From Macrostomum lignano (taxonomy: Eukaryota): 64,000 nucleotides of DNA. The DNA is taken from assembly GCA_002269645.1 (NCBI GenBank), contig NIVC01001713.1, positions 124,001 through 188,000 of the forward strand, written 5' to 3'. The notes beneath the pieces were generated by a model. The model was not told where the DNA came from and made no database searches. It saw only the letters and a program-made list of their open reading frames with translations. Within the stretch, counting starts at the first letter, position 1; every line of letters begins with the position of its first letter. Of the stretch, positions 1 through 64,000 are shown one piece after another. A program made the translations under genes and the position numbers.

Positions 1-2522
1 CCTGTGGTATGTTAGGGTGCTGAGGCATGGGCGTCTTACTCGCCACCTGGGCTTGCATGCCGCGCTGCTGCTGCTGTTGCTGTTGATGATGAAAAGCCGC
101 CGCCTGCTGCTGACGGCGCTGCTGCTCCCCCTGCTGTCGTTCAAGTGCGGCGGCGGCGGCCTGCTGAGGATGGATGGACTTCACGTGCGATCGGAGAGAC
201 GATTTGCTGGCGTAGCTTTTGCTGCAGTGCTTGCACATGAATTTGTGAGCTGGCTGAGCTGCCACCTGCTGCTGCGGCTGTTGCAGCTGCTGCTGCTGCT
301 GCAAGTGCTGGAACTGCGGATGTTGCGACTGATGCAGCTGCTGATGATGCTGCGGGTGATGCTGCTGCTGCATCAGCTGCTGGTGGTGCTGGTGATGATG
401 CGCAGCCGGCGGAGCGCCGCTAGCAGCTGCGGCGGCTGCGGCGGCCATGTGCGGCGCGGCGAAGAACTGCGGCGCGTACATCATCTGGGCGGCGGCGGCA
501 GCGTGATGCGGCTGCATAGCGGCTGGGAACCCAACTGCGGCCGCGGCGGCGGCGGCGGCGGCGGCAGCTGCCCCAGGCTGTCGGAAATGTTGATGAGCAG
601 CGGCCGCCAGCTCGTGCGGCTGTAAGTGAGATTGAGACTGCTGCTGCGACTGCTGCTGTTGCGGCTGCTGATGGTGATGATGCTGTTGGTGATGGTGCTG
701 CAGGTGCTGCTGCTGCTGCTGTACGGCCGCTGGACCGCCGGCTGCCATGCCGGGCACCTGCGGTTGCTGCGGCGGCGGCTGCGGCGGCATGGGCTTGCGC
801 GGAGGCACCCTGGGCGCGTGATATGCCTCGTATTGTTCCACGTCGATGCTCTCGGCGTTAGCCAGAATGTCGTCCAGGCCTGTCATAGCAGTGCCAAGCG
901 ATTTCCAATCCTTCGGGAGCGACGATTGCGGCGTCTTCTGCTGTTCTTCGGCCAATTCTGCCGGCTTCTCGGCCTGGGCCTGGTCGGGCTCGGCAGTGTC
1001 CGAGTCGCGCGGCTCGGCCTCGCCTAGCGACACGCCGCTCGTGTCCAACAAACTGACGCCGGTGTCGGCAGTCGGGACGGCGTTCGCCGAACTGGCACCT
1101 TCGCCATCGTCGCCGCGAGCCTGCTCGATTGCCGAAGTGTCGACGGCGGTAGAATCCTCGGCTGCTAAAGATTCGCTCAAGTTAGGCGCAGCGGAGTCTT
1201 CAGTCTCTACTATTGGCTTTTTTGCGTCATTGCCATCTATGCCAGATTCAGTAGTTTCAGCTGCCGCCGTTTTTTCATCAGTGGCAGCAGTAGTTGATTC
1301 TAATGCGGAATCCGGAACAGCATCGGCAGCAGACGGCTCGTATTGAGCTTTTCTCCATCATTCAGAGCGGGCGCATCGTCTTCTGTAGCAGTCTCGGCAT
1401 TAAGGTCTCGTCTTGAACAGTAGGCTGCTTTTCTGGCAATTTCTCTGACTGGAATTCCGGACCGCGCTCGATGGAAGGCTCAGTCTCCATAGTAGCAGGC
1501 TGAGCTGCTGCAGCTGGGGCAACCGTTGGCGGTGCTAAATCTTCTTTTTCCAACTCAGCAGACTGCTTAATTGATTCAATAGACTGTTCAACCGACTCAG
1601 CAGGTTGCTCTGTCGACTCAGTGGACTGCTCAATCGACTCAACAGACTGTTCGACTAAATCAGCATTAGCAGGCTGCTCAATTGACTCAGCTGACTGCTC
1701 AACTGACTCAGCTGACTGCTCGATTGACTCAGCTGACTGCTCAATGGACTCAGCTGGCATCTCAACCGACTCAGCTGACTGCTCAACCGACTCAGATGGC
1801 ATCTCAACCGACTCAGCTGACTGCTCAACCGACTCAGATGGCATCTCAACCGACTCAGCTGACTGCTTGATCGACTCAGCTGACTGCTCAACCGACTTAG
1901 CTAATTGCTCAATCGACTCAGCTGACTGCTCAACCGACTCAGTTGGCACCTCGACTGACTCAGCTGGCATCTCAACCGACTCAGCTGGCATCTCAACCGA
2001 CTCAGCTGACTGCTCAACTGACGCAACTGGCATCTCGATTTTCGCGGCTGACTGCTCAACTGACTCAGCAGTAGGCTCAGCCGATTCAGTACTCTGCTCA
2101 ACTGTGTTTGACTCAGCAGGCTGCTCAGGCGGCCCAGAAGAATCGAATTCCTCTCCTAATTCAGCACCAGACGCTTGCTGCTCCATTTGAAACACCTCCG
2201 ATGCAACTTGAGGCTCTGGCCGATCAGGCATAGATGATTCAGCAATGTTATTTTGACCTCCGCCAAAGTCTGCCACTTCCTGAGCTCTATCAGCTTTGAC
2301 AGGCTCCATCTGTGCTTCAGTATTAGGCAATTGTTCTTTCAGAATGCTTGTGTCTGTTGGAGCAGTCAGACTGGAGTCCAAAAGTTCTCTAGCAGCAGCA
2401 GGGGCTGCATTATCTCTGATGGGTGGCGCACTGTCACAGTTGGAATTTTGGTCATTAGAGATGGCATCAGCTGGTGGAGGCGTCGGTGACTGAGCATCAG
2501 CCATGCAACGGCAGCCATGCAT
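1..2522 (-). CDS. Partial duplicate (5' coding part) of the C2H2 zinc-finger/polyQ gene at 9368-15418; truncated by the window start, with 1-bp indels near 1343 and 1393
   Basis: 1-5174 matches 12897-18082 except for scattered 1-bp indels. It encodes the same MADAQSPTPP start, ESVEQSA repeats and FMCKHCSKSYASKSSLRSHVKSIH finger. Confidence 0.8.
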
Positions 2523-3487
2523 TAATTCAATTAGTAGAAGTAATTAAACTTTTAACTTGATATTGCTTATTTGAATTTTTAAATCAGTTTCTATGTACCA
2601 TTGTGCTATTCTCTAAAACCTATAGATAAGAAGTTGTAAATGATGCCTTCTAACTAAAATGCAATTAAAGCATCATTTTTCAATAAAATACCTGTCAATG
2701 TTAACTTAATATTTTCAGATAACTTTGCCTGAAAATATTTTGTTTATCAGTATCCATTTTAAAAATTAAATGCTTCCTAGAAAGTGACAGGACAATTTAA
2801 ACATATTTTAGTAGCAGAATTAAAAAGTTAAATTTTATCAATAATTTTTTCTATGTTTTCATAAAAATTATTCTATAAACTAAAAAGTTTTTAAATAGAA
2901 AAATAGTAAAAACCAAAATGTAAGACCAAATAATATATTTCCACTTTTAATCTTTTTAACAATTGAAAATCTATTTGTAACTTAGATATCAGTCAAAACA
3001 ATATGTTCAAATAGCTCAATTAGATAATAAAAAATACAATACAGAAATATCAAGTTTAAATTCAAGCTTTTAAATCTTAAGTCCATTATACTAAAATAAA
3101 TTCTTTTATATAGAGCTCTCTAACTCATATTTTACAGTTTAGATATATACGCTTGTATATTTATGTGGGGAAAATTGTTCCTGTCTTTGAAATATCATTA
3201 TTAAAATATTCATTGAAAAATTACTTTGTTTAGATATCAGATAGAAAAAATTATATTCTAGCTTTACTAATACTTATATTAATGGCAAATATCTATATTA
3301 AAATTATATTTTATTTACTTATTCAAGCTCTTGAAATTATTTATGGTAAATTATAACTATAACTAGGCCCTAAATTACAATTTATATGAGACTTTTAGGT
3401 CTGTATTATACAAAAAACAGTATACTAAAATAATTAATTAATAAGAGATTGGTATCATATTGGGATACAACTTATAACAACCAACTT

Positions 3488-4345
3488 TACAATGTTTATC
3501 CCAAAGTAAGTTTCCCTCATATATAACTTAGCACTGAAGATGCTCAGCTAAGTGCCATGTATATTGTTGCTTTTTTGTCTATGGCCTAACCCCAAATAGG
3601 TTGTTAAGTCCTAGCATGTTTTTGAGTTGCATGCCTGCAACTCAAGCATACAACCCTTTGCAACCATGGCCACATTGAGCTCATTCTCTTGCTACAACTG
3701 TGCTATCTAGAAAATTGATATCAGAGATTCACCAAAAACTTGTAAGATTCCTAGGAGAAGCTACACTATTTATTCAAATGGTCAAGAAGTAGGTGTGGGA
3801 AATTTGAGAAGGATGGGACTGCACAGAAGACAAAAGCATTCTGGATAACCAAAGTGAATGCTAAGTATTATTGATGGGTGCTTCAAGAGAAACTGCAACA
3901 GTGATAAGGAAAAAGCAACTAGGCCTTCCGGAGAAAGGTATCATCTTCCATTACTACAACACCCCAATGCATTAGGCCAGATAGGTTGAAGAGCTGCTCA
4001 ACTCCTAGAACTGAGAAATTCTCTACCACTTATACTACTTGCCTGATTTGGTTCTAGCAGACTTTAATCTGTTCCCAAAGATAAAAGAGAGCCTTTGTGG
4101 CTAGCAGTTTTGGATCTGAGGAGCAGATGAACAATAGCACTTCATCAGCTTTCCAACATCTGGGAATCGCCAGCTGCAAGCCTGATTTTGAAGTGTAGGT
4201 GCATTGCTAGGAAAAGTGCATTGAGCTTGGTGGCCAATTTATAGAATGACAAATACTTGAAGTTGTGGCTAGACAAATTTATATTTTTTAAACTTTGCTT
4301 ACTATTAGCAGCTGACTGAAACTTACTTTTGGGATATACCTTATA
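3488..4345 (+). mobile_element. Decayed, internally deleted Tc1/mariner element (copy 1)
   Basis: Degenerate TIRs TAcaatgtttatcccaaagtaagtttc and gaaacttacttttgggatataccttaTA. Residual transposase C-terminus: YLPDLVLADFNLFPKIKESLCG (cf. mariner YSPDLAPxD) and EKCIELGGQFIE*. Confidence 0.75.
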
Positions 4346-5174
4346 GTCTTCTACTTGTTGAATATATAATTATAGATTTAAAATAGTTTATAAAAATATT
4401 TTAATTAATCTTTTAATATTAATAATTTTACAATTTAACAATTATTATTTTAAAACAAAAATTAAAACAGCTTGATTTACTCAAATATAATAAGTGATTT
4501 TTATAAATAGAATATAGAAATATTTCCTAATGTTTATACATAAAAAGTTAAATGATCTCATTTTGCTTATATATTTTTATAACCATGGCAATATATATAC
4601 TTGACAAGGTTCTTATGTCTTATAACCTAATACCATTAAACACTAGCTAACTTAGTTGATTTAGCCTATATAATTATAAATTATAGACAATAATAGTATC
4701 CTAAAAAATAATAAATCATAAAATAAATGATCTTTTATATATTTATTTACTTTTTTAGTCAAGGTATAAAACAGTTTTTTTTAAAACTAGTTTATTTATC
4801 ACATGGCTAATATAATTTTATAAGTTGTATATCAATATTGGCAGCATTTTTCTGTTATCTTTTTTGTCCTTTTTTAGGAATAGTTTTCGTAGTTTTCATT
4901 TTCGTAGTCGTATTCATATAATAGTAAAAATAATTTTCTTCTTATATTACAATATTGGCATATTAACAAACAAGACAGCTATCTTTACTTGCTAAAGATA
5001 CTGTAAAAATAGTTTACAATTTGTTACATACAATTTAGCTGCAATAAAATAGTACAACCTTGCTTTATCATTTGTCTAAGAACTATTCTTTTTATATTAT
5101 TTTTACTTTATTTTTGAACTGTTAAACTATATGTAAGTTGGAAGAAGGGAAAGTGCCAGGTCAGCCAAGACTGG

Positions 5175-5660
5175 NNNNNNNNNNNNNNNNNNNNNNNNNN
5201 NNNNNNNNNNNNNNNNNNNNNNNNNNNNNNNNNNNNNNNNNNNNNNNNNNNNNNNNNNNNNNNNNNNNNNNNNNNNNNNNNNNNNNNNNNNNNNNNNNNN
5301 NNNNNNNNNNNNNNNNNNNNNNNNNNNNNNNNNNNNNNNNNNNNNNNNNNNNNNNNNNNNNNNNNNNNNNNNNNNNNNNNNNNNNNNNNNNNNNNNNNNN
5401 NNNNNNNNNNNNNNNNNNNNNNNNNNNNNNNNNNNNNNNNNNNNNNNNNNNNNNNNNNNNNNNNNNNNNNNNNNNNNNNNNNNNNNNNNNNNNNNNNNNN
5501 NNNNNNNNNNNNNNNNNNNNNNNNNNNNNNNNNNNNNNNNNNNNNNNNNNNNNNNNNNNNNNNNNNNNNNNNNNNNNNNNNNNNNNNNNNNNNNNNNNNN
5601 NNNNNNNNNNNNNNNNNNNNNNNNNNNNNNNNNNNNNNNNNNNNNNNNNNNNNNNNNNNN
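5175..5660. other. Assembly gap (486 N)
   Basis: Run of N; the ORFs spanning it are artefacts. Confidence 1.
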
Positions 5661-5889
5661 GACGACAGCAGCATCATCGAGTACATTCCGTAACAAGGCA
5701 GAGTGAGCAACTTGCATAGCTATCATTTATTTCAAAGTTTTCAAAAACCGTAAGAAACCGTAAGAACATGGCTACTTTTTAAACGAGCGTACTTTATAGT
5801 TCTCTTAATTTCTAGAGCAATATACGCGATTAAACAGATTCTTCCTACACTTTTCGGAAGTAGTTCCGTACTTTATTTGAATAATAGAG

Positions 5890-7200
5890 ATGATAATGCT
5901 AGCCACAGCTTCAAGGTGATGGCAGATGATGCAACTGCTGATGATGACCAGGTGATTGCAGATGATGCAACTGCTGATGATGACTAGGTGATTTCAGATG
6001 ATGCAACTGCTGATAATGACAGGTGATTGCAGATGATGCAACTGCTGATAATGACCAGGTGATTGCAGATGATGCAACTGCTGATGATGACTAGGTGATT
6101 GCAGATGATGCAACTGCTGATAATGACAGGTGATTGCAGATGATGCAACTGCTGATGATGACTAGGTGATTGCAGATGATGCAACTGCTGATGATGACTA
6201 GGTGATTGCAGATGATGCAACTGCTGATAATGACAGGTGATTGCAGATGATGCAACTGCTGATAATGACCAGGTGATTGCAGATGATGTAACTGCTGATG
6301 ACACCCACAGCTTCAAGGTGATAGCAGATGATGCAACTGCTGATAATGACAGGTGATTGCAGATGATGCAACTGCTGATGACACCCACAGCTTCTAGGTG
6401 ATTGCAGATGATGCAACTGCTGATAATGACAGGTGATTGCAGATGATGCAACTGCTGATGACACCCACAGCTTCTAGGTGATTGCAGATGATGCAACTGC
6501 TGATAATGACAGGTGATTGCAGATGATGCAACTGCTGATGATGACTAGGTGATTGCAGATGATGCAACTGCTGATGATGACTAGGTGATTGCAGATGATG
6601 CAACTGCTGATAATGACAGGTGATTGCAGATGATGCAACTGCTGATGACGACTAGGTGATTGCAGATGATGCAACTGCTGATGATGACTAGGTGATTGCA
6701 GATGATGCAACTGCTGATAATGACAGGTGATTGCAGATGATGCAACTGCTGATAATGACCAGGTGATTGCAGATGATGCAACTGCTGATGATGACTAGGT
6801 GATTGCAGATGATGCAACTGCTGATGATGACTAGGTGATTGCAGATGATGCAACTGCTGATAATGACAGGTGATTGCAGATGATGCAACTGCTGATAATG
6901 ACCAGGTGATTGCAGATGATGTAACTGCTGATGACACCCACAGCTTCAAGGTGATAGCAGATGATGCAACTGCTGATGACACCCACAGCTTCAAGGTGAT
7001 TGCAGATGATGCAACTGCTGATGATGACAGGTGATTGCAGATGATGCAACTGCTGATGATGACAGGTGATTGCAGATTATGCAACTGCTGATGATGACAG
7101 GTGATTGCAGATGATGCAACTGCTGATGATGACAGGTGATTGCAGATTATGCAACTGCTGATAATGACCAGGTGATTGCAGATGATGCAACTGCTAATTA
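5890..7200 (+). repeat. Minisatellite, ~35-36-bp unit GGTGATTGCAGATGATGCAACTGCTGATGATGACTA
   Basis: Tandem units visible directly. Confidence 0.95.
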
Positions 7201-9367
7201 TGGCATCAGCTTCAAGTGATGGCTGGCGCAAGGCAATCAAGAGTTCCCCAAAGAAGCAAGTCGATAGAAAGGCCACCAATAACAAATATCTGCGTAGTTT
7301 TACAGGATGCTGCCGAGAAAAACAAAAAAGTTATAACAGCAGAGAATGCTATATGCTAGATTTATATATTTATGAATATGAATATGTATGCTAGTTTGCG
7401 GTTCATATAACGTGGGAGAAGCTGTTTTCAAATTTAATTGCAAATTAGAATTAGTAATAGTGATGATGATGGTGATGAAGATGAGAGCAAAACTGTACCC
7501 AGTGTTACGGGCCAACTTTGCATAGCTTTAGTGAAATATAATAACCACTCAGGTGCAACCGAAATTGATAATGTATAGAGCAGGTTAAATAAAAAAGTTA
7601 GAAGCAGAGGCCAAACAGGTGAGAGGGGCGCAAAAGATGGGAGATTAGCTAAGCTAGGCGACAGCTGGGATTATTTAGCCAGTTAAAAAAAGGCGATTAA
7701 AGACAGACTAACTAGATTGCAATCATACTACTTATTAATTTCATTATCAGTAGTAGCAAGCGCAATATGGCTCGCGGTTACAACAATCAAGCGCGCACAC
7801 CTATTTTTTATAATACTAAAAAGCGATTAATAAATAAAAAGTGCTGCATCATTGAGACAGGTGAGAACGGAACCAAAATGGCGGACTAATTGGAAATAAA
7901 TTAGACCAAGAGTACAGACAGACAACATACAAAGGCTTGCTTCTCAAAGATTGTAAGTCTGCATAATCGGCTATAGTTTTACTGCAAATTTTTATATAAC
8001 GATAATAATAATGATAATATATAGTTATAGTAATTATATTATTAAATAATAAAAGCTGCAGACACATGGGGGACTGCCACGATATCTATATCGCTGATTA
8101 ACATTATTATTAACAATTAAATTAACAAGCAAACGGTTAATATAATATATATGATATAATATATAAAACAGAATTATTTACACAGTTGCAGTGAGACACA
8201 CAAAAAGGTGCAAAAACACGTGGAGAACGCGTCGAAGCGTTAAGTACGAGTTTTTACGCAAGTCAATATATAATGATGGAGAACCTTATGCACAGCTGAG
8301 TGAAATTATAAATATATAAACATACTAAACTGGTCATTGCTCGCGAGGCAAAGTTGCAAAAACAGGCATGCATTTCATCGGCTGGGGAAGAGGCTAAAAA
8401 GGCCCTAGCTGGCGTTTGCTCTACAAAAACCGTTGAATAAATAAAATTAGGCGACAAAAAATTGTTCATACTACTACTACTATTAACGACAAGTAGTATA
8501 ATAAAGGCAGGTGAATATACATGCAGTTTAGATTAGAAAAACACAATTAAAACCGATATCGCATATTTTTACATGTACTAAAAATGTTTATACAAAATAA
8601 ATTAGTAAAACGCGACGGCTGTGCAAAGACGCGCAAGTGGCTACTGACAGTAATATCGAGTACAAAAAAGCCTTAGTAGTACAGGTGAGCTAGTTCCAGA
8701 CTTTCTTTTTTTATAAAAAGCTGCATTGATCCCCAAAACGCTCAATCAGGGATTTTACAGGGGCCGCGATTTAAAACTAATCAATTTGCAATTCTGCATG
8801 CGCTTAAAAAGTTTTTTCTTACATAAAAAACGTACACTTGAATCCAGAAATTGATACATGCGATTTCAAAGCAATTTATATGTGTATAAACAGGATAAAC
8901 ACACAGATAGAGGGGGGGGTTCATCACAAAGGATTATCATAAACGGGAGGCCAATAGAGATGACTGAGCTACAGAATAAAATTAATTAATAATTAAGCAG
9001 CATTAGAAGCTATATAAAGGCGAGAGGACATAGAGAAAAATACTACTGAGTTTAGCTAGGCAGCAGTAGTATCGCTAGTGACACGCAAACACACAAAATC
9101 ATATATGCTGGACTCCAAAGCATAAATACTGGATATGATAATTATCATAACATCCGCGTGACAATAATCACTCTCAGCTGCATTAATTGGAACTCTCGGC
9201 CAGTTGATAAACCTTTTTTGAGCTTTTTTTCCTACCTGCAGATTTATCAGGTTCGGGCGCTCTCTATCCGATATCACGTGACCAGCTGACACTTCTCAAG
9301 ATCACGTGACTTAATTACGCAACAGCTGAAGTTTCATAAAGTTGAATTACCTTGTCTGTACACTGCA

Positions 9368-11532
9368 TCAGAACGGGTAGCGGTGGTTCAGCGGCATGGT
9401 GGGCAGCATCGGATTCCTATACGGGTCCGAGGTGAGCGGCGGCCTCAACTGGCCGCCGGCAGCAGCCGCCGCGCCGTAGACATTAGCAGCGGCGGCGGCA
9501 GGATTATAGAAACCGGACGGCGGCATGAAAGCGGCGGCTGCGGCGGCGGCCGCAGTGCCGGGATGAGCAGCAGCGGGTCCGGCCGCGCCAGGCTTGGGCG
9601 GCTGGACGAACGGGGCAGTCGGGTAGCTGCCAATGGCGCCCGGGTCCCTGGCGCCGTACAGGCTGGAGTTGTACGGCAGCGACTGGTGCAGCGGGTTGTA
9701 CAGGTCCGTTGAGGCTCGGTAGGCGTCGCCGAACGACCGGTAGGGATCGGGCTTGGCCGCTGGGGGCGGGGGGAGGCAATTGGCATCAGAAATAGCATTT
9801 CCATGCTAATCCTATGGGTGTCACTCTGGTTGTGGGATCATTGTGTGTGGGAGTTCGATTCTCAGTGTGTGGGATTTCGATTCTCAGTGTGTGGGATTTC
9901 GATTCTTAAAGTGTGGGACTTCGATTCTCAAAGTGTGGGATTCCGGTTCTCAGTGTGTGGGATTCCGGTTCTCAGTGTGTGGGATTTCGATTCTCAGTGT
10001 GTATGATTCCGGTTCTCAGTGTGTGGGATTTCGATTCTCAGTGTGTGGGATTCCGGTTCTCAGTGTGTGGGATTTCGATTCTCAGTGTGTGGGATTTCGA
10101 TTCTCAATGTGTGGGATTTCGATTCTCAAAGTGTGGGATTTCGATTCTCAGTGCGTGGGATTTCGATTCTCAATGTGTGGGATTTCGATTCTCAGTGTGG
10201 GATTCCGGTTCTCAGTGTGTGGAATTTCGATTCTCAGTGTGTGGGATTTCGATTCTCAAAGTGTGGGACTTCGATTCTCAGTGCGTGGGATTTCGATTCT
10301 CAATGTGTGGGATTTCGATTCTCAGTGTGTGGGATTTCGATTCTCAGAGTGTGAGATTTGTGTGGGATCATGACTCAGGATGGGGTAATTGTGTGGGACC
10401 ATGACTCCGAGTATGGGAATTGTGTGGGATCATGACTTAAGGTGTGGGATTAGTCTGGGATCATGACTCAGAGTGTGAGATTAGTGTGGGATCATGACTC
10501 CGAGTGTGGGAATTGTGTGGGATCATGACTTAAGGTGTGTGATTTGTGTGGGATCATGACTCCGAGTGTGGGAATTGTGTGGGATCATGACTTAAGGTGT
10601 GTGATTTGTGTGGGATCATGACTTAAGGTGTGTGATTTGTGTGGGATCATGACTTAAGGTGTGTGATTTGTGTGGGATCATGACTTAAGGTGTGTGATTT
10701 GTGTGGGATCATGACTTAAGGTGTGTGATTTGTGTGGGATCATGACTTAAGGTGTGTGATTTGTGTGGGATCATGACTCAGTGTGGGATTAGTGTGGGAT
10801 CATGACTCAGACTGTGGGATTAGTGTGGATCATGACTCAGAGTGTGGATTAGTGTGGGATCATGACTCAGTGTGGATTAGTGTGGGATCATGACTCAGAG
10901 TGTGGGATTAGTGTGGGATCAGAGAGCGGGAGCCGCCTTACCAGAATCCGAGGACAGCTGGTTGCGCAGATACTCGAACGCAGCCGTCGGATTGGCAGTC
11001 GAGGTTGCCGCCGAGGCAGCGCCGGCGCCGGTGCCGTACGCATCCCACGGAGTTGCCAGGCCCAGCGACGTCTGGCTGGCGGCGGCAGCGGCGGCGGCAG
11101 CAGCGGCTGCGGCTGCAGCAGCCGACGAGGTGGCCGACGAAGCCGTCGACGAAGCGACGGTGGCCGATGGTCCGGCGGCCGGCGGTAGGCCGGGTGCGAC
11201 AGTTGACGAGGTGGACACGGCGGAGGCGGGGTCGGCGGATGAAACCCCAGCCTGCTGCTGCGCGTACTGCGCGTACGGGCCGGCGGCGTCCATGTACTTG
11301 GAGCCGAGAGCGGACAGGGAGCGCAGGTGATCAGGGTGCACGGGAAAGCTCGGCCTATTAAACTGATTGTTAAACATCTGGCCGTAGGCGCCAGCTGAAT
11401 AATAGGACGCCAATAGGGACGAAGACGAGCCCAGAGCGCCCAGGCCGGCAATGGAGCCCAGCGCCTTGGCCTGATCTGCTGCAGCCGCGGCCGCAGCTGC
11501 CGCCGCAGCTTTGGCTTGCTGCTCCTGCTGCG

Positions 11533-11573
<41 letters not shown>

Positions 11574-12201
11574 ACCTGTTGAGCCTGTTGCTGGGAGGCT
11601 GCTTTACTATGCCTTCCGCCAACCCGCTCCTTGTCCTGAATACTCTGTATATCTTCGAGCACCTCGTCTAGGAAGTCTTTGCCGGCGTCCGATTGACCGG
11701 CAACGCTGGGCGGATCTCGGGTGACGCTGCTGATGAGGTCCGGAATCTGGTGCCGGTGCTTGGCCGGGGTGCCGCCAGCGGAGTCGGACGGCTGCCGTTT
11801 CATCGCCTGCTGCGAAGTGGACGGGCCGCCACCGCTGCGTCGCTTGACGGCGGCCTCCGAAGCTACCACGGACGAGGCCGGGGTGACAATGTCGGTGATG
11901 GAGTGGCCGACCTTGGCGCTAGCGGCCTGCTGCTGCTTGTCCTCTAAGAAGTCGATAAGATTTGAGTCCTGCTCCAGATTGCTAATTATGCCGTCAATCT
12001 GCGAGTCGATCTGCTTAGGCGCCGCCGGCACACCGTGGGGCGGGCCGCCGCCTCCCCGACTTGCCGATTGCTGATGCGCCTGAAGCTGCTGCTGCGGCGG
12101 CTGCTGCTGGCCGGCAATGGGCGGAATGTACGGCGCGTCGTTGCTGCTATCTAAATCGCTGAAGCCGTACAGGCAATTCTCGTCTTGCTGAGCTTGAGAA
12201 G

Positions 12202-12248
<47 letters not shown>

Positions 12249-12719
12249 GGCGGCGGTGGCGGCGGAGGCGGCTGCTGCTGATGGGGCGCAGTCTGGTAAG
12301 GATGAAGCTGAGGCGGCAGCTGGTTGTCTTTACCGGACGAGCCTCCGCCGCCAACAGCAGCGTCGGAATCGTCCGAGTCCGAGGCGGACTGGCTGTCGTT
12401 AAAGGTGTCCGGAACTGGCCGGTTGGCTAAGCGTGGAGCAGCGGCGGCACGGGTGCTGCGGATGCATTGGCGGTGGTGGCGCAGCAGACAGAGGCGCAGC
12501 CGGCAGCGATAGTCGCAGAGTTGGCAGGCAAGCGGCCGAAGCCCCGTGTGCTTGCAGGTGTGGGCCCCCATGGCTGACGCGCTGCTGTACATCTTACCGC
12601 AGCCGGGCCACGGACAGACCATCCGGCTGCCGTGCATCTCGGCGATGTGACGTCGAAGCTGCGAACGGCGACTAAATACTTGAGAACAGTTGCGCACTGG
12701 GCAATCATTCGATAGCCTA

Positions 12720-12772
<53 letters not shown>

Positions 12773-15418
12773 TGTGGTGGAGGCGGCGGCTGCTGATGCA
12801 GTGGAGTCTGCGGGTACAGCTGCGGCGGCTGCTGCTGCTGATGAAGATGCTGCTGCTGAGCCTGGAGATGGTGCTGTGGCAGCTGCTTAGCGTGAGCCTG
12901 TGGTATGTTAGGGTGCTGAGGCATGGGCGTCTTACTCGCCACCTGGGCTTGCATGCCGCGCTGCTGCTGCTGTTGCTGTTGATGATGAAAAGCCGCGCCT
13001 GCTGCTGACGGCGCTGCTGCTCCCCTGCTGTCGTTCAAGTGCGGCGGCGGCGGCCTGCTGAGGATGGATGGACTTCACGTGCGATCGGAGAGACGATTTG
13101 CTGGCGTAGCTTTTGCTGCAGTGCTTGCACATGAATTTGTGAGCTGGCTGAGCTGCCACCTGCTGCTGCGGCTGTTGCAGCTGCTGCTGCTGCTGCAAGT
13201 GCTGGAACTGCGGATGTTGCGACTGATGCAGCTGCTGATGATGCTGCGGGTGATGCTGCTGCTGCATCAGCTGCTGGTGGTGCTGGTGATGATGCGCAGC
13301 CGGCGGAGCGCCGCTAGCAGCTGCGGCGGCTGCGGCGGCCATGTGCGGCGCGGCGAAGAACTGCGGCGCGTACATCATCTGGGCGGCGGCGGCAGCGTGA
13401 TGCGGCTGCATAGCGGCTGGGAACCCAACTGCGGCCGCGGCGGCGGCGGCGGCGGCGGCAGCTGCCCCAGGCTGTCGGAAATGTTGATGAGCAGCGGCCG
13501 CCAGCTCGTGCGGCTGTAAGTGAGATTGAGACTGCTGCTGCGACTGCTGCTGTTGCGGCTGCTGATGGTGATGATGCTGTTGGTGATGGTGCTGCAGGTG
13601 CTGCTGCTGCTGCTGTACGGCCGCTGGACCGCCGGCTGCCATGCCGGGCACCTGCGGTTGCTGCGGCGGCGGCTGCGGCGGCATGGGCTTGCGCGGAGGC
13701 ACCCTGGGCGCGTGATATGCCTCGTATTGTTCCACGTCGATGCTCTCGGCGTTAGCCAGAATGTCGTCCAGGCCTGTCATAGCAGTGCCAAGCGATTTCC
13801 AATCCTTCGGGAGCGACGATTGCGGCGTCTTCTGCTGTTCTTCGGCCAATTCTGCCGGCTTCTCGGCCTGGGCCTGGTCGGGCTCGGCAGTGTCCGAGTC
13901 GCGCGGCTCGGCCTCGCCTAGCGACACGCCGCTCGTGTCCAACAAACTGACGCCGGTGTCGGCAGTCGGGACGGCGTTCGCCGAACTGGCACCTTCGCCA
14001 TCGTCGCCGCGAGCCTGCTCGATTGCCGAAGTGTCGACGGCGGTAGAATCCTCGGCTGCTAAAGATTCGCTTAAGTTAGGCGCAGCGGAGTCTTCAGTCT
14101 CTACTATTGGCTTTTTTGCGTCATTGCCATCTATGCCAGATTCAGTAGTTTCAGCTGCCGCCGTTTTTTCATCAGTGGCAGCAGTAGTTGATTCTAATGC
14201 GGAATCCGGAACAGCATCGGCAGCAGACGGCTCCGTATTGAGCTTTTCTCCATCATTCAGAGCGGGCGCATCGTCTTCTGTAGCAGTCTCGGGCATTAAG
14301 GTCTCGTCTTGAACAGTAGGCTGCTTTTCTGGCAATTTCTCTGACTGGAATTCCGGACCGCGCTCGATGGAAGGCTCAGTCTCCATAGTAGCAGGCTGAG
14401 CTGCTGCAGCTGGGGCAACCGTTGGCGGTGCTAAATCTTCTTTTTCCAACTCAGCAGACTGCTTAATTGATTCAATAGACTGTTCAACCGACTCAGCAGG
14501 TTGCTCTGTCGACTCAGTGGACTGCTCAATCGACTCAACAGACTGTTCGACTAAATCAGCATTAGCAGGCTGCTCAATTGACTCAGCTGACTGCTCAACT
14601 GACTCAGCTGACTGCTCGATTGACTCAGCTGACTGCTCAATGGACTCAGCTGGCATCTCAACCGACTCAGCTGACTGCTCAACCGACTCAGATGGCATCT
14701 CAACCGACTCAGCTGACTGCTCAACCGACTCAGATGGCATCTCAACCGACTCAGCTGACTGCTTGATCGACTCAGCTGACTGCTCAACCGACTTAGCTAA
14801 TTGCTCAATCGACTCAGCTGACTGCTCAACCGACTCAGTTGGCACCTCGACTGACTCAGCTGGCATCTCAACCGACTCAGCTGGCATCTCAACCGACTCA
14901 GCTGACTGCTCAACTGACGCAACTGGCATCTCGATTTTCGCGGCTGACTGCTCAACTGACTCAGCAGTAGGCTCAGCCGATTCAGTACTCTGCTCAACTG
15001 TGTTTGACTCAGCAGGCTGCTCAGGCGGCCCAGAAGAATCGAATTCCTCTCCTAATTCAGCACCAGACGCTTGCTGCTCCATTTGAAACACCTCCGATGC
15101 AACTTGAGGCTCTGGCCGATCAGGCATAGATGATTCAGCAATGTTATTTTGACCTCCGCCAAAGTCTGCCACTTCCTGAGCTCTATCAGCTTTGACAGGC
15201 TCCATCTGTGCTTCAGTATTAGGCAATTGTTCTTTCAGAATGCTTGTGTCTGTTGGAGCAGTCAGACTGGAGTCCAAAAGTTCTCTAGCAGCAGCAGGGG
15301 CTGCATTATCTCTGATGGGTGGCGCACTGTCACAGTTGGAATTTTGGTCATTAGAGATGGCATCAGCTGGTGGAGGCGTCGGTGACTGAGCATCAGCCAT
15401 GCAACGGCAGCCATGCAT
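9368..15418 (-). CDS. C2H2 zinc-finger protein with polyQ/polyA tracts and an N-terminal acidic heptad repeat; complement(join(9368..9759,10942..~15400/15418))
   Basis: Four C2H2-type fingers: FMCKHCSKSY..SHVKSIH; CPVRNCSQVF..RHIAEMH; CPWPGCGKMY..AHTCKH; CQLCDYRC..RHHRQC. Phase-1 GT-AG intron 9760-10941 joins ...SSDS to AAKPDPYRSF...NHRYPF*. Apparent frameshifts near 12772, 12996 and 13023; the last two are absent from the duplicate copy. Confidence 0.8.
9845..10920 (+). repeat. Intronic satellite: ~20-21-bp GTGTGGGATTTCGATTCTCA units, then ~31-bp GTGTGGGATCATGACTTAAGGTGTGTGATTT units
   Basis: Tandem units fill the last intron of the zinc-finger gene. Confidence 0.95.
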
Positions 15419-16384
15419 TAATTCAATTAGTAGAAGTAATTAAACTTTTAACTTGATATTGCTTATTTGAATTTTTAAATCAGTTTCTATGTACCATTGT
15501 GCTATTCTCTAAAACCTATAGATAAGAAGTTGTAAATGATGCCTTCTAACTAAAATGCAATTAAAGCATCATTTTTCAATAAAATACCTGTCAATGTTAA
15601 CTTAATATTTTCAGATAACTTTGCCTGAAAATATTTTGTTTATCAGTATCCATTTTAAAAATTAAATGCTTCCTAGAAAGTGACAGGACAATTTAAACAT
15701 ATTTTAGTAGCAGAATTAAAAAGTTAAATTTTATCAATAATTTTTTCTATGTTTTCATAAAAATTATTCTATAAACTAAAAAGTTTTTAAATAGAAAAAT
15801 AGTAAAAACCAAAATGTAAGACCAAATAATATATTTCCACTTTTAATCTTTTTAACAATTGAAAATCTATTTGTAACTTAGATATCAGTCAAAACAATAT
15901 GTTCAAATAGCTCAATTAGATAATAAAAAATACAATACAGAAATATCAAGTTTAAATTCAAGCTTTTAAATCTTAAGTCCATTATACTAAAATAAATTCT
16001 TTTATATAGAGCTCTCTAACTCATATTTTACAGTTTAGATATATACGCTTGTATATTTATGTGGGGAAAATTGTTCCTGTCTTTGAAATATCATTATTAA
16101 AATATTCATTGAAAAATTACTTTGTTTAGATATCAGATAGAAAAAATTATATTCTAGCTTTACTAATACTTATATTAATGGCAAATATCTATATTAAAAT
16201 TATATTTTATTTACTTATTCAAGCTCTTGAAATTATTTATGGTAAATTATAACTATAACTAGGCCCTAAAATTACAATTTATATGAGACTTTTAGGTCTG
16301 TATTATACAAAAAACAGTATACTAAAATAATTAATTAATAAGAGATTGGTATCATATTGGGATACAACTTATAACAACCAACTT

Positions 16385-17246
16385 TACAATGTTTATCCCC
16401 AAAGTAAGTTTCCCTCATATATAACTTAGCACTGAAGATGCTCAGCTAAGTGCCATGTATATTGTTGCTTTTTTGTCTATGGCCTAACCCCAAATAGGTT
16501 GTTAAGTCCTAGCATGTTTTTGAGTTGCATGCCTGCAACTCAAGCATACAACCCTTTGCAACCATGGCCACATTGAGCTCATTCTCTTGCTACAACTGTG
16601 CTATCTAGAAAATTGATATCAGAGATTCACCAAAAACTTGTAAGATTCCTAGGAGAAGCTACACTATTTATTCAAATGGTCAAGAAGTAGGTGTGGGAAA
16701 TTTGAGAAGGATGGGACTGCACAGAAGACAAAGAGCATTCTGGATAACCAAAGTGAATGCTAAGTATTATTGATGGGTGCTTCAAGAGAAACTGCAACCA
16801 GTGATAAGGAAAAAGCAACTAGGCCTTCCGGAGAAAGGTATCATCTTCCATTACTACAACACCCCAATGCATTAGGCCAGATAGGTTGAAGAGCTGCTCA
16901 ACTCCTAGAACTGAGAAATTCTCTACCACTTATACTACTTGCCTGATTTGGTTCTAGCAGACTTTAATCTGTTCCCAAAGATAAAAGAGAGCCTTTGTGG
17001 CTAGCAGTTTTGGATCTGAGGAGCAGATGAACAATAGCACTTCATCAGCTTTCCAACATCTGGGAATCGCCAGCTGCAAGCCTGATTTTGAAGTGTAGGT
17101 GCATTGCTAGGAAAAGTGCATTGAGCTTGGTGGCCAATTTATAGAATGACAAATACTTGAAGTTGTGGCTAGACAAATTATATATTTTTTAAACTTTGCT
17201 TACTATTAGCAGCTGACTGAAACTTACTTTTGGGATATACCTTATA
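16385..17246 (+). mobile_element. Decayed, internally deleted Tc1/mariner element (copy 2)
   Basis: Same TIRs and transposase remnant as 3488-4345. Confidence 0.75.
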
Positions 17247-20200
17247 GTCTTCTACTTGTTGAATATATAATTATAGATTTAAAATAGTTTATAAAAATAT
17301 TTTAATTAATCTTTTAATATTAATATTTTACAATTTAACAATTATTATTTTAAAACAAAAATTAAAACAGCTTGATTTACTCAAATATAATAAGTGATTT
17401 TTATAAATAGATATATAGAAATATTTCCTAATGTTTATACATAAAAAGTTAAATGATCTCATTTTGCTTATATATTTTTATAACCATGGCAATATATATA
17501 CTTGACAAGGTTCTTATGTCTTATAACCTAATACCATTAAACACTAGCTAACTTAGTTGATTTAGCCTATATAATTATAAATTATAGACAATAATAGTAT
17601 CCTAAAAAATAATAAATCATAAAATAAATGATCTTTTATATATTTATTTACTTTTTTAGTCAAGGTATAAAACAGTTTTTTTTAAAACTAGTTTATTTAT
17701 CACATGGCTAATATAATTTTATAAGTTGTATATCAATATTGGCAGCATTTTTCTGTTATCTTTTTTGTCCTTTTTTTAGGAATAGTTTTCGTAGTTTTCA
17801 TTTTCGTAGTCGTATTCATATAATAGTAAAAATAATTTTCTTCTTATATTAACAATATTATATTAACATATTAACAAACAAGACAGCTATCTTTACTTGC
17901 TAAAGATACTGTAAAAATAGTTTACAATTTGTTACATACAATTTAGCTGCAATAAAATAGTACAACCTTGCTTTAACATTTGTCTAAGAACTATTCTTTT
18001 TATATTATTTTTACTTTATTTTTGAACTGTTAAACTATATGTAAGTTGGAAGAAGGGAAAGTGCCAGGTCAGCCAAGACTGGGCCTGAAACCAACGACTG
18101 CCAGGCTTTAGCTAGGTTGGGCAGAACTTGGCTGGTAGGCACAGCCGCAACTTCACTAGGTAAGCTAGTGGGTCAAGCCATGCTCATAGTAGGTCAGGCC
18201 AGGGCTGTAGCCTAGCGGTAGTGCAGCTGCACTGGTGTGCCAGTGACCTAGGCTCAATTCCAAGTGCAGTCACATTAATTTAGGGCTGAATTGCAATCTC
18301 AGCTTGGCTCTGCTTGTGTAATTAATAGCCTTGAAAGCCAACCTCCTAAGGCGCAGTGAAGTTTACATGCCTAACAATAACGATAGTATAAAGTTAGCCA
18401 CTATATATTCCTATGTGTGTGTGCCTGCGTATGTTTTCTTACACTTGTATGCCTGCTCAGGGGAGTCAGCAGAATGGGCAGTAATGCCTCTTGCCAGTTG
18501 TGTGCCAGGGTGCACACAACTCCCTACCTCTAATAAAATTAAATAAAGTTGAAAGAAATACATTTATGATTGAATAAATTATCATTAAAACAGAATAATC
18601 TAGAACTGATAATCTAGAACTGATTCAAGTCTATAGATCAATAGCTTTTTAGTGTCTTCAAGTTCCCTTATAAAAACTATAAACTATTTAGATTATACAT
18701 GCCAACACCTGTCCAACTTATCCAAACTGGATAAATAAAATGGCTACTAGCCAAGGAAGTTGCAAAATAAAAAATGGGAAAAAAGAAAAATTGGGAGAAA
18801 AAAAGGAGGAGTAGGCTTAAAACAAGTTATTCCTATGATATTAGGCCTATGCATAAGGATAAGCATTACCATTATGGCAGTAATATATATTTCAAATATT
18901 TATTGTTATGATTTAACCAGATTATAATTAATAGATAAGATATTTTAAATGTTTAAGATTTAAAATTAAAATAGAAATTTTTATATATACCCAGGTTTTT
19001 GCTAACAATAGGCCCTAGGCCTAGGTCTAAAAAATAAAATACAAAATTGCATCTAAGCCTTAACCCAGTCATATTTGAGGATATAAATTTAAATTAATTA
19101 TAAATATAAATACAATAGACCCTATAAATTTGAAGTCAAAATGTTATAAATCCTAGTTCCTAGCTAGTCTAAAACATTTTTAGACTAGACTATATGTAGT
19201 CGTAGACCATATGATTTATCTTTAAGAAAGAAACTTTTAGGCCTAAATAGAGCCATATGGGCATTAAAAGAAAAAAAAATTTTTTTTAACACCAGAAAAA
19301 TGTTTCTAAATTATCCCTTTACACTATAAAACCTTTGTTTCCATTATAAGAAACACATTGCAGCTAAGAAAAAGCATTTTCTGAACCACTGTTTTTTTAT
19401 TCATTTTGGCTTCAATTTTATATTCCTCCTAAAAAATGGTCAACTTTAAAAATAGACAGTGCAAAAAGTATAACAAAGCTAGACTTGCAGTTGGTGTCAT
19501 TTGAAAGAGCTCCTTTTTACCTTTTAAATGCATATTTTACTTTCATCCTGGCTTCTATAGTTTCTTTAAAATCGCCCTTGAAAAATTGGACTTTTTTCTT
19601 ACTTTTTTGCCATTGGCACGCACTTCTTATAACTCACTGAAGTCCCTACCTAAAAAGAAATAATGCTAGGCCCTGGCCCCCTATCATTTTATATAAATAT
19701 TGTAAACCATATATAGACTATTTATTTGGTAGTACTAGTATTCTATGCCATGTAGGAATCTTTTAAGCCTACCTAGGGCCTAGTCTAATAATTAGGCAAT
19801 AACTCTACATAATGTAGGCCGAGAAATTTATTTACCAACTACTGAAATACATTGAGATACTAACATTGATACTATGTTCCCCCAGTCTATCAGTGCACAA
19901 TGTGTTAAATGGATTCAATCTTCAATGTGCAGTGTGCAAGCGTACAAGTTAAAAGAATTCTTGGGACAACAATTAGGTCTAGACCGTCTAGGCCTATGGC
20001 ACAAAACATAAGCAGGTCTAGCGGGTAGCGGCTACTGGCTAGCGGCCTTGGCTTAATAGGTGAACACTAAGTTGACCGCATACCTTTTAATTTTGTTATC
20101 ATCACTGATAGTATGCCCTAGTCATAGTGCAATAGGTCGAGTATCTGCGTACAAATTGTATGCGAATAGGCCTAGCGCTAGATTGTCTATTAACAAGACT

Positions 20201-21149
20201 TGTTTAGAAATTTAATCAAGCAATAAAGTCTTTTCGCGCGAATTTAAAATGTCATATCATGTTAAAAAGTATTTTTTTACTTATTTAAAACTTACAGTTA
20301 AAAAACATTAACATGAAAATATAATTATCAAACATAATATAACTTACTAAAAAGAAATAAAATAAAATAATCTTTGTTAAACATACTACTTTCAAGCCGT
20401 TGTATTTTCAAGGAGTTAAAATTCGAGGAGTTGAATTAAAAAACTCTTCGTAATTTGTTCAACTGCATATTATTTGATTAAAAGTAAATGCACACGATGG
20501 TACTGCAAGCAGTTATGCTTCGAAAATTTCGAGTGAGTATTAGTGATTCAAGAAAATTAAAATGGTAAATTAAATGCTCACGAAAAAAAAACAAGAAAGC
20601 TCTGGAATTAAGGGTCAGTGTTTTTAAAACATTGGCATGAATGCATTTTTTTATATATAAAAAACAACACTAATTAGTTTCTACTTACTTTCTGAATTGC
20701 TTATTTCTGAATTGCTCCATGTAATTCTGATACAACAGGCTTACAACACTCATAAACAAAATTACAGCAGTTTGAACTTTCAAGTTTCGTCGTAACGAAA
20801 CGAATTCGAATACTTAATTACAAGGATTACTGAATATAGCTATATACAGTGGTCCTTGACTAATTGTCCAGAAGAGGGTTTTTTCTTGTTGCCGAAACAA
20901 TTTTACCGGAAGTCTTGTCACTGAAACGGCTGTAAAAATCCTATAAGTTGTTGGCTTTGTTTAAAGAAATTAATCGCAAACAATAAATCACAATGGTAAA
21001 TTTTTACGTCCTTTCTTCCAGCTGGTTTTTGTTGATCTTGAAATCTTCTCTCGATTTGAATAATTTGTTCAGTTGTTTTATTTTTATCCCTTGACTTAAA
21101 GAAGTCCTTTGATAAGTTAAATGCAGCTAGGCTTCAGCCTCAGAGAAGT

Positions 21150-22145
21150 ATATATATATAATATATAAATTAGGAATCAGAGGGGCCGGAGGCCCCTTGC
21201 GCGCATGCGTTCGCAGAACAGCTAGGCGAGAGGGGCAGGCAGCATGCAGCAGCCTGAGGGGTCAGCACAAGCCTGCAAGTCAGCGATGACGCAGTCGGTC
21301 AGAGTGGCAGTGCGGGCCTGGTCGCGGCGCAATTGCTCGGTCGGCCGGTGCAGCATGGCCAGGGCCAGAGGGGCGGGTGCACCGCGGCTCAGGGTCCGTA
21401 GAAGTTGCCCAGCAGCATCTGACGGAGTTCCAGCGCGGGCTATCGGAGCATTGGTCGGCAGGCGCTCCGGGTAGTGCACGCCTAGCACGTAGCGCAGCAA
21501 CGATCGGTAGAACGCGTCCAGGACTCGCTCTCGCGTCTCGGTCATCGGCTCTACGGCCGCGCGGAATTGGCGCACCTTCAGGTCGTCTCTGGCAGCTGAA
21601 TTATTGAAGACGTTCCTGAGGAGGTGCGCGGCGCGCTAGGCCTGGTTCAATTCCTCCTGTCGGAGACAATGACATCGGGGTTCATCACCCAGTGCGCCGA
21701 GCTGAGGTACCGGGAGTCCTCGCACACCGCGATGCGGGCTCCATTGGGCAGTAGGAGAGATGGGGCGGTATTCGTGCCCACGTGCAGCGCCTCCGTCTTG
21801 TGAGCATTTACCTGGAGCCCAACCCTCGTCGTAGAGCTTTGCGAGAGCGCGCTGGGCGGCAGAACAGCGGGATTTCGTCAGCATACGCGAGAGCGGGAAG
21901 CGAAACAGCAGGATGTCTGAAGCTTCGGCGTGGGACCAGCAACTAGCTGTCATCCTCGCGGAGGGACCGACGAAGCACGTAGTCCACAACCACGAGGAAG
22001 AGCAGAGGAGCCTGCAGCGGGTCGCCCTGAAGGACGCCCGAGCTGGTGCCAAACTCTTCTGTGGGGCCATCGCTCGACATGACACGACAAGCCCTGGAGT
22101 CGCGGGTCGAAGTCCATCACCGCGCTCACCAGCGCAGCAAAAGTA
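21150..22145 (-). mobile_element. 5'-truncated, decayed non-LTR retrotransposon (LINE) reverse-transcriptase fragment
   Basis: Across frameshifts the minus strand reads FGTSSGVLQGDPL..LLFLVVVDYVLRRSL, LPALAYADEI, GLQVNAHKTE, matching the LINE RT QGD/YADD/GLxVNxxKT motifs. It contains stops and frameshifts. Confidence 0.8.
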
Positions 22146-22944
22146 GCATAACTAATTGGTACATAAAGCTGTTTCTAATTACATGTTCATTCATGTTTGT
22201 TCTGACATGCATTTATACCTGCTATTTTTTAATCATAATTTATAATCTCGGCTACAATAAAATGTATTACTATATACGAGTAGTAATTATGAACTACAAT
22301 TTACATGATATTTGATGTAAAATTATATTCCAGATCAATTCCATGTAGATCGAGGTCCCGACTGCGGTATTACTGCAGGACGGACCTCTCCAATATACTA
22401 CCGCTGATCTTTACCTGAAACGTGATACTGTATTATAAGTGCTTGAATACTCCTTGCTTGATAAGAGTCAGGCGAGTCACATACGTAATCTCTTAAAGAT
22501 TTCGGCACGGATTAGGCAGCAATTTTGAAGTAGCGATCCTCATTGATTAAGTAGGCAGTGCTGAAATTCGATATTTTTAGGTTTCCCAGTCAATTTTTTA
22601 ACGTCATGCTCAGCTATTTTCAAGTGGTCTCAGGGTAACCCGCGGGAACCTCTGTAAAAAGTAATCGAATGAAAGAAATGGAATAAATTATTGTTCGTAG
22701 ATTAGACGATATGCAAATTAAAGCAATTAAAAAATTACTGTAAAAAATGCGAAATTGTTAAAAGATTAAAATAAAAAAGCCTGGAATAGAGGTTGTTGCA
22801 CAGAAGCAATTACGCTACGTGTTCGATCATACAAAGTCTGCTGAATCAATTTTTTTTCGACTCAGATCTACACCGGCTGTCGAAATCTTTGTGAATGCAT
22901 GCTCTCTCTTCTCTCTGCTTTATATCAGATCAATAGCAGATATC

Positions 22945-24290
22945 AGATACAATATCAGATCATGACGTCACACAATGTCAGATCATGACGTCACGTCACA
23001 CAATATCAGATCATGACGTCACACAATGTCAGATCATGACGTCACGTCACACAATATCAGATCATGACGTCACACAATATCAGATCATGACGTCACACAA
23101 TATTAGATCATGACGTCACACAATATCAGATCATGACGTCACACAATATCAGATCATGACGTCACACAATATCAGATCATGACGTCACACAAAATCAGAT
23201 CATGACGTCACACAATATCAGATCATGACGTCACACAATATCAGATCATGACGTCACACAATATCAGATCATGACGTCACACAATATCAGATCATGACGT
23301 CACACAATATCAGATCATGACGTCGCACAATATCAGATCATGACGTCGCACAATATCAGATCATGACGTCACACAATATCAGATCATGACGTCACACAAT
23401 ATCAGATCATGACGTCACACAATATCAGATCATGACGTCACGTCACACAATATCAGATCATGACGTCACACAATATCAGATCATGACGTCACGTCACACA
23501 ATATCAGATCATGACGTCACACAATATCAGATCATGACGTCACACAATATCAGATCATGACGTCACACAATATCAGATCATGACGTCACACAATATCAGA
23601 TCATAACGTCACGCAATATCAGATCATGACGTCACACAATATCAGATCATGACGTCACACAATATCAGATCATAACGTCACACAATATCAGATCATGACG
23701 TCACACAATATCAGATCATGACGTCACACAATATCAGATCATGACGTCACACAATATCAGATCATGACGTCACACAATATCAGATCATGACGTCACACAA
23801 TATCAGATCATGACGTCACGTCACACAATATCAGATCATGACGTCACACAATATCAGATCATGACGTCACACAATATCAGATCATGACGTCACACAATAT
23901 CAGATCATGACGTCACACAATATCAGATCATGACGTCACACAATATCAGATCATGACGTCACACAATATCAGATCATAACGTCACGCAATATCAGATCAT
24001 GACGTCACACAATATCAGATCATGACGTCACACAATATCAGATCATAACGTCACACAATATCAGATCATGACGTCACACAATATCAGATCATGACGTCAC
24101 ACAATATCAGATCATGACGTCACACAATATCAGATCATGACGTCACACAATATCAGATCAGACGTCACACAATATCAGATCATGACGTCACACAATATCA
24201 GATCATGGTGCCGCACAATGTCAGATCATGACGTCACACAATATCAGATCATGGTGCCGCACAATGTCAGAGCATGGCGTCACACAATAT
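22945..24290 (+). repeat. 23-bp satellite CACAATATCAGATCATGACGTCA (roughly 55 units, most with TGACGTCA)
   Basis: Tandem units visible directly. Confidence 0.95.
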
Positions 24291-24721
24291 CAGTGACGGT
24301 GCAGTGTTGAAGTGTAAAATCAGCTATTATGATATTTCAATTGTCACATTCAGTAAAAAATTTATTAATTATTCAGAGCGCGCATCTCGTTTTGCATCTG
24401 CAGTCGCATCATCCAAATAAAAGAGGCTGCGGAGGCTCCGTTCCATTTTATAAAAGTGGAAATCAATTCAGTCGGGAAAAATGAGAATTTAATGGAATCC
24501 CGTATCAGTTTTGCATCTCAATAAGGGATTGAATTTTAATGCATTTTGCTAGAATTTTAAACTGAAAGTAGCCCCCTATTGAATGTTGAATTTTTTCTGG
24601 ATTTATTCAACCAAGTCCTTGAATATTTAAGTAAGGATGATTTTTTATAATTATCTTCTTTATGACATAATTGCTAATGAGTGCGGCGCAGCGGCCACTT
24701 CTGTTGAATAATTAATTGAGA

Positions 24722-27700
24722 AGGAGACAGAGATGAGATGGTGTGAGAAGACAGAGCTGAGATGGTAGGAGAGGAGACAGAGATGAGAGGGGAGAGAGGA
24801 GACAGAGATGAGAGGGTGTGAGGAGACAGAGATGCGGGGGTGAGAGGAGACAGAGATGAGAGGGGAGAGAGGAGACAGAGATGAGAGGATGTGAGGAGAC
24901 AGAGATGCGGGGGTGAGAGGAGACAGAGATGAGAGGGTGTGAGGAGACAGAGATGCGGGGGTGAGAGGAGACAGAGATGAGAGGGTGTGAGGAGACAGAG
25001 ATGCGGGGGTGAGAGGAGACAGAGATGAGAGGGGAGAGAGGAGACAGAGATGAGAGGATGGGAGAGGAGACAGATGAGAGGTGTGAGGAGACAGAGACGA
25101 GAGGGTGGGAGAGGAGACAGAGATGTGAGGGTGTGAGGAGACAGAGATGCGGGGGTGAGAGGAGACAGAGATCAGAGGGTGTGAGGAGACAGAGATTCGG
25201 GGGTGAGAGGAGACAGAGATGAGAGGGGAGAGAGGAGACAGAGATGAGAGGATGGGAGAGGAGACAGAGATGAGAGGATGGGAGAGGAGACAGAGATGCG
25301 GGGGTGAGAGGAGACAGAGATGCGGGGGTGAGAGGAGACAGAGATGCGGGGGTGAGAGGAGACAGAGATGAGAGGGGAGAGAGGAGACAGAGATGAGAGG
25401 ATGGGAGAGGAGACAGAGATGAGAGGATGGGAGAGGAGACAGAGATGCGGGGGTGAGAGGAGACAGAGATTCGGGGGTGAGAGGAGACAGAGATGAGAGG
25501 GGAGAGAGGAGACAGAGATGAGAGGGGAGAGAGGAGACAGAGATGAGAGGATGGGAGAGGAGACAGAGATGAGAGGATGGGAGAGGAGACAGAGATGAGA
25601 GGGTGAGAGGAGACAGAGATGAGAGGATGGGAGGAGACAGAGATGAGAGGGTGTGAGGATGCAGAGATGAGAGGGTGTGAGGATGCAGAGATGAGAGGGT
25701 GTGAGGATGCAGAGATGAGAGGGTGTGAGGAGACAGAGATGAGAGGATGGGAGAGGAGACAGAGATGCGGGGGTGAGAGGAGACAGAGATTCGGGGGTGA
25801 GAGGAGACAGAGATGAGAGGGGAGAGAGGAGACAGAGATGAGAGGATGGGAGAGGAGACAGAGATGAGAGGATGGGAGAGGAGACAGAGATGAGAGGGTG
25901 GGAGAGGAGACAGAGATGCGGGGGTGAGAGGAGACAGAGATTCGGGGGAGAGAGGAGACAGAGATGAGAGGGGAGAGAGGAGACAGAGATGAGAGGATGG
26001 GAGAGGAGACAGAGATGAGAGGATGGGAGAGGAGACAGAGATGAGAGGGTGTGAGGATGCAGAGATGAGAGGGTGTGAGGATGCAGAGATGAGAGGGTGT
26101 GAGGATGCAGAGATGAGAGGGTGTGAGGAGACAGAGATGAGAGGATGGGAGAGGAGACAGAGATGCGGGGGTGAGAGGAGACAGAGATTCGGGGGTGAGA
26201 GGAGATAGAGATGAGAGGGGAGAGAGGAGACAGAGATGAGAGGATGGGAGAGGAGACAGAGATGAGAGGATGGGAGAGGAGACAGAGATGAGAGGGTGGG
26301 AGAGGAAACAGAGATGCGGGGGTGAGAGGAGACAGAGATTCGGGGGAGAGAGGAGACAGAGATGAGAGGGGAGAGAGGAGACAGAGATGAGAGGATGGGA
26401 GAGGAGACAGAGATGAGAGGATGGGAGAGGAGACAGAGATGAGAGGGTGTGAGGAGACAGAGATGTGAGGGTGAGAGGAGACAGAGAAGAGAGGGTGGGA
26501 GGAGACAGAGATGAGAGGGTGAGAGGAGACAGAGATGAGAGGATGGGAGGAGACAGAGATGAGAGGGTGAGAGGAGACAGAGATGAGAGGATGGGAGGAG
26601 ACAAAGATGAGAGGGTGAGAGGAGACAGAGATGAGAGGGTGGGAGGAGACAGAGATGAGAGGATGGGAGGAGACAGAGATGAGAGGGTGTGAGGATGCAG
26701 AGATGAGAGGGTGGGAGAGGAGACAGAGATGAGAGGATGGGAGGAGACAGAGATGAGAGGGTGTGAGGATGCAGAGATGAGAGGGTGTGAGGATGCAGAG
26801 ATGAGAGGGTGTGAGGATGCAGAGATGAGAGGGTGTGAGGAGACAGAGATGAGAGGATGGGAGAGGAGACAGAGATGCGGGGGTGAGAGGAGACAGAGAT
26901 TCGGGGGTGAGAGGAGACAGAGATGAGAGGGGAGAGAGGAGACAGAGATGAGAGGATGGGAGAGGAGACAGAGATGAGAGGATGGGAGAGGAGACAGAGA
27001 TGAGAGGGTGGGAGAGGAGACAGAGATGCGGGGGTGAGAGGAGACAGAGATTCGGGGGAGAGAGGAGACAGAGATGAGAGGGGAGAGAGGAGACAGAGAT
27101 GAGAGGATGGGAGAGGAGACAGAGATGAGAGGATGGGAGAGGAGACAGAGATGAGAGGGTGTGAGGATGCAGAGATGAGAGGGTGTGAGGATGCAGAGAT
27201 GAGAGGGTGTGAGGATGCAGAGATGAGAGGGTGTGAGGAGACAGAGATGAGAGGATGGGAGAGGAGACAGAGATGCGGGGGTGAGAGGAGACAGAGATTC
27301 GGGGGTGAGAGGAGACAGAGATGAGAGGATGGGAGAGGAGACAGAGATGAGAGGATGGGAGAGGAGACAGAGATGAGAGGGTGTGAGGATGCAGAGATGA
27401 GAGGGTGTGAGGATGCAGAGATGAGAGGGTGTGAGGAGACAGAGATGAGAGGATGGGAGAGGAGACAGAGATGCGGGGGTGAGAGGAGACAGAGATTCGG
27501 GGGTGAGAGGAGACAGAGATGAGAGGGGAGAGAGGAGACAGAGATGAGAGGATGGGAGAGGAGACAGAGATGAGAGGATGGGAGGAGACAGAGATGAGAG
27601 GGTGTGAGGATGCAGAGATGAGAGGGTGGGAGAGGAGACAGAGATGAGAGGATGGGAGGAGACAGAGATGAGAGGGTGTGAGGATGCAGAGATGAGAGGG

Positions 27701-28660
27701 TGTGAGGATGCAGAGATGAGAGGGTGTGAGGATGCAGAGATGAGAGGGTGTGAGGAGACAGAGATGAGAGGATGGGAGAGGAGACATAGATGCGGGGGTG
27801 AGAGGAGACAGAGATTCGGGGGAGAGAGGAGACAGAGATGAGAGGGGAGAGAGGAGACAGAGATGAGAGGATGGGAGAGGAGACAGAGATGAGAGGATGG
27901 GAGAGGAGACAGAGATGAGAGGGTGTGAGGATGCAGAGATGAGAGGGTGTGAGGATGCAGAGATGAGAGGGTGTGAGGATGCAGAGATGAGAGGGTGTGA
28001 GGAGACAGAGATGAGAGGATGGGAGAGGAGACAGAGATGCGGGGTGAGAGGAGACAGAGATTCGGGGTGAGAGGAGACAGAGATGAGAGGGGAGAGAGGA
28101 GACAGAGATGAGAGGATGGGAGAGGAGACAGAGATGAGAGGATGGGAGAGGAGACAGAGATGAGAGGGTGGGAGAGGAGACAGAGATGCGGGGGTGAGAG
28201 GAGACAGAGATTCGGGGAGAGAGGAGACAGAGATGAGAGGGAGAGAGGAGACAGAGATGAGAGGATGGGAGAGGAGACAGAGATGAGAGGATGGGAGAGG
28301 AGACAGAGATGAGAGGGTGTGAGGAGACAGAGATGTGAGGGTGAGAGGAGACAGAGAAGAGAGGGTGGGAGGAGACAGAGATGAGAGGGTGAGAGGAGAC
28401 AGAGATGAGAGGGTGGGAGGAGACAGAGATGAGAGGGTGAGAGGAGACAGAGATGAGAGGATGGGAGGAGACAGAGATGAGAGGGTGAGAGGAGACAGAG
28501 ATGAGAGGGTGGGAGGAGACAGAGATGAGAGGATGGGAGGAGACAGAGATGAGAGGGTGTGAGGATGCAGAGATGAGAGGGTGGGAGAGGAGACAGAGAT
28601 GAGAGGATGGGAGGAGACAGAGATGAGAGGGTGTGAGGAGACAGAGATGTGAGCGGAGAG
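24722..28660 (+). repeat. GA-rich minisatellite, 26-28-bp variants of GAGGAGACAGAGATGAGAGGATGGGAGA, with higher-order blocks
   Basis: Tandem units; source of the spurious 1390- and 1226-aa ORFs. Confidence 0.95.
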
Positions 28661-29195
28661 AGAAGACAGGTGAGAGGGGGGAGAAGAGACATGTAAGAGG
28701 GGGACAGAGGAGACAGGTGAGAGAGGGAGATATGAGAATGCGTGACTGAGCCGCGGTGAGATACAGAGGCCAAACACGAGAGTCTGAGGTAGATGACGTA
28801 TTCCGCCATCAAATGCGGCCAGCAGAGAATTCTCTGGCACTCCCACAGCCAATCAAAGAGCGGCATCCAGTCTCGCACCGGCAACTTCCCAGGGGACTTT
28901 CATTCTCAATTCCAGTTAAAATTGAAGTCAAACTAGACTTGAAGATTTTCACGCTTCTTCGACTTCCGCCACCCTTCCAGAAGCAGTATCTCAGCTCTCC
29001 ACCTCGGGTTCTCAAGGCAAGTGTCAAAGGATTCATTCATTTGCATACGATTTGCACTGCACACTCGCGTTCTACGGCTTACTATGCGTTTTGTCTGCTC
29101 GGCACGGCGAATTTAGAAAAGGATTGAAAATGTCCCTGGCCTCGTTTAACCTTTGCTTTGATCGGTTATTCAGTTTATCATGCGTTTTTTGTCCA

Positions 29196-29845
<650 letters not shown>

Positions 29846-30124
29846 CGACAGTCGGTTGGGTATTAATATGCCCTTTTCTATGATTTTTCTGTGATTATTG
29901 TTTATCTGTTTACAAAACTGGAACGAAATAATTTCAGAGAATTATGGAGTGATTTTTTAAATGACGCTACAAGTAACACTGGGTGCGGTTTTTGCCAACG
30001 GAATTGATTGATTAACGGCTCTGAGAAAGGCTAGTTGAAATTTGAATATTTAATTTTTTAAAAATTGGAGCAATTTATCGAAGGGATGGAGCGAGAGGAG
30101 GAGAGAGGGGAGCGGCAGGGAATA

Positions 30125-30129
<5 letters not shown>

Positions 30130-30213
<84 letters not shown>

Positions 30214-30470
30214 AGAGAGTGAAGAGAGTGAGAGAGGAAAGAGAGGGGAGAGAGGGGAGAAAGGGAGAGGGGAAAGAGAGGGGAGAAAGGGAGAGGGGGA
30301 GAGAGGGGATATAGGGAGAGGGGAGAGAGAGTGGAGAAAGGGAGAGGGGGAGAGAGGGGAGAAAGGGAGAGGGTGAGAGAGAGGGGAGAAAGGTAGAGAG
30401 GGGGAGATAGAGGGGAGAAAGGGAGAGGGGGAGAGAGGGGAGAAAGGGAGAGGGGGAGAGAGGAGGGCAA
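30130..30470 (+). repeat. (GA)n followed by a polypurine minisatellite
   Basis: Direct. Confidence 0.95.
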
Positions 30471-31229
30471 CGATCCAATCTCATGGACTAATAATAGTGA
30501 AAGAGGGCGATATTTCGAGTTTAGGTTACTCCTTACTAGAGATAAAGAGAGGAAGATAAGGAGAGGCGAGAGAGAGGAGAGAGTGAGAGAGGGGCAGGAC
30601 CTTGCACACTGCTACTAGAAGATGTCCACCAGGCCGACAGTCTGACTGCAGGTTGCCAACTCTGACTGCAGCGAGAACATCTCAGCCCCCGGTTCATTGA
30701 CTGTTAATGGCGGTAATCCGAGCTTCAAGCAGGCATGGCTGGCTGTCCATAGACACAAAATCAATCGATGGTGAATAGCGAGTGTTGCAGACTCTGAGGG
30801 GAAGGGGGCTGAAAGAGCGTCGGTCCCATTGTTTCTATTCACTGGCATTGAAGCGCTGACATGGCCTACTAGATGAAACAGAGCCCTTCTTATGAGTTAA
30901 TCCTACTATCTATCCATCCGCATGCACCCATGCCGCCTGAGTGCTAGGCAAACATTGGACTCTAATAGAGCCGCAGTCTCATTGAGTTCGGCAGCGGGCT
31001 TGTAAGAGTACGATAAATGAGACAAGTAGTTCTTTGGTTTTTCACTGTCTACATCTTTATTCAGATACTAATTAGTGCTTGCGTTACTCAGGATGGGAAA
31101 GATGTTATTGTCGTTAAGTTCCGATGCTGAGGAATCGGCCTTGCGGAATTCGAGTAATAATTAGGCAACAGCTGGGGACACAGAGTCAGGGGATGGCAGC
31201 TCAAACTAAAGGAGGGGATGGCGGCTCAG

Positions 31230-31865
31230 GCTAGTGGTGATAATGGCGGCTCAAGTTGAGTACACTGAGGGAAGGGAAGGCGGCTCAAGCTGAGTACACT
31301 GAGGGAAGGGAAGGCGGCTCAAGCTGAGTACACTGAGGGAAGGGAAGGCGGCTCAAGTTGAGTACACTGAGGGAAGGGAAGGCGGCACAAGCTGAGTACA
31401 CTGAGGGAAGGGAAGGCGGCTCAAGCTGAGTACACTGAGGGAAGGGAAGGCGGCTCAAGTTGAGTACACTGAGGGAAGGGAAGGCGGCACAAGCTGAGTA
31501 CACTGAGGGAAGGGAAGGCGGCTCAAGCTGAGTACACTGAGGGAAGGGAAGGCGGCTCAAGCTGAGTACACTGAGGGAAGGGAAGGCGGCTCAAGCTGAG
31601 TACACTGAGGGAAGGGAAGGCGGCTCAAGCTGAGTACACTGAGGGAAGGGAAGGCGGCTCAAGCTGAGTACACTGAGGGAAGGGAAGGCGGCACAAGCTG
31701 AGTACACTGAGGGAGGGGATGGCGGCACAAGCTGAGTACACTAAGGGAGGGGATGGCGGCTCAAACTGAGTGCACTGAGGGAGGGGATGGCGGCTCAAGC
31801 TGAGTACACTGAGGAGGGGATGGCGGTACAAGCTGAGTACACTGAGGGAGGGACGGCGGCTCAAG
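31230..31865 (+). repeat. 34-bp minisatellite GGCGGCTCAAGCTGAGTACACTGAGGGAAGGGAA, just upstream of the neuropeptide gene
   Basis: Direct. Confidence 0.95.
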
Positions 31866-31910
31866 CTTTAAAATACCCCCCCCCCTGTCCACCCGCGCCA
31901 GACACAAGAA

Positions 31911-33939
<2,029 letters not shown>

Positions 33940-34546
33940 TGCGCACTGGGCCTGGGACCTCTGCCACGTGACGCTCGATGCCAAGAGCAGTTTCAATAAG
34001 ATAATGATGTTTACGAAGCAAACAATTAAAGCTGCAGCTGGTATCAAAGTAGTACATTTTAAATACGCTCGTACTGCAACACTACCTTGTAAGAGATCTA
34101 GGAGGACATTAACATCTAAAGTAGACTCTCACATGAGCAGTGAATCTAAATAGAATACGACCGTATGCCAGCAGAAAAGTGCAAGCAAATCTGCTTACAA
34201 GTTGCACGCTGAAAATCAATTCCAACTTGATGTTATTATCCTGCCTAATTCCTTTCCTGAATATATACATACTACATAATCAAAATCGGGCTTATCAATA
34301 AACTAATTCTTGTACATAAATTTTAAGTGATTCGTCTAAGTCAGAAAATCTGTTAGATAGGACATTCTGTATTAATGAGCCTGGTTTACGTCACATCAGT
34401 CTGTTTATTTTACCACCAGTAAAGTTCGAACCTGAAAATAAGGAGGAATATTATATGCAAACATGCTATTGTATAAATACATGTATTTGGCGTGAAATAC
34501 GGTGGTATATTATGTAGAAACGGTAGAAACGGTGGTGAAAACTAAC

Positions 34547-40733
<6,187 letters not shown>

Positions 40734-40904
40734 GGCTGCGGCTGGGACAAATTTTTATTTAAGTTAAACTGAATTCAATTTTCAGCTTTGTATTTCTGCT
40801 TGCTAAACTTACTTTTTTAATATGGCAGGAGATTCTTCTCAATGACAGTATGGTCTCTGTCTGCTTATAAATTTGACTTTTCCTGAACCAACGGTTTCCC
40901 TTGG

Positions 40905-41690
40905 ATACGGGATTTCCCTTGAATACGGGATTTCCCTTGGCGATGGGATTTCCCTTGGCGATGGGATTTCCCTAAGAGGACTGGATATCCTTTAGCGACG
41001 GGATTTCCCTTAGCGAAGGGAGTTCCCTAAGAGGACTGGATATCCTTTAGCGACGGGATTTCCCTTAGCGAAGGGAGTTCCCTAAGAGGACTGGATTTCC
41101 CTTAGCGACGGGATTTCCCTAAGAGGACTGGATATCCTTTAGCGACGGGATTTCCCTAAGAGGACTGGATTTCCGTTAGCGACGGGATTTCCCTTAGCGA
41201 AGGGAGTTCCCTAAGAGGACTGGATATCCTTTAGCGACGGGATTTCCCTAAGAGGACTGGATTTACCTTAGCGACGGGATTTCCCTTAGCGAAGGGATTT
41301 CCCTAAGAGGACTAGATTTCCCTTAGCAAAGGGATTTCCCTTAGCGAAGGGATTTCCCTAAGAGGACTAGATTTCCCTTAGCGAAGGGATTTCCCTAAGA
41401 GGACTAGATTTCCCTTAGCTACGGGATTCCCCTAAGAGGACTAGATTTCCCTTAGCTACGGGATTTCCCTAAGAGGACTAGATTTCCCTTAGCAAAGGGA
41501 TTTCCCTTAGCGAAGGGATTTCCCTAAGAGGACTAGATTTCCCTTAGCGAAGGGAGTTCCCTAAGAGGACTGGATTTCCCTTAGCGACGGGATTTCCCTA
41601 AGAGGACTGGATATCCTTTAGCGACGGGATTTCCCTAAGAGGACTAGATTTCCCTTAGCTACGGGATTTCCCTAAGAGGACTGGATTCCC
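40905..41690 (+). repeat. Minisatellite built from GGGATTTCCCTTAGCGA and CCCTAAGAGGACTGGATTT modules
   Basis: Direct. Confidence 0.9.
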
Positions 41691-42779
41691 CTTTGTAGGG
41701 CATACACTGCACTCTCGACTAAACTTTTTATTTTTCTTACCTAGTTTCGACCAATCATGCATCACTTCCCCCACCCCCGATATTGACTAACAAATTTTTG
41801 AGCAGACAATGCCATACAGAGACCACCTTTTTCGGCACTCTAACGTTCCATAAAAATATGTTTAAATCCAGGCAAACAGACTATCTAGATGCTAGCTGAA
41901 TGAGTAGCTGTAGTTGAACACAGGTCAGTCAGTCAAGAGACGACAATCTGTTTCAATAGTGTCTTGGTATCCAATTCCTGCGATTTTTATGGTCTATCTA
42001 CTTTCTCTTGTATTTACGCAGACTCAGCTTGGAAGACAAAATATTTGATCTATTGTTAACAAAAAACATTAGCTCAGGTAGATTTCCTCTCAGAAAAGCA
42101 CTGCGATTAATTATCGGAAAAATCTTTTTCTTTAACAAGTTTCTCGCGATATTAATATTAATTTTTCTTCGTTGTTGCGTATCAGCCTACTGCCGTGAGT
42201 AGAAATGTTCAGAAAAAGTCGTCCCTTTTTGGTTTCTTCTCCCGGAATATTAATCGAATTTACTTTTCGCGTTTTTATTTCTTTATTTCTTATGATTTGT
42301 TAATTTTTGAACATTTTTAAAAAAGAGAAGGTTGATTTTCAACAATCACAGCTCAGTTGTATTAAAACGCTGCTTGTTGTGCCCTAGTTTGAGTGACTGC
42401 ACAACCGCCTTCAAATTTGCATTAATTAACTTTCTAATTGACTGACTACTCAAACAGAATATGGATCTGCAGCCACTGTTATCTATTTGTCTCTAATTAC
42501 TATTTATTGTCTTCTGTGTTCTGCGATTATATATCTATATACTTGTATGATCTATCCATGAATATTTATGACAATGACTATCATTTCCTAACTTGATGCA
42601 TATAAATTCTTTTTTGATGTGAAAAATACTAAATAATATTTTTAATACACTGCTATAGAATTTTGCCTGCGCTGGGCCGCCGGTCAGGTGAAATATTATT
42701 GAAATTTCCTAAAAATAAAATGAATTTTTCAGTACAGCTGTGTTCTATGAACTGATGAGAACTCGGAGAGGTCCCTTGC

Positions 42780-43420
42780 AGTTGCCACCTTCCCCCACCT
42801 CCAGTGGCTGCCACCCTCCCCACCTCCAGTGGCTGCCACCCTCCCCACCTCCAGTGGCTGCCACCCTCCCCACCTCCAGTGGCTGCCACCCTCCCCACCT
42901 CCAGTGGCTGCCACCCTCCCACCTCCAGTGGCTGCCACCCTCCCCACCTTCAGTGGCTGCCACCCTCCCCACCTCCAGTGGCTGCCACCCTCCCCACCTC
43001 CAGTGGCTGCCACCCTCCCCACCTCCAGTGGCTGCCACCCTCCCCACCTTCAGTGGCTGCCACCCTCCCCACCTTCAGTGGCTGCCACCCTCCCCACCTT
43101 CAGTGGCTGCCACCCTCCCCACCTTCAGTGGCTGCCACCCTCCCACCTTCAGTGGCTGCCACCCTCCCCACCTTCAGTGGCTGCCACCCTCCCCACCTCC
43201 AGTGGCTGCCACCCTCCCCACCTTCAGTGGCTGCCACCCTCCCCACCTTCAGTGGCTGCCGCCCGATCCCCACCTTCAGTGGCTGCCACCCTCCCCACCT
43301 TCAGTGGCTGCCACCCTCCTCACCTTCAGTGGCTGCCACCCTCCCCACCTCCAGTGGCTGCCACCCTCCCCACCTTCAGTGGCTGCCACTCTCCCCACCT
43401 CCAGTGGCTGGCACCCTCCT
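42780..43420 (+). repeat. 22-bp minisatellite CCCCACCTCCAGTGGCTGCCACCCT-type
   Basis: Direct. Confidence 0.95.
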
Positions 43421-44020
43421 TACCATTTAAAACTAAATCTTAAATTATAATCTTAGAATCTCATAGATCATAAATCTTATTACAGACATATCTTTAAGTC
43501 TAACTTGGGATCTGTTGCATTTAGACAGACATTTTCACTAATTTGTTTACAATTTTGTTTAGTATACTTATAAAGCACAAATTAGCTCTACTCCTAATAT
43601 CAGGAGTCTTTGAAGTTACCAGTATATAATTTTAAGGATCGCATTAATAATGAGCCAAACTATGCCAAAAACTGATCAGTGCTTTAATTCGCACTTTATC
43701 GAATAAACAAACTTTTAGGATACCAACTTATTAACAAAATTTTGTTGTCTAAAATGAATAGCTTGCACCATTATAAGCTCCAATTTATCACTTTTGAGTT
43801 GCATTGCAGAAATAAAATAATTTCAACCTAACGAAGCATTGCTGAGTGCTTAAACTTAATTATGCTTGCTGTTTATATTTGGTAAAACTGATCAGCAAAG
43901 AGAGCTGTGTAAATTTTACCCTCAACACTAAACAACAATGTGGTCAAGAGTCAGAGTTCAGAATCCGGTCAGTCATTGTCTATGAAGCGACATCGATCTC
44001 AGATGCAGCGGAGAGCTCAT

Positions 44021-44209
44021 CTAACCGAAATGAATATGGATGAACTTCTTCTTCAGCTTCGGGCTCTGCTCCTGCGACAGGCTGGATTCGTCCAGGTTGG
44101 ACAGAGTCTCCTCCAGCACACGTTCGGCGTGGGCCTTCTCCTCCTGGGTGGGCATGGCGACGGCCATGGCTGCGAACAGCAAAAGTCCGAGAGCGAGTTG
44201 CCACTTCAT
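44021..44209 (-). CDS. 62-aa secreted amidated-peptide precursor (predicted FIHIHF-amide)
   Basis: MKWQLALGLLLFAAMAVA signal peptide, acidic spacer, KKK basic site, then FIHIHF-G immediately before the stop (amide-donor Gly). Confidence 0.7.
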   Translation of the reverse strand: MKWQLALGLLLFAAMAVAMPTQEEKAHAERVLEETLSNLDESSLSQEQSPKLKKKFIHIHFG

Positions 44210-45129
44210 GATTGCTTGAGTCGAGTCGAGTCTTCGAGCTGTGTAGATTGAGTCGAATGTGAGATTGTTGTGTTGAGCAGTCGGCAGTTCCGAATTTATG
44301 CACATCAGATTGGCACGTGTTTCCGGTCCTAGGAGAAACGTTTGATTTGTCTGCATTCACGAGAGCAGAGTCTGAGTGACATCTCTTTATTTAATGACAG
44401 CTGTCAGTCAACTAGTTACATCAAAAGAGCATTTTCAGTGTAATTGCATTCAGCTCACTGCAGTGTAGTTGACCTTAGTTATTTTCGAAGTTACATTTGA
44501 TGAAGCCTCTAATGATGAAGCCGTTGGTACTCTCGCAATGACGCTTCTCAATTCAATACCCAATTGTCTATGGCTAAAGTTGAGGCTCCTCCCCACACCC
44601 AGTCTTTTCACGTCCAGTAAGATAAGTTGAAATGGATTCTGAGAGTTATTAATTCCATAGAAGATGAAGCACGCTTTTCCGGGAACTATTTTTAGTGCTC
44701 ATAAAGAGCGTGATGCAACTCTCGTGGATTTGCAGGGCACGGTCAGGGCCATAGACAAAAAGAACAAAAATTAAAGCCGCAACGAGATTTAGCATTTGAA
44801 ATTGCGGGCACTATGAGAGTTTCATCATGCTCCATCGCACGATAAAATTGGTTTAAAGTATGTGCAAAGCAAAGAGTACCAAGCTAACAATTAGCACTGT
44901 ACTCTGAGTATGTTTGGCAAATATTGTCCATGGCAAATATAGTAAAGAAACTTGGCAAAAAGACGCTGTTAGAAATTAAAACAAAACGCAACGCGCATGC
45001 CAGAGCAGAAGGAAAATTTGTTTCGTGTAACCAGTTGGCGCTAAAAATCCGAAATAGAATCGTCGGGTACGAACGAGAGCTACCCGGAATCCAAAGCTTG
45101 AGGGGCTTCCTCATTGAGTCATGATGGCC

Positions 45130-45355
45130 AGGAGCCAGGAGTGACAGCCAGGAGCGACAGCCAGGAGGGACAACCAGGAGTGACAGAAGGAGTGACAGCC
45201 GGGAGTGACAGCCGGGAGTGACAGCCAGGAGTGACAGCCAGGAGTGACAGCCAGGAGTGACAGCCAGGAGTGACAACCAGGAGTGACAGAAGGAGTGACA
45301 GCCAGTAGTGACAGCCAGGAGTGACAGCCGGGAGTGACAGCCAGGAGTGATAGCG
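45130..45355 (+). repeat. 13-bp minisatellite GTGACAGCCAGGA
   Basis: Direct. Confidence 0.9.
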
Positions 45356-45884
45356 GGCTTGATAGAGACCATGGTAGTGATAGCAGTGACAGTGTTGCTG
45401 GAGTGACAGATAAACTGTAAGATTCCGAATAGTTTTAGCGCAAGATCGAGTAAAGCATGAAGTGCAGCATTGCGACGCGGTGACTTGTGGCAGACACAAG
45501 CTACAAGCTATAGGGTTTTGCAAGAACAACAGCCATTAAAATCTAGCTAATTCACAATAGATAGTATTTAAAGTAGCGAACACGCATCTATTGAGTTAGT
45601 AATGACGTTTTAAAGCTGCGAAGCGATGCAGTCTCAGATTCTGGGCAGGAAGAAATGCACGAACATAGAGTGAACTATAAGGACAGTCGACAGGGTGAGC
45701 CAGGTGTGTACGCGGCCTGTTTTTTACCTGCCAACTCTGGATCGGCACCTCCTGGCCTGCTGAGTAGCCGCTGCTGACCGCCTGACTGGCATGGACTCCG
45801 TTGTCCTTGGACTTTGGGATAATGAGGATTGAGACGGATAAGGTCAGGATGGGCCATGCATCAGTGGGGAATGTGCTAAGAGAC

Positions 45885-46140
45885 TGGGAAGGGAGAGAGG
45901 GAGACTGAGAGGGGAGAGAGGGAGACTGAGAGGGGAGAGAGGGAGACTGAGAAGGGAGAGATGGAGACTGAGAGGGGAAAGAGGGAGACTGGGAAGGGAG
46001 AGAGGGAGACTGAGAAGGGAGAGATCGAGACTGGGAGGGGAGAGAGGGAGATTGGGAAGGGAGAGAGGGAGACTGGGAGGGGAGAGCTGAGGGAGACTGG
46101 GAAGGGAGAGAGGGAGACTGGGAGGGGAGAGCTGAGGGAG
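45885..46140 (+). repeat. 21-bp polypurine minisatellite GGGAGAGAGGGAGACTGAGAG-type
   Basis: Direct. Confidence 0.9.
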
Positions 46141-46995
46141 AGGAAGCACTCAGGTTGGGGGTTCCGAGAAGTTAGAACAGTCAGTAAAACAAATTTTGCT
46201 AGTAAAATAACAGCTCAAAATCGCAATTAGACCAACCAGCACAATGATTAAAAAGTCCCAGTCACCAATAAAGTTTTCTTTTAAAATCCGATTTTATTTA
46301 TAGCCTCTACTACTGCAAGTAGTTAGCGCGAATTTTTCAATTACGCAAGTGAAGAATTTCAATTAGAAAATGTAAAAATAAGTCAGCTGCCTCCCCGCGA
46401 AAAGTGAAAAAATATTTTTAGTTTAATAAATTTGCTGTACCTTTCAAAAGCTGATGCTGGATGATGGTGGAACGGTTCCTGCTAAAAATAGTGAAGTTGT
46501 AATGGCATGGAGACCAGCAGTCCAACAGGGAATTACTTATTCTAAGTGAAGAGCTACAGTACCTCATGCATTGAGAACTTTGCTAATACATTAAAAATCA
46601 TGCAGCTTGTATAATCAAATAGCAAACAGTGCTTCATACCCTCAGGGACTACTTATTGTCGTTTATATCTTACCTGAACAAGGACTAAATTATGTACATG
46701 CTATGAAGAAAATTACACTTCGGCGAGTTTCTGGAGCCGGGCAACATAAAATTGAATATTCAGCCTCCAATAAAATTCGCACGTCTTGAGCGTGTCGCGT
46801 CCTGCTACTTAAGTAGTCCGTGTGACTGCCACCCTCCCTGCACGTCAGAGACTACTATACGCGTGAAACTCTTGGTCAATGGTACTTCAAGTAGTGCACC
46901 ACATATAAAAGAAAAAAGCTATCACAATCGAATTGTAAAATTTGGTAGAATCGATATAATAACGTGTTTATTGCGGCCCATCAGACTGGATTGCA

Positions 46996-48039
46996 GTTCT
47001 GTCTCGCATAGAGGCGCCTAACCGCAGTACCCCTGTGAAACTTGTCTCTGCCTGGCTGAAAGCTTGTTATGAGTGAGTAGGCTGGGTTGGAGGGTAATAG
47101 TGGATCGGGAAGGGCTGCGGGTAGCTGTATAGGAAGGCAGGCCTATACCTGTTCCAGTGGTGCATTGACGGTCTCCCCTCAAGTGCCCTCTGAGCGAACA
47201 GCCAGCGACCCTATTAAAGCTGGAGTGTGCCAGAACCAGGACTGAGTCTGAGCAGGACGAGACCGTTGGCACGGTCACTATAGAAATGGCGGGTTGGCGA
47301 AGCAAAGGGTGAAATAGTCCCGGCGATTAGCCCTCCTGCCGCTTCAAAGATAAGAGACTGTCTGGCAAGAGTACCCGGGGTTTAGTTGGGGAGGTTCCTC
47401 GAGGGTTGCCACGGCCGTGGGGGCGGTCATACGACCGGTTTTTTTGGCTTTCCTAACCCGGTGAAGGCACGGGCTTCCCTGATTGGTTCGCACTCCCCCT
47501 CTGGCCCCGGGGAGGTTTTCGATTTGTACCCGGGGGTGGTGGGCGGTCGGCCCCAGCATGGTTGCCACGGCTCTCGGCCTTCGGGCCAACCCTAATAGGC
47601 AAGGGGTCTTTCTAACCTGGTTTTTGGGCACGGGCTCCCTGACTGGTTTGTCGAACCGCTGTCACTGTCCCCCGGGGAAGTTTGGTTTTTGTGATATTGC
47701 CCTTTGTACAGTCCTCTATAGTCTAACCTGGCTTTTTGTGTACATAAGTACACTCCCTATTTGGAATCTAAGTTTTCACTAGTGGCGTAAGAGCCTGATC
47801 AATGGCTGGGGCGCCGAATTACTTATTACTGTTACTGTTACGGCCAGTGGCGCAACCAGGGGGGGGGGGGGGGGGGGGGCGGTCGCCCCCCCCCTTAGGC
47901 GGGGGACCGAAAAAAAATCTAAGGGGGGACCAAGCGAATTTTCGCCAAAAACAGAGCCACCCCTCCGCCGCCCCCCCTCCCGGGACTTTACCCTCAGAAT
48001 CCGCCCCCCTTGAAAAATTTCTGGTTGCGCTACTGGTTA
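46996..48039 (+). mobile_element. Non-coding retroposon-like insertion with a (TTACTG)-type tail, flanked by a 22-bp direct repeat
   Basis: CGGCCCATCAGACTGGATTGCA at 46974-46995 and 48040-48061; tail ttattactgttactgtta near 47823-47840. Confidence 0.5.
47845..48035. mobile_element. 191-bp hAT-type MITE
   Basis: TIRs CAGTGGCGCAACCAG / CTGGTTGCGCTACTG (1 mismatch); 8-bp TSD GTTACGGC at 47837-47844 and 48036-48043. Confidence 0.85.
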
Positions 48040-48977
48040 CGGCCCATCAGACTGGATTGCAAATTTCTCCAGAGATAGTGCAGTAGTACGCGGATATTTT
48101 AATATCTTTTTTTTTTAAATTTAGCAACAACTAGCAATCTATAGTGCCCCCCTTCGGGGCGGCCAATGAGCAAGGGACGAATCCTTTATGAAAATAATTC
48201 TTAATTCGTTTATTAATTTATTTATAAATAGAATAGAATTTAATAATTAATTCTATTTTTTATTCTGGGATTATGTATAAATCAAACATATGCTATTTAA
48301 CCATGCTTGCCATCTTTCAGAGCAATAGCGTGCTACTTCTGTAGCCGGGGGGGGGCTCCAGGTATTGCACGGCAAGCAGTACGCCCTGCAACGGCTGCAA
48401 AAGCAGCAACAGCAGAAAAAAATGTTACTCATTGGCAGAACAGTTGGCTATAATACCAAGAGGCGTCAGTGGCGCTTTTGCAGAAGGCTTCACCAACAAG
48501 ATGGTACCATTGCACAAATTCTGTTACGAACATTTCATTGGTGGCAATCTTACCACTTGTTGGCTTGCTTTAGTCTGCACAGCTGGTCATAGGCATTCAC
48601 TTGGGAGCATGTAAATTTCACTCATTACTAATGAGCATTCAAAAACAGTTACAACCCTCCTCTTTTTGCAACCGGGCTTGGGACCGGCTTTGGCAGAGTT
48701 AAAGCCATCACAAGAGACTATCTGGGGTTTGCAAAGGCAGCTTCAAACCCCCTCTGGCTGCATTTGCATGTACGAGGGCCATTCCAAAAGTTCATGCAAT
48801 CAGACATTTTTTATTACAACAAAAAGCTGCTAATTTGGGCTTCTATCACTGCACTACGAGACTCTCTGGCCGAACCCTTTAATTGGAACATTAATTGATT
48901 GAATTTTCCTATTGCTTGGAAAAGGACTCTAATTGAGCTTCTATCACCGCAGTATCAAGACTGTCTCTGACCGAACC

Positions 48978-49108
48978 CTAGAAATGCAGTAGAAATGCAG
49001 TTTCTTATGTAAACACAGTCCTACAAATAAAGATTCTTAGAAACGTTTCCTAGAAATGCAGTTTCTTATATAAACACAGTCCTACAAATAAATATTCTTA
49101 GAAACGTT
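48978..49108 (+). repeat. 61-bp AT-rich satellite, left part (~2 units), target of the pPolB element
   Basis: Unit TTCTTAGAAACGTTTCCTAGAAATGCAGTTTCTTATATAAACACAGTCCTACAAATAAAGA; continues at 58615. Confidence 0.9.
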
Positions 49109-50019
49109 ACTACTAAGGACCCATTTATGGCTTGATTTTGGAGGTGAGGTGGGTGTCAACCCTCCTCGCCTCTCATTGGCTGGCGCCCCGATCACTAGGT
49201 GATCGATACCCGTATCGATATCGGCGCTCGGCGCGCGCGCGCCGCAGGCGCGTGGCGCCAAGCGCCGTCCAGCCGCAGGCGACCCTCCCCAGCCACCGGC
49301 GACCCTCCCCAGCCGCAGGCGCACCTACCGATATGTATGCTCACCCTACCGACATGTACCCCGATATGTACACCCTCCCGAGCCGCAGGCGCACCCTCCC
49401 GAGCCGTAGGCGCCCATGCGGCAGACGCCCATGCCGCAGACGCCCATGCCGCAGACGCCCATGCCGCAGGCACCCCGAGTGTACACTCTACCGAGCCGCA
49501 GGCACCCCGAGTGTACACTCTACCGATATGTACACTCTACCACTCTCCCGATATGTAGTCAACGATATTAGGCTAGTGAAAACTACTTATAGTAGGTGAA
49601 ATTGAGTATATTTACATAAAAATGTAGATAAAACATATTGGTAGGTGAATAATGACGCATATTGCATATTAAAATGTACATATTGGAGCATATGAGCAGC
49701 AAAAACACACAATGTAGGTGTATGGGCAGAAATAGACAAAGCAGGTACTGTAGGCGCTACATAGGTGGAAATACACACAGCAGGTTTACAAAGTGAACTT
49801 TCGATACATATCGGATTAATGTATAAAGCAGGTTTACAAGGCATGCATAAGGTGTAGTTGTATAATACAGGCACGCATGTATAATCAGATTATAGGCAAA
49901 CGCCCAGGTGCAACAGACGCGTAAATAATGTCGCACCGACTAAAGAGTAAATATTGTCTAACCCGCAGGTGCATAAATATTAAACAAAAGCGGTTCGGGG
50001 AAATCCCAAAAGGGAGGTT
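49109..50019 (+). repeat. Left terminal inverted repeat (911 bp)
   Basis: Reverse complement of 57704-58614. I saw only two mismatches, both near the inner end. Confidence 0.95.
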
Positions 50020-50332
50020 TTAGCCGCCCGTTTTCGCCACCGCCGCCGCCGCCCTAACCCTCTTATAGGTACAATTGCGTTGAAAGTATTTCGAGTCATT
50101 AGGTTGTAATGACCCTCCATATTTTAGGTGGGTGGACTCGAGCCCGGGGCCAGCCCATTTCAGTTTTTTGGGCCGGCCCCTCTGCCAATTTCCTCCCTAG
50201 GAGCGAGCTATCAGAATTGGTCTTTTAACCCCCGTGTATACACACATAGAGGCCCCCAGCTAGCGCCCATTCTAACCTACCCAGTGTACAGTGTTGGGTT
50301 CCCCAAACCGCGTACAAAGAGAAATACCCTTA

Positions 50333-51347
50333 TCAGTCAATCTCCATACGCTCCCTCAGGGCTGTCTCGTACGCGGCCTCTTCCTCCACGCTCTCGAAGC
50401 AGTAGTCGGATGACTGGCAATGTGGAAATTATAACAGTCAATGCAGATAGAATATATGCAAGGTATATGATTAGATGAGTTGTGTATATAATGTAATATC
50501 TTACCAAATCTAAATCGTCCTCCAGCCGCCACAGACGTAAAGACGCTGTATAGCGCACCAACGAAAGGTGCTCCTCCCAGTTGGAGGGCCATGCGGCGGG
50601 CTCATCCCACGCGGTTGGCCGCGCTCCCGGACCGGCCAGGTACGCCTCAGAGTCGGGGGCATACGAATTGCGCCCCATCAACCAGTCCTGGTGCAGAGTC
50701 TCAGCCTCCAACACCTCCCGTAGGCCGGCACCCCTCGCAACCAAAGTATCAAGAACCCGATTAAAGGCTCTGACAAAGGTAGCTTGGGAGGGCAGCCCGC
50801 CAGGATGCCGAGACCTCAGCCAGTCAATGTCCCCGCGGAAAAATGAGGCCACAATGCGAGGAAAGCGCTCACGAACCACGGCGATCTCCTCAGACATATC
50901 CTCGTCCTCGTCGTCGAAGAGAAGGAGCGTAGCGGCTGATGATATTGAGGCCCGGTGGGAGGTAGTTGAAGCAGCAGCAGAGACGGGCGTAGTAGAGGCG
51001 GCAGCAGCAGAGACGGGCGCAGCAGAGGCAGGGCCGGTTGTGGTCAGCTCCTCAACAGAGACGTCAAAGAGGGCGGCTGAGGCGGTAGTCAAATCGGAGG
51101 CAGTAGCAGCAGGGGCACCGTTCACAACCCCGCCGATAGCCAGCAGCGGGAGGTCAAAAACTTCAGACTCGGTGTCGCTATCATAGGACATAGCCCAAGC
51201 TAGATATTGATCAGCCTCCCAATTATCAGTTCCGTTGTTTTCAGTGCCTAGGGGAACTATGTGTTCAGGGATATCCCCGTCGAGGCTGGTTAACTCTTCA
51301 GTCGGGCGATTATTATCCCAGAGGTTGGATAGAGCTCGGCGGGACAT
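50333..51347 (-). CDS. Orphan acidic protein, ~307 aa, one intron; complement(join(50333..50413,50505..51347))
   Basis: Long ORF. Donor TTG|GTAAGA at 50504 and acceptor TTGCCAG at 50414 replace a hydrophobic read-through tail with SSDYCFESVEEEAAYETALRERMEID*. TATATAA box at 51421-51427. Confidence 0.7.
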
Positions 51348-51420
51348 GCTAGAATCAACAGAGAGTAAAGTATTAGAGCTGAGATAGGGTTTGACTCTCT
51401 GGAGAGGGGGGAAACACTAA

Positions 51421-51427
51421 TTATATA
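51421..51427 (-). promoter_or_regulatory. TATA box for the orphan gene
   Basis: TATATAA about 75 bp upstream of the ATG at 51347. Confidence 0.45.
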
Positions 51428-51463
51428 GACGGATCGAGTGAGGCGGTGCGAACCAATAGGAAA

Positions 51464-51996
51464 CTAGCAGTCCCAACCCTCGTTAAACAGATTTTCCCAG
51501 GGTGGAGATTGGTAGGGTTTGAGACCCATGAGCTGAAGAACATCCACCTCAGTCCCGGCTACCGGAGGCGTGTCTGTCTTGACTCGCTTGGCTGGAGGGG
51601 GTGCCTCAGGTGCCGGCTTGAAGAGCTTGTCCAAACGGGCGGCAAACATCCGGCGCCACAGTTCAGGCGTGAATTCGATCGTGTAGCGCCAATTAAACTT
51701 TGGGTCCTGATTGAGCCAATTGCGCAGCAAACGGATCCTCCCTCGCGAAGCTTCAACTGCCTTGAAATTGCCCAACAGGACCCGCTTGTTCACGTGAAGG
51801 CGGGCAGCAGCCTCCAGGTCAGGGCGCGCGCTTCGAGCTTCTTCCACTCTGGCTCGGCCAAGTAGATTGCAGGGAAGCCGTCCTTCCACACTCCGGCCTC
51901 GTTGGTGTAGAGACGCCGAATTTCAATCAAGTTGTGTTCAGTTTCAAATGTGGGCTTCCGCGCCACAAAGTTTTCGTATAGAGAGATAGAAGACAT
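51464..51996 (-). CDS. Tandem PC4-like ssDNA-binding protein, ~177 aa (one apparent 1-bp deletion near 51830)
   Basis: Repeat 1: LIEIRRLYTNEAGVWKDGFPAIYLAEPEWKKLEA(A)RPDLEAAAR vs human PC4 [44 protein letters not shown]. Repeat 2: VLLGNFKAVEASRGRIRLLRNW...TIEFTPELWRRM. Restoring one base gives 534 nt. Confidence 0.65.
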
Positions 51997-52041
51997 GATT
52001 TAGCAGCAGCAGCAGAGAGCTCTCTGACAGCCGTGCAGCGC

Positions 52042-52164
52042 CTTATATACCCCCGGTGGAGGGTGGGGTGGGTGATGATTTTGGGGTGATTTTTGATGAT
52101 TTTGGTTGGTTTTTGGCGATTTATCCAATAACAGGCGAGCTGAGCAGATTTTTTAGTATATATA
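52042..52164. promoter_or_regulatory. Compact divergent Pol II promoter: TATATAAG (minus, 52042-52049) and TATATATA (plus, 52157-52164)
   Basis: Each box lies about 45-70 bp upstream of the PC4-like ATG (51996) or the pPolB ATG (52235). Confidence 0.55.
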
Positions 52165-52234
52165 CAGACCCCCAGAGCCAGGGTAGAGAGATAAATCCTT
52201 CTCTCTCCGCTCTCTCACGCTCTCTGTTTGCAAA

Positions 52235-55200
52235 ATGGCTAAACGCAGCGCCGCAGCAACTGCTTTCCTGGCTGACAAGAGGCAACGTCTTTATGGTAAG
52301 TTTTAATTAATTTCTGTCTAGACTGTAGTTGCTAGGGTGGGGGTAGGGGCTGAGCAGCAGCAGCAGCTGCAGGGTCTGTGGGACCGCAGAGTAAACAACA
52401 AAGACTGCTGCGACAGCTGCAGGGGTCTAGACTGGAGTTGCTAGGGTGGGGTGCTGCGGCAGGGTCTGTAACAGAGAGTTGCAGGGGAGGGCTAGACAAG
52501 TTTCAGCCGGGTGTGTGCTGATAAGAAATTGCTGCTAGGGGGGTGTTGTCCAGACAGGCTGCAGCTGGGGTGCAAATTGCTGCGACAGAGAGTTGCAGGG
52601 GTGAGTAAACAAAGACTGGGGTGGGGTGTTGTCTAGACAGGGAGGGGTGTGCTGATAAGAAATTGCTGCAAAAACAGACAGTTGCTAGGGTGCTGCGGCA
52701 GATAAGAAATTGCTGCAGAATCGTTGGGGCAGGCTAGACAAGTTACAGCCAGGTGGGGGCAGAGAGTTGCTGGGACTGTGTAGCGCGGGGACAGACTGAT
52801 AAGAAATTGGCAGGGGCGCTACCCAGACAGGCTGCAGCTAGGTGCAAATTGCTGCGACAGAGAGTTGCAGGGGTGAGTAAACAAAGACTGCTGCGACAGG
52901 CTGCAGCGGGGGTGCAGATAAGAAATTGCAGAGAGTTGCTGCGGGGACAGCAGAGTAAACTCTGTTAAGAAATTGCTGGGGCTAGGGCGGGGAAACACGC
53001 TGGGGCCAGGAAAATGACAGATTCTTCTGGTTTTTTATCTCCTTGTGTTTTTTCAGACGCGTTTGTCCCGCCAACACAGCCGGAATCTGTTACCGGACCG
53101 GGTGAGTTATCCAGCCCCCCATTTCCCACACAGACCCTAGCTGACTCACACTCCCCCATTCCCCCCATGCAGGTTTTACGGCCCGGCTGGATAATCAGCG
53201 TGACCTGCCCAAGTTTAGGGCAAAGGGTGTCGAGTATGTGGTGCATATTACCAACACCGAAGATTTGCGGGAGGTGTTTGCTGACATGCTCGAAGTTTTC
53301 AAGCAAGATTTGGCTGGTGATGACTTTATGGCCGCGAAATTCGAGAGCGACAATATGCTCAAAGCGGCCCACACTCCCCCGGTGCGTGCATCCCGCATGA
53401 CGGCTGAATTGTTGTTTAAGCACATCAACAAGATTGTACAGTCGGATGCCACTGTCCTGACGGGCAACTTTTCTATCCGGTTGCTAAAGGCCTGGGTGCC
53501 TCGAGGTGGATGTGCTCTCGAGAACAAGCATCTAGAAGAGCGACACGCCTTCTCCAAGCACTATGTCCGCATCACCAACTCGGACAAGAGATGCCTGCTG
53601 CGCGCTCTGGTCGTGGCCTGCGCCTACCTGCAATTCGTGGCCAAGTCCATCACCAAGCAGGTGTGGCACACAATCAAGGCCAATTCGCCCACGCAGACTA
53701 AGCTGGTGGCTGAGCTACAAATCGAAGCGGGTCTCTACTCGGTAAGTTGTGTACTGATAAGAATTTTTACACAGTATCATGGAATACTAATATTTTCTGA
53801 TAAGATTTTTACGATAAGGAATACTAAAAGAATTTTTACACAGTATCATGGAGTACTAAAAGATATATTTTCTGATAAGATTTTTACACAGTATCATGGA
53901 ATACTAAAATTTTCTGATAAGAAATTTTACGATAAGGAATACTAAAAGAAATATTTTACCCTCCACACAGACTCTTCAAACCGTCTCGCAGGCTGGTCCT
54001 TTCGGCGTGGATGCACTGCCCGAAGCGATCCGTGCCCTGAACCGGCTGCATCCGGGGCACGATTTTGGTGTACGCGTGTACCGCGCAGAGGAGGCCAACA
54101 GGTGCATCTTCAACCTGCCTGGCACCGAGATTCTGCACCTGCACCTGGTCGAGCAGCACTTTAATGTGGTTACCAAGCTGCCTGCGTTTTTCGGCTCCGT
54201 GCGCTACTGCCCCAAGTGCGAGATGGCCTACGACTGCGCCAACGCCAAGCACAAGTGCGCGATGCCTGCAGTACATGCAAGACTCCGGGCTCCAACTGTA
54301 AGGCAAACCGCGCATATGTAAGATGCCATGATTGCGGGCTAAATTGCTATAATGCTCAGTGCCTAGAAAATCACAAGCGCAAGAATAAGGCCGGCAGATC
54401 GCGCTGTGATTCGGTCCACGTTTGCGGCACGTGTGGCTATCTAGAAGAACTAAAAGTAGGCCAGCCCCCTGAGCATCAGTGTGGTTACGCCAAGTGCCCA
54501 GTCTGCAAGCAGTACGACGAAACTGCCACCCACGAGTGCTTTGTCACCCCGCCCAAAGCCAAAGAGTCTAGCGCCCCGTATGTTTACTATGATTTCGAGA
54601 CGTACGTGGACTCTGGCAAGCAGCACCGGGTACACTTGGTTACGGCTGCCACCTCCTGCGAGGCGTGTCCCAAACTCTTCCCCAGGCCCCGCTGCAGCGT
54701 GTGCGGGGGACTACACAGCTCAGCCAATTGCATTGCGGGACGCGATTTGGCACTCGATTTCACGAGCTGTGTCTCGCACAATGACTGTGCCTGTGGGATG
54801 CGAGAGTTTGTATCTGTCGGGCCGCACTCTATCGATGCCTTTTACTGCTGGCTGACTAGTGTGTTCAAGCAGGGGGCAATTGCTATTGCGCACAATGGCT
54901 CTGCGTATGACGCATTCCTCCTGCTCGGCGCCCTACTCAACGGACTGGCCAAGAAGAAGCCGCAAGTGATCTTCCAGAACAGCCGCCTAATGTATATGAA
55001 GTGCGACAAGATCACCTTCAAGGACAGCCTCAATTTCATCCCTATTGGTCTGGCGCAATTCCCAAAGGCGCTTGGTTTGGGCACCCAACTGACCAAAGGA
55101 GATTTCCCGCACGTGTTTAACCAGCCACAAAATTGGGGGTACGTGGGACCCTACTGCTCAATTGATATGTATGGAGGAAAGAAAAACAAGCAGCACGACT

Positions 55201-57346
55201 CCATCGCAGACTGGCTGGCCAAGCAGGAGGGACAGGTGTTTAATTTCAATAAGGAGTACCTGGACTACTGCCTGCAGGACACGTTAATTTTGCGGGAAGG
55301 CTGTCTGAAATATACCCGCCTGATTAAGGACATTTGCGGACTGGACGCATTTGTCAATCCAACACCATTGCGGGCTTGGCTATGGCTGTTTTCACCACCA
55401 AGTTTATGGAGCCCAACACTCTTGGGGTGATTTCCCGCCGGTCCGATGTACAGTCGCACAAGGCGCGGTGCTGGCTGGCACATTTAAATGCAACCGAGTT
55501 TGGCGGCCGGTTGCGGACAGCGGACTCGGGCGGCGAGGCTTTCGCCATGGGCCGTAAGGTCGACGGCTTCGACCCAGAGACCAGGACAGTGCTGCAGTTT
55601 CATGGCTGCTTCTTCCATGGCTGTCCCAAGTGCTTCCCCAACGGCGACGTGCTGCACCCGCTCAAGAACCAGCCAATGCGGGCGATTTATGAGGAGACTG
55701 AGCGCTTCACCCGGTTGCTCTCCACTGCATACAATGTGCGTGTTCTGTGGGAGCACGACTATCAGGACGAGGGAGCGCCAGTCCAGCAGCCTATTCGCCT
55801 GGAGGATGCCCTGTTTGGCGGCCGTACCGAGGCTTTTGTCCCGCATGCCGAGGCCACCGAGACTGTAGAGCTGCGCTATCGGGATGTGGTAAGTTTGTAC
55901 ACTTGTACACACAGTTGACATGCGTTTGAGTTTATCTTATCCTCTAATTCTCTATTATCCTTATCCCCTAGGTGTCGCTCTACCCGACTGTCAACAAGTT
56001 TGACAAGTACCCTGTCGGGCACCCGGTTCACCACCCCGAGCCTCATCTACTGGATGAGCAGCAGCTGGCCCGGTATTTTGGCATCGCCGAGGTGTCGATT
56101 CTGCCGCCAACCAATCTCCACATCCCGCTACTGCCCGCCAAGATTAACAAGAAGCTGGTTTTCGGCCTCTGCCGCGTCTGCATGGAGACCCAGTGCAGCA
56201 GCGAGTGTACACACACTGACGCTGAGAGAATGCTCCGCGGCACGTGGTCGACCCCAGAGCTCCACAAGGCCCTGCAGTTGGGTTACAAGCTGCAGTCAGT
56301 TCATGCCCTGGCCTATTGGACCGAGACTCGCACGGGCCTGTTTGCAGATTATGTAAACACCTTTTTGAAGCTCAAAGCCGAGTCTAGCGGTTCGCCGGGG
56401 ATGGCTGAGGACGCCAAGGCTGCCTACATGGCCAGCTTTTTCGAGCGCGAAGGCGTCCGGCTGGAAAAGGTGGAGGAGAATCCTGGCCTGCGCTTTGTTG
56501 CCAAGATTTTTCTAAACTCGTAAGTTTTTCTACTTGCAGTGGGGGGCCATGTTTTTCTACTTACATAAAATTTATTTTTCCCCTGCAGGCTCTGGGGCAA
56601 ATTCTGCCAGCGCGACGACCTGACCTCCACAGAGATTGTGGACAGCTACGAGGCGTGGCTGCAGCGCCTGACCGACCCCTCGATCAAGGTCAAGTCGTGC
56701 GAGCCAATTGGGGAGAGCTTCATGATGCTCGAGTACAAGCCCCGATTTGGCGGTGCTGGCGAGCGGGCGTTCAAGTACGCTAATGTGCCTATTGGCGTTT
56801 TCACCACCTCCCACGCCCGGCTGCGACTCTACGAGGCTCTGGAGGGCCTAGGAACCCGAGTCATTTACGCCGATACTGATTCGTGAGTAATTTTTTCAAC
56901 TGTCTCTGTCTCTCTTTCTCCCCTTAACACTTTATTCTCCTCCTCCTCCCAGGGTTGTATACCGCTGCTCACCGGGCGAGTACGAGCCTCCGGGCGGTTC
57001 GAGTTTGGGGCAGTGGACTGACGAGGTACCTGCTGGCTGCCGCATGGTACAGTTCACCACGGGAGGCCCCAAGCTCTACCGGTACGTGGTGGAGAAGCCT
57101 GACGGGTCGCTGTACTCGGTGCTCAAGTGCAAGGGCATCAGAGTCACCCCCGAGATTTCCGAGCGCGAGGACGAGCTGCAGGAAATTCTGCGTCACGGCG
57201 GGACTGTACGCCTGCCCCAGGCCCAGTTCAGGCGCGATAAGGCTAGCTGTACAATCCGGACCCTCGAGATGGACAAGACTTTCCAGCGCGTAATGACTAA
57301 GAGGGTGTATGGGGCTGCTAGCCGCCCGTATGGCTTTCGGGAGTGA
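52235..57346 (+). CDS. polB: Protein-primed family B DNA polymerase (Polinton type), ~1269 aa, 7 exons: 52235..52295, 53057..53101, 53173..53741, 53992(or 53971)..55888, 55972..56519, 56589..56882, 56953..57346
   Basis: ExoI YYDFET, ExoII HNGSAYD, ExoIII YCLQD, FGGRTE, motif A RDV|VSLYP, motif B KIFLNS|LWGKF, motif C YADTDS|V, KxY/KCKG. All six introns are GT-AG and phase-consistent. Two 1-bp deletions (near 54258 and 55355) restore a 3810-nt frame. Confidence 0.92.
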
Positions 57347-57703
57347 GTGAAAGATAAGGATCTGTCTTTGCACGCCTGGGATTCCCCTATGTGCCCACTT
57401 GGGATCCCTTGACTCGTGGGGATGAAAATGGTTTTACGCCCGCACTGTACTTAGGGGTCCTTACTCATTTGGCGCCTCCACTGTACATTGAGCGGGATCC
57501 CCTCAAGTGTTAAAACTCCCATTTGACACCTATTCCCTCGGGGCGGTTTGTGGCCCAGCGGTCCGCCTCTTGGAGTAGAACTCCTGACATGAACTTGCTG
57601 CGCTGGTTAGCGTACTGATAGCGCAATCGAAATACGTTGTCCATTTTTCTAGCCCACTTGTGGGTTTAATTGTGTTGAAAGTATATCGGGTCATTAGGCC
57701 GTG

Positions 57704-58614
57704 AACCTCCCTTTTGGGATTTCCCCGAACCGCTTTTGGTTAATATTTATGCACCTGCGGGTTAGACAATATTTACTCTTTAGTCGGTGTGACATTATTT
57801 ACGCGTCTGTTGCACCTGGGCGTTTGCCTATAATCTGATTATACATGCGTGCCTGTATTATACAACTACACCTTATGCATGCCTTGTAAACCTGCTTTAT
57901 ACATTAATCCGATATGTATCGAAAGTTCACTTTGTAAACCTGCTGTGTGTATTTCCACCTATGTAGCGCCTACAGTACCTGCTTTGTCTATTTCTGCCCA
58001 TACACCTACATTGTGTGTTTTTGCTGCTCATATGCTCCAATATGTACATTTTAATATGCAATATGCGTCATTATTCACCTACCAATATGTTTTATCTACA
58101 TTTTTATGTAAATATACTCAATTTCACCTACTATAAGTAGTTTTCACTAGCCTAATATCGTTGACTACATATCGGGAGAGTGGTAGAGTGTACATATCGG
58201 TAGAGTGTACACTCGGGGTGCCTGCGGCTCGGTAGAGTGTACACTCGGGGTGCCTGCGGCATGGGCGTCTGCGGCATGGGCGTCTGCGGCATGGGCGTCT
58301 GCCGCATGGGCGCCTACGGCTCGGGAGGGTGCGCCTGCGGCTCGGGAGGGTGTACATATCGGGGTACATGTCGGTAGGGTGAGCATACATATCGGTAGGT
58401 GCGCCTGCGGCTGGGGAGGGTCGCCGGTGGCTGGGGAGGGTCGCCTGCGGCTGGACGGCGCTTGGCGCCACGCGCCTGCGGCGCGCGCGCGCCGAGCGCC
58501 GATATCGATACGGGTATCGATCACCTAGTGATCGGGGCGCCAGCCAATGAGAGGCGAGGAGGGTTGACACCCACCTCACCTCCAAAATCAAGCCATAAAT
58601 GGGTCCTTAGTAGT
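57704..58614 (-). repeat. Right terminal inverted repeat (911 bp)
   Basis: Reverse complement of 49109-50019. Confidence 0.95.
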
Positions 58615-59410
58615 AACGTTTCCTAGAAAAACAGTTTCTTATATAAACATAGTCCTACAAATAAAGATTCTTAGAAACTTTTCCTAGAAATGCAGTTTCT
58701 TATATAAACACAGTCCTACAAATAAAAAATTCTTAGAAACGTTTCCTAGAAAAGCAGTTTCTTATATAAACATAGTCCTACAAATAAAGATTCTTAGAAA
58801 CTTTTCCTAGAAATGCAGTTTCTTATATAAACACAGTCCTACAAATAAAAAATTCTTAGAAACGTTTCCTAGAAAAGCAGTTTCTTATATAAACATAGTC
58901 CTACAAATAAAGATTCTTAGAAACTTTTCCTAGAAATGCAGTTTCTTATATAAACACAGTCCTACAAAAAAAGATTCTTAGAAACGTTTCCTAGAAATGC
59001 AGTTTCTTATATAAACACAGTCCTACAAATAAAGATTCTTAGAAACGTTTCCTAGAAATGCAGTTTCTTATATAAACATAGTCCTACAAATAAAAAATTC
59101 TTAGAAACGTTTCCTAGAAAAGCAGTTTCTTATATAAACATAGTCCTACAAATAAAGATTCTTAGAAACTTTTCCTAGAAATGCAGTTTCTTATATAAAC
59201 ACAGTCCTACAAATAAAGATTCTTAGAAACGTTTCCTAGAAATGCAGTTTCTTATATATAAACACAGTCCTACAAATAAAGATTTTTACAAACGTTTCTC
59301 AGATATGCAGTTTCTTACAAACACATTCCTACAAACAAAGATTCTTAGAAAGTTTCTTAGAAATACAGTTCATCTCTACAAATAAACATTTTTTGAAACG
59401 TTTCTTAGAC
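58615..59410 (+). repeat. 61-bp AT-rich satellite, right part (~13 units)
   Basis: Direct; resumes at the duplicated AACGTT. Confidence 0.95.
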
Positions 59411-59451
59411 TTAGATATACAGATACAGTCAAATTAAAATGTTCATCTCAC

Positions 59452-59792
59452 CTGTTAACCGACACTCCTCGACGGCGAATTTGGTCGGCCTCCACTCGAG
59501 CTCTTCGCTGAGCCTCAGTTTCCGTGGCCCTACGCTCACTTGTGCGCCGCCGAGCTGCAGTTAGGCGCTCTTCTCGCTGAGCGTCGGTCTCCACGGCACT
59601 CCGCTTAGCCTTTTGCTGTCGGAGTCCAGCCAGGCGCTCTTCGCGCTGAGCGTCGGTCTCCCTGGCCCTTCGTTCAGTCTCCTGCTGCCGGTGTGCAGCC
59701 AGGCGCTCCTCTTGTTGAACAGCGGTCTCTTGCTGACGTTTCTTTTTGGCATCTCTGCTCTTTTTCAAAGCGCTGGTGCCACGTCGAGCCAT
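59452..59792 (-). CDS. First exon of an STPR-repeat protein (four 23-aa repeats; FMBP-1-like or Helitron RepHel N-terminus-like)
   Basis: ETAVQQEERLAAHRQQETERRAR / ETDAQREERLAGLRQQKAKRSAV / ETDAQREERLTAARRRTSERRAT / ETEAQRRARVEAD, with an exact 23-aa period. Donor AACAG|GTGAGA at 59451. No downstream exon found. Confidence 0.6.
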
Positions 59793-60239
59793 TTTAGAAT
59801 TTGGATCGAAAAATATGATAGGAATTGAATTGAAAAATAAGATAAGTAGAATTAGAATGAAAAAGTAAAGATAGTCTGAGTGAGGGGTTGTGTGATAATT
59901 GACAAAGATAAGAAAATAATCATGACAAACATTTTAAACTCAGCGCACCACCGCCACCCCAAAAAGCTGTACACTATTCAGTGTTAATAAATGTACACTA
60001 AACGTAAATTCTCTCCAGCGCCCGCTGCTAATTGGTCAAGCTGCCCTTTAAAGCCAAAATTCTCCTTACAAAACTGCTAATAAAATGGTCAAAGTCAACA
60101 AGCAGCGATAAACAAATAGATGTGCAAATACTCGTGCACATTTTACACTCATCTTTTTTACCACAAAGTTGTTAGCAATGTTGCATTGAAAACTTTCAAT
60201 AAAAATCGCTTATTTATATGAAAGTCGCTCTCTGCAATG

Positions 60240-60865
60240 CAGTCTTGGTCTTGGTAATCCTTGGTTTATTAATAGCAATAATCTTTGGCTTCTTGTAATC
60301 CTTGGTTTATTAATAGCAATAATCCTTGATTAATCAAGTGCATTAATCCTTGGTTTATTAATAGCAATAATCCTTGGCTTATTGAGTGCAGTAATCCTTG
60401 GTCTGCCAAGAGCAATAGTCCTTGATTTAATCCTTGGTTTATTAATAGCAATAATCCTTGGCTTCTTGAGTGCAGTAATCCTTGGTTTGCCAAGAGCAAT
60501 AGTCCTTGGTTTATCGAGTGCAGTAATCCTTGGTTTATTAATAGCAATAATCCTTGGCTTATCGAGTGCAGTAATCCTTGGTTTATTAATAGCAATAATC
60601 CTTTAATAATCCAGTGCATTAATCCTTGGTTTATTAATAGCAATAATCCTTGATTAATCAAGTGCATTAATCCTTGGTTTATTAATAGCAATAATCCTTG
60701 ATTAATCAAGTGCATTAATCCTTGGTTTATTAATAGCAATAATCCTTGGCTTCTTGAGTGCAGTAATCCTTGGTTTGCCAAGAGCAATAGTCCTTGGTTT
60801 ATCGAGTGCAGTAATCCTTGGTTTATTAATAGCAATAATCCTTGGCTTATCGAGTGCAGTAGTCT
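60240..60865 (+). repeat. 24-bp minisatellite AATCCTTGGTTTATTAATAGCAAT and variants
   Basis: Direct. Confidence 0.9.
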
Positions 60866-60929
60866 AAGTGTTTTTATTTAGTCCTTTAATAAAAGCTTTT
60901 AATAAAAAAATTTACACTACTACTTTTAA

Positions 60930-60995
60930 ACTACTTAGATTCGAAGCCAGGTCGCTGCATTAGCAGTCTGGTCTGTTCAGCTCTAGGCTAGCTCT
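60930..60995 (-). mobile_element. Possible tRNA-derived SINE head
   Basis: Minus strand has an A-box-like TAGCCTAGAGCTG and a B-box-like GGCTTCGAATC; not a foldable full tRNA by eye. Confidence 0.3.
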
Positions 60996-61359
60996 CATCG
61001 AAGTTATCAGTGAATTTGTACCACTTATATAATTCAACACTTACACCAAGTCAGGTAGAGTAAAAAGTCACACGAAGCAGTTATGACATAATCAATTTCT
61101 TAGGCAAGTCAGTACCAGTGTCTATGAAAGTTAACAATATGGTTACGTAATATAAATTCAGTACTGCGCTATGCTTTCACACTCAAAGCTGTGACGCAAT
61201 TCAATTGAGTGTCAAATTCAGCCAGTACACAGACGATAAACAAAGTGTATTGTGATGCAATCTATTTCAGAATCAGAATTCAACCAGTCAGTTTTTCTGC
61301 TAGCATTCTTACAATGCATTTCAAGTCGAAGGAGCTGCTTGACCTTTGCAAAAAAGCAT

Positions 61360-61885
61360 GTTTTTCGAATATTTAATCCCTTTAATATTGAGCAATTTCT
61401 TAGCCAAGATGCATGTACCGTCACGGAAAAATTTCTGATCGAACAGTGCAAGTTCGAACAAAATCGGTTGAGCCGTTTTTGCTAAAATCGATCACACACA
61501 TACCGACAGACCATTTTTAGTATATGGACTAGCTAATTAGAGCTGGCTGCCAGCATCCAGAATAATTTTTATTGCCCCCACCCTTTAAGTGGGTCCAGTG
61601 AGTTTTCTTATCAGTTGGCTCTGGCGCAATCAATTAAAATTGACTGTGAAGTTTCTCGCTGATAAAATTTGCATTGAAAAAGGCCATTTAAAACAGTTTT
61701 TCGAATATTTAATCCCTTTAGCATTGAAGCAGATACAAGAAATTTTAACTGTCTTCTTTCCAGACAATTTTGAATGTTTTGGCGAAAACGCGATCAAAAT
61801 CGGTGAAGAATTGCAATCTCTAGAGCGTTATGGACAAGCAAGCATTCAAACATACAAAGCTTAGAGATTTAGTATATTTAGAAGT
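61360..61885 (+). mobile_element. Two related segments resembling 3' ends of non-autonomous Helitron-like elements
   Basis: Both share TTTTTCGAATATTTAATCCCTTTA...AAAATCGGT...TTTAGTATAT (about 61360-61540 and 61695-61885). Family assignment is by resemblance only. Confidence 0.3.
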
Positions 61886-62339
61886 GAAAACGAGTTGCGT
61901 TTTGCGTTTCAAAGTTAACAGTTTGTGTTACATATACCAGCTGTACTGCTACAATACTAAGTGACCGATGTCTTTAGCATACGGTGTGCAGTTGCCAGGA
62001 GCCTCGTAAAAAATTCCTAGTTTCCCGTCCCGGTGTTTGAGTAGTCCCTGGTGAAGGCAAAAAGCATAAGACGTTTGATAAATAGACGTGCGGCAAAGTT
62101 TTTAACTGAGCTTGTTTTTTTAGAAAAAAACACGACATATTTATTGCCTGACACCAGTTTTTAATATTTAGCGAAACTATTTCTGCTAAACGTTTATTTC
62201 TATTTTTAGAAATGTGATTCATACTTGACGTCAGGTTCTTTTTTTAGCAAAACACTTGCTATAATGCCGTGTTTCTATTTTTAGCAACGCGCTGGTGTCA
62301 TAATTCCTGTTTCTATTTTTAGCAACGAGATACATTTCC

Positions 62340-62586
62340 TCAGAACACAGCGCAATCGAAGGGCGTCTTTCTGAGCAGCCGAGTCCAGACCAGCTCGCAC
62401 GCCAGTAGGATCAGGCCAGCGACGTAGAATGCACCAGTGATGATCAGGGCGCCGCCCACGCCTTCCATGTTGATGCTATCAGCCTCTGTTGACATGCCAA
62501 CTGAGCAGGATTGGTCGGGCGCGTCATTCGTGAAGTATTTGGTGAATAGTCGCGAGTTCGCGCCGATTATGTCCAGGTTGCGCAGG
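62340..62586 (-). CDS. Terminal exon of an ionotropic glutamate receptor/IR-like protein (end of S2 plus M4 helix)
   Basis: After acceptor TTAACAG: LRNLDIIGANSRLFTKYF...SC...SINMEGVGGALIITGAFYVAGLILLACELVW...*, matching the iGluR pre-M4 Cys and the GG...E M4 pattern. Upstream exons lie outside the window. Confidence 0.6.
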
Positions 62587-63399
62587 CTGTTAATTCGGGT
62601 GGGGGGGGTAGGAAATCGATTTTAAAGTCTTTTCGATTCTGGAAACAATCTTGTCTTCAGCTTTTCTATATATCTCGAATCATCAACCGGGACACAATTT
62701 TTGAGGAAGTTTGTCGAAATCCTAATGGTAAAAAGGGATACGCTTCTATTTAGATGTAGATAGAGGAATTTTCCTGGTAATCTAGGCCTTCAAAAATTTT
62801 TTTGTGGTACCGCTCGGCCCGTCTCGATTTTCCCTATTATCGCTTATATAAAATCCCTAATCTCGCTTTTACTCTACTGATAGTAGCATAATGTGGCAAG
62901 CGCTCAAATTCTGTCTTTGAAATCATAAGTTAAAAAATGTAATTCAAAACCAATGTTGATTTTTAAAAAGTAGAGATAAAAAATTTCCTTTCTAACTAGT
63001 GAATGGGAGCGCTCTGTTTGAAACTAAATTTATGCCATTCATGCTCCCGGCATCTTAGCAACTTGAAAAGCTTGAACTTTCTTAATTTATTAACTAATCG
63101 CTTAACTCGTGCAGTAAACAGGACTGTTGGGACTTGCTAATTAACCTGGATAGAAACACCCAGAGTTACGTCTCAAGCCATGTGAAATGACACCTGATAC
63201 AAAACAAGTTGTTAAAGTTAAAAAAAGCTGTGTTCTCGTCTGTACGTGGCTAATTGGGACCCAAATTCGTGTAGCTATCAAGTTTGTCTAACCTATTTAA
63301 TTCTATCCAATAAACTTAATCCCATTCTCTGTGTACGATCCCCATTCGCGCGTATCTTCCCATGCATGATGCGACCAACTTAATCCTCATTCACCCAAT

Positions 63400-64000
63400 T
63401 CACTCCTGAGTCACCTAACTCATTCCCCATTCACACAACTCATTCCCCATTCACACAACTCATTCCCCATTCACACAACTCAGTCTCCATTCACACAACT
63501 CAGTCTCCATTCACACAACTCAGTCTCCATTCACACAACTCATTCCCCATTCACACAACTCATTCCGCATTCACAAAACTCAGTCTCCATTCACACAACT
63601 CATTCCCCATTCACCAAACTCACTCCCCATTCACCATACTCAGTCTCTATTCAACCAACTCACTCCCCATTCACACAACTCACTCCTCAGTCACCTAACT
63701 CTTTCCCCATTCACACAACTCAGTCTCCATTCACACAACTCAGTCTCCATTCACACAACTCATTCCCCATTCACACAACTCATTCCCCATTCACACAACT
63801 TTTTCCCCATTCACACAACTCAGTCTTCATTTACACAACTCAGTCTCCATTAACCAAAGTCAGTCTCTATTCACACAACTCACTCCCCATTCACCCAACT
63901 CAGTTCCCATTCACTAAAGTAAGTCTCTATTCACCCAACTCACTCCCCATTCACCAAACTCACTCCCCATTCACCATACTCAGTCTCTATTCACCCAACT
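63400..64000 (+). repeat. 20-bp minisatellite CATTCCCCATTCACACAACT / CAGTCTCCATTCACACAACT
   Basis: Direct; intronic in the iGluR-like gene. Confidence 0.95.

What the first reader, a model, noticed from the sequence alone, without database searches (positions are those of the whole stretch)
49103..58620. Minimal self-replicating pPolB element: TIRs and 6-bp TSD but no integrase, ATPase, protease or capsid
Seen: 9,506 bp, 911-bp near-identical TIRs, exact AACGTT duplication, and only three genes (spliced pPolB, tandem PC4-like SSB, orphan), each with a TATA box, filling the interior. Established: Polintons/Mavericks are typically about 15-20 kb or more and encode pPolB, a retroviral-type integrase (6-bp TSD), an A32-like ATPase, an adenain protease and jelly-roll capsids. 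Inference: a replication-competent but integration- and packaging-dependent unit, either a satellite or linear-plasmid-like parasite of a helper Polinton or a stable reduced lineage. The near-identical TIRs and intact TSD suggest recent insertion using an integrase in trans.
Basis: partly seen in the sequence, partly recalled or inferred. Interest (0 to 1): 0.95.

Follow-up and report, generated by a model that had tools for sequence, protein, structure and literature searches.

The report
Short integrase-less Polinton derivative in flatworm
A 9.5-kb mobile element recently inserted into satellite DNA of the flatworm Macrostomum lignano keeps only the self-copying DNA polymerase of a Polinton/Maverick-type virus-like transposon plus two small unknown genes, so it probably depends on full-length relatives for insertion and packaging.

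Summary
The structure is real. The element spans 49109-58614 (9,506 bp), with 911-bp terminal inverted repeats (TIRs; 2 mismatches) and an exact 6-bp duplication of AACGTT. Neighbouring 61-bp satellite units supply the uninterrupted empty site. The host is Macrostomum lignano (99% protein match).

The interior holds a spliced protein-primed polymerase (pPolB) with all catalytic motifs and a weak Vsr-nuclease-like insert. A divergent leftward unit encodes a small protein with only sub-threshold PC4 similarity and a true orphan. No integrase, ATPase, protease, capsid or PLA2 is detectable in the 64 kb.

As assembled, three single-base frameshifts interrupt this copy: two in pPolB and one in the small gene. 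They may be assembly errors.

The nearest pPolB relatives (42-48% identity) include metagenomic contigs with rve+chromodomain integrase, A32-like ATPase and adenain, so the polymerase is Polinton/adintovirus-type. Two other short TIR-bounded pPolB elements turned up: L003 (9,678 bp, 6-bp duplication) and L072 (5,930 bp, pPolB only). All three have a trinucleotide reiteration at their tips. At least 21 M. lignano protein models match the three genes.

Verdict: a non-autonomous, replication-module-only Polinton derivative. Recurrent loss of everything but pPolB is the interesting part. Trans-mobilisation is inferred, not shown.

The parts
48990..49102 (.). Left flank: 61-bp satellite units into which the element inserted
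   Evidence: Direct-repeat family D3. The sequence was read.
49103..49108 (.). Left copy of the 6-bp target-site duplication AACGTT
49109..50019 (+). Left terminal inverted repeat, 911 bp. The terminus reads 5'-ACTACTAAGG (a trinucleotide reiteration). It holds GC-rich 15-, 20- and 32-bp internal tandem repeats, and a CCAAT-type motif in inverse orientation at nt 62-71.
   Evidence: 2 mismatches in 911, no indels.
50054..50103 (.). 50-nt sequence just inside the left TIR. It recurs in DIRECT orientation just inside the right TIR (82% identical). Unexplained.
   Evidence: Family D10.
50333..51347 (-). Orphan gene. It has an acidic, Ser/Ala/Thr-rich first half and a helical second half. One 91-nt AT-rich GTAAG..CAG intron (50414-50504) precedes a short acidic terminal exon. 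It may also be joined to the SSB-like exon by splicing (acceptor before 51247).
   Evidence: Sequence read. An exhaustive phmmer search of 1.84 billion representatives found only 5 hits, all paralog models at 82-96% identity. There is no Pfam or PHROG hit. The AF2 model had pLDDT 34.
51464..51996 (-). Small gene with weak PC4-like similarity, a candidate ssDNA-binding protein. It is interrupted by one frameshift in this copy. A TATA-like sequence lies about 50 nt upstream, near 52045.
   Evidence: Pfam PC4 is sub-threshold. AF2 failed.
51997..52234 (.). Divergent promoter region between the leftward unit and pPolB. TATA sequences face both ways (about 52045 on the - strand, about 52156-52165 on the + strand).
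   Evidence: Read. Inference only; no expression data.
52235..57346 (+). [quoted passage not shown] Introns lie at 52296-53172 (possibly holding a 47-nt mini-exon at 53057-53103), 53742-53970, 55889-55971, 56520-56588 and 56883-56952. The gene is interrupted by two single-base frameshifts in this copy and has no in-frame stops within exons.
   Evidence: Pfam DNA_pol_B_2 hits on three ORF pieces. Motifs were read: ExoI DFETY, ExoII HNGSAYD, ExoIII YCLQD, A DVVSLYPT, B KIFLNSLWGKF, C YADTDS and KxY GPKLYRY. Relatives share two intron positions.
53175..54560 (+). pPolB N-terminal region. It is conserved across relatives, with OTU-like Cys-box and His-box motifs followed by a Cys-rich zinc-finger-like stretch. 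It is a candidate terminal-protein/priming region (inference).
   Evidence: Alignment. There is no significant Pfam or PDB support. An OTU domain is reported for adintovirus and bidnavirus PolBs in PMC8502044.
55400..55770 (+). Vsr-endonuclease-like insertion between the exonuclease and polymerase parts of pPolB (signature FHGCFFHGCPKC).
   Evidence: The profile of this region hits only the three Vsr endonuclease entries in the PDB, at E about 0.2. The signature occurs in 49 of 87 related loci, including integrase-linked ones. A Vsr insertion in marine nematode and mollusc Polinton pPolB2 is described in PMC10748475.
57649..57698 (.). Second copy of the 50-nt direct repeat, 5 nt inside the right TIR
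   Evidence: Family D10.
57704..58614 (-). Right terminal inverted repeat, 911 bp
58615..58620 (.). Right copy of the 6-bp target-site duplication AACGTT
58621..59400 (.). Right flank: continuation of the 61-bp satellite array (about 13 units)
   Evidence: Families D2 and D3. The sequence was read.

Best explanation
This is a recently integrated, non-autonomous member of the Polinton/Maverick-adintovirus lineage in Macrostomum lignano, reduced to its replication module.

Gene content. It keeps long TIRs and a large pPolB. The pPolB has a conserved N-terminal region with OTU-like boxes and zinc-finger-like cysteines, a 3'-5' exonuclease, a Vsr-like nuclease insert, and a polymerase with all catalytic motifs. 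A divergently transcribed leftward unit encodes a small, possibly ssDNA-binding protein and an orphan acidic protein. Integrase and the whole virion module are gone.

Inferred mechanism:
- As a linear DNA, such an element would be copied by protein-primed strand displacement from both TIR ends. The ACT-ACT reiteration at the very tips is the kind of terminal repeat that sliding-back or jumping-back initiation needs.
- Insertion with a 6-bp duplication would use an rve-type integrase supplied by a full-length relative.
- Any cell-to-cell spread would need that relative's capsid.

Shown: the anatomy, the lineage of the polymerase, the absence of the other genes, the genuine TSD, the multi-copy and diverged state of the three genes in the species, and the recurrence of short pPolB-retaining TIR elements elsewhere.

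Inferred: replication mode, trans-integration, and the SSB and terminal-protein roles.

This particular copy, as assembled, has three frameshifts. It is either inactive or mis-assembled at those points.
For: - TIR, TSD and empty site.
- Host identity and multi-copy family.
- pPolB domains and motifs.
- Vsr-like insert: with PMC10748475.
- Relatives linked to rve+chromo integrase, A32-like ATPase, adenain and PLA2.
- No trace of those genes in the window.
- Other short elements: L003 (2250-11927, 9,678 bp, TIR about 490 bp, TSD AAAAGA) and L072 (3325-9254, 5,930 bp, pPolB only).
- Termini are ACTACT (window) and AGTAGT (L003, L072, and the right ends of L002, L004 and L005).
- pPolB always abuts the right terminus.
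- Intron positions are shared with 61-66% identical relatives.
- Polinton ranges of TIR 100-1,500 bp and TSD 5-8 bp: PMC10748475.
Against: - No helper Polinton with matching termini was found, because the host genome could not be searched.
- The window's termini (AC..GT) differ from those of L003 and L072 (AG..CT).
- Three frameshifts mean this copy cannot make full-length pPolB or SSB-like protein as assembled.
- The PC4/SSB and OTU assignments are below significance, and both structure predictions failed.
- L003 and L072 are themselves decayed (in-frame stops). The short elements could therefore be dead by-products rather than a successful strategy.
- L003 keeps different accessory genes (PLA2, c23), so the reductions look independent.
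Confidence: 0.6

Rival explanations
1. Dead-end deletion derivative. On this reading it is an accidental truncated product of a full Polinton whose TIR was regenerated from the surviving end. It has no biology of its own, and the apparent 'family' reflects polyploidy, segmental duplication and decay in a repeat-rich genome.
For: - This copy has three frameshifts.
- L003 and L072 also carry stops.
- L003 keeps exactly the pPolB-proximal gene order (c23-PLA2-x-pPolB) of a longer relative, L062. That is what a one-sided deletion would give.
- The window itself contains a 12.9-kb near-identical duplication, so large duplications do occur here.
Against: - Each of the three genes has diverged paralogs in M. 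lignano, at about 57-82% identity as well as near-identical ones. Recent duplication of one locus does not explain that.
- The genuine TSD inside a satellite unit shows transposition of the short form itself.
- Intron positions are conserved in 61-66% identical relatives.
Confidence: 0.22
2. Autonomous element with an unrecognised integration function. On this reading the Vsr-like nuclease embedded in pPolB, the pPolB N-terminal region, or the orphan protein makes the staggered 6-bp cut and joins the ends. No helper would be needed.
For: - Short pPolB-retaining elements recur (window, L003, L072), and L072 carries nothing but pPolB.
- Two of the three have 6-bp TSDs without any integrase gene.
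- The nuclease-like insert is conserved.
Against: - The same Vsr-like insert is present in relatives that also carry a normal rve integrase, so it is not a substitute for one.
- A 6-bp TSD is the known signature of the Polinton integrase.
- The orphan has no detectable fold or homologs.
Confidence: 0.08
3. Endogenised copy of a free linear replicon, either a linear-plasmid-like episome or a bidnavirus/bidnaparvovirus-like virus. On this reading it was captured at a staggered chromosome break, and the 6-bp repeat arose from fill-in repair.
For: - pPolBs of this lineage with N-terminal OTU-type regions also occur in bidnaviruses and monopartite 'bidnaparvoviruses' (PMC8502044).
- Relatives L003 and L004 carry a parvovirus-type PLA2 ORF.
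- The size of about 9.5 kb is small for a Polinton.
Against: - No parvovirus-type capsid, NS1/SF3 helicase or PLA2 is in the window.
- PLA2 genes are also normal in alpha adintoviruses.
- Spliceosomal introns and TATA promoters indicate a nuclear, chromosome-adapted element.
- An independent relative (L003) has the same 6-bp TSD length, which argues for an integrase rather than random break repair.
Confidence: 0.06
4. Assembly artefact, with genes collapsed or a chimeric join between two inverted partial copies.
For: The genome is extremely repeat-rich. Three single-base frameshifts suggest imperfect consensus quality.
Against: The TSD and empty-site logic is exact. Interior sequence is unique within the window. 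Independent short elements of like design exist in other assemblies.
Confidence: 0.04

Closest known systems
Polintons/Mavericks and adintoviruses (animal polintoviruses), specifically the pPolB group with a Vsr-nuclease insertion described from marine nematode and mollusc Polintons (Jeong et al. 2023, PMC10748475)
   Same: - Protein-primed PolB of the same clade.
- Long TIRs within the 100-1,500 bp range.
- A 6-bp TSD.
- pPolB placed next to one terminus.
- A Vsr-like insert.
- An N-terminal OTU-like region, as reported for adintovirus PolBs.
   Different: It has no rve integrase, A32-like ATPase, adenain, major or minor capsid, or PLA2X. It is 9.5 kb against 13-25 kb. The pPolB has 5-6 introns, whereas the metagenomic relatives have uninterrupted 1,345-1,634-codon ORFs. 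It carries lineage-specific accessory genes.
Transpovirons (about 7-kb linear TIR plasmid-like elements derived from polinton-like viruses by loss of the morphogenetic module; PMC5499653)
   Same: The evolutionary logic is the same. Both are small TIR-bounded dsDNA elements that kept a replication protein, lost capsid genes, and presumably ride on a helper. Both have a divergently oriented small gene next to the replication gene.
   Different: Transpovirons carry an SF1 helicase fused to an inactivated pDNAP and are tied to giant viruses. This element has an apparently active-type pPolB and no helicase, sits in an animal chromosome with a TSD, and has spliceosomal introns.
Non-autonomous DNA transposons (deletion derivatives mobilised in trans through shared TIRs)
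   Same: The integration enzyme is lacking, while the TIRs and the family's TSD length are retained.
   Different: Ordinary non-autonomous derivatives lose coding capacity at random or completely. Here, and in L003 and L072, the large polymerase gene is what is kept.
Mitochondrial and cytoplasmic linear plasmids of fungi and plants, and Bidnaviridae/'bidnaparvoviruses'
   Same: All combine pPolB and TIRs without a Polinton integrase or double-jelly-roll capsid. All are thought to derive from Polinton-like ancestors. Bidnavirus PolB also has an N-terminal OTU region (PMC8502044).
   Different: Those elements are extrachromosomal or encapsidated. They carry RNA polymerase or parvovirus-type genes, and have no TSD or nuclear introns. 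None of those genes is present here.

Membership tests
Polinton/Maverick | [quoted passage not shown] | tested here: met
   Pfam DNA_pol_B_2 hits above cut-off, and all Exo and Pol motifs were read. The nearest relatives are linked to rve integrase, A32-like ATPase and adenain. No formal phylogeny with reference sets was done; only a crude NJ tree.
Polinton/Maverick | Retrovirus-like (rve) integrase. [quoted passage not shown] | tested here: not met
   No rve hit on any ORF. tblastn with the integrases of L053 and L007 against the whole window gave nothing better than E 0.8. The orphan has no homologs and no confident fold.
Polinton/Maverick | TIRs of 100-1,500 bp and TSD of 5-8 (typically 6) bp | tested here: met
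   911-bp TIRs and a 6-bp TSD validated by the empty site. The ranges come from PMC10748475.
Polinton/Maverick | Virion module: double and single jelly-roll capsid proteins, A32-like ATPase, adenain protease | tested here: not met
   No Pfam hits. tblastn with the ATPase, protease and candidate capsid ORFs of L007, L053 and L055 gave only chance-level matches.
Polinton/Maverick | Size 13-25 kb | tested here: not met
   9,506 bp.
pPolB2-Vsr subgroup (Jeong et al. 2023) | Vsr endonuclease domain inserted in pPolB | tested here: inconclusive
   The only PDB hits of the insert profile are the three Vsr entries, but at E about 0.2. Pfam Vsr was not hit. The signature motif is shared with 48 related loci.
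Adintovirus-type PolB | N-terminal OTU cysteine-protease domain | tested here: inconclusive
   Cys-box and His-box are conserved in the alignment. There is no significant Pfam or PDB profile hit.
PC4/Sub1-like ssDNA-binding proteins | Match to the PC4 domain (PF02229) above the gathering score, or the PC4 fold | tested here: inconclusive
   13-14 bits against a cut-off of 25, at E 0.04-0.07, for the first half only. There is no hit for the second half and no internal repeat. The AF2 model is unusable, and the PDB profile search was empty.
Transpoviron | SF1 helicase fused to an inactivated pDNAP; association with giant viruses | tested here: not met
   No helicase domain. The pPolB catalytic motifs are intact. 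Giant-virus association is not testable here.
Bidnaviridae / bidnaparvovirus | Parvovirus-type capsid (with PLA2) and an NS1-type SF3 helicase alongside pPolB | tested here: not met
   No such Pfam hits. No PLA2 motif in any frame. tblastn with the PLA2 ORFs of L003 and L004 was negative.
Protein-primed linear replicon | Short nucleotide reiteration at the extreme termini, and a terminal protein | tested here: inconclusive
   The terminal ACTACT reiteration is present. AGTAGT is found in L003, L072 and the right ends of three further relatives. A terminal protein cannot be identified from sequence.

The most novel reading that the evidence does not exclude
Replication-module-only derivatives form a distinct, recurrent and evolutionarily persistent class of animal Polinton satellites, the animal counterpart of transpovirons. 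They keep their own pPolB because protein-primed replication acts preferentially on the genome that encodes it. They borrow integrase and capsid from full-length helpers. In M. lignano the class has diversified, acquired introns and picked up its own accessory proteins. A more radical variant is that they integrate without any rve integrase.
Probability: 0.3. Interest if true: 0.8.

Novelty: new variant of a known kind. Interest (0 to 1): 0.55.

Why it matters
Polintons are defined by polymerase plus integrase, and surveys usually count only integrase-linked pPolBs (PMC10748475 did so explicitly). Elements like this one are therefore invisible to them.

Short TIR-bounded elements that discard integrase and capsid but keep the 4-5-kb polymerase gene recur in different hosts. 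If that holds up, the polymerase acts in cis strongly enough to be selected even in a parasite of a parasite. That is a direct, testable clue to how Polintons replicate, which has never been observed.

It would also give an animal example of the reductive route (virus to capsid-less replicon) proposed for transpovirons and linear plasmids. In addition, it flags Platyhelminthes as hosts of the Vsr-bearing pPolB group.

Tried and rejected
- Fetching other genomic copies failed. Look-ups by exact protein for P0004, P0001 and the orphan ORF found no contigs, so no census of copies, TSDs or helpers in M. lignano was possible.
- The IMG/VR scan with the pPolB alignment found no relatives.
- Structure prediction of the SSB-like protein (via the intact paralog P0029) gave pLDDT 36, and that of the orphan gave 34. 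No fold search was run, because matches to such models are meaningless.
- PHROGs scans of the small proteins were empty.
- PDB searches with single sequences were empty. The profile of the OTU-like region gave only chance-level hits.
- BLASTP of the two halves of the SSB-like protein showed no repeat.
- A hidden PLA2, integrase, ATPase, protease or capsid remnant was considered and rejected.
- An alternative genetic code was considered as the explanation for the in-frame stops in L003 and rejected, because the stop types are mixed.
- Contigs L001 and L002 hold related pPolBs without TIR pairs and were uninformative about element length.
- Literature searches for Polintons in Macrostomum and for integrase-less or non-autonomous Polintons found nothing directly relevant.


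Full report
**1. The observation**

The repeat finder reports one long inverted pair in the window, with arms at 49095-50019 and 57704-58628. A base-by-base comparison gives 911-bp TIRs at 49109-50019 and 57704-58614, with 2 mismatches and no indels. Each TIR is flanked by AACGTT. Because that hexamer is a palindrome, the tool's arms run 14 nt longer than the true TIRs. The element is 9,506 bp.

The element lies inside an array of 61-bp satellite units. Joining its two flanks with a single AACGTT recreates the normal unit junction. That junction recurs at seven uninterrupted places at 3 or fewer mismatches in 36 nt. The 6-bp repeat is therefore a real target-site duplication, not a coincidence.

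No other copy or fragment of the element is in the window. Its G+C content of about 52-56% stands out from the 35-45% flanks.

**2. Host**

The longest polymerase ORF piece matches a UniRef protein of Macrostomum lignano at 99% identity. It also matches six more M. lignano proteins at 57-80%. The window is therefore from this free-living marine flatworm or a very close relative.

**3. Genes**

These were read directly from the sequence and checked against database paralogs.

(a) pPolB, + strand, 52235-57346.
- A TATATATA box lies about 75 nt upstream.
- Five short AT-rich introns have canonical GTAAGT/GTGAGT...AG borders: 52296-53172, 53742-53970, 55889-55971, 56520-56588 and 56883-56952. The long first intron may hold an in-phase 47-nt mini-exon.
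- Pfam DNA_pol_B_2 is hit above threshold.
- All catalytic motifs are present (ExoI-III; polymerase motifs A, B and C; KxY).
- Two relatives at 61-66% identity, from a JGI metagenome and an SRA assembly, have introns at exactly the same two positions flanking the motif-A-to-B exon. The introns are therefore old features of this lineage.

(b) A small gene on the - strand, 51464-51996, is transcribed divergently from pPolB.

(c) An ORF on the - strand, 50333-51347, has a 91-nt intron before a short acidic last exon.

Database gene models splice (b) onto (c) (P0033, P0035). In a second subfamily they splice (b) directly onto a similar acidic last exon (P0029, P0031, P0032). The left half may thus be one alternatively spliced unit rather than two genes.

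**4. State of this copy**

Relative to the paralogous proteins, this copy has three single-base frameshifts: two in pPolB and one in the small gene. There are no in-frame stops in the exons.

The two TIRs show only two substitutions between them, so three indels is rather many. Consensus errors in a long-read assembly are a real possibility. I cannot tell which explanation applies without reads. As assembled, the copy cannot encode full-length proteins.

**5. What the small proteins are**

- Only the N-terminal half gives a PC4 (PF02229) match. It scores 13-14 bits against a gathering score of 25, at E 0.04-0.07.
- The second half gives nothing, and the halves do not align to each other.
- The PDB profile search is empty, and the AlphaFold model is unusable (pLDDT 36).
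- An ssDNA-binding role fits a strand-displacement replicon, and the acidic tail fits too. It remains a hypothesis.

The orphan is a true orphan.
- A full HMMER pass over 1.84 billion representative proteins finds five hits, all paralog models at 82-96% identity.
- There is no Pfam or PHROG family and no confident fold (pLDDT 34).

**6. The polymerase lineage**

A pattern scan of metagenome contigs found 398 relatives. The 80 kept are 42-48% identical over the motif-A-to-B exon.

- Three of them (L007, L053, L055) carry, next to the pPolB, an rve integrase with chromodomain, an A32-like ATPase and an adenain-type protease. L055 also has a parvovirus-type PLA2 ORF, as do L003 and L004. This is the gene set of Polintons and alpha adintoviruses (PMC8502044).
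- The stretch between ExoIII and motif A aligns across relatives. As a profile it hits only the three Vsr endonuclease structures in the PDB, weakly (E about 0.2).
- Its signature (YEF-GC-WHGC--C) occurs in 49 of 87 loci, including the integrase-linked ones. This matches the Vsr-bearing pPolB2 subgroup reported from a marine nematode and molluscs (PMC10748475). That survey counted only integrase-linked pPolBs and did not list flatworms for pPolB2.
- The N-terminal region is conserved, with OTU-like Cys and His boxes and a Cys-rich stretch. It has no significant database support.
- In a crude neighbour-joining tree, the window and its two intron-sharing relatives form their own branch beside the integrase-linked groups.

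**7. What is missing**

Pfam scans of the element's ORFs and of the other large ORFs of the window show none of the following: integrase, ATPase, protease, capsid, PLA2, helicase. tblastn with those proteins, taken from the nearest full-length relatives, gives only chance-level matches anywhere in the 64 kb.

By the definition quoted in PMC5499653 (pDNAP plus retrovirus-like integrase), the element is not a Polinton. It is a Polinton derivative.

**8. Parallel cases**

L003, a Tara Oceans scaffold:
- It holds a complete element of 9,678 bp at 2250-11927 with about 490-bp TIRs, termini 5'-AGTAGTAATG and a 6-bp TSD AAAAGA.
- It contains a pPolB (decayed: four in-frame stops and at least one frame change), a PLA2 ORF and a few small ORFs. 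It has no integrase, ATPase, protease or capsid.
- Its c23-PLA2-x-pPolB order is that of the pPolB-proximal arm of a longer relative, L062.

L072:
- It holds a 5,930-bp element at 3325-9254 with about 160-bp TIRs (81% identical). It has the same AGTAGTA tips and nothing but a pPolB with one in-frame stop. No TSD is recognisable.

In L002, L004 and L005 the same kind of terminus lies 330-830 nt past the pPolB stop. pPolB therefore always abuts one end, as it does in the window.

Short pPolB-retaining TIR elements have thus arisen repeatedly in this clade. Every terminus found begins with a perfect trinucleotide reiteration, ACTACT or AGTAGT. Protein-primed polymerases need such a feature for sliding-back or jumping-back initiation; that is established for phi29-like phages and adenoviruses and is inference here.

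**9. Family size in the host**

Twenty-one M. lignano protein models match the element's three genes. They include near-identical and clearly diverged versions of each gene:
- pPolB down to about 57%,
- the small gene down to about 59-72%,
- the orphan at about 82%.

Some models join the small gene to the orphan. One odd model (P0001) joins the small gene to pPolB although the two lie on opposite strands in the window.

This points to a multi-copy, diversified family rather than a single accident. Protein models are a poor proxy for a genomic census, however, and the species has extensive duplication.

**10. Mechanism**

The best-supported reading is a non-autonomous element that keeps only the replication module.
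- Replication would be by protein priming at the TIR tips, with the pPolB N-terminal region or the orphan as candidate primer protein and the small protein as candidate SSB.
- Integration would be by a helper's rve integrase, which explains the 6-bp TSD seen here and in L003.
- Packaging, if any, would use a helper's capsid.
- Long, near-identical TIRs are what end-repair by copying the surviving terminus would produce in a truncated linear replicon.

None of these steps is shown.

The main rival is that such forms are dead by-products. A minor but more novel rival is helper-independent integration through the embedded nuclease. The same insert in integrase-bearing relatives argues against that.

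**11. Comparison and novelty**

The element works like a transpoviron does for polinton-like viruses, or like a non-autonomous transposon that has selectively kept its replicase. It fails the membership tests for Polinton (no integrase, no virion module), transpoviron (no helicase-pDNAP fusion), bidnavirus (no parvoviral genes) and linear plasmid (chromosomal, TSD, introns).

I found no paper describing integrase-less pPolB TIR elements in animals, nor Polintons in Macrostomum.

I rate it a new variant of a known kind and moderately interesting. Deletion derivatives are expected, this copy is interrupted, and the helper relationship is untested. The recurrence of pPolB-only forms does deserve a proper census.

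Noticed in passing
window 50054-50103 and 57649-57698: A 50-nt sequence (82% identical) lies just inside each TIR but in direct, not inverted, orientation. It is much more diverged than the TIRs themselves. It could be a footprint of how the TIR was regenerated, or a repeated regulatory site.
   Followed up: partly
L003 2250-11927 (Tara Oceans scaffold, ERZ28654820): A complete 9,678-bp TIR-bounded element with a 6-bp TSD (AAAAGA), a decayed pPolB, a parvovirus-type PLA2 ORF and no integrase or capsid genes. It is almost the same length as the window's element but has different accessory genes.
   Followed up: partly
L072 3325-9254: A 5,930-bp element consisting of about 160-bp diverged TIRs and a pPolB only. 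It is the most minimal form seen. No TSD is recognisable.
   Followed up: partly
L003 2280-2289, L072 3355-3364; window 49170-49179: A subterminal CCAAT-containing motif sits exactly 31 nt from the tip in both L003 and L072. The window has CCAATGAGAG in the opposite orientation at 62-71 nt. It may be an origin-auxiliary or host-factor site.
   Followed up: no
window 1-~5,000 and ~12,895-~18,000: A near-100% identical direct duplication with about 12.9-kb spacing. It includes 21-bp tandem arrays and a long low-complexity ORF with a C2H2 zinc-finger-like hit.
   Followed up: no
window 24700-28900, 29100-29900, 32100-34000, 38300-39900, 40850-41760, 42740-43520, 60200-60900, 63250-64000: There are many long tandem arrays with periods of 8, 10, 18-19, 20, 24 and 25 nt. 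Some have extreme GC and AT skew (GC skew up to 0.83 at 25-28 kb). Very long artefactual ORFs (up to 1,390 codons) run through them.
   Followed up: no
protein P0001 (UniRef A0A1I8HNU1, M. lignano): One gene model joins the SSB-like protein, part of pPolB and an acidic terminal exon. In the window the SSB-like gene and pPolB are on opposite strands. This implies a rearranged copy or a mis-assembly in the annotated genome.
   Followed up: no
window 52300-52960 and 53760-53960: The first two pPolB introns are filled with their own short repeats. One is a recurring GATAAGAAATTGC motif with about 50-nt direct repeats. The other is a 48-nt tandem repeat.
   Followed up: no
L011, L012, L016, L020, L027, L030, L032, L033, L035, L045: These metagenomic relatives carry uninterrupted pPolB ORFs of 1,345-1,634 codons. 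A small RING-finger-like ORF lies about 2 kb upstream on the opposite strand in several, and no other recognisable Polinton gene is on the contig. They may be further integrase-less forms or just contig fragments.
   Followed up: partly

Follow-up and report, generated by a model that had tools for sequence, protein, structure and literature searches.

The window, a 64,000-nucleotide stretch of the Macrostomum lignano genome (contig NIVC01001713.1, positions 124,001 to 188,000, forward strand), contains an element of 9506 bp (49109-58614) that carries a predicted tandem PC4-like gene together with a gene for a protein-primed polymerase B (pPolB). The inverted repeats of the element are ~910 bp long and its ends read 5'-ACTACT. 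Its features, in window coordinates, are as follows.

49103..49108, no strand: 6-bp target-site duplication, left copy
49109..50019, plus strand: left terminal inverted repeat, beginning 5'-ACTACT
50337..51347, minus strand: third gene, a 336-aa frame, acidic and Ala-rich, with one intron at ~50414-50504
51464..51996, minus strand: predicted tandem PC4-like (MOSUB-like) gene; repeat 1 at ~aa 1-68, repeat 2 at ~aa 70-127, followed by a Pro-rich tail
near 51830, minus strand: frameshift of the tandem-PC4 gene in the window copy
51997..52234, no strand: divergent intergenic region, a putative promoter region with TATA-like boxes at ~52043-52049 (minus strand) and ~52157-52164 (plus strand)
52235..57346, plus strand: pPolB with six introns, assigned from PF03175, RNA-like joints, splice sites and an exon check
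57704..58614, minus strand: right terminal inverted repeat, essentially identical to the left one
58615..58620, no strand: 6-bp target-site duplication, right copy

The three genes occupy the space between the repeats. Thirteen full-length copies (L021-L033) carry the identical set of three genes, and none of them gave a match to capsid, ATPase or protease genes or to the integrase of the resident Mavericks; the window ORFs that were scanned gave no rve match. Integrase fragments near L038, L039 and L075 were considered as part of the element and rejected (26-38% identity). The third gene matched no Pfam family and has homologues in the same host only. It is missing from one subfamily, a shorter one (L056, L098 and L099; 8.8 kb in L056) whose 165-aa PC4 protein has a different tail.

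The element has inserted many times independently. All 16 further copies of its family, family A, have a 6-bp duplication of their own (12 scripted, 4 from printed ends), and when all 134 candidates for one pPolB exon were scored, 45 matched it over nearly its full length, at 95-100% identity. The ends of family A elements are near-identical within a copy and 83-97% alike between copies. The ~25 bases after ACTACT vary among copies and are usually the same at both ends; in L032 and L156 they differ between left and right. The window element itself sits within a tandem array of ~57-bp AT-rich repeats (48960-49108 and 58615-58900). Just beyond it lies an ORF with STPR repeats (59448-59792, minus strand; PF21107 above cut-off). 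Two related ORFs at 1362-2522 and 12932-15418 (minus strand) show hints of a coiled coil and of C2H2 zinc fingers, with weak Pfam matches only.

In the window copy, the tandem-PC4 gene consists of two overlapping minus-strand frames; the first starts with the ATG at 51996 and is 68 aa long, and the second, downstream of it, ends at 51464. An earlier note on this DNA had read these as one gene once a single base is restored. The other copies bear this out. When the Macrostomum lignano genome (764 Mb, 5269 contigs) was searched for copies, 40 of 73 candidates were scored, at 89-100% identity, and the best 20 of the 40 were fetched. Fourteen of these 20 contain a native single frame of 177 aa; in three, including the window copy, the frame stops at 68 aa, and in another three at 145 aa. 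The check at the frameshift that the note had proposed, made here with run contigs, points the same way, as the contigs of 8/8 public runs (4 RNA-like and 4 DNA-like) have the open form at the break. Run contigs lose rare variants, and therefore an assembly error is only likely here; the break near 51830 may be either such an error or a rare broken copy. Natively open copies were used throughout for the protein analyses.

The pPolB gene lies head to head with the tandem-PC4 gene. PF03175 scored above cut-off in two exon pieces of the window copy. The divergent layout is confirmed by exon 1, whose start lies 239 bp away from the ATG of the PC4 gene. The two ATGs are about 240 bp apart, and 240-246 bp apart in the 8 copies measured. 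The pairing claimed in the earlier note was thus upheld after the short first exon had been located. The same note had overlooked that pPolB has introns, that integrase and capsid genes are missing and that adintovirus maps already carry the MOSUB label.

The pPolB RNA is spliced. All six introns are of the GT-AG type, and joints occur in RNA-like contigs for introns 1-6 in 2, 4, 3, 3, 4 and 4 of 4 runs (four studies), with a 2-letter offset in two of the three joints of intron 3. No splicing of introns 1-3 is seen in four DNA-like runs. Runs were called RNA-like by their GT-AG joints (X1, X3, X5 and X11, as against none over introns 1-3 in X15, X16, X19 and X20), and none carries an RNA label on record. 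Mere decay of pPolB was considered and rejected, as six of its breaks are introns. In Polintons, the terminal-protein domain lies at the N-terminus of pPolB; exons 1-3 of the present gene gave no informative Pfam match to such a domain. Window positions 55334-55885, within pPolB, may resemble a VSR nuclease in a motif, with no match in Pfam or the PDB. A VSR nuclease insert is described for pPolB2 in a passage of 10.1101/2023.08.22.554363.

The comparison with PF02229 that the earlier note had suggested gave a divided answer. Pfam scans of the window pieces and of the 177-aa protein returned no PF02229/PC4 match, whereas the cut-off was passed by 4 of 6 same-genome relatives in one set and by 2 of 3 in another, and a 9-sequence family profile matched human PC4 over repeat 1 (E 2.5e-7 to 1.9e-6). 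Similarity to the PF02229 core is found, then, through the family profile and the relatives. Judged by sequence, repeat 1 is PC4, and is closest to PC4/Sub1 proper. It keeps the residues equivalent to PC4 F77, R86 and W89 (the last as Tyr), with numbering derived from the matched chain range. A single-sequence PDB search gave weak matches only (E 0.19-1).

AlphaFold2, also named in the note as a check, predicted a single-chain, two-repeat PC4 fold for residues 1-127 (mean pLDDT 90.5), each repeat having four strands plus a helix; the structure models were built on 9-11 sequences. Among 48,161 chains, the best structural match of the whole model was to Pur-alpha repeats I-II (Z 9.2, rmsd 3.9, 116 aligned, residues 1-127), the sole chain with Z above 8. 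It was followed by two uncharacterised cyanobacterial proteins, MRP1/2, human PC4, T5 PC4, MoSub1 and Whirly. Human PC4 matched repeat 1 of the model with Z 6.6 and rmsd 1.7. In a Foldseek search of the PDB, PC4 chains ranked first (E 0.005-0.016); the E-values of the Foldseek PDB searches, that with repeat 2 included, are > 0.001.

Repeat 2 showed no sequence-profile similarity to repeat 1 or to PC4 (probability 1.4%). When it was folded alone (pLDDT 76), PC4 chains ranked 1st-6th of 335 matches, weakly (E 0.39-1.6, TMq 0.49-0.57). It is the more basic half of the protein, with 14 K/R vs 5 D/E and 9 aromatics; repeat 1 of the window's family is slightly acidic. Of the two PC4-like repeats claimed at the outset, the first therefore stands by sequence and structure, and the second, which has no profile match, is predicted from its modelled structure to be a degenerate PC4-like repeat. 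With this degenerate second repeat, the tandem PC4 reading is a good prediction. The predicted layout is that of type I PC4-like proteins, with paired four-strand-plus-helix repeats in a single chain, and not that of type II, with a single repeat per chain and a homodimer, since the model places both repeats in one chain.

We lean, with slightly better than even confidence, towards the tandem-PC4 protein being an ssDNA-binding factor (SSB) for the strand-displacement replication of an integrase-less, capsid-less 9.5-kb element of the Polinton/Maverick type. The protein might instead bind nucleic acids in another step, such as the annealing or recombination of terminal repeats, the protection of ends before integration, or RNA binding in the manner of Pur-alpha and MRP1/2. 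The closest whole-domain folds are indeed type I binders of RNA or DNA, a passage of PMC7549692 states that asymmetric type I domains may bind one strand only, and the two copies with unlike left and right end types suggest exchange between elements. Yet repeat 1 is by sequence nearest to PC4/Sub1 proper, and such activities would overlap with an SSB role rather than exclude it. We consider this alternative quite unlikely.

The genomic relatives of the element show how its two facing genes are distributed. Two families of small elements, A and B, are free of morphogenesis, integrase and TBP genes, and both keep the PC4 gene facing pPolB. Family B differs in sequence from family A (PC4 ~45% and pPolB 60-70% identical); its genes lie head to head as well, with a spacing of 455 bp in the copy measured. 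One family B copy carries a dUTPase gene (L077:3307-3834, PF00692). In family C (10 loci fetched) pPolB is present and 4 loci show terminal repeats and 6-bp duplications; tblastn and a maximum-sensitivity profile search of the 10 loci found no PC4 gene. As this family exists without it, the PC4 gene would seem to be dispensable in cis. The family C pPolB of L100-L119 has fewer introns (867-aa open frames), and a long stop-ridden stretch lies upstream of it.

Three families of full Mavericks also reside here, with integrase, capsids, protease, ATPase, a TBP-like protein and a two-repeat PC4 gene. For these Mavericks there are 116 integrase matches. In all three families sampled, the two-repeat PC4 gene lies by the terminal repeat, distant from pPolB, and this pPolB is a different one (endonuclease VII type) that the pPolB of the small elements does not match. 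The TBP-like protein occurs in L052:4519-5082, L121:7752-8390, L050, L064, L066 and L067, with PF00352 above cut-off in the two that were scanned. Where Maverick ends were seen, they read 5'-AGTAGT; the small elements end in 5'-ACTACT or 5'-ACTACG. The earlier note had interpreted the gene as the SSB that completes a replication kit of terminal protein, polymerase and SSB. In its strict form that reading is weighed against by the far-placed PC4 gene and the TBP-like gene of the three Maverick families and by family C with no PC4 gene.

These same observations bear on the possibility that the protein is a PC4-like transcription cofactor, which would help to open the TATA promoters of the element itself, or to activate them, with TBP as its partner instead of the polymerase. 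Human PC4 carries an activation region in its N-terminal extension, and the 177-aa protein starts straight at the PC4 core with no extension of this kind. The small elements have no TBP gene, and still families A and B keep PC4 beside pPolB. On the other side, tandem-PC4 and TBP-like proteins occur together in all three Maverick families and their genes are neighbours in one of them, and PC4 is presented as a cofactor of both transcription and replication in a passage of PMC7549692. On balance, we regard a transcriptional role as unlikely, though less so than a role in annealing, end protection or RNA binding.

Far from being separate and non-conserved ORFs, as the earlier note had allowed for, the two parts of the PC4 gene form one frame with low dN/dS in both repeats. 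In one subfamily pair dN/dS was 0.15 for repeat 1 and 0.11 for repeat 2, and in two Maverick pairs repeat 2 gave 0.10-0.12. Over the whole domain, the ratio was 0.13-0.14 for the two same-family pairs that have diverged most and lay between 0.27 and 0.68 for five other small-element pairs; some close pairs gave 0.29-0.68. Of the Maverick pairs, one gave 0.08, and saturation affected four. The low values support purifying selection on both repeats.

Sequence searches with the tandem-PC4 protein returned same-host proteins and two JGI clusters only (4/350 and 6/1037 candidates), and scans of viral and metagenome contigs found nothing. Database proteins that are nearly identical to it bear the label of Macrostomum lignano, a flatworm. 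The Atlas offers a lead only (first match 0.86), with clusters of 174-184 aa in which 21-28% of members carry PF02229. The range of the gene outside the Macrostomum lignano genome rests on the Atlas and on a viral structural match in BFVD. In a 14-row tree with long branches and support for 2 of 11 branches, the two small-element families group together; the tree is silent on origin.

Alternatively, a deleted Maverick may have left the gene behind as a decayed passenger, in which case helper proteins would do all the copying of a 9.5-kb element that is itself no more than a passive deletion derivative. The window copy is broken both in PC4 and in pPolB exon 4, an exon that only 5 of 21 assembled copies have open (the other exons checked are open in 83-96%), and family C persists with no PC4 gene. 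Against this, the PC4 frame is open in most of the best copies (14/20), dN/dS is low in the more diverged pairs, and spliced RNA-like contigs come from 4 studies. Moreover, the pPolB of the element is unlike that of the resident Mavericks, and among the Mavericks seen here there is none from which the element could derive by deletion. This explanation is already largely refuted, and we hold it to be highly improbable.

The genome has 224 occurrences of a 30-nt motif from the family A repeat (0 for the reversed control), and a number of the loci that share it are palindromes. Among 20 motif loci, picked mostly for lack of PC4 and pPolB matches, 15 are 99.1-99.9% palindromes of ~7-9.5 kb. A second set of 20 loci gave 15 matches to the palindrome arm and no intact integrase or capsid gene. 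The palindromes (L138-L146, L148-L152 and L157; also L158-L177) share only the outermost few hundred repeat bases with the window element and contain no recognisable gene; ten frames of one of them gave no Pfam match. All 17 motif loci checked have 6-bp duplications (13 scripted, 4 by eye). Read artefacts were considered as a source of the palindromes and rejected, because the flanks differ from one palindrome to the next and every one of them is bounded by a 6-bp duplication of its own.

No second segment bearing a capsid or integrase gene was found in the 40 end-sharing loci examined, among the matches listed of the 224. One of the 40 has three Maverick-like fragments (32-98 aa) and one has a Gypsy insertion. 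L147 is a short same-ended element bearing a tandem Gypsy retrotransposon; its 818-aa frame was considered as a helper segment and rejected, as it reads as tandem Gypsy gag-pol. In L079 the left end of family A forms a palindrome (99.9% over 3.8 kb) in which PC4 and the 336-aa gene are each present twice. At L135-L137, a palindromic satellite contains a full Maverick that inserted with a 6-bp duplication of its own.

If the tandem-PC4 protein is an SSB, replication could proceed as follows. The polymerase would initiate at the ACTACT ends and displace one strand, which the tandem-PC4 protein would coat or melt, as the DNA-binding proteins of phi29 and adenovirus do. Annealing of the inverted repeats of the displaced strand would keep both ends identical and give rise to snap-back palindromes; near-identical ends within a copy and 99% palindromes are by-products expected of strand-displacement copying. 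New copies would then be inserted by a trans-acting integrase, for which the full Mavericks of the same genome are the likeliest source. The 6-bp duplication suggests these resident Mavericks, and the reversed end motif (ACTACT vs AGTAGT) weakens this suggestion.

Tentatively, and with somewhat less than even confidence, we envisage a three-tier parasitic system. Full Mavericks would provide the integrase, a spliced, nucleus-adapted 9.5-kb replicon would contribute its own pPolB and a single-chain PC4-fold SSB, and gene-less palindromes would use the origin of this replicon. The MOSUB-like tandem PC4 would then be the dedicated SSB of animal Polintons.

So far, gene lists have been the main basis for inferences on how Polintons replicate. 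The tandem-PC4 protein is a small candidate to work with, and Macrostomum lignano is a laboratory animal in which the element gives spliced RNA and has recently inserted. The element shows that a Polinton-type replicon can retain copying genes only, acquire host-type introns and still spread, and it seems to support palindromic satellites of its own. Trans-acting integration and strand-displacement copying of Polintons thereby become observable in vivo.

The best viral structural match to the whole domain in BFVD is MOSUB of a lancelet (Branchiostoma) adintovirus (A0A5H3CIS2; E 1.6e-4, TMq 0.73, 15% identity). Supplementary Fig S2 of PMC8502044 shows MOSUB as a map label adjoining the terminal repeat, and a term search of the main text of that paper did not find it. 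Its position beside the terminal repeat resembles that in the full Mavericks of Macrostomum lignano. However, in the adintovirus MOSUB is a label only, whereas the window homologue faces pPolB in an element with neither integrase nor capsid genes. The gene class is thus known by its label; the tandem structural reading is apparently new, and the reduced replicon with its own satellites is unusual. In the freely accessible papers searched, we found no paper linking a PC4-fold SSB to Polinton replication, and within the same scope none on such palindromic satellites, the tandem reading or a three-tier system. Repbase has entries for non-autonomous Polintons, and therefore an earlier description of these elements is possible.

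Human PC4, fungal Sub1 and phage T5 PC4 (type II, PF02229) resemble repeat 1 in sequence and structure. They are single-repeat homodimers, whereas the tandem-PC4 protein is predicted to pair its two repeats asymmetrically within one chain, the second of them being degenerate. Pur-alpha I-II, Whirly and MRP1/2 (type I) have the two-repeat topology in one chain, as in our model. These are cellular or organellar proteins with no PC4-like sequence and only 8-11% identity to tandem-PC4, and hence the tandem form probably arose here separately. PMC7549692 treats PC4-like domains in a single chain as an established class; it also describes PC4-like folds as ssDNA binders that are able to unwind DNA, and a T5 homologue as active in replication.

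With Polintons/Mavericks (adintoviruses), the window element has in common pPolB, ~900-bp terminal inverted repeats, the 6-bp duplication and trinucleotide-repeat ends. It is smaller, at 9.5 kb vs 13-25 kb for Polintons (10.1101/2023.08.22.554363), and unlike them it lacks integrase, capsids, ATPase and protease. Some Polintons are devoid of capsid, protease and ATPase genes as well, and the passage of PMC4028283 that describes them does not report loss of integrase. Intact vertebrate Mavericks, as described in PMC8097293, are intronless and have AGT-repeat 5' ends. In contrast, the window element has six spliceosomal introns, and its ends show the usual 5'-AGTAGT motif (PMC8097293) in reverse complement.

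Parallels also come from phi29, Bam35 and adenovirus, which combine a protein-primed polymerase and inverted ends with a dedicated SSB. In phi29 and adenovirus, protein-primed replication employs a dedicated ssDNA-binding protein that has been proven biochemically, and Bam35 has an SSB; none of these SSBs is known to be a PC4-fold protein. The window element has a candidate SSB of predicted tandem PC4 fold directly adjacent to its polymerase gene.

Follow-up and report, generated by a model that had tools for sequence, protein, structure and literature searches.

As shown in Table 1, the protein-primed polymerase (pPolB) gene in a 64,000-nucleotide stretch of the Macrostomum lignano genome (hereafter the window) is split by six genuine introns of the host type. 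It belongs to a 9,506-bp element that carries only two further genes, a PC4-like gene and an orphan. I put the probability at roughly two in three that this element is a reduced Polinton derivative with a spliced polymerase, likely self-replicating and with a borrowed integrase. In this laboratory flatworm, where a six-intron pPolB is backed by splice joints, is under purifying selection, and shows many clean insertions, the transition from virus to transposon, helper dependence, and any control by splicing can be followed directly.

Table 1. Features of the spliced pPolB gene and its element (window coordinates; a slash marks an intron within a motif)
Feature	Position	Strand	Details
Left target site duplication	49103..49108		6 bp, AACGTT; inside satellite array
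Left terminal inverted repeat	49109..50019	+	911 bp; begins ACTACT
Orphan gene	50333..51347	-	Acidic, Ala-rich, one intron; 3' end read by eye
Orphan gene intron	50414..50504	-	91 nt, GT..AG; joint in 3/4 runs
PC4-like ssDNA-binding protein gene	51464..51996	-	Divergent from pPolB; frameshift near 51830 in window copy
pPolB exon 1	52235..52295	+	20 codons, basic
Intron 1	52296..53056	+	761 nt, phase 1; joint in 1/4 runs; family B position identical
pPolB exon 2	53057..53101	+
Intron 2	53102..53172	+	71 nt, phase 1; joint in 4/4 runs
pPolB exon 3	53173..53741	+	Predicted: terminal-protein region, vOTU-like protease (putative, first half)
Intron 3	53742..53970	+	229 nt, phase 0, corrected acceptor; joint in 3/4 runs
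pPolB exon 4	53971..55888	+	Cys-rich region, Exo I-III motifs, VSR-like insert; PF03175; two frameshifts in window copy
Intron 4	55889..55971	+	83 nt, phase 0, within polymerase motif A (DV/VSLYP); joint in 4/4 runs
pPolB exon 5	55972..56519	+	PF03175, E 2e-13
Intron 5	56520..56588	+	69 nt, phase 2, within motif B (LNS/LWGK); joint in 4/4 runs
pPolB exon 6	56589..56882	+
Intron 6	56883..56952	+	70 nt, phase 2, end of motif C (DTDS/); joint in 4/4 runs
pPolB exon 7 to stop	56953..57346	+
Right terminal inverted repeat	57704..58614	-	911 bp; ends AGTAGT
Right target site duplication	58615..58620		6 bp, AACGTT

Six host-type introns in the polymerase gene

A preliminary description of this DNA had proposed six segments of the form GT(A/G)AGT...YAG, and all of them are present at the donors that it gave. 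Splice joints were read from the contigs of four RNA-like runs (four studies), the RNA status of which was guessed. The predicted junctions of introns 2, 4, 5, and 6 were found in every run, that of intron 3 in three, and that of intron 1 in one, and the joints agreed with the proposed coordinates except for intron 3, which ends at 53970 and not at 53991. The acceptor at 53970, 21 nt upstream, was exact in two runs and 2 nt off in the third, and the acceptor of a sister subfamily (family B) lies upstream at the equivalent position. Thus, the acceptor at 53991 was rejected. The placements at RDV/VSLYP, FLNS/, and DTDS/ were right, and introns 5 and 6 each split a serine codon. Exon lengths are nearly constant between copies while intron lengths vary (65-89 nt for intron 4), and no intronless junction of introns 4 to 6 was found among 30 loci.

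Five of the six introns carry stop codons or shift the frame. Thus, protein output requires splicing, as the proposed dependence on the host implied. The introns had also been called frame-restoring, which fails for the window copy: its exon 4 changes frame near 54260 and again near 55355, neither place having been mentioned, so that removing the introns alone gives no open frame. Since the other copies covering these places (18/18 and 20/20), like the contigs from each of the four runs, differ from the window copy there, the frame changes point to an assembly error or a private lesion.

The third intron of the P element is subject to regulated retention. Splicing might likewise be a regulated switch here, with intron 1 most plausibly retained by tissue or piRNA control, which would restrict the polymerase to permissive cells. 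In each subfamily no intron is longer than intron 1 (761 and 998 nt), its retention would end translation after 23 codons, and contigs of all four runs map within it, its joint having been seen in just one run as against four of four for introns 2, 4, 5, and 6. However, the contigs carry no level, strand, or tissue and cannot quantify this joint, and CAG repeats in intron 1 attract unrelated contigs. Moreover, all 18 of the 18 full copies have the consensus GTAAGT as their intron 1 donor, the donors in general are close to consensus, and every one of the four runs shows the skipping of four introns. I give such a switch little credence, and constitutive splicing is the preferred reading.

About 45 close copies of the polymerase element (family A) exist in the genome, and family B, with 26 polymerase copies or so, shares 56-75% amino-acid identity with them. 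All six intron positions are the same in the two subfamilies, while the intron sequences are unalignable. Between the families, dN is 0.30 versus a dS of about 2.9. Since the six positions are common to two subfamilies whose synonymous sites are nearly saturated, the introns are old, in keeping with the long nuclear residence proposed earlier. Family B was rejected as an intron-poor control, since its introns are the same and its intron 4, 81 nt long, keeps the frame and has no stop codon, which accounts for the open frames of 867-873 aa. The introns are unlike each other, except for weak similarity of A1 to A3 and to B1. Intron 4 matches polymerase copies only (40/40), and the introner test revealed no similar introns dispersed among unrelated genes. 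There is no Rfam ribozyme match up to E 0.1 over 49000-58700, and four introns are shorter than 90 nt, which argues against group I or group II introns.

The element and its polymerase copies

The terminal inverted repeats are 100% complementary, and a 6-bp target duplication flanks 56 of the 56 two-ended elements among 66 stretches, with 54 distinct duplications. The elements begin with 5'-ACTACT in family A and 5'-ACTACG in family B; the ends ACTACT..AGTAGT are the reverse of the Polinton terminal motif. The PC4-like protein is 41% identical (E 1e-29) to a family B protein that matches Pfam PF02229. The orphan gene was found in 17 of the 31 family A stretches checked and has no useful match in Pfam or Atlas. 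With four Polinton integrase queries, tblastn gave no match at E 1 in eight elements, including that of the window. In a search for capsid, ATPase, and protease genes, the ORFs of three full Polintons matched only PC4 and dUTPase in six elements, and the window element has neither room nor an ORF for capsid proteins (major or minor), the packaging ATPase, or the Ulp1 protease. The preliminary description was silent on the missing integrase and capsid genes and on the reversed terminal motifs.

The PF03175 match on exons 4 and 5 and the Exo I-III and Pol A-C motifs identify a protein-primed family B polymerase. VSR-like motifs (VDGF and QFHGCFFHGC, by motif match) precede motif A, and a close database match, P0024, carries the name VSR endonuclease. 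Outside database matches are only 29-41% identical, the polymerase lies on a long branch, and no significant similarity links its exon 4 to any of seven co-resident pPolBs. Scans of viral contigs for the nearest outside relatives found none. From Cys/His motifs at the N-terminus of the polymerase, exon 3 is predicted to encode a putative terminal-protein region and the first half of a putative vOTU-like protease; the N-terminus gave no Pfam match and an uninformative single-sequence fold (pLDDT 38), and a PDB sequence search was blank. Some database pPolBs end right after conserved motifs in intron-like tails, as seen in protein sequences alone; these were not counted.

All seven exons are free of stop codons in 8 of 20 copies, and a dN/dS of about 0.07 (0.075 within family A exon 4) indicates purifying selection on the exons. 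Could this be a domesticated or dead viral gene, which acquired its introns while serving the host and then spread by passive duplication? The multi-intron structure and the expression are host-like, and in the assembly 12 of the 20 copies show truncation or frameshifts. Nevertheless, the 54 different target duplications largely refute this idea, and the near-perfect inverted repeats and the two subfamilies, each with many dispersed copies, also speak against it. A dead or domesticated gene is highly improbable.

Possible source of an integrase and elements with the same ends

The genome contains 116 Polinton-type integrase matches. One full Polinton also shows a 6-bp duplication, and co-resident Polintons also carry PC4. 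In 10 of 11 regions of co-resident full Polintons, the pPolB is a single ORF of 1,000-1,426 aa (the split or truncated C201 and C759 were set aside as partial). This agrees with the earlier statement that pPolB genes are usually single ORFs, and Polinton core genes are described as intronless in PMC8097293. Since the integrase-bearing Polintons with placed ends (C114, C506, C759, C291, and C10) all start with AGTAGT, the opposite motif, cross-mobilisation is an assumption. The inverted integrase pairs at C2301 and C3189 turned out to be rearranged canonical Polintons.

The genome also has giant palindromes with the same ends as the polymerase element. The polymerase element may be one segment of a multipartite, bidnavirus-like system in which segments with the same ends carry the integrase and the capsid. 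Each subfamily has such a second element type of similar size (pairs were fetched up to 10 kb, which biases the size), and the ends outnumber the polymerase copies, with 248 versus roughly 45 in family A and 77 versus roughly 26 in family B. However, 17 of 20 polymerase-free pairs are palindromic without a convincing gene, and the other three have long ORFs resembling inserted retro- or DNA transposons. Twenty unpaired ends proved to be degenerate ends, palindromes, or partial polymerase copies, and the one integrase match among them adjoins retrotransposon-like ORFs. Palindromes carrying a spliced integrase were rejected, one arm having no splice joint in the four runs and no integrase match having been found. 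These results cover 100 of the 248 family A ends, and a partner element may lie among the others; a multipartite system is improbable. The palindrome arms of families A and B share a single weak similarity of 24 residues. A genome search with Pox_A32 was blank though ATPase ORFs are visible in Polintons, and it is therefore insensitive and was left out of account.

In the preferred reading of a reduced Polinton derivative, nuclear transcription and constitutive splicing would yield a product of roughly 1,276 residues that joins terminal protein, vOTU, exonuclease, and polymerase. This polymerase likely starts at the ends of the excised element and copies it, while the PC4-like protein may bind the displaced strand. 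Adenovirus uses protein priming with jump-back, which the ACT-ACT triplet ends would also suit. The giant palindromes may be carried along by the same machinery, and for insertion the element likely borrows an integrase of complete Polintons in the same genome. The introns would be old gains, acquired after the lineage settled in the nucleus. It is rather unlikely that the element represents a distinct class, namely a polymerase-only, spliceosome-dependent nuclear replicon with its own reversed terminal code, which replicates a family of giant palindromic dependants besides itself, borrows an integrase resident in the host, and is protected by its motif introns from the nucleases that competing Polintons encode. 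If this were true, a large part of polintovirus diversity would lie hidden in intron-split pPolB lineages.

Introns in catalytic motifs and known systems

Three of the six introns lie within motifs A, B, and C (permutation P about 0.004; binomial P 0.012; both post hoc and with just six introns). Spliceosomal introns are reported in PMC2814812 to show generally no preference for conserved sites, unlike inteins or group I introns; clustering in catalytic motifs would depart from this rule. I tentatively prefer, at well under even odds, the reading that these introns were gained and kept where the nucleases of competing elements cut conserved sites. An intron at a nuclease target site would give immunity, and its loss would be possible only if precise. 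Alternatively, the placement reflects chance or simple retention without any nuclease, the element being otherwise as described. The general indifference of spliceosomal introns, the small number of introns, the positions of the other three (conservation percentiles 3, 8, and 53), and the intron-free Exo and VSR motifs speak for chance; the P values and an unrelated full Polinton on a metagenome contig, with a candidate intron in another conserved motif, speak against it. I consider chance unlikely, though by no means far-fetched. The same contig qualifies the comparison with other Polintons that had been suggested: the co-resident ones are intronless, and yet the trait is not unique.

No description of a spliced, integrase-less Polinton derivative was found in the literature, while Repbase and supplements, outside the search, may describe intron-bearing Polintons. 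Polinton surveys filter by intronless ORFs and several hallmark genes, as described in PMC8097293 and 10.1101/2023.08.22.554363. Thus, they drop lineages with spliced or reduced genomes as degraded, and screens that expect intron-free viral genes would miss the present element. As in Polintons/Mavericks (polintoviruses, adintovirus-like), there is a PF03175 pPolB with Exo I-III and Pol A-C motifs, a PC4-like gene, a 6-bp target duplication (theirs 5-8 bp, usually 6), and terminal inverted repeats whose 911 bp fall within the 100-1500 bp given by the same two sources. In contrast, those elements are 13-25 kb in length with intronless core genes, have 5'-(AG)n or (AGT)2 ends, and carry a retroviral-like integrase, capsids, a packaging ATPase, and a Ulp1 protease, none of which was detected here. 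The VSR-like motifs before motif A resemble the pPolB2 with a VSR insert in Polintons of marine nematodes and molluscs (Jeong et al., 10.1101/2023.08.22.554363), which that source describes from ORFs encoding five or more Polinton proteins, whereas the polymerase here is distant from its outside matches. Capsid-less Polintons, such as those of Trichomonas, share the loss of virion genes and the transposon life; as PMC4405056 presents them, they lose virion genes only, whereas here the integrase is absent too and a selected polymerase is kept. Spliceosomal introns also lie inside the integrated Maverick/Polinton-like elements of dinoflagellates that bear introners (10.1101/2025.03.18.643946). 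Those introners are described as young mobile repeats, in contrast to the old, mutually unrelated introns confined to polymerase copies here. The inteins and group I introns of PolB (PMC549080; PMC2814812) likewise interrupt conserved active-site motifs. The pol-c intein lies at YGD/TDS (PMC549080), and the motif C intron here lies two codons further, in the serine codon. In contrast to inteins and group I introns, the introns here are short, of the GT-AG type, and without a ribozyme match or endonuclease ORF.

The P element is a DNA transposon with canonical introns in its mobility gene. Ginger1, also a DNA transposon, is described with one to four such introns (PMC2836005). In both, the spliced gene encodes a transposase, whereas here it encodes a viral-type replicase.

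Splicing of the polymerase gene

All six introns of the gene for the protein-primed DNA polymerase (pPolB) were found in the window with the donor (GTAAGT or GTGAGT) and acceptor (CAG or TAG) types of the preliminary description. I checked the splicing at window 50020-57700 with contigs from four runs of four studies, which are presumed to be RNA (a guess, not on record) and carry no strand or level information. In these contigs, introns 2, 4, 5, and 6 were skipped in all four runs, intron 3 in three, and intron 1 in one. The joints agree with the earlier placement of introns 1 (in that one run), 2, 4, 5, and 6. Intron 3 had been assigned an acceptor at 53991, while its joints in three of the four runs place the end at 53970, which adds seven codons. 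A further intron of the element, outside pPolB, was also skipped (see the table). The introns had been described as frame-restoring, but exon 4 of the window copy has two frame changes, near 54260 and 55355, which the earlier description lacked. At both sites, the window sequence departs from that of the remaining copies and of the run contigs, so these breaks are private to the window copy or its assembly. A direct exon-exon join at intron 4, 5, or 6 was absent in all 30 genomic loci; intron 4 was present in 29, intron 5 in 30, and intron 6 in 3, the other anchors giving no match.

Two families sharing intron positions

An exon-5 search of the genome gave 127 matches, including 45 full-length ones of 95-100% identity (family A, that of the window copy) and about 26 of 67-72% (the sister family B). 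Of 20 family-A copies, 18 align across the whole gene, all with six introns, while two lack the 5′ part; in the alignment, introns 4-6 are present in 20/20. Seven stop-free exons of the expected lengths occur in eight of the 20. Within family A, intron 1 ranges from 488 to 762 nt and intron 4 from 65 to 89 nt. The catalytic motifs are kept, and exon 4 is under selection (dN/dS 0.075; one reference, 8 of the 11 copies tried).

In family B, the donors of introns 3, 4, and 6 lie at the family-A codon positions in 12/12 stretches and that of intron 5 in 11/12, and introns 1 and 2 match in position in the single copy read whole. Between the families, introns 2-6 align no better than shuffles and intron 1 has a weak likeness (z 4.0), while the exons are 56-75% identical (dN 0.30, dS about 2.9). 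Thus, the introns are older than the A/B split, itself near synonymous saturation. Two family-B stretches have LINE-type retrotransposons inserted near the pPolB start (L063:1410-6083 and L065:2587-5322); in L063, this start is in frame with a reverse transcriptase ORF of 1,558 residues.

Ends, gene content, and resident Polintons

Features located in this analysis
Feature	Location	Strand	Remarks
Element	window 49109-58614		9,506 bp; perfect 911-bp inverted repeats; target duplication AACGTT, inside satellite
Seventh intron in element	window 50414-50504	minus	skipped in 3/4 runs
dUTPase gene	L058:6907-7434		one 10.4-kb family-B copy; resembles those of large co-resident Polinton
Candidate spliceosomal intron, L174 pPolB	L174:6816-6935		120 nt; GTAAGA..TTTTAG; contains stop
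Giant near-perfect palindromes	same genome: L115-L119, L121-L123, L154-L160, L162-L166, L168-L171, L173		7-10 kb

The insertions are clean: among 66 stretches, a set that takes in palindromic elements too, 56 have both ends and all 56 have a 6-bp duplication (54 distinct). The pPolB matches PF03175; the element further contains a divergent PC4-like gene and an orphan gene, which is present in 17 of 31 family-A stretches. Four Polinton integrases used as queries had no match in eight elements. With ORFs from three full Polintons as queries, virion genes included, six elements gave matches to PC4 and dUTPase only. The termini are 5′-ACTACT..AGTAGT-3′ in family A and 5′-ACTACG..CGTAGT-3′ in family B. 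For vertebrate Mavericks, PMC8097293 gives 5′-(AGT)2..(ACT)2-3′ or (AG)3..(CT)3, and 5/5 integrase-type Polintons with placeable ends in this genome begin with AGTAGT.

The inverted repeat has a mosaic stretch at about nucleotides 8-28 (window 49116-49136 and equivalents), built from a small set of interchangeable blocks, which vary among copies and mostly agree between both ends of a copy, although some copies have unlike left and right blocks. The receiving satellite and dense minisatellite arrays (units 8-37 nt) occupy window 22900-44000 and 58615-64000. Window 1-5174 and 12897-18082 form a 5.2-kb duplication (99.6% identity, 12.9 kb apart) spanning a host gene for a Gln-rich C2H2 zinc-finger protein.

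Full Polintons reside in the same genome (73 PF21738 capsid and 116 integrase matches). Their pPolB is an ORF of 1,000-1,426 residues in 8 of 11 regions and is split or broken in three (contigs C201, C759, and C234). The similarity of exon 4 to seven of these long-ORF pPolBs was below significance; a 93-sequence tree places A and B on one long branch amid outside proteins 29-41% identical. Homologues with 93-99% identity carry the label Macrostomum lignano, which makes this flatworm very likely the host. A pattern search found 248 A-type ends (control 2) and 77 B-type ends (control 0). Among 20 end pairs without a polymerase match, 17 are giant palindromes (9 A-type, 8 B-type) and three have long ORFs that are transposon-like; a separate set gave eight more A-type palindromes. 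In their ends and 6-bp duplications, the palindromes match the polymerase elements of family A or B. They contain no convincing gene, and one arm, compared with the four runs, had no splice joint. Twenty unpaired ends gave no integrase-bearing element of A/B type; 100 of the 248 A-type ends were covered.

In contig C271 (276939-317558), a full intronless Polinton lies between family-A ends 40 kb apart, which suggests nested insertion. In C2301 and C3189 (L135-L140), canonical Polintons are rearranged, with the integrase-capsid module in large inverted duplications and pPolB absent from the stretch examined. A 12.9-kb Polinton in C291 (L144-L146) has AGTAGT ends and integrase, capsid, and ATPase ORFs without an intact long pPolB ORF.

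Intron placement and comparison with known systems

Conservation was scored on an alignment that took in 60 of the 89 long pPolBs from databases. On this scale, introns 4, 5, and 6, in motifs A, B, and C, lie at the 99th, 98th, and 91st percentiles, and introns 1, 2, and 3 at the 3rd, 8th, and 53rd (1 and 2 by an assigned low score); the post hoc placement test gave P 0.004 (permutation) and 0.012 (binomial). Exo I-III and the motif of the VSR nuclease insert are intron-free. L174 is a 16.8-kb metagenome contig that holds a complete Polinton with integrase, capsid-like, and ATPase genes; its pPolB lacks the three motif A-C introns, and the candidate intron instead interrupts the VSR motif (EFYG|CVYHGC). 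Ribozyme identity was ruled out for the pPolB introns, as was introner identity by intron comparisons. Four predicted pPolBs among database proteins (P0030, P0079, P0112, and P0150) end right past conserved motifs with tails as in intron read-through.

PolB inteins are located at YGD|TDS (PMC549080), while spliceosomal introns reportedly have no preference for conserved sites (PMC2814812). The favoured reading, at about one chance in three, is that introns were gained and retained at conserved sites targeted by nucleases, because pPolB2 relatives bear VSR or HNH nucleases (10.1101/2023.08.22.554363). Splicing would yield a terminal protein-vOTU-exonuclease-polymerase of roughly 1,276 residues, an architecture taken from 10.1101/2024.03.18.585575, and this product may prime on the triplet ends. 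Integrase would be provided in trans, most simply from resident Polintons, since 6-bp duplications are theirs too and all ends finish A-x-T-3′. The chief weak point of this step is that the terminal motifs are opposite.

A multi-intron pPolB or an A/B element family was undescribed in the article passages searched, which included PMC12220804, 10.64898/2026.07.28.741278, and 10.64898/2026.10.13.758929. Introns are known inside dinoflagellate Polinton-like elements, as young introners (10.1101/2025.03.18.643946), and in Ginger transposases (PMC2836005), and Polintons without capsid are already known (PMC4405056). The A/B element resembles a Polinton replicon in how it works, but is set apart from Polintons by its size, its terminal motif, and its lack of integrase and virion genes.
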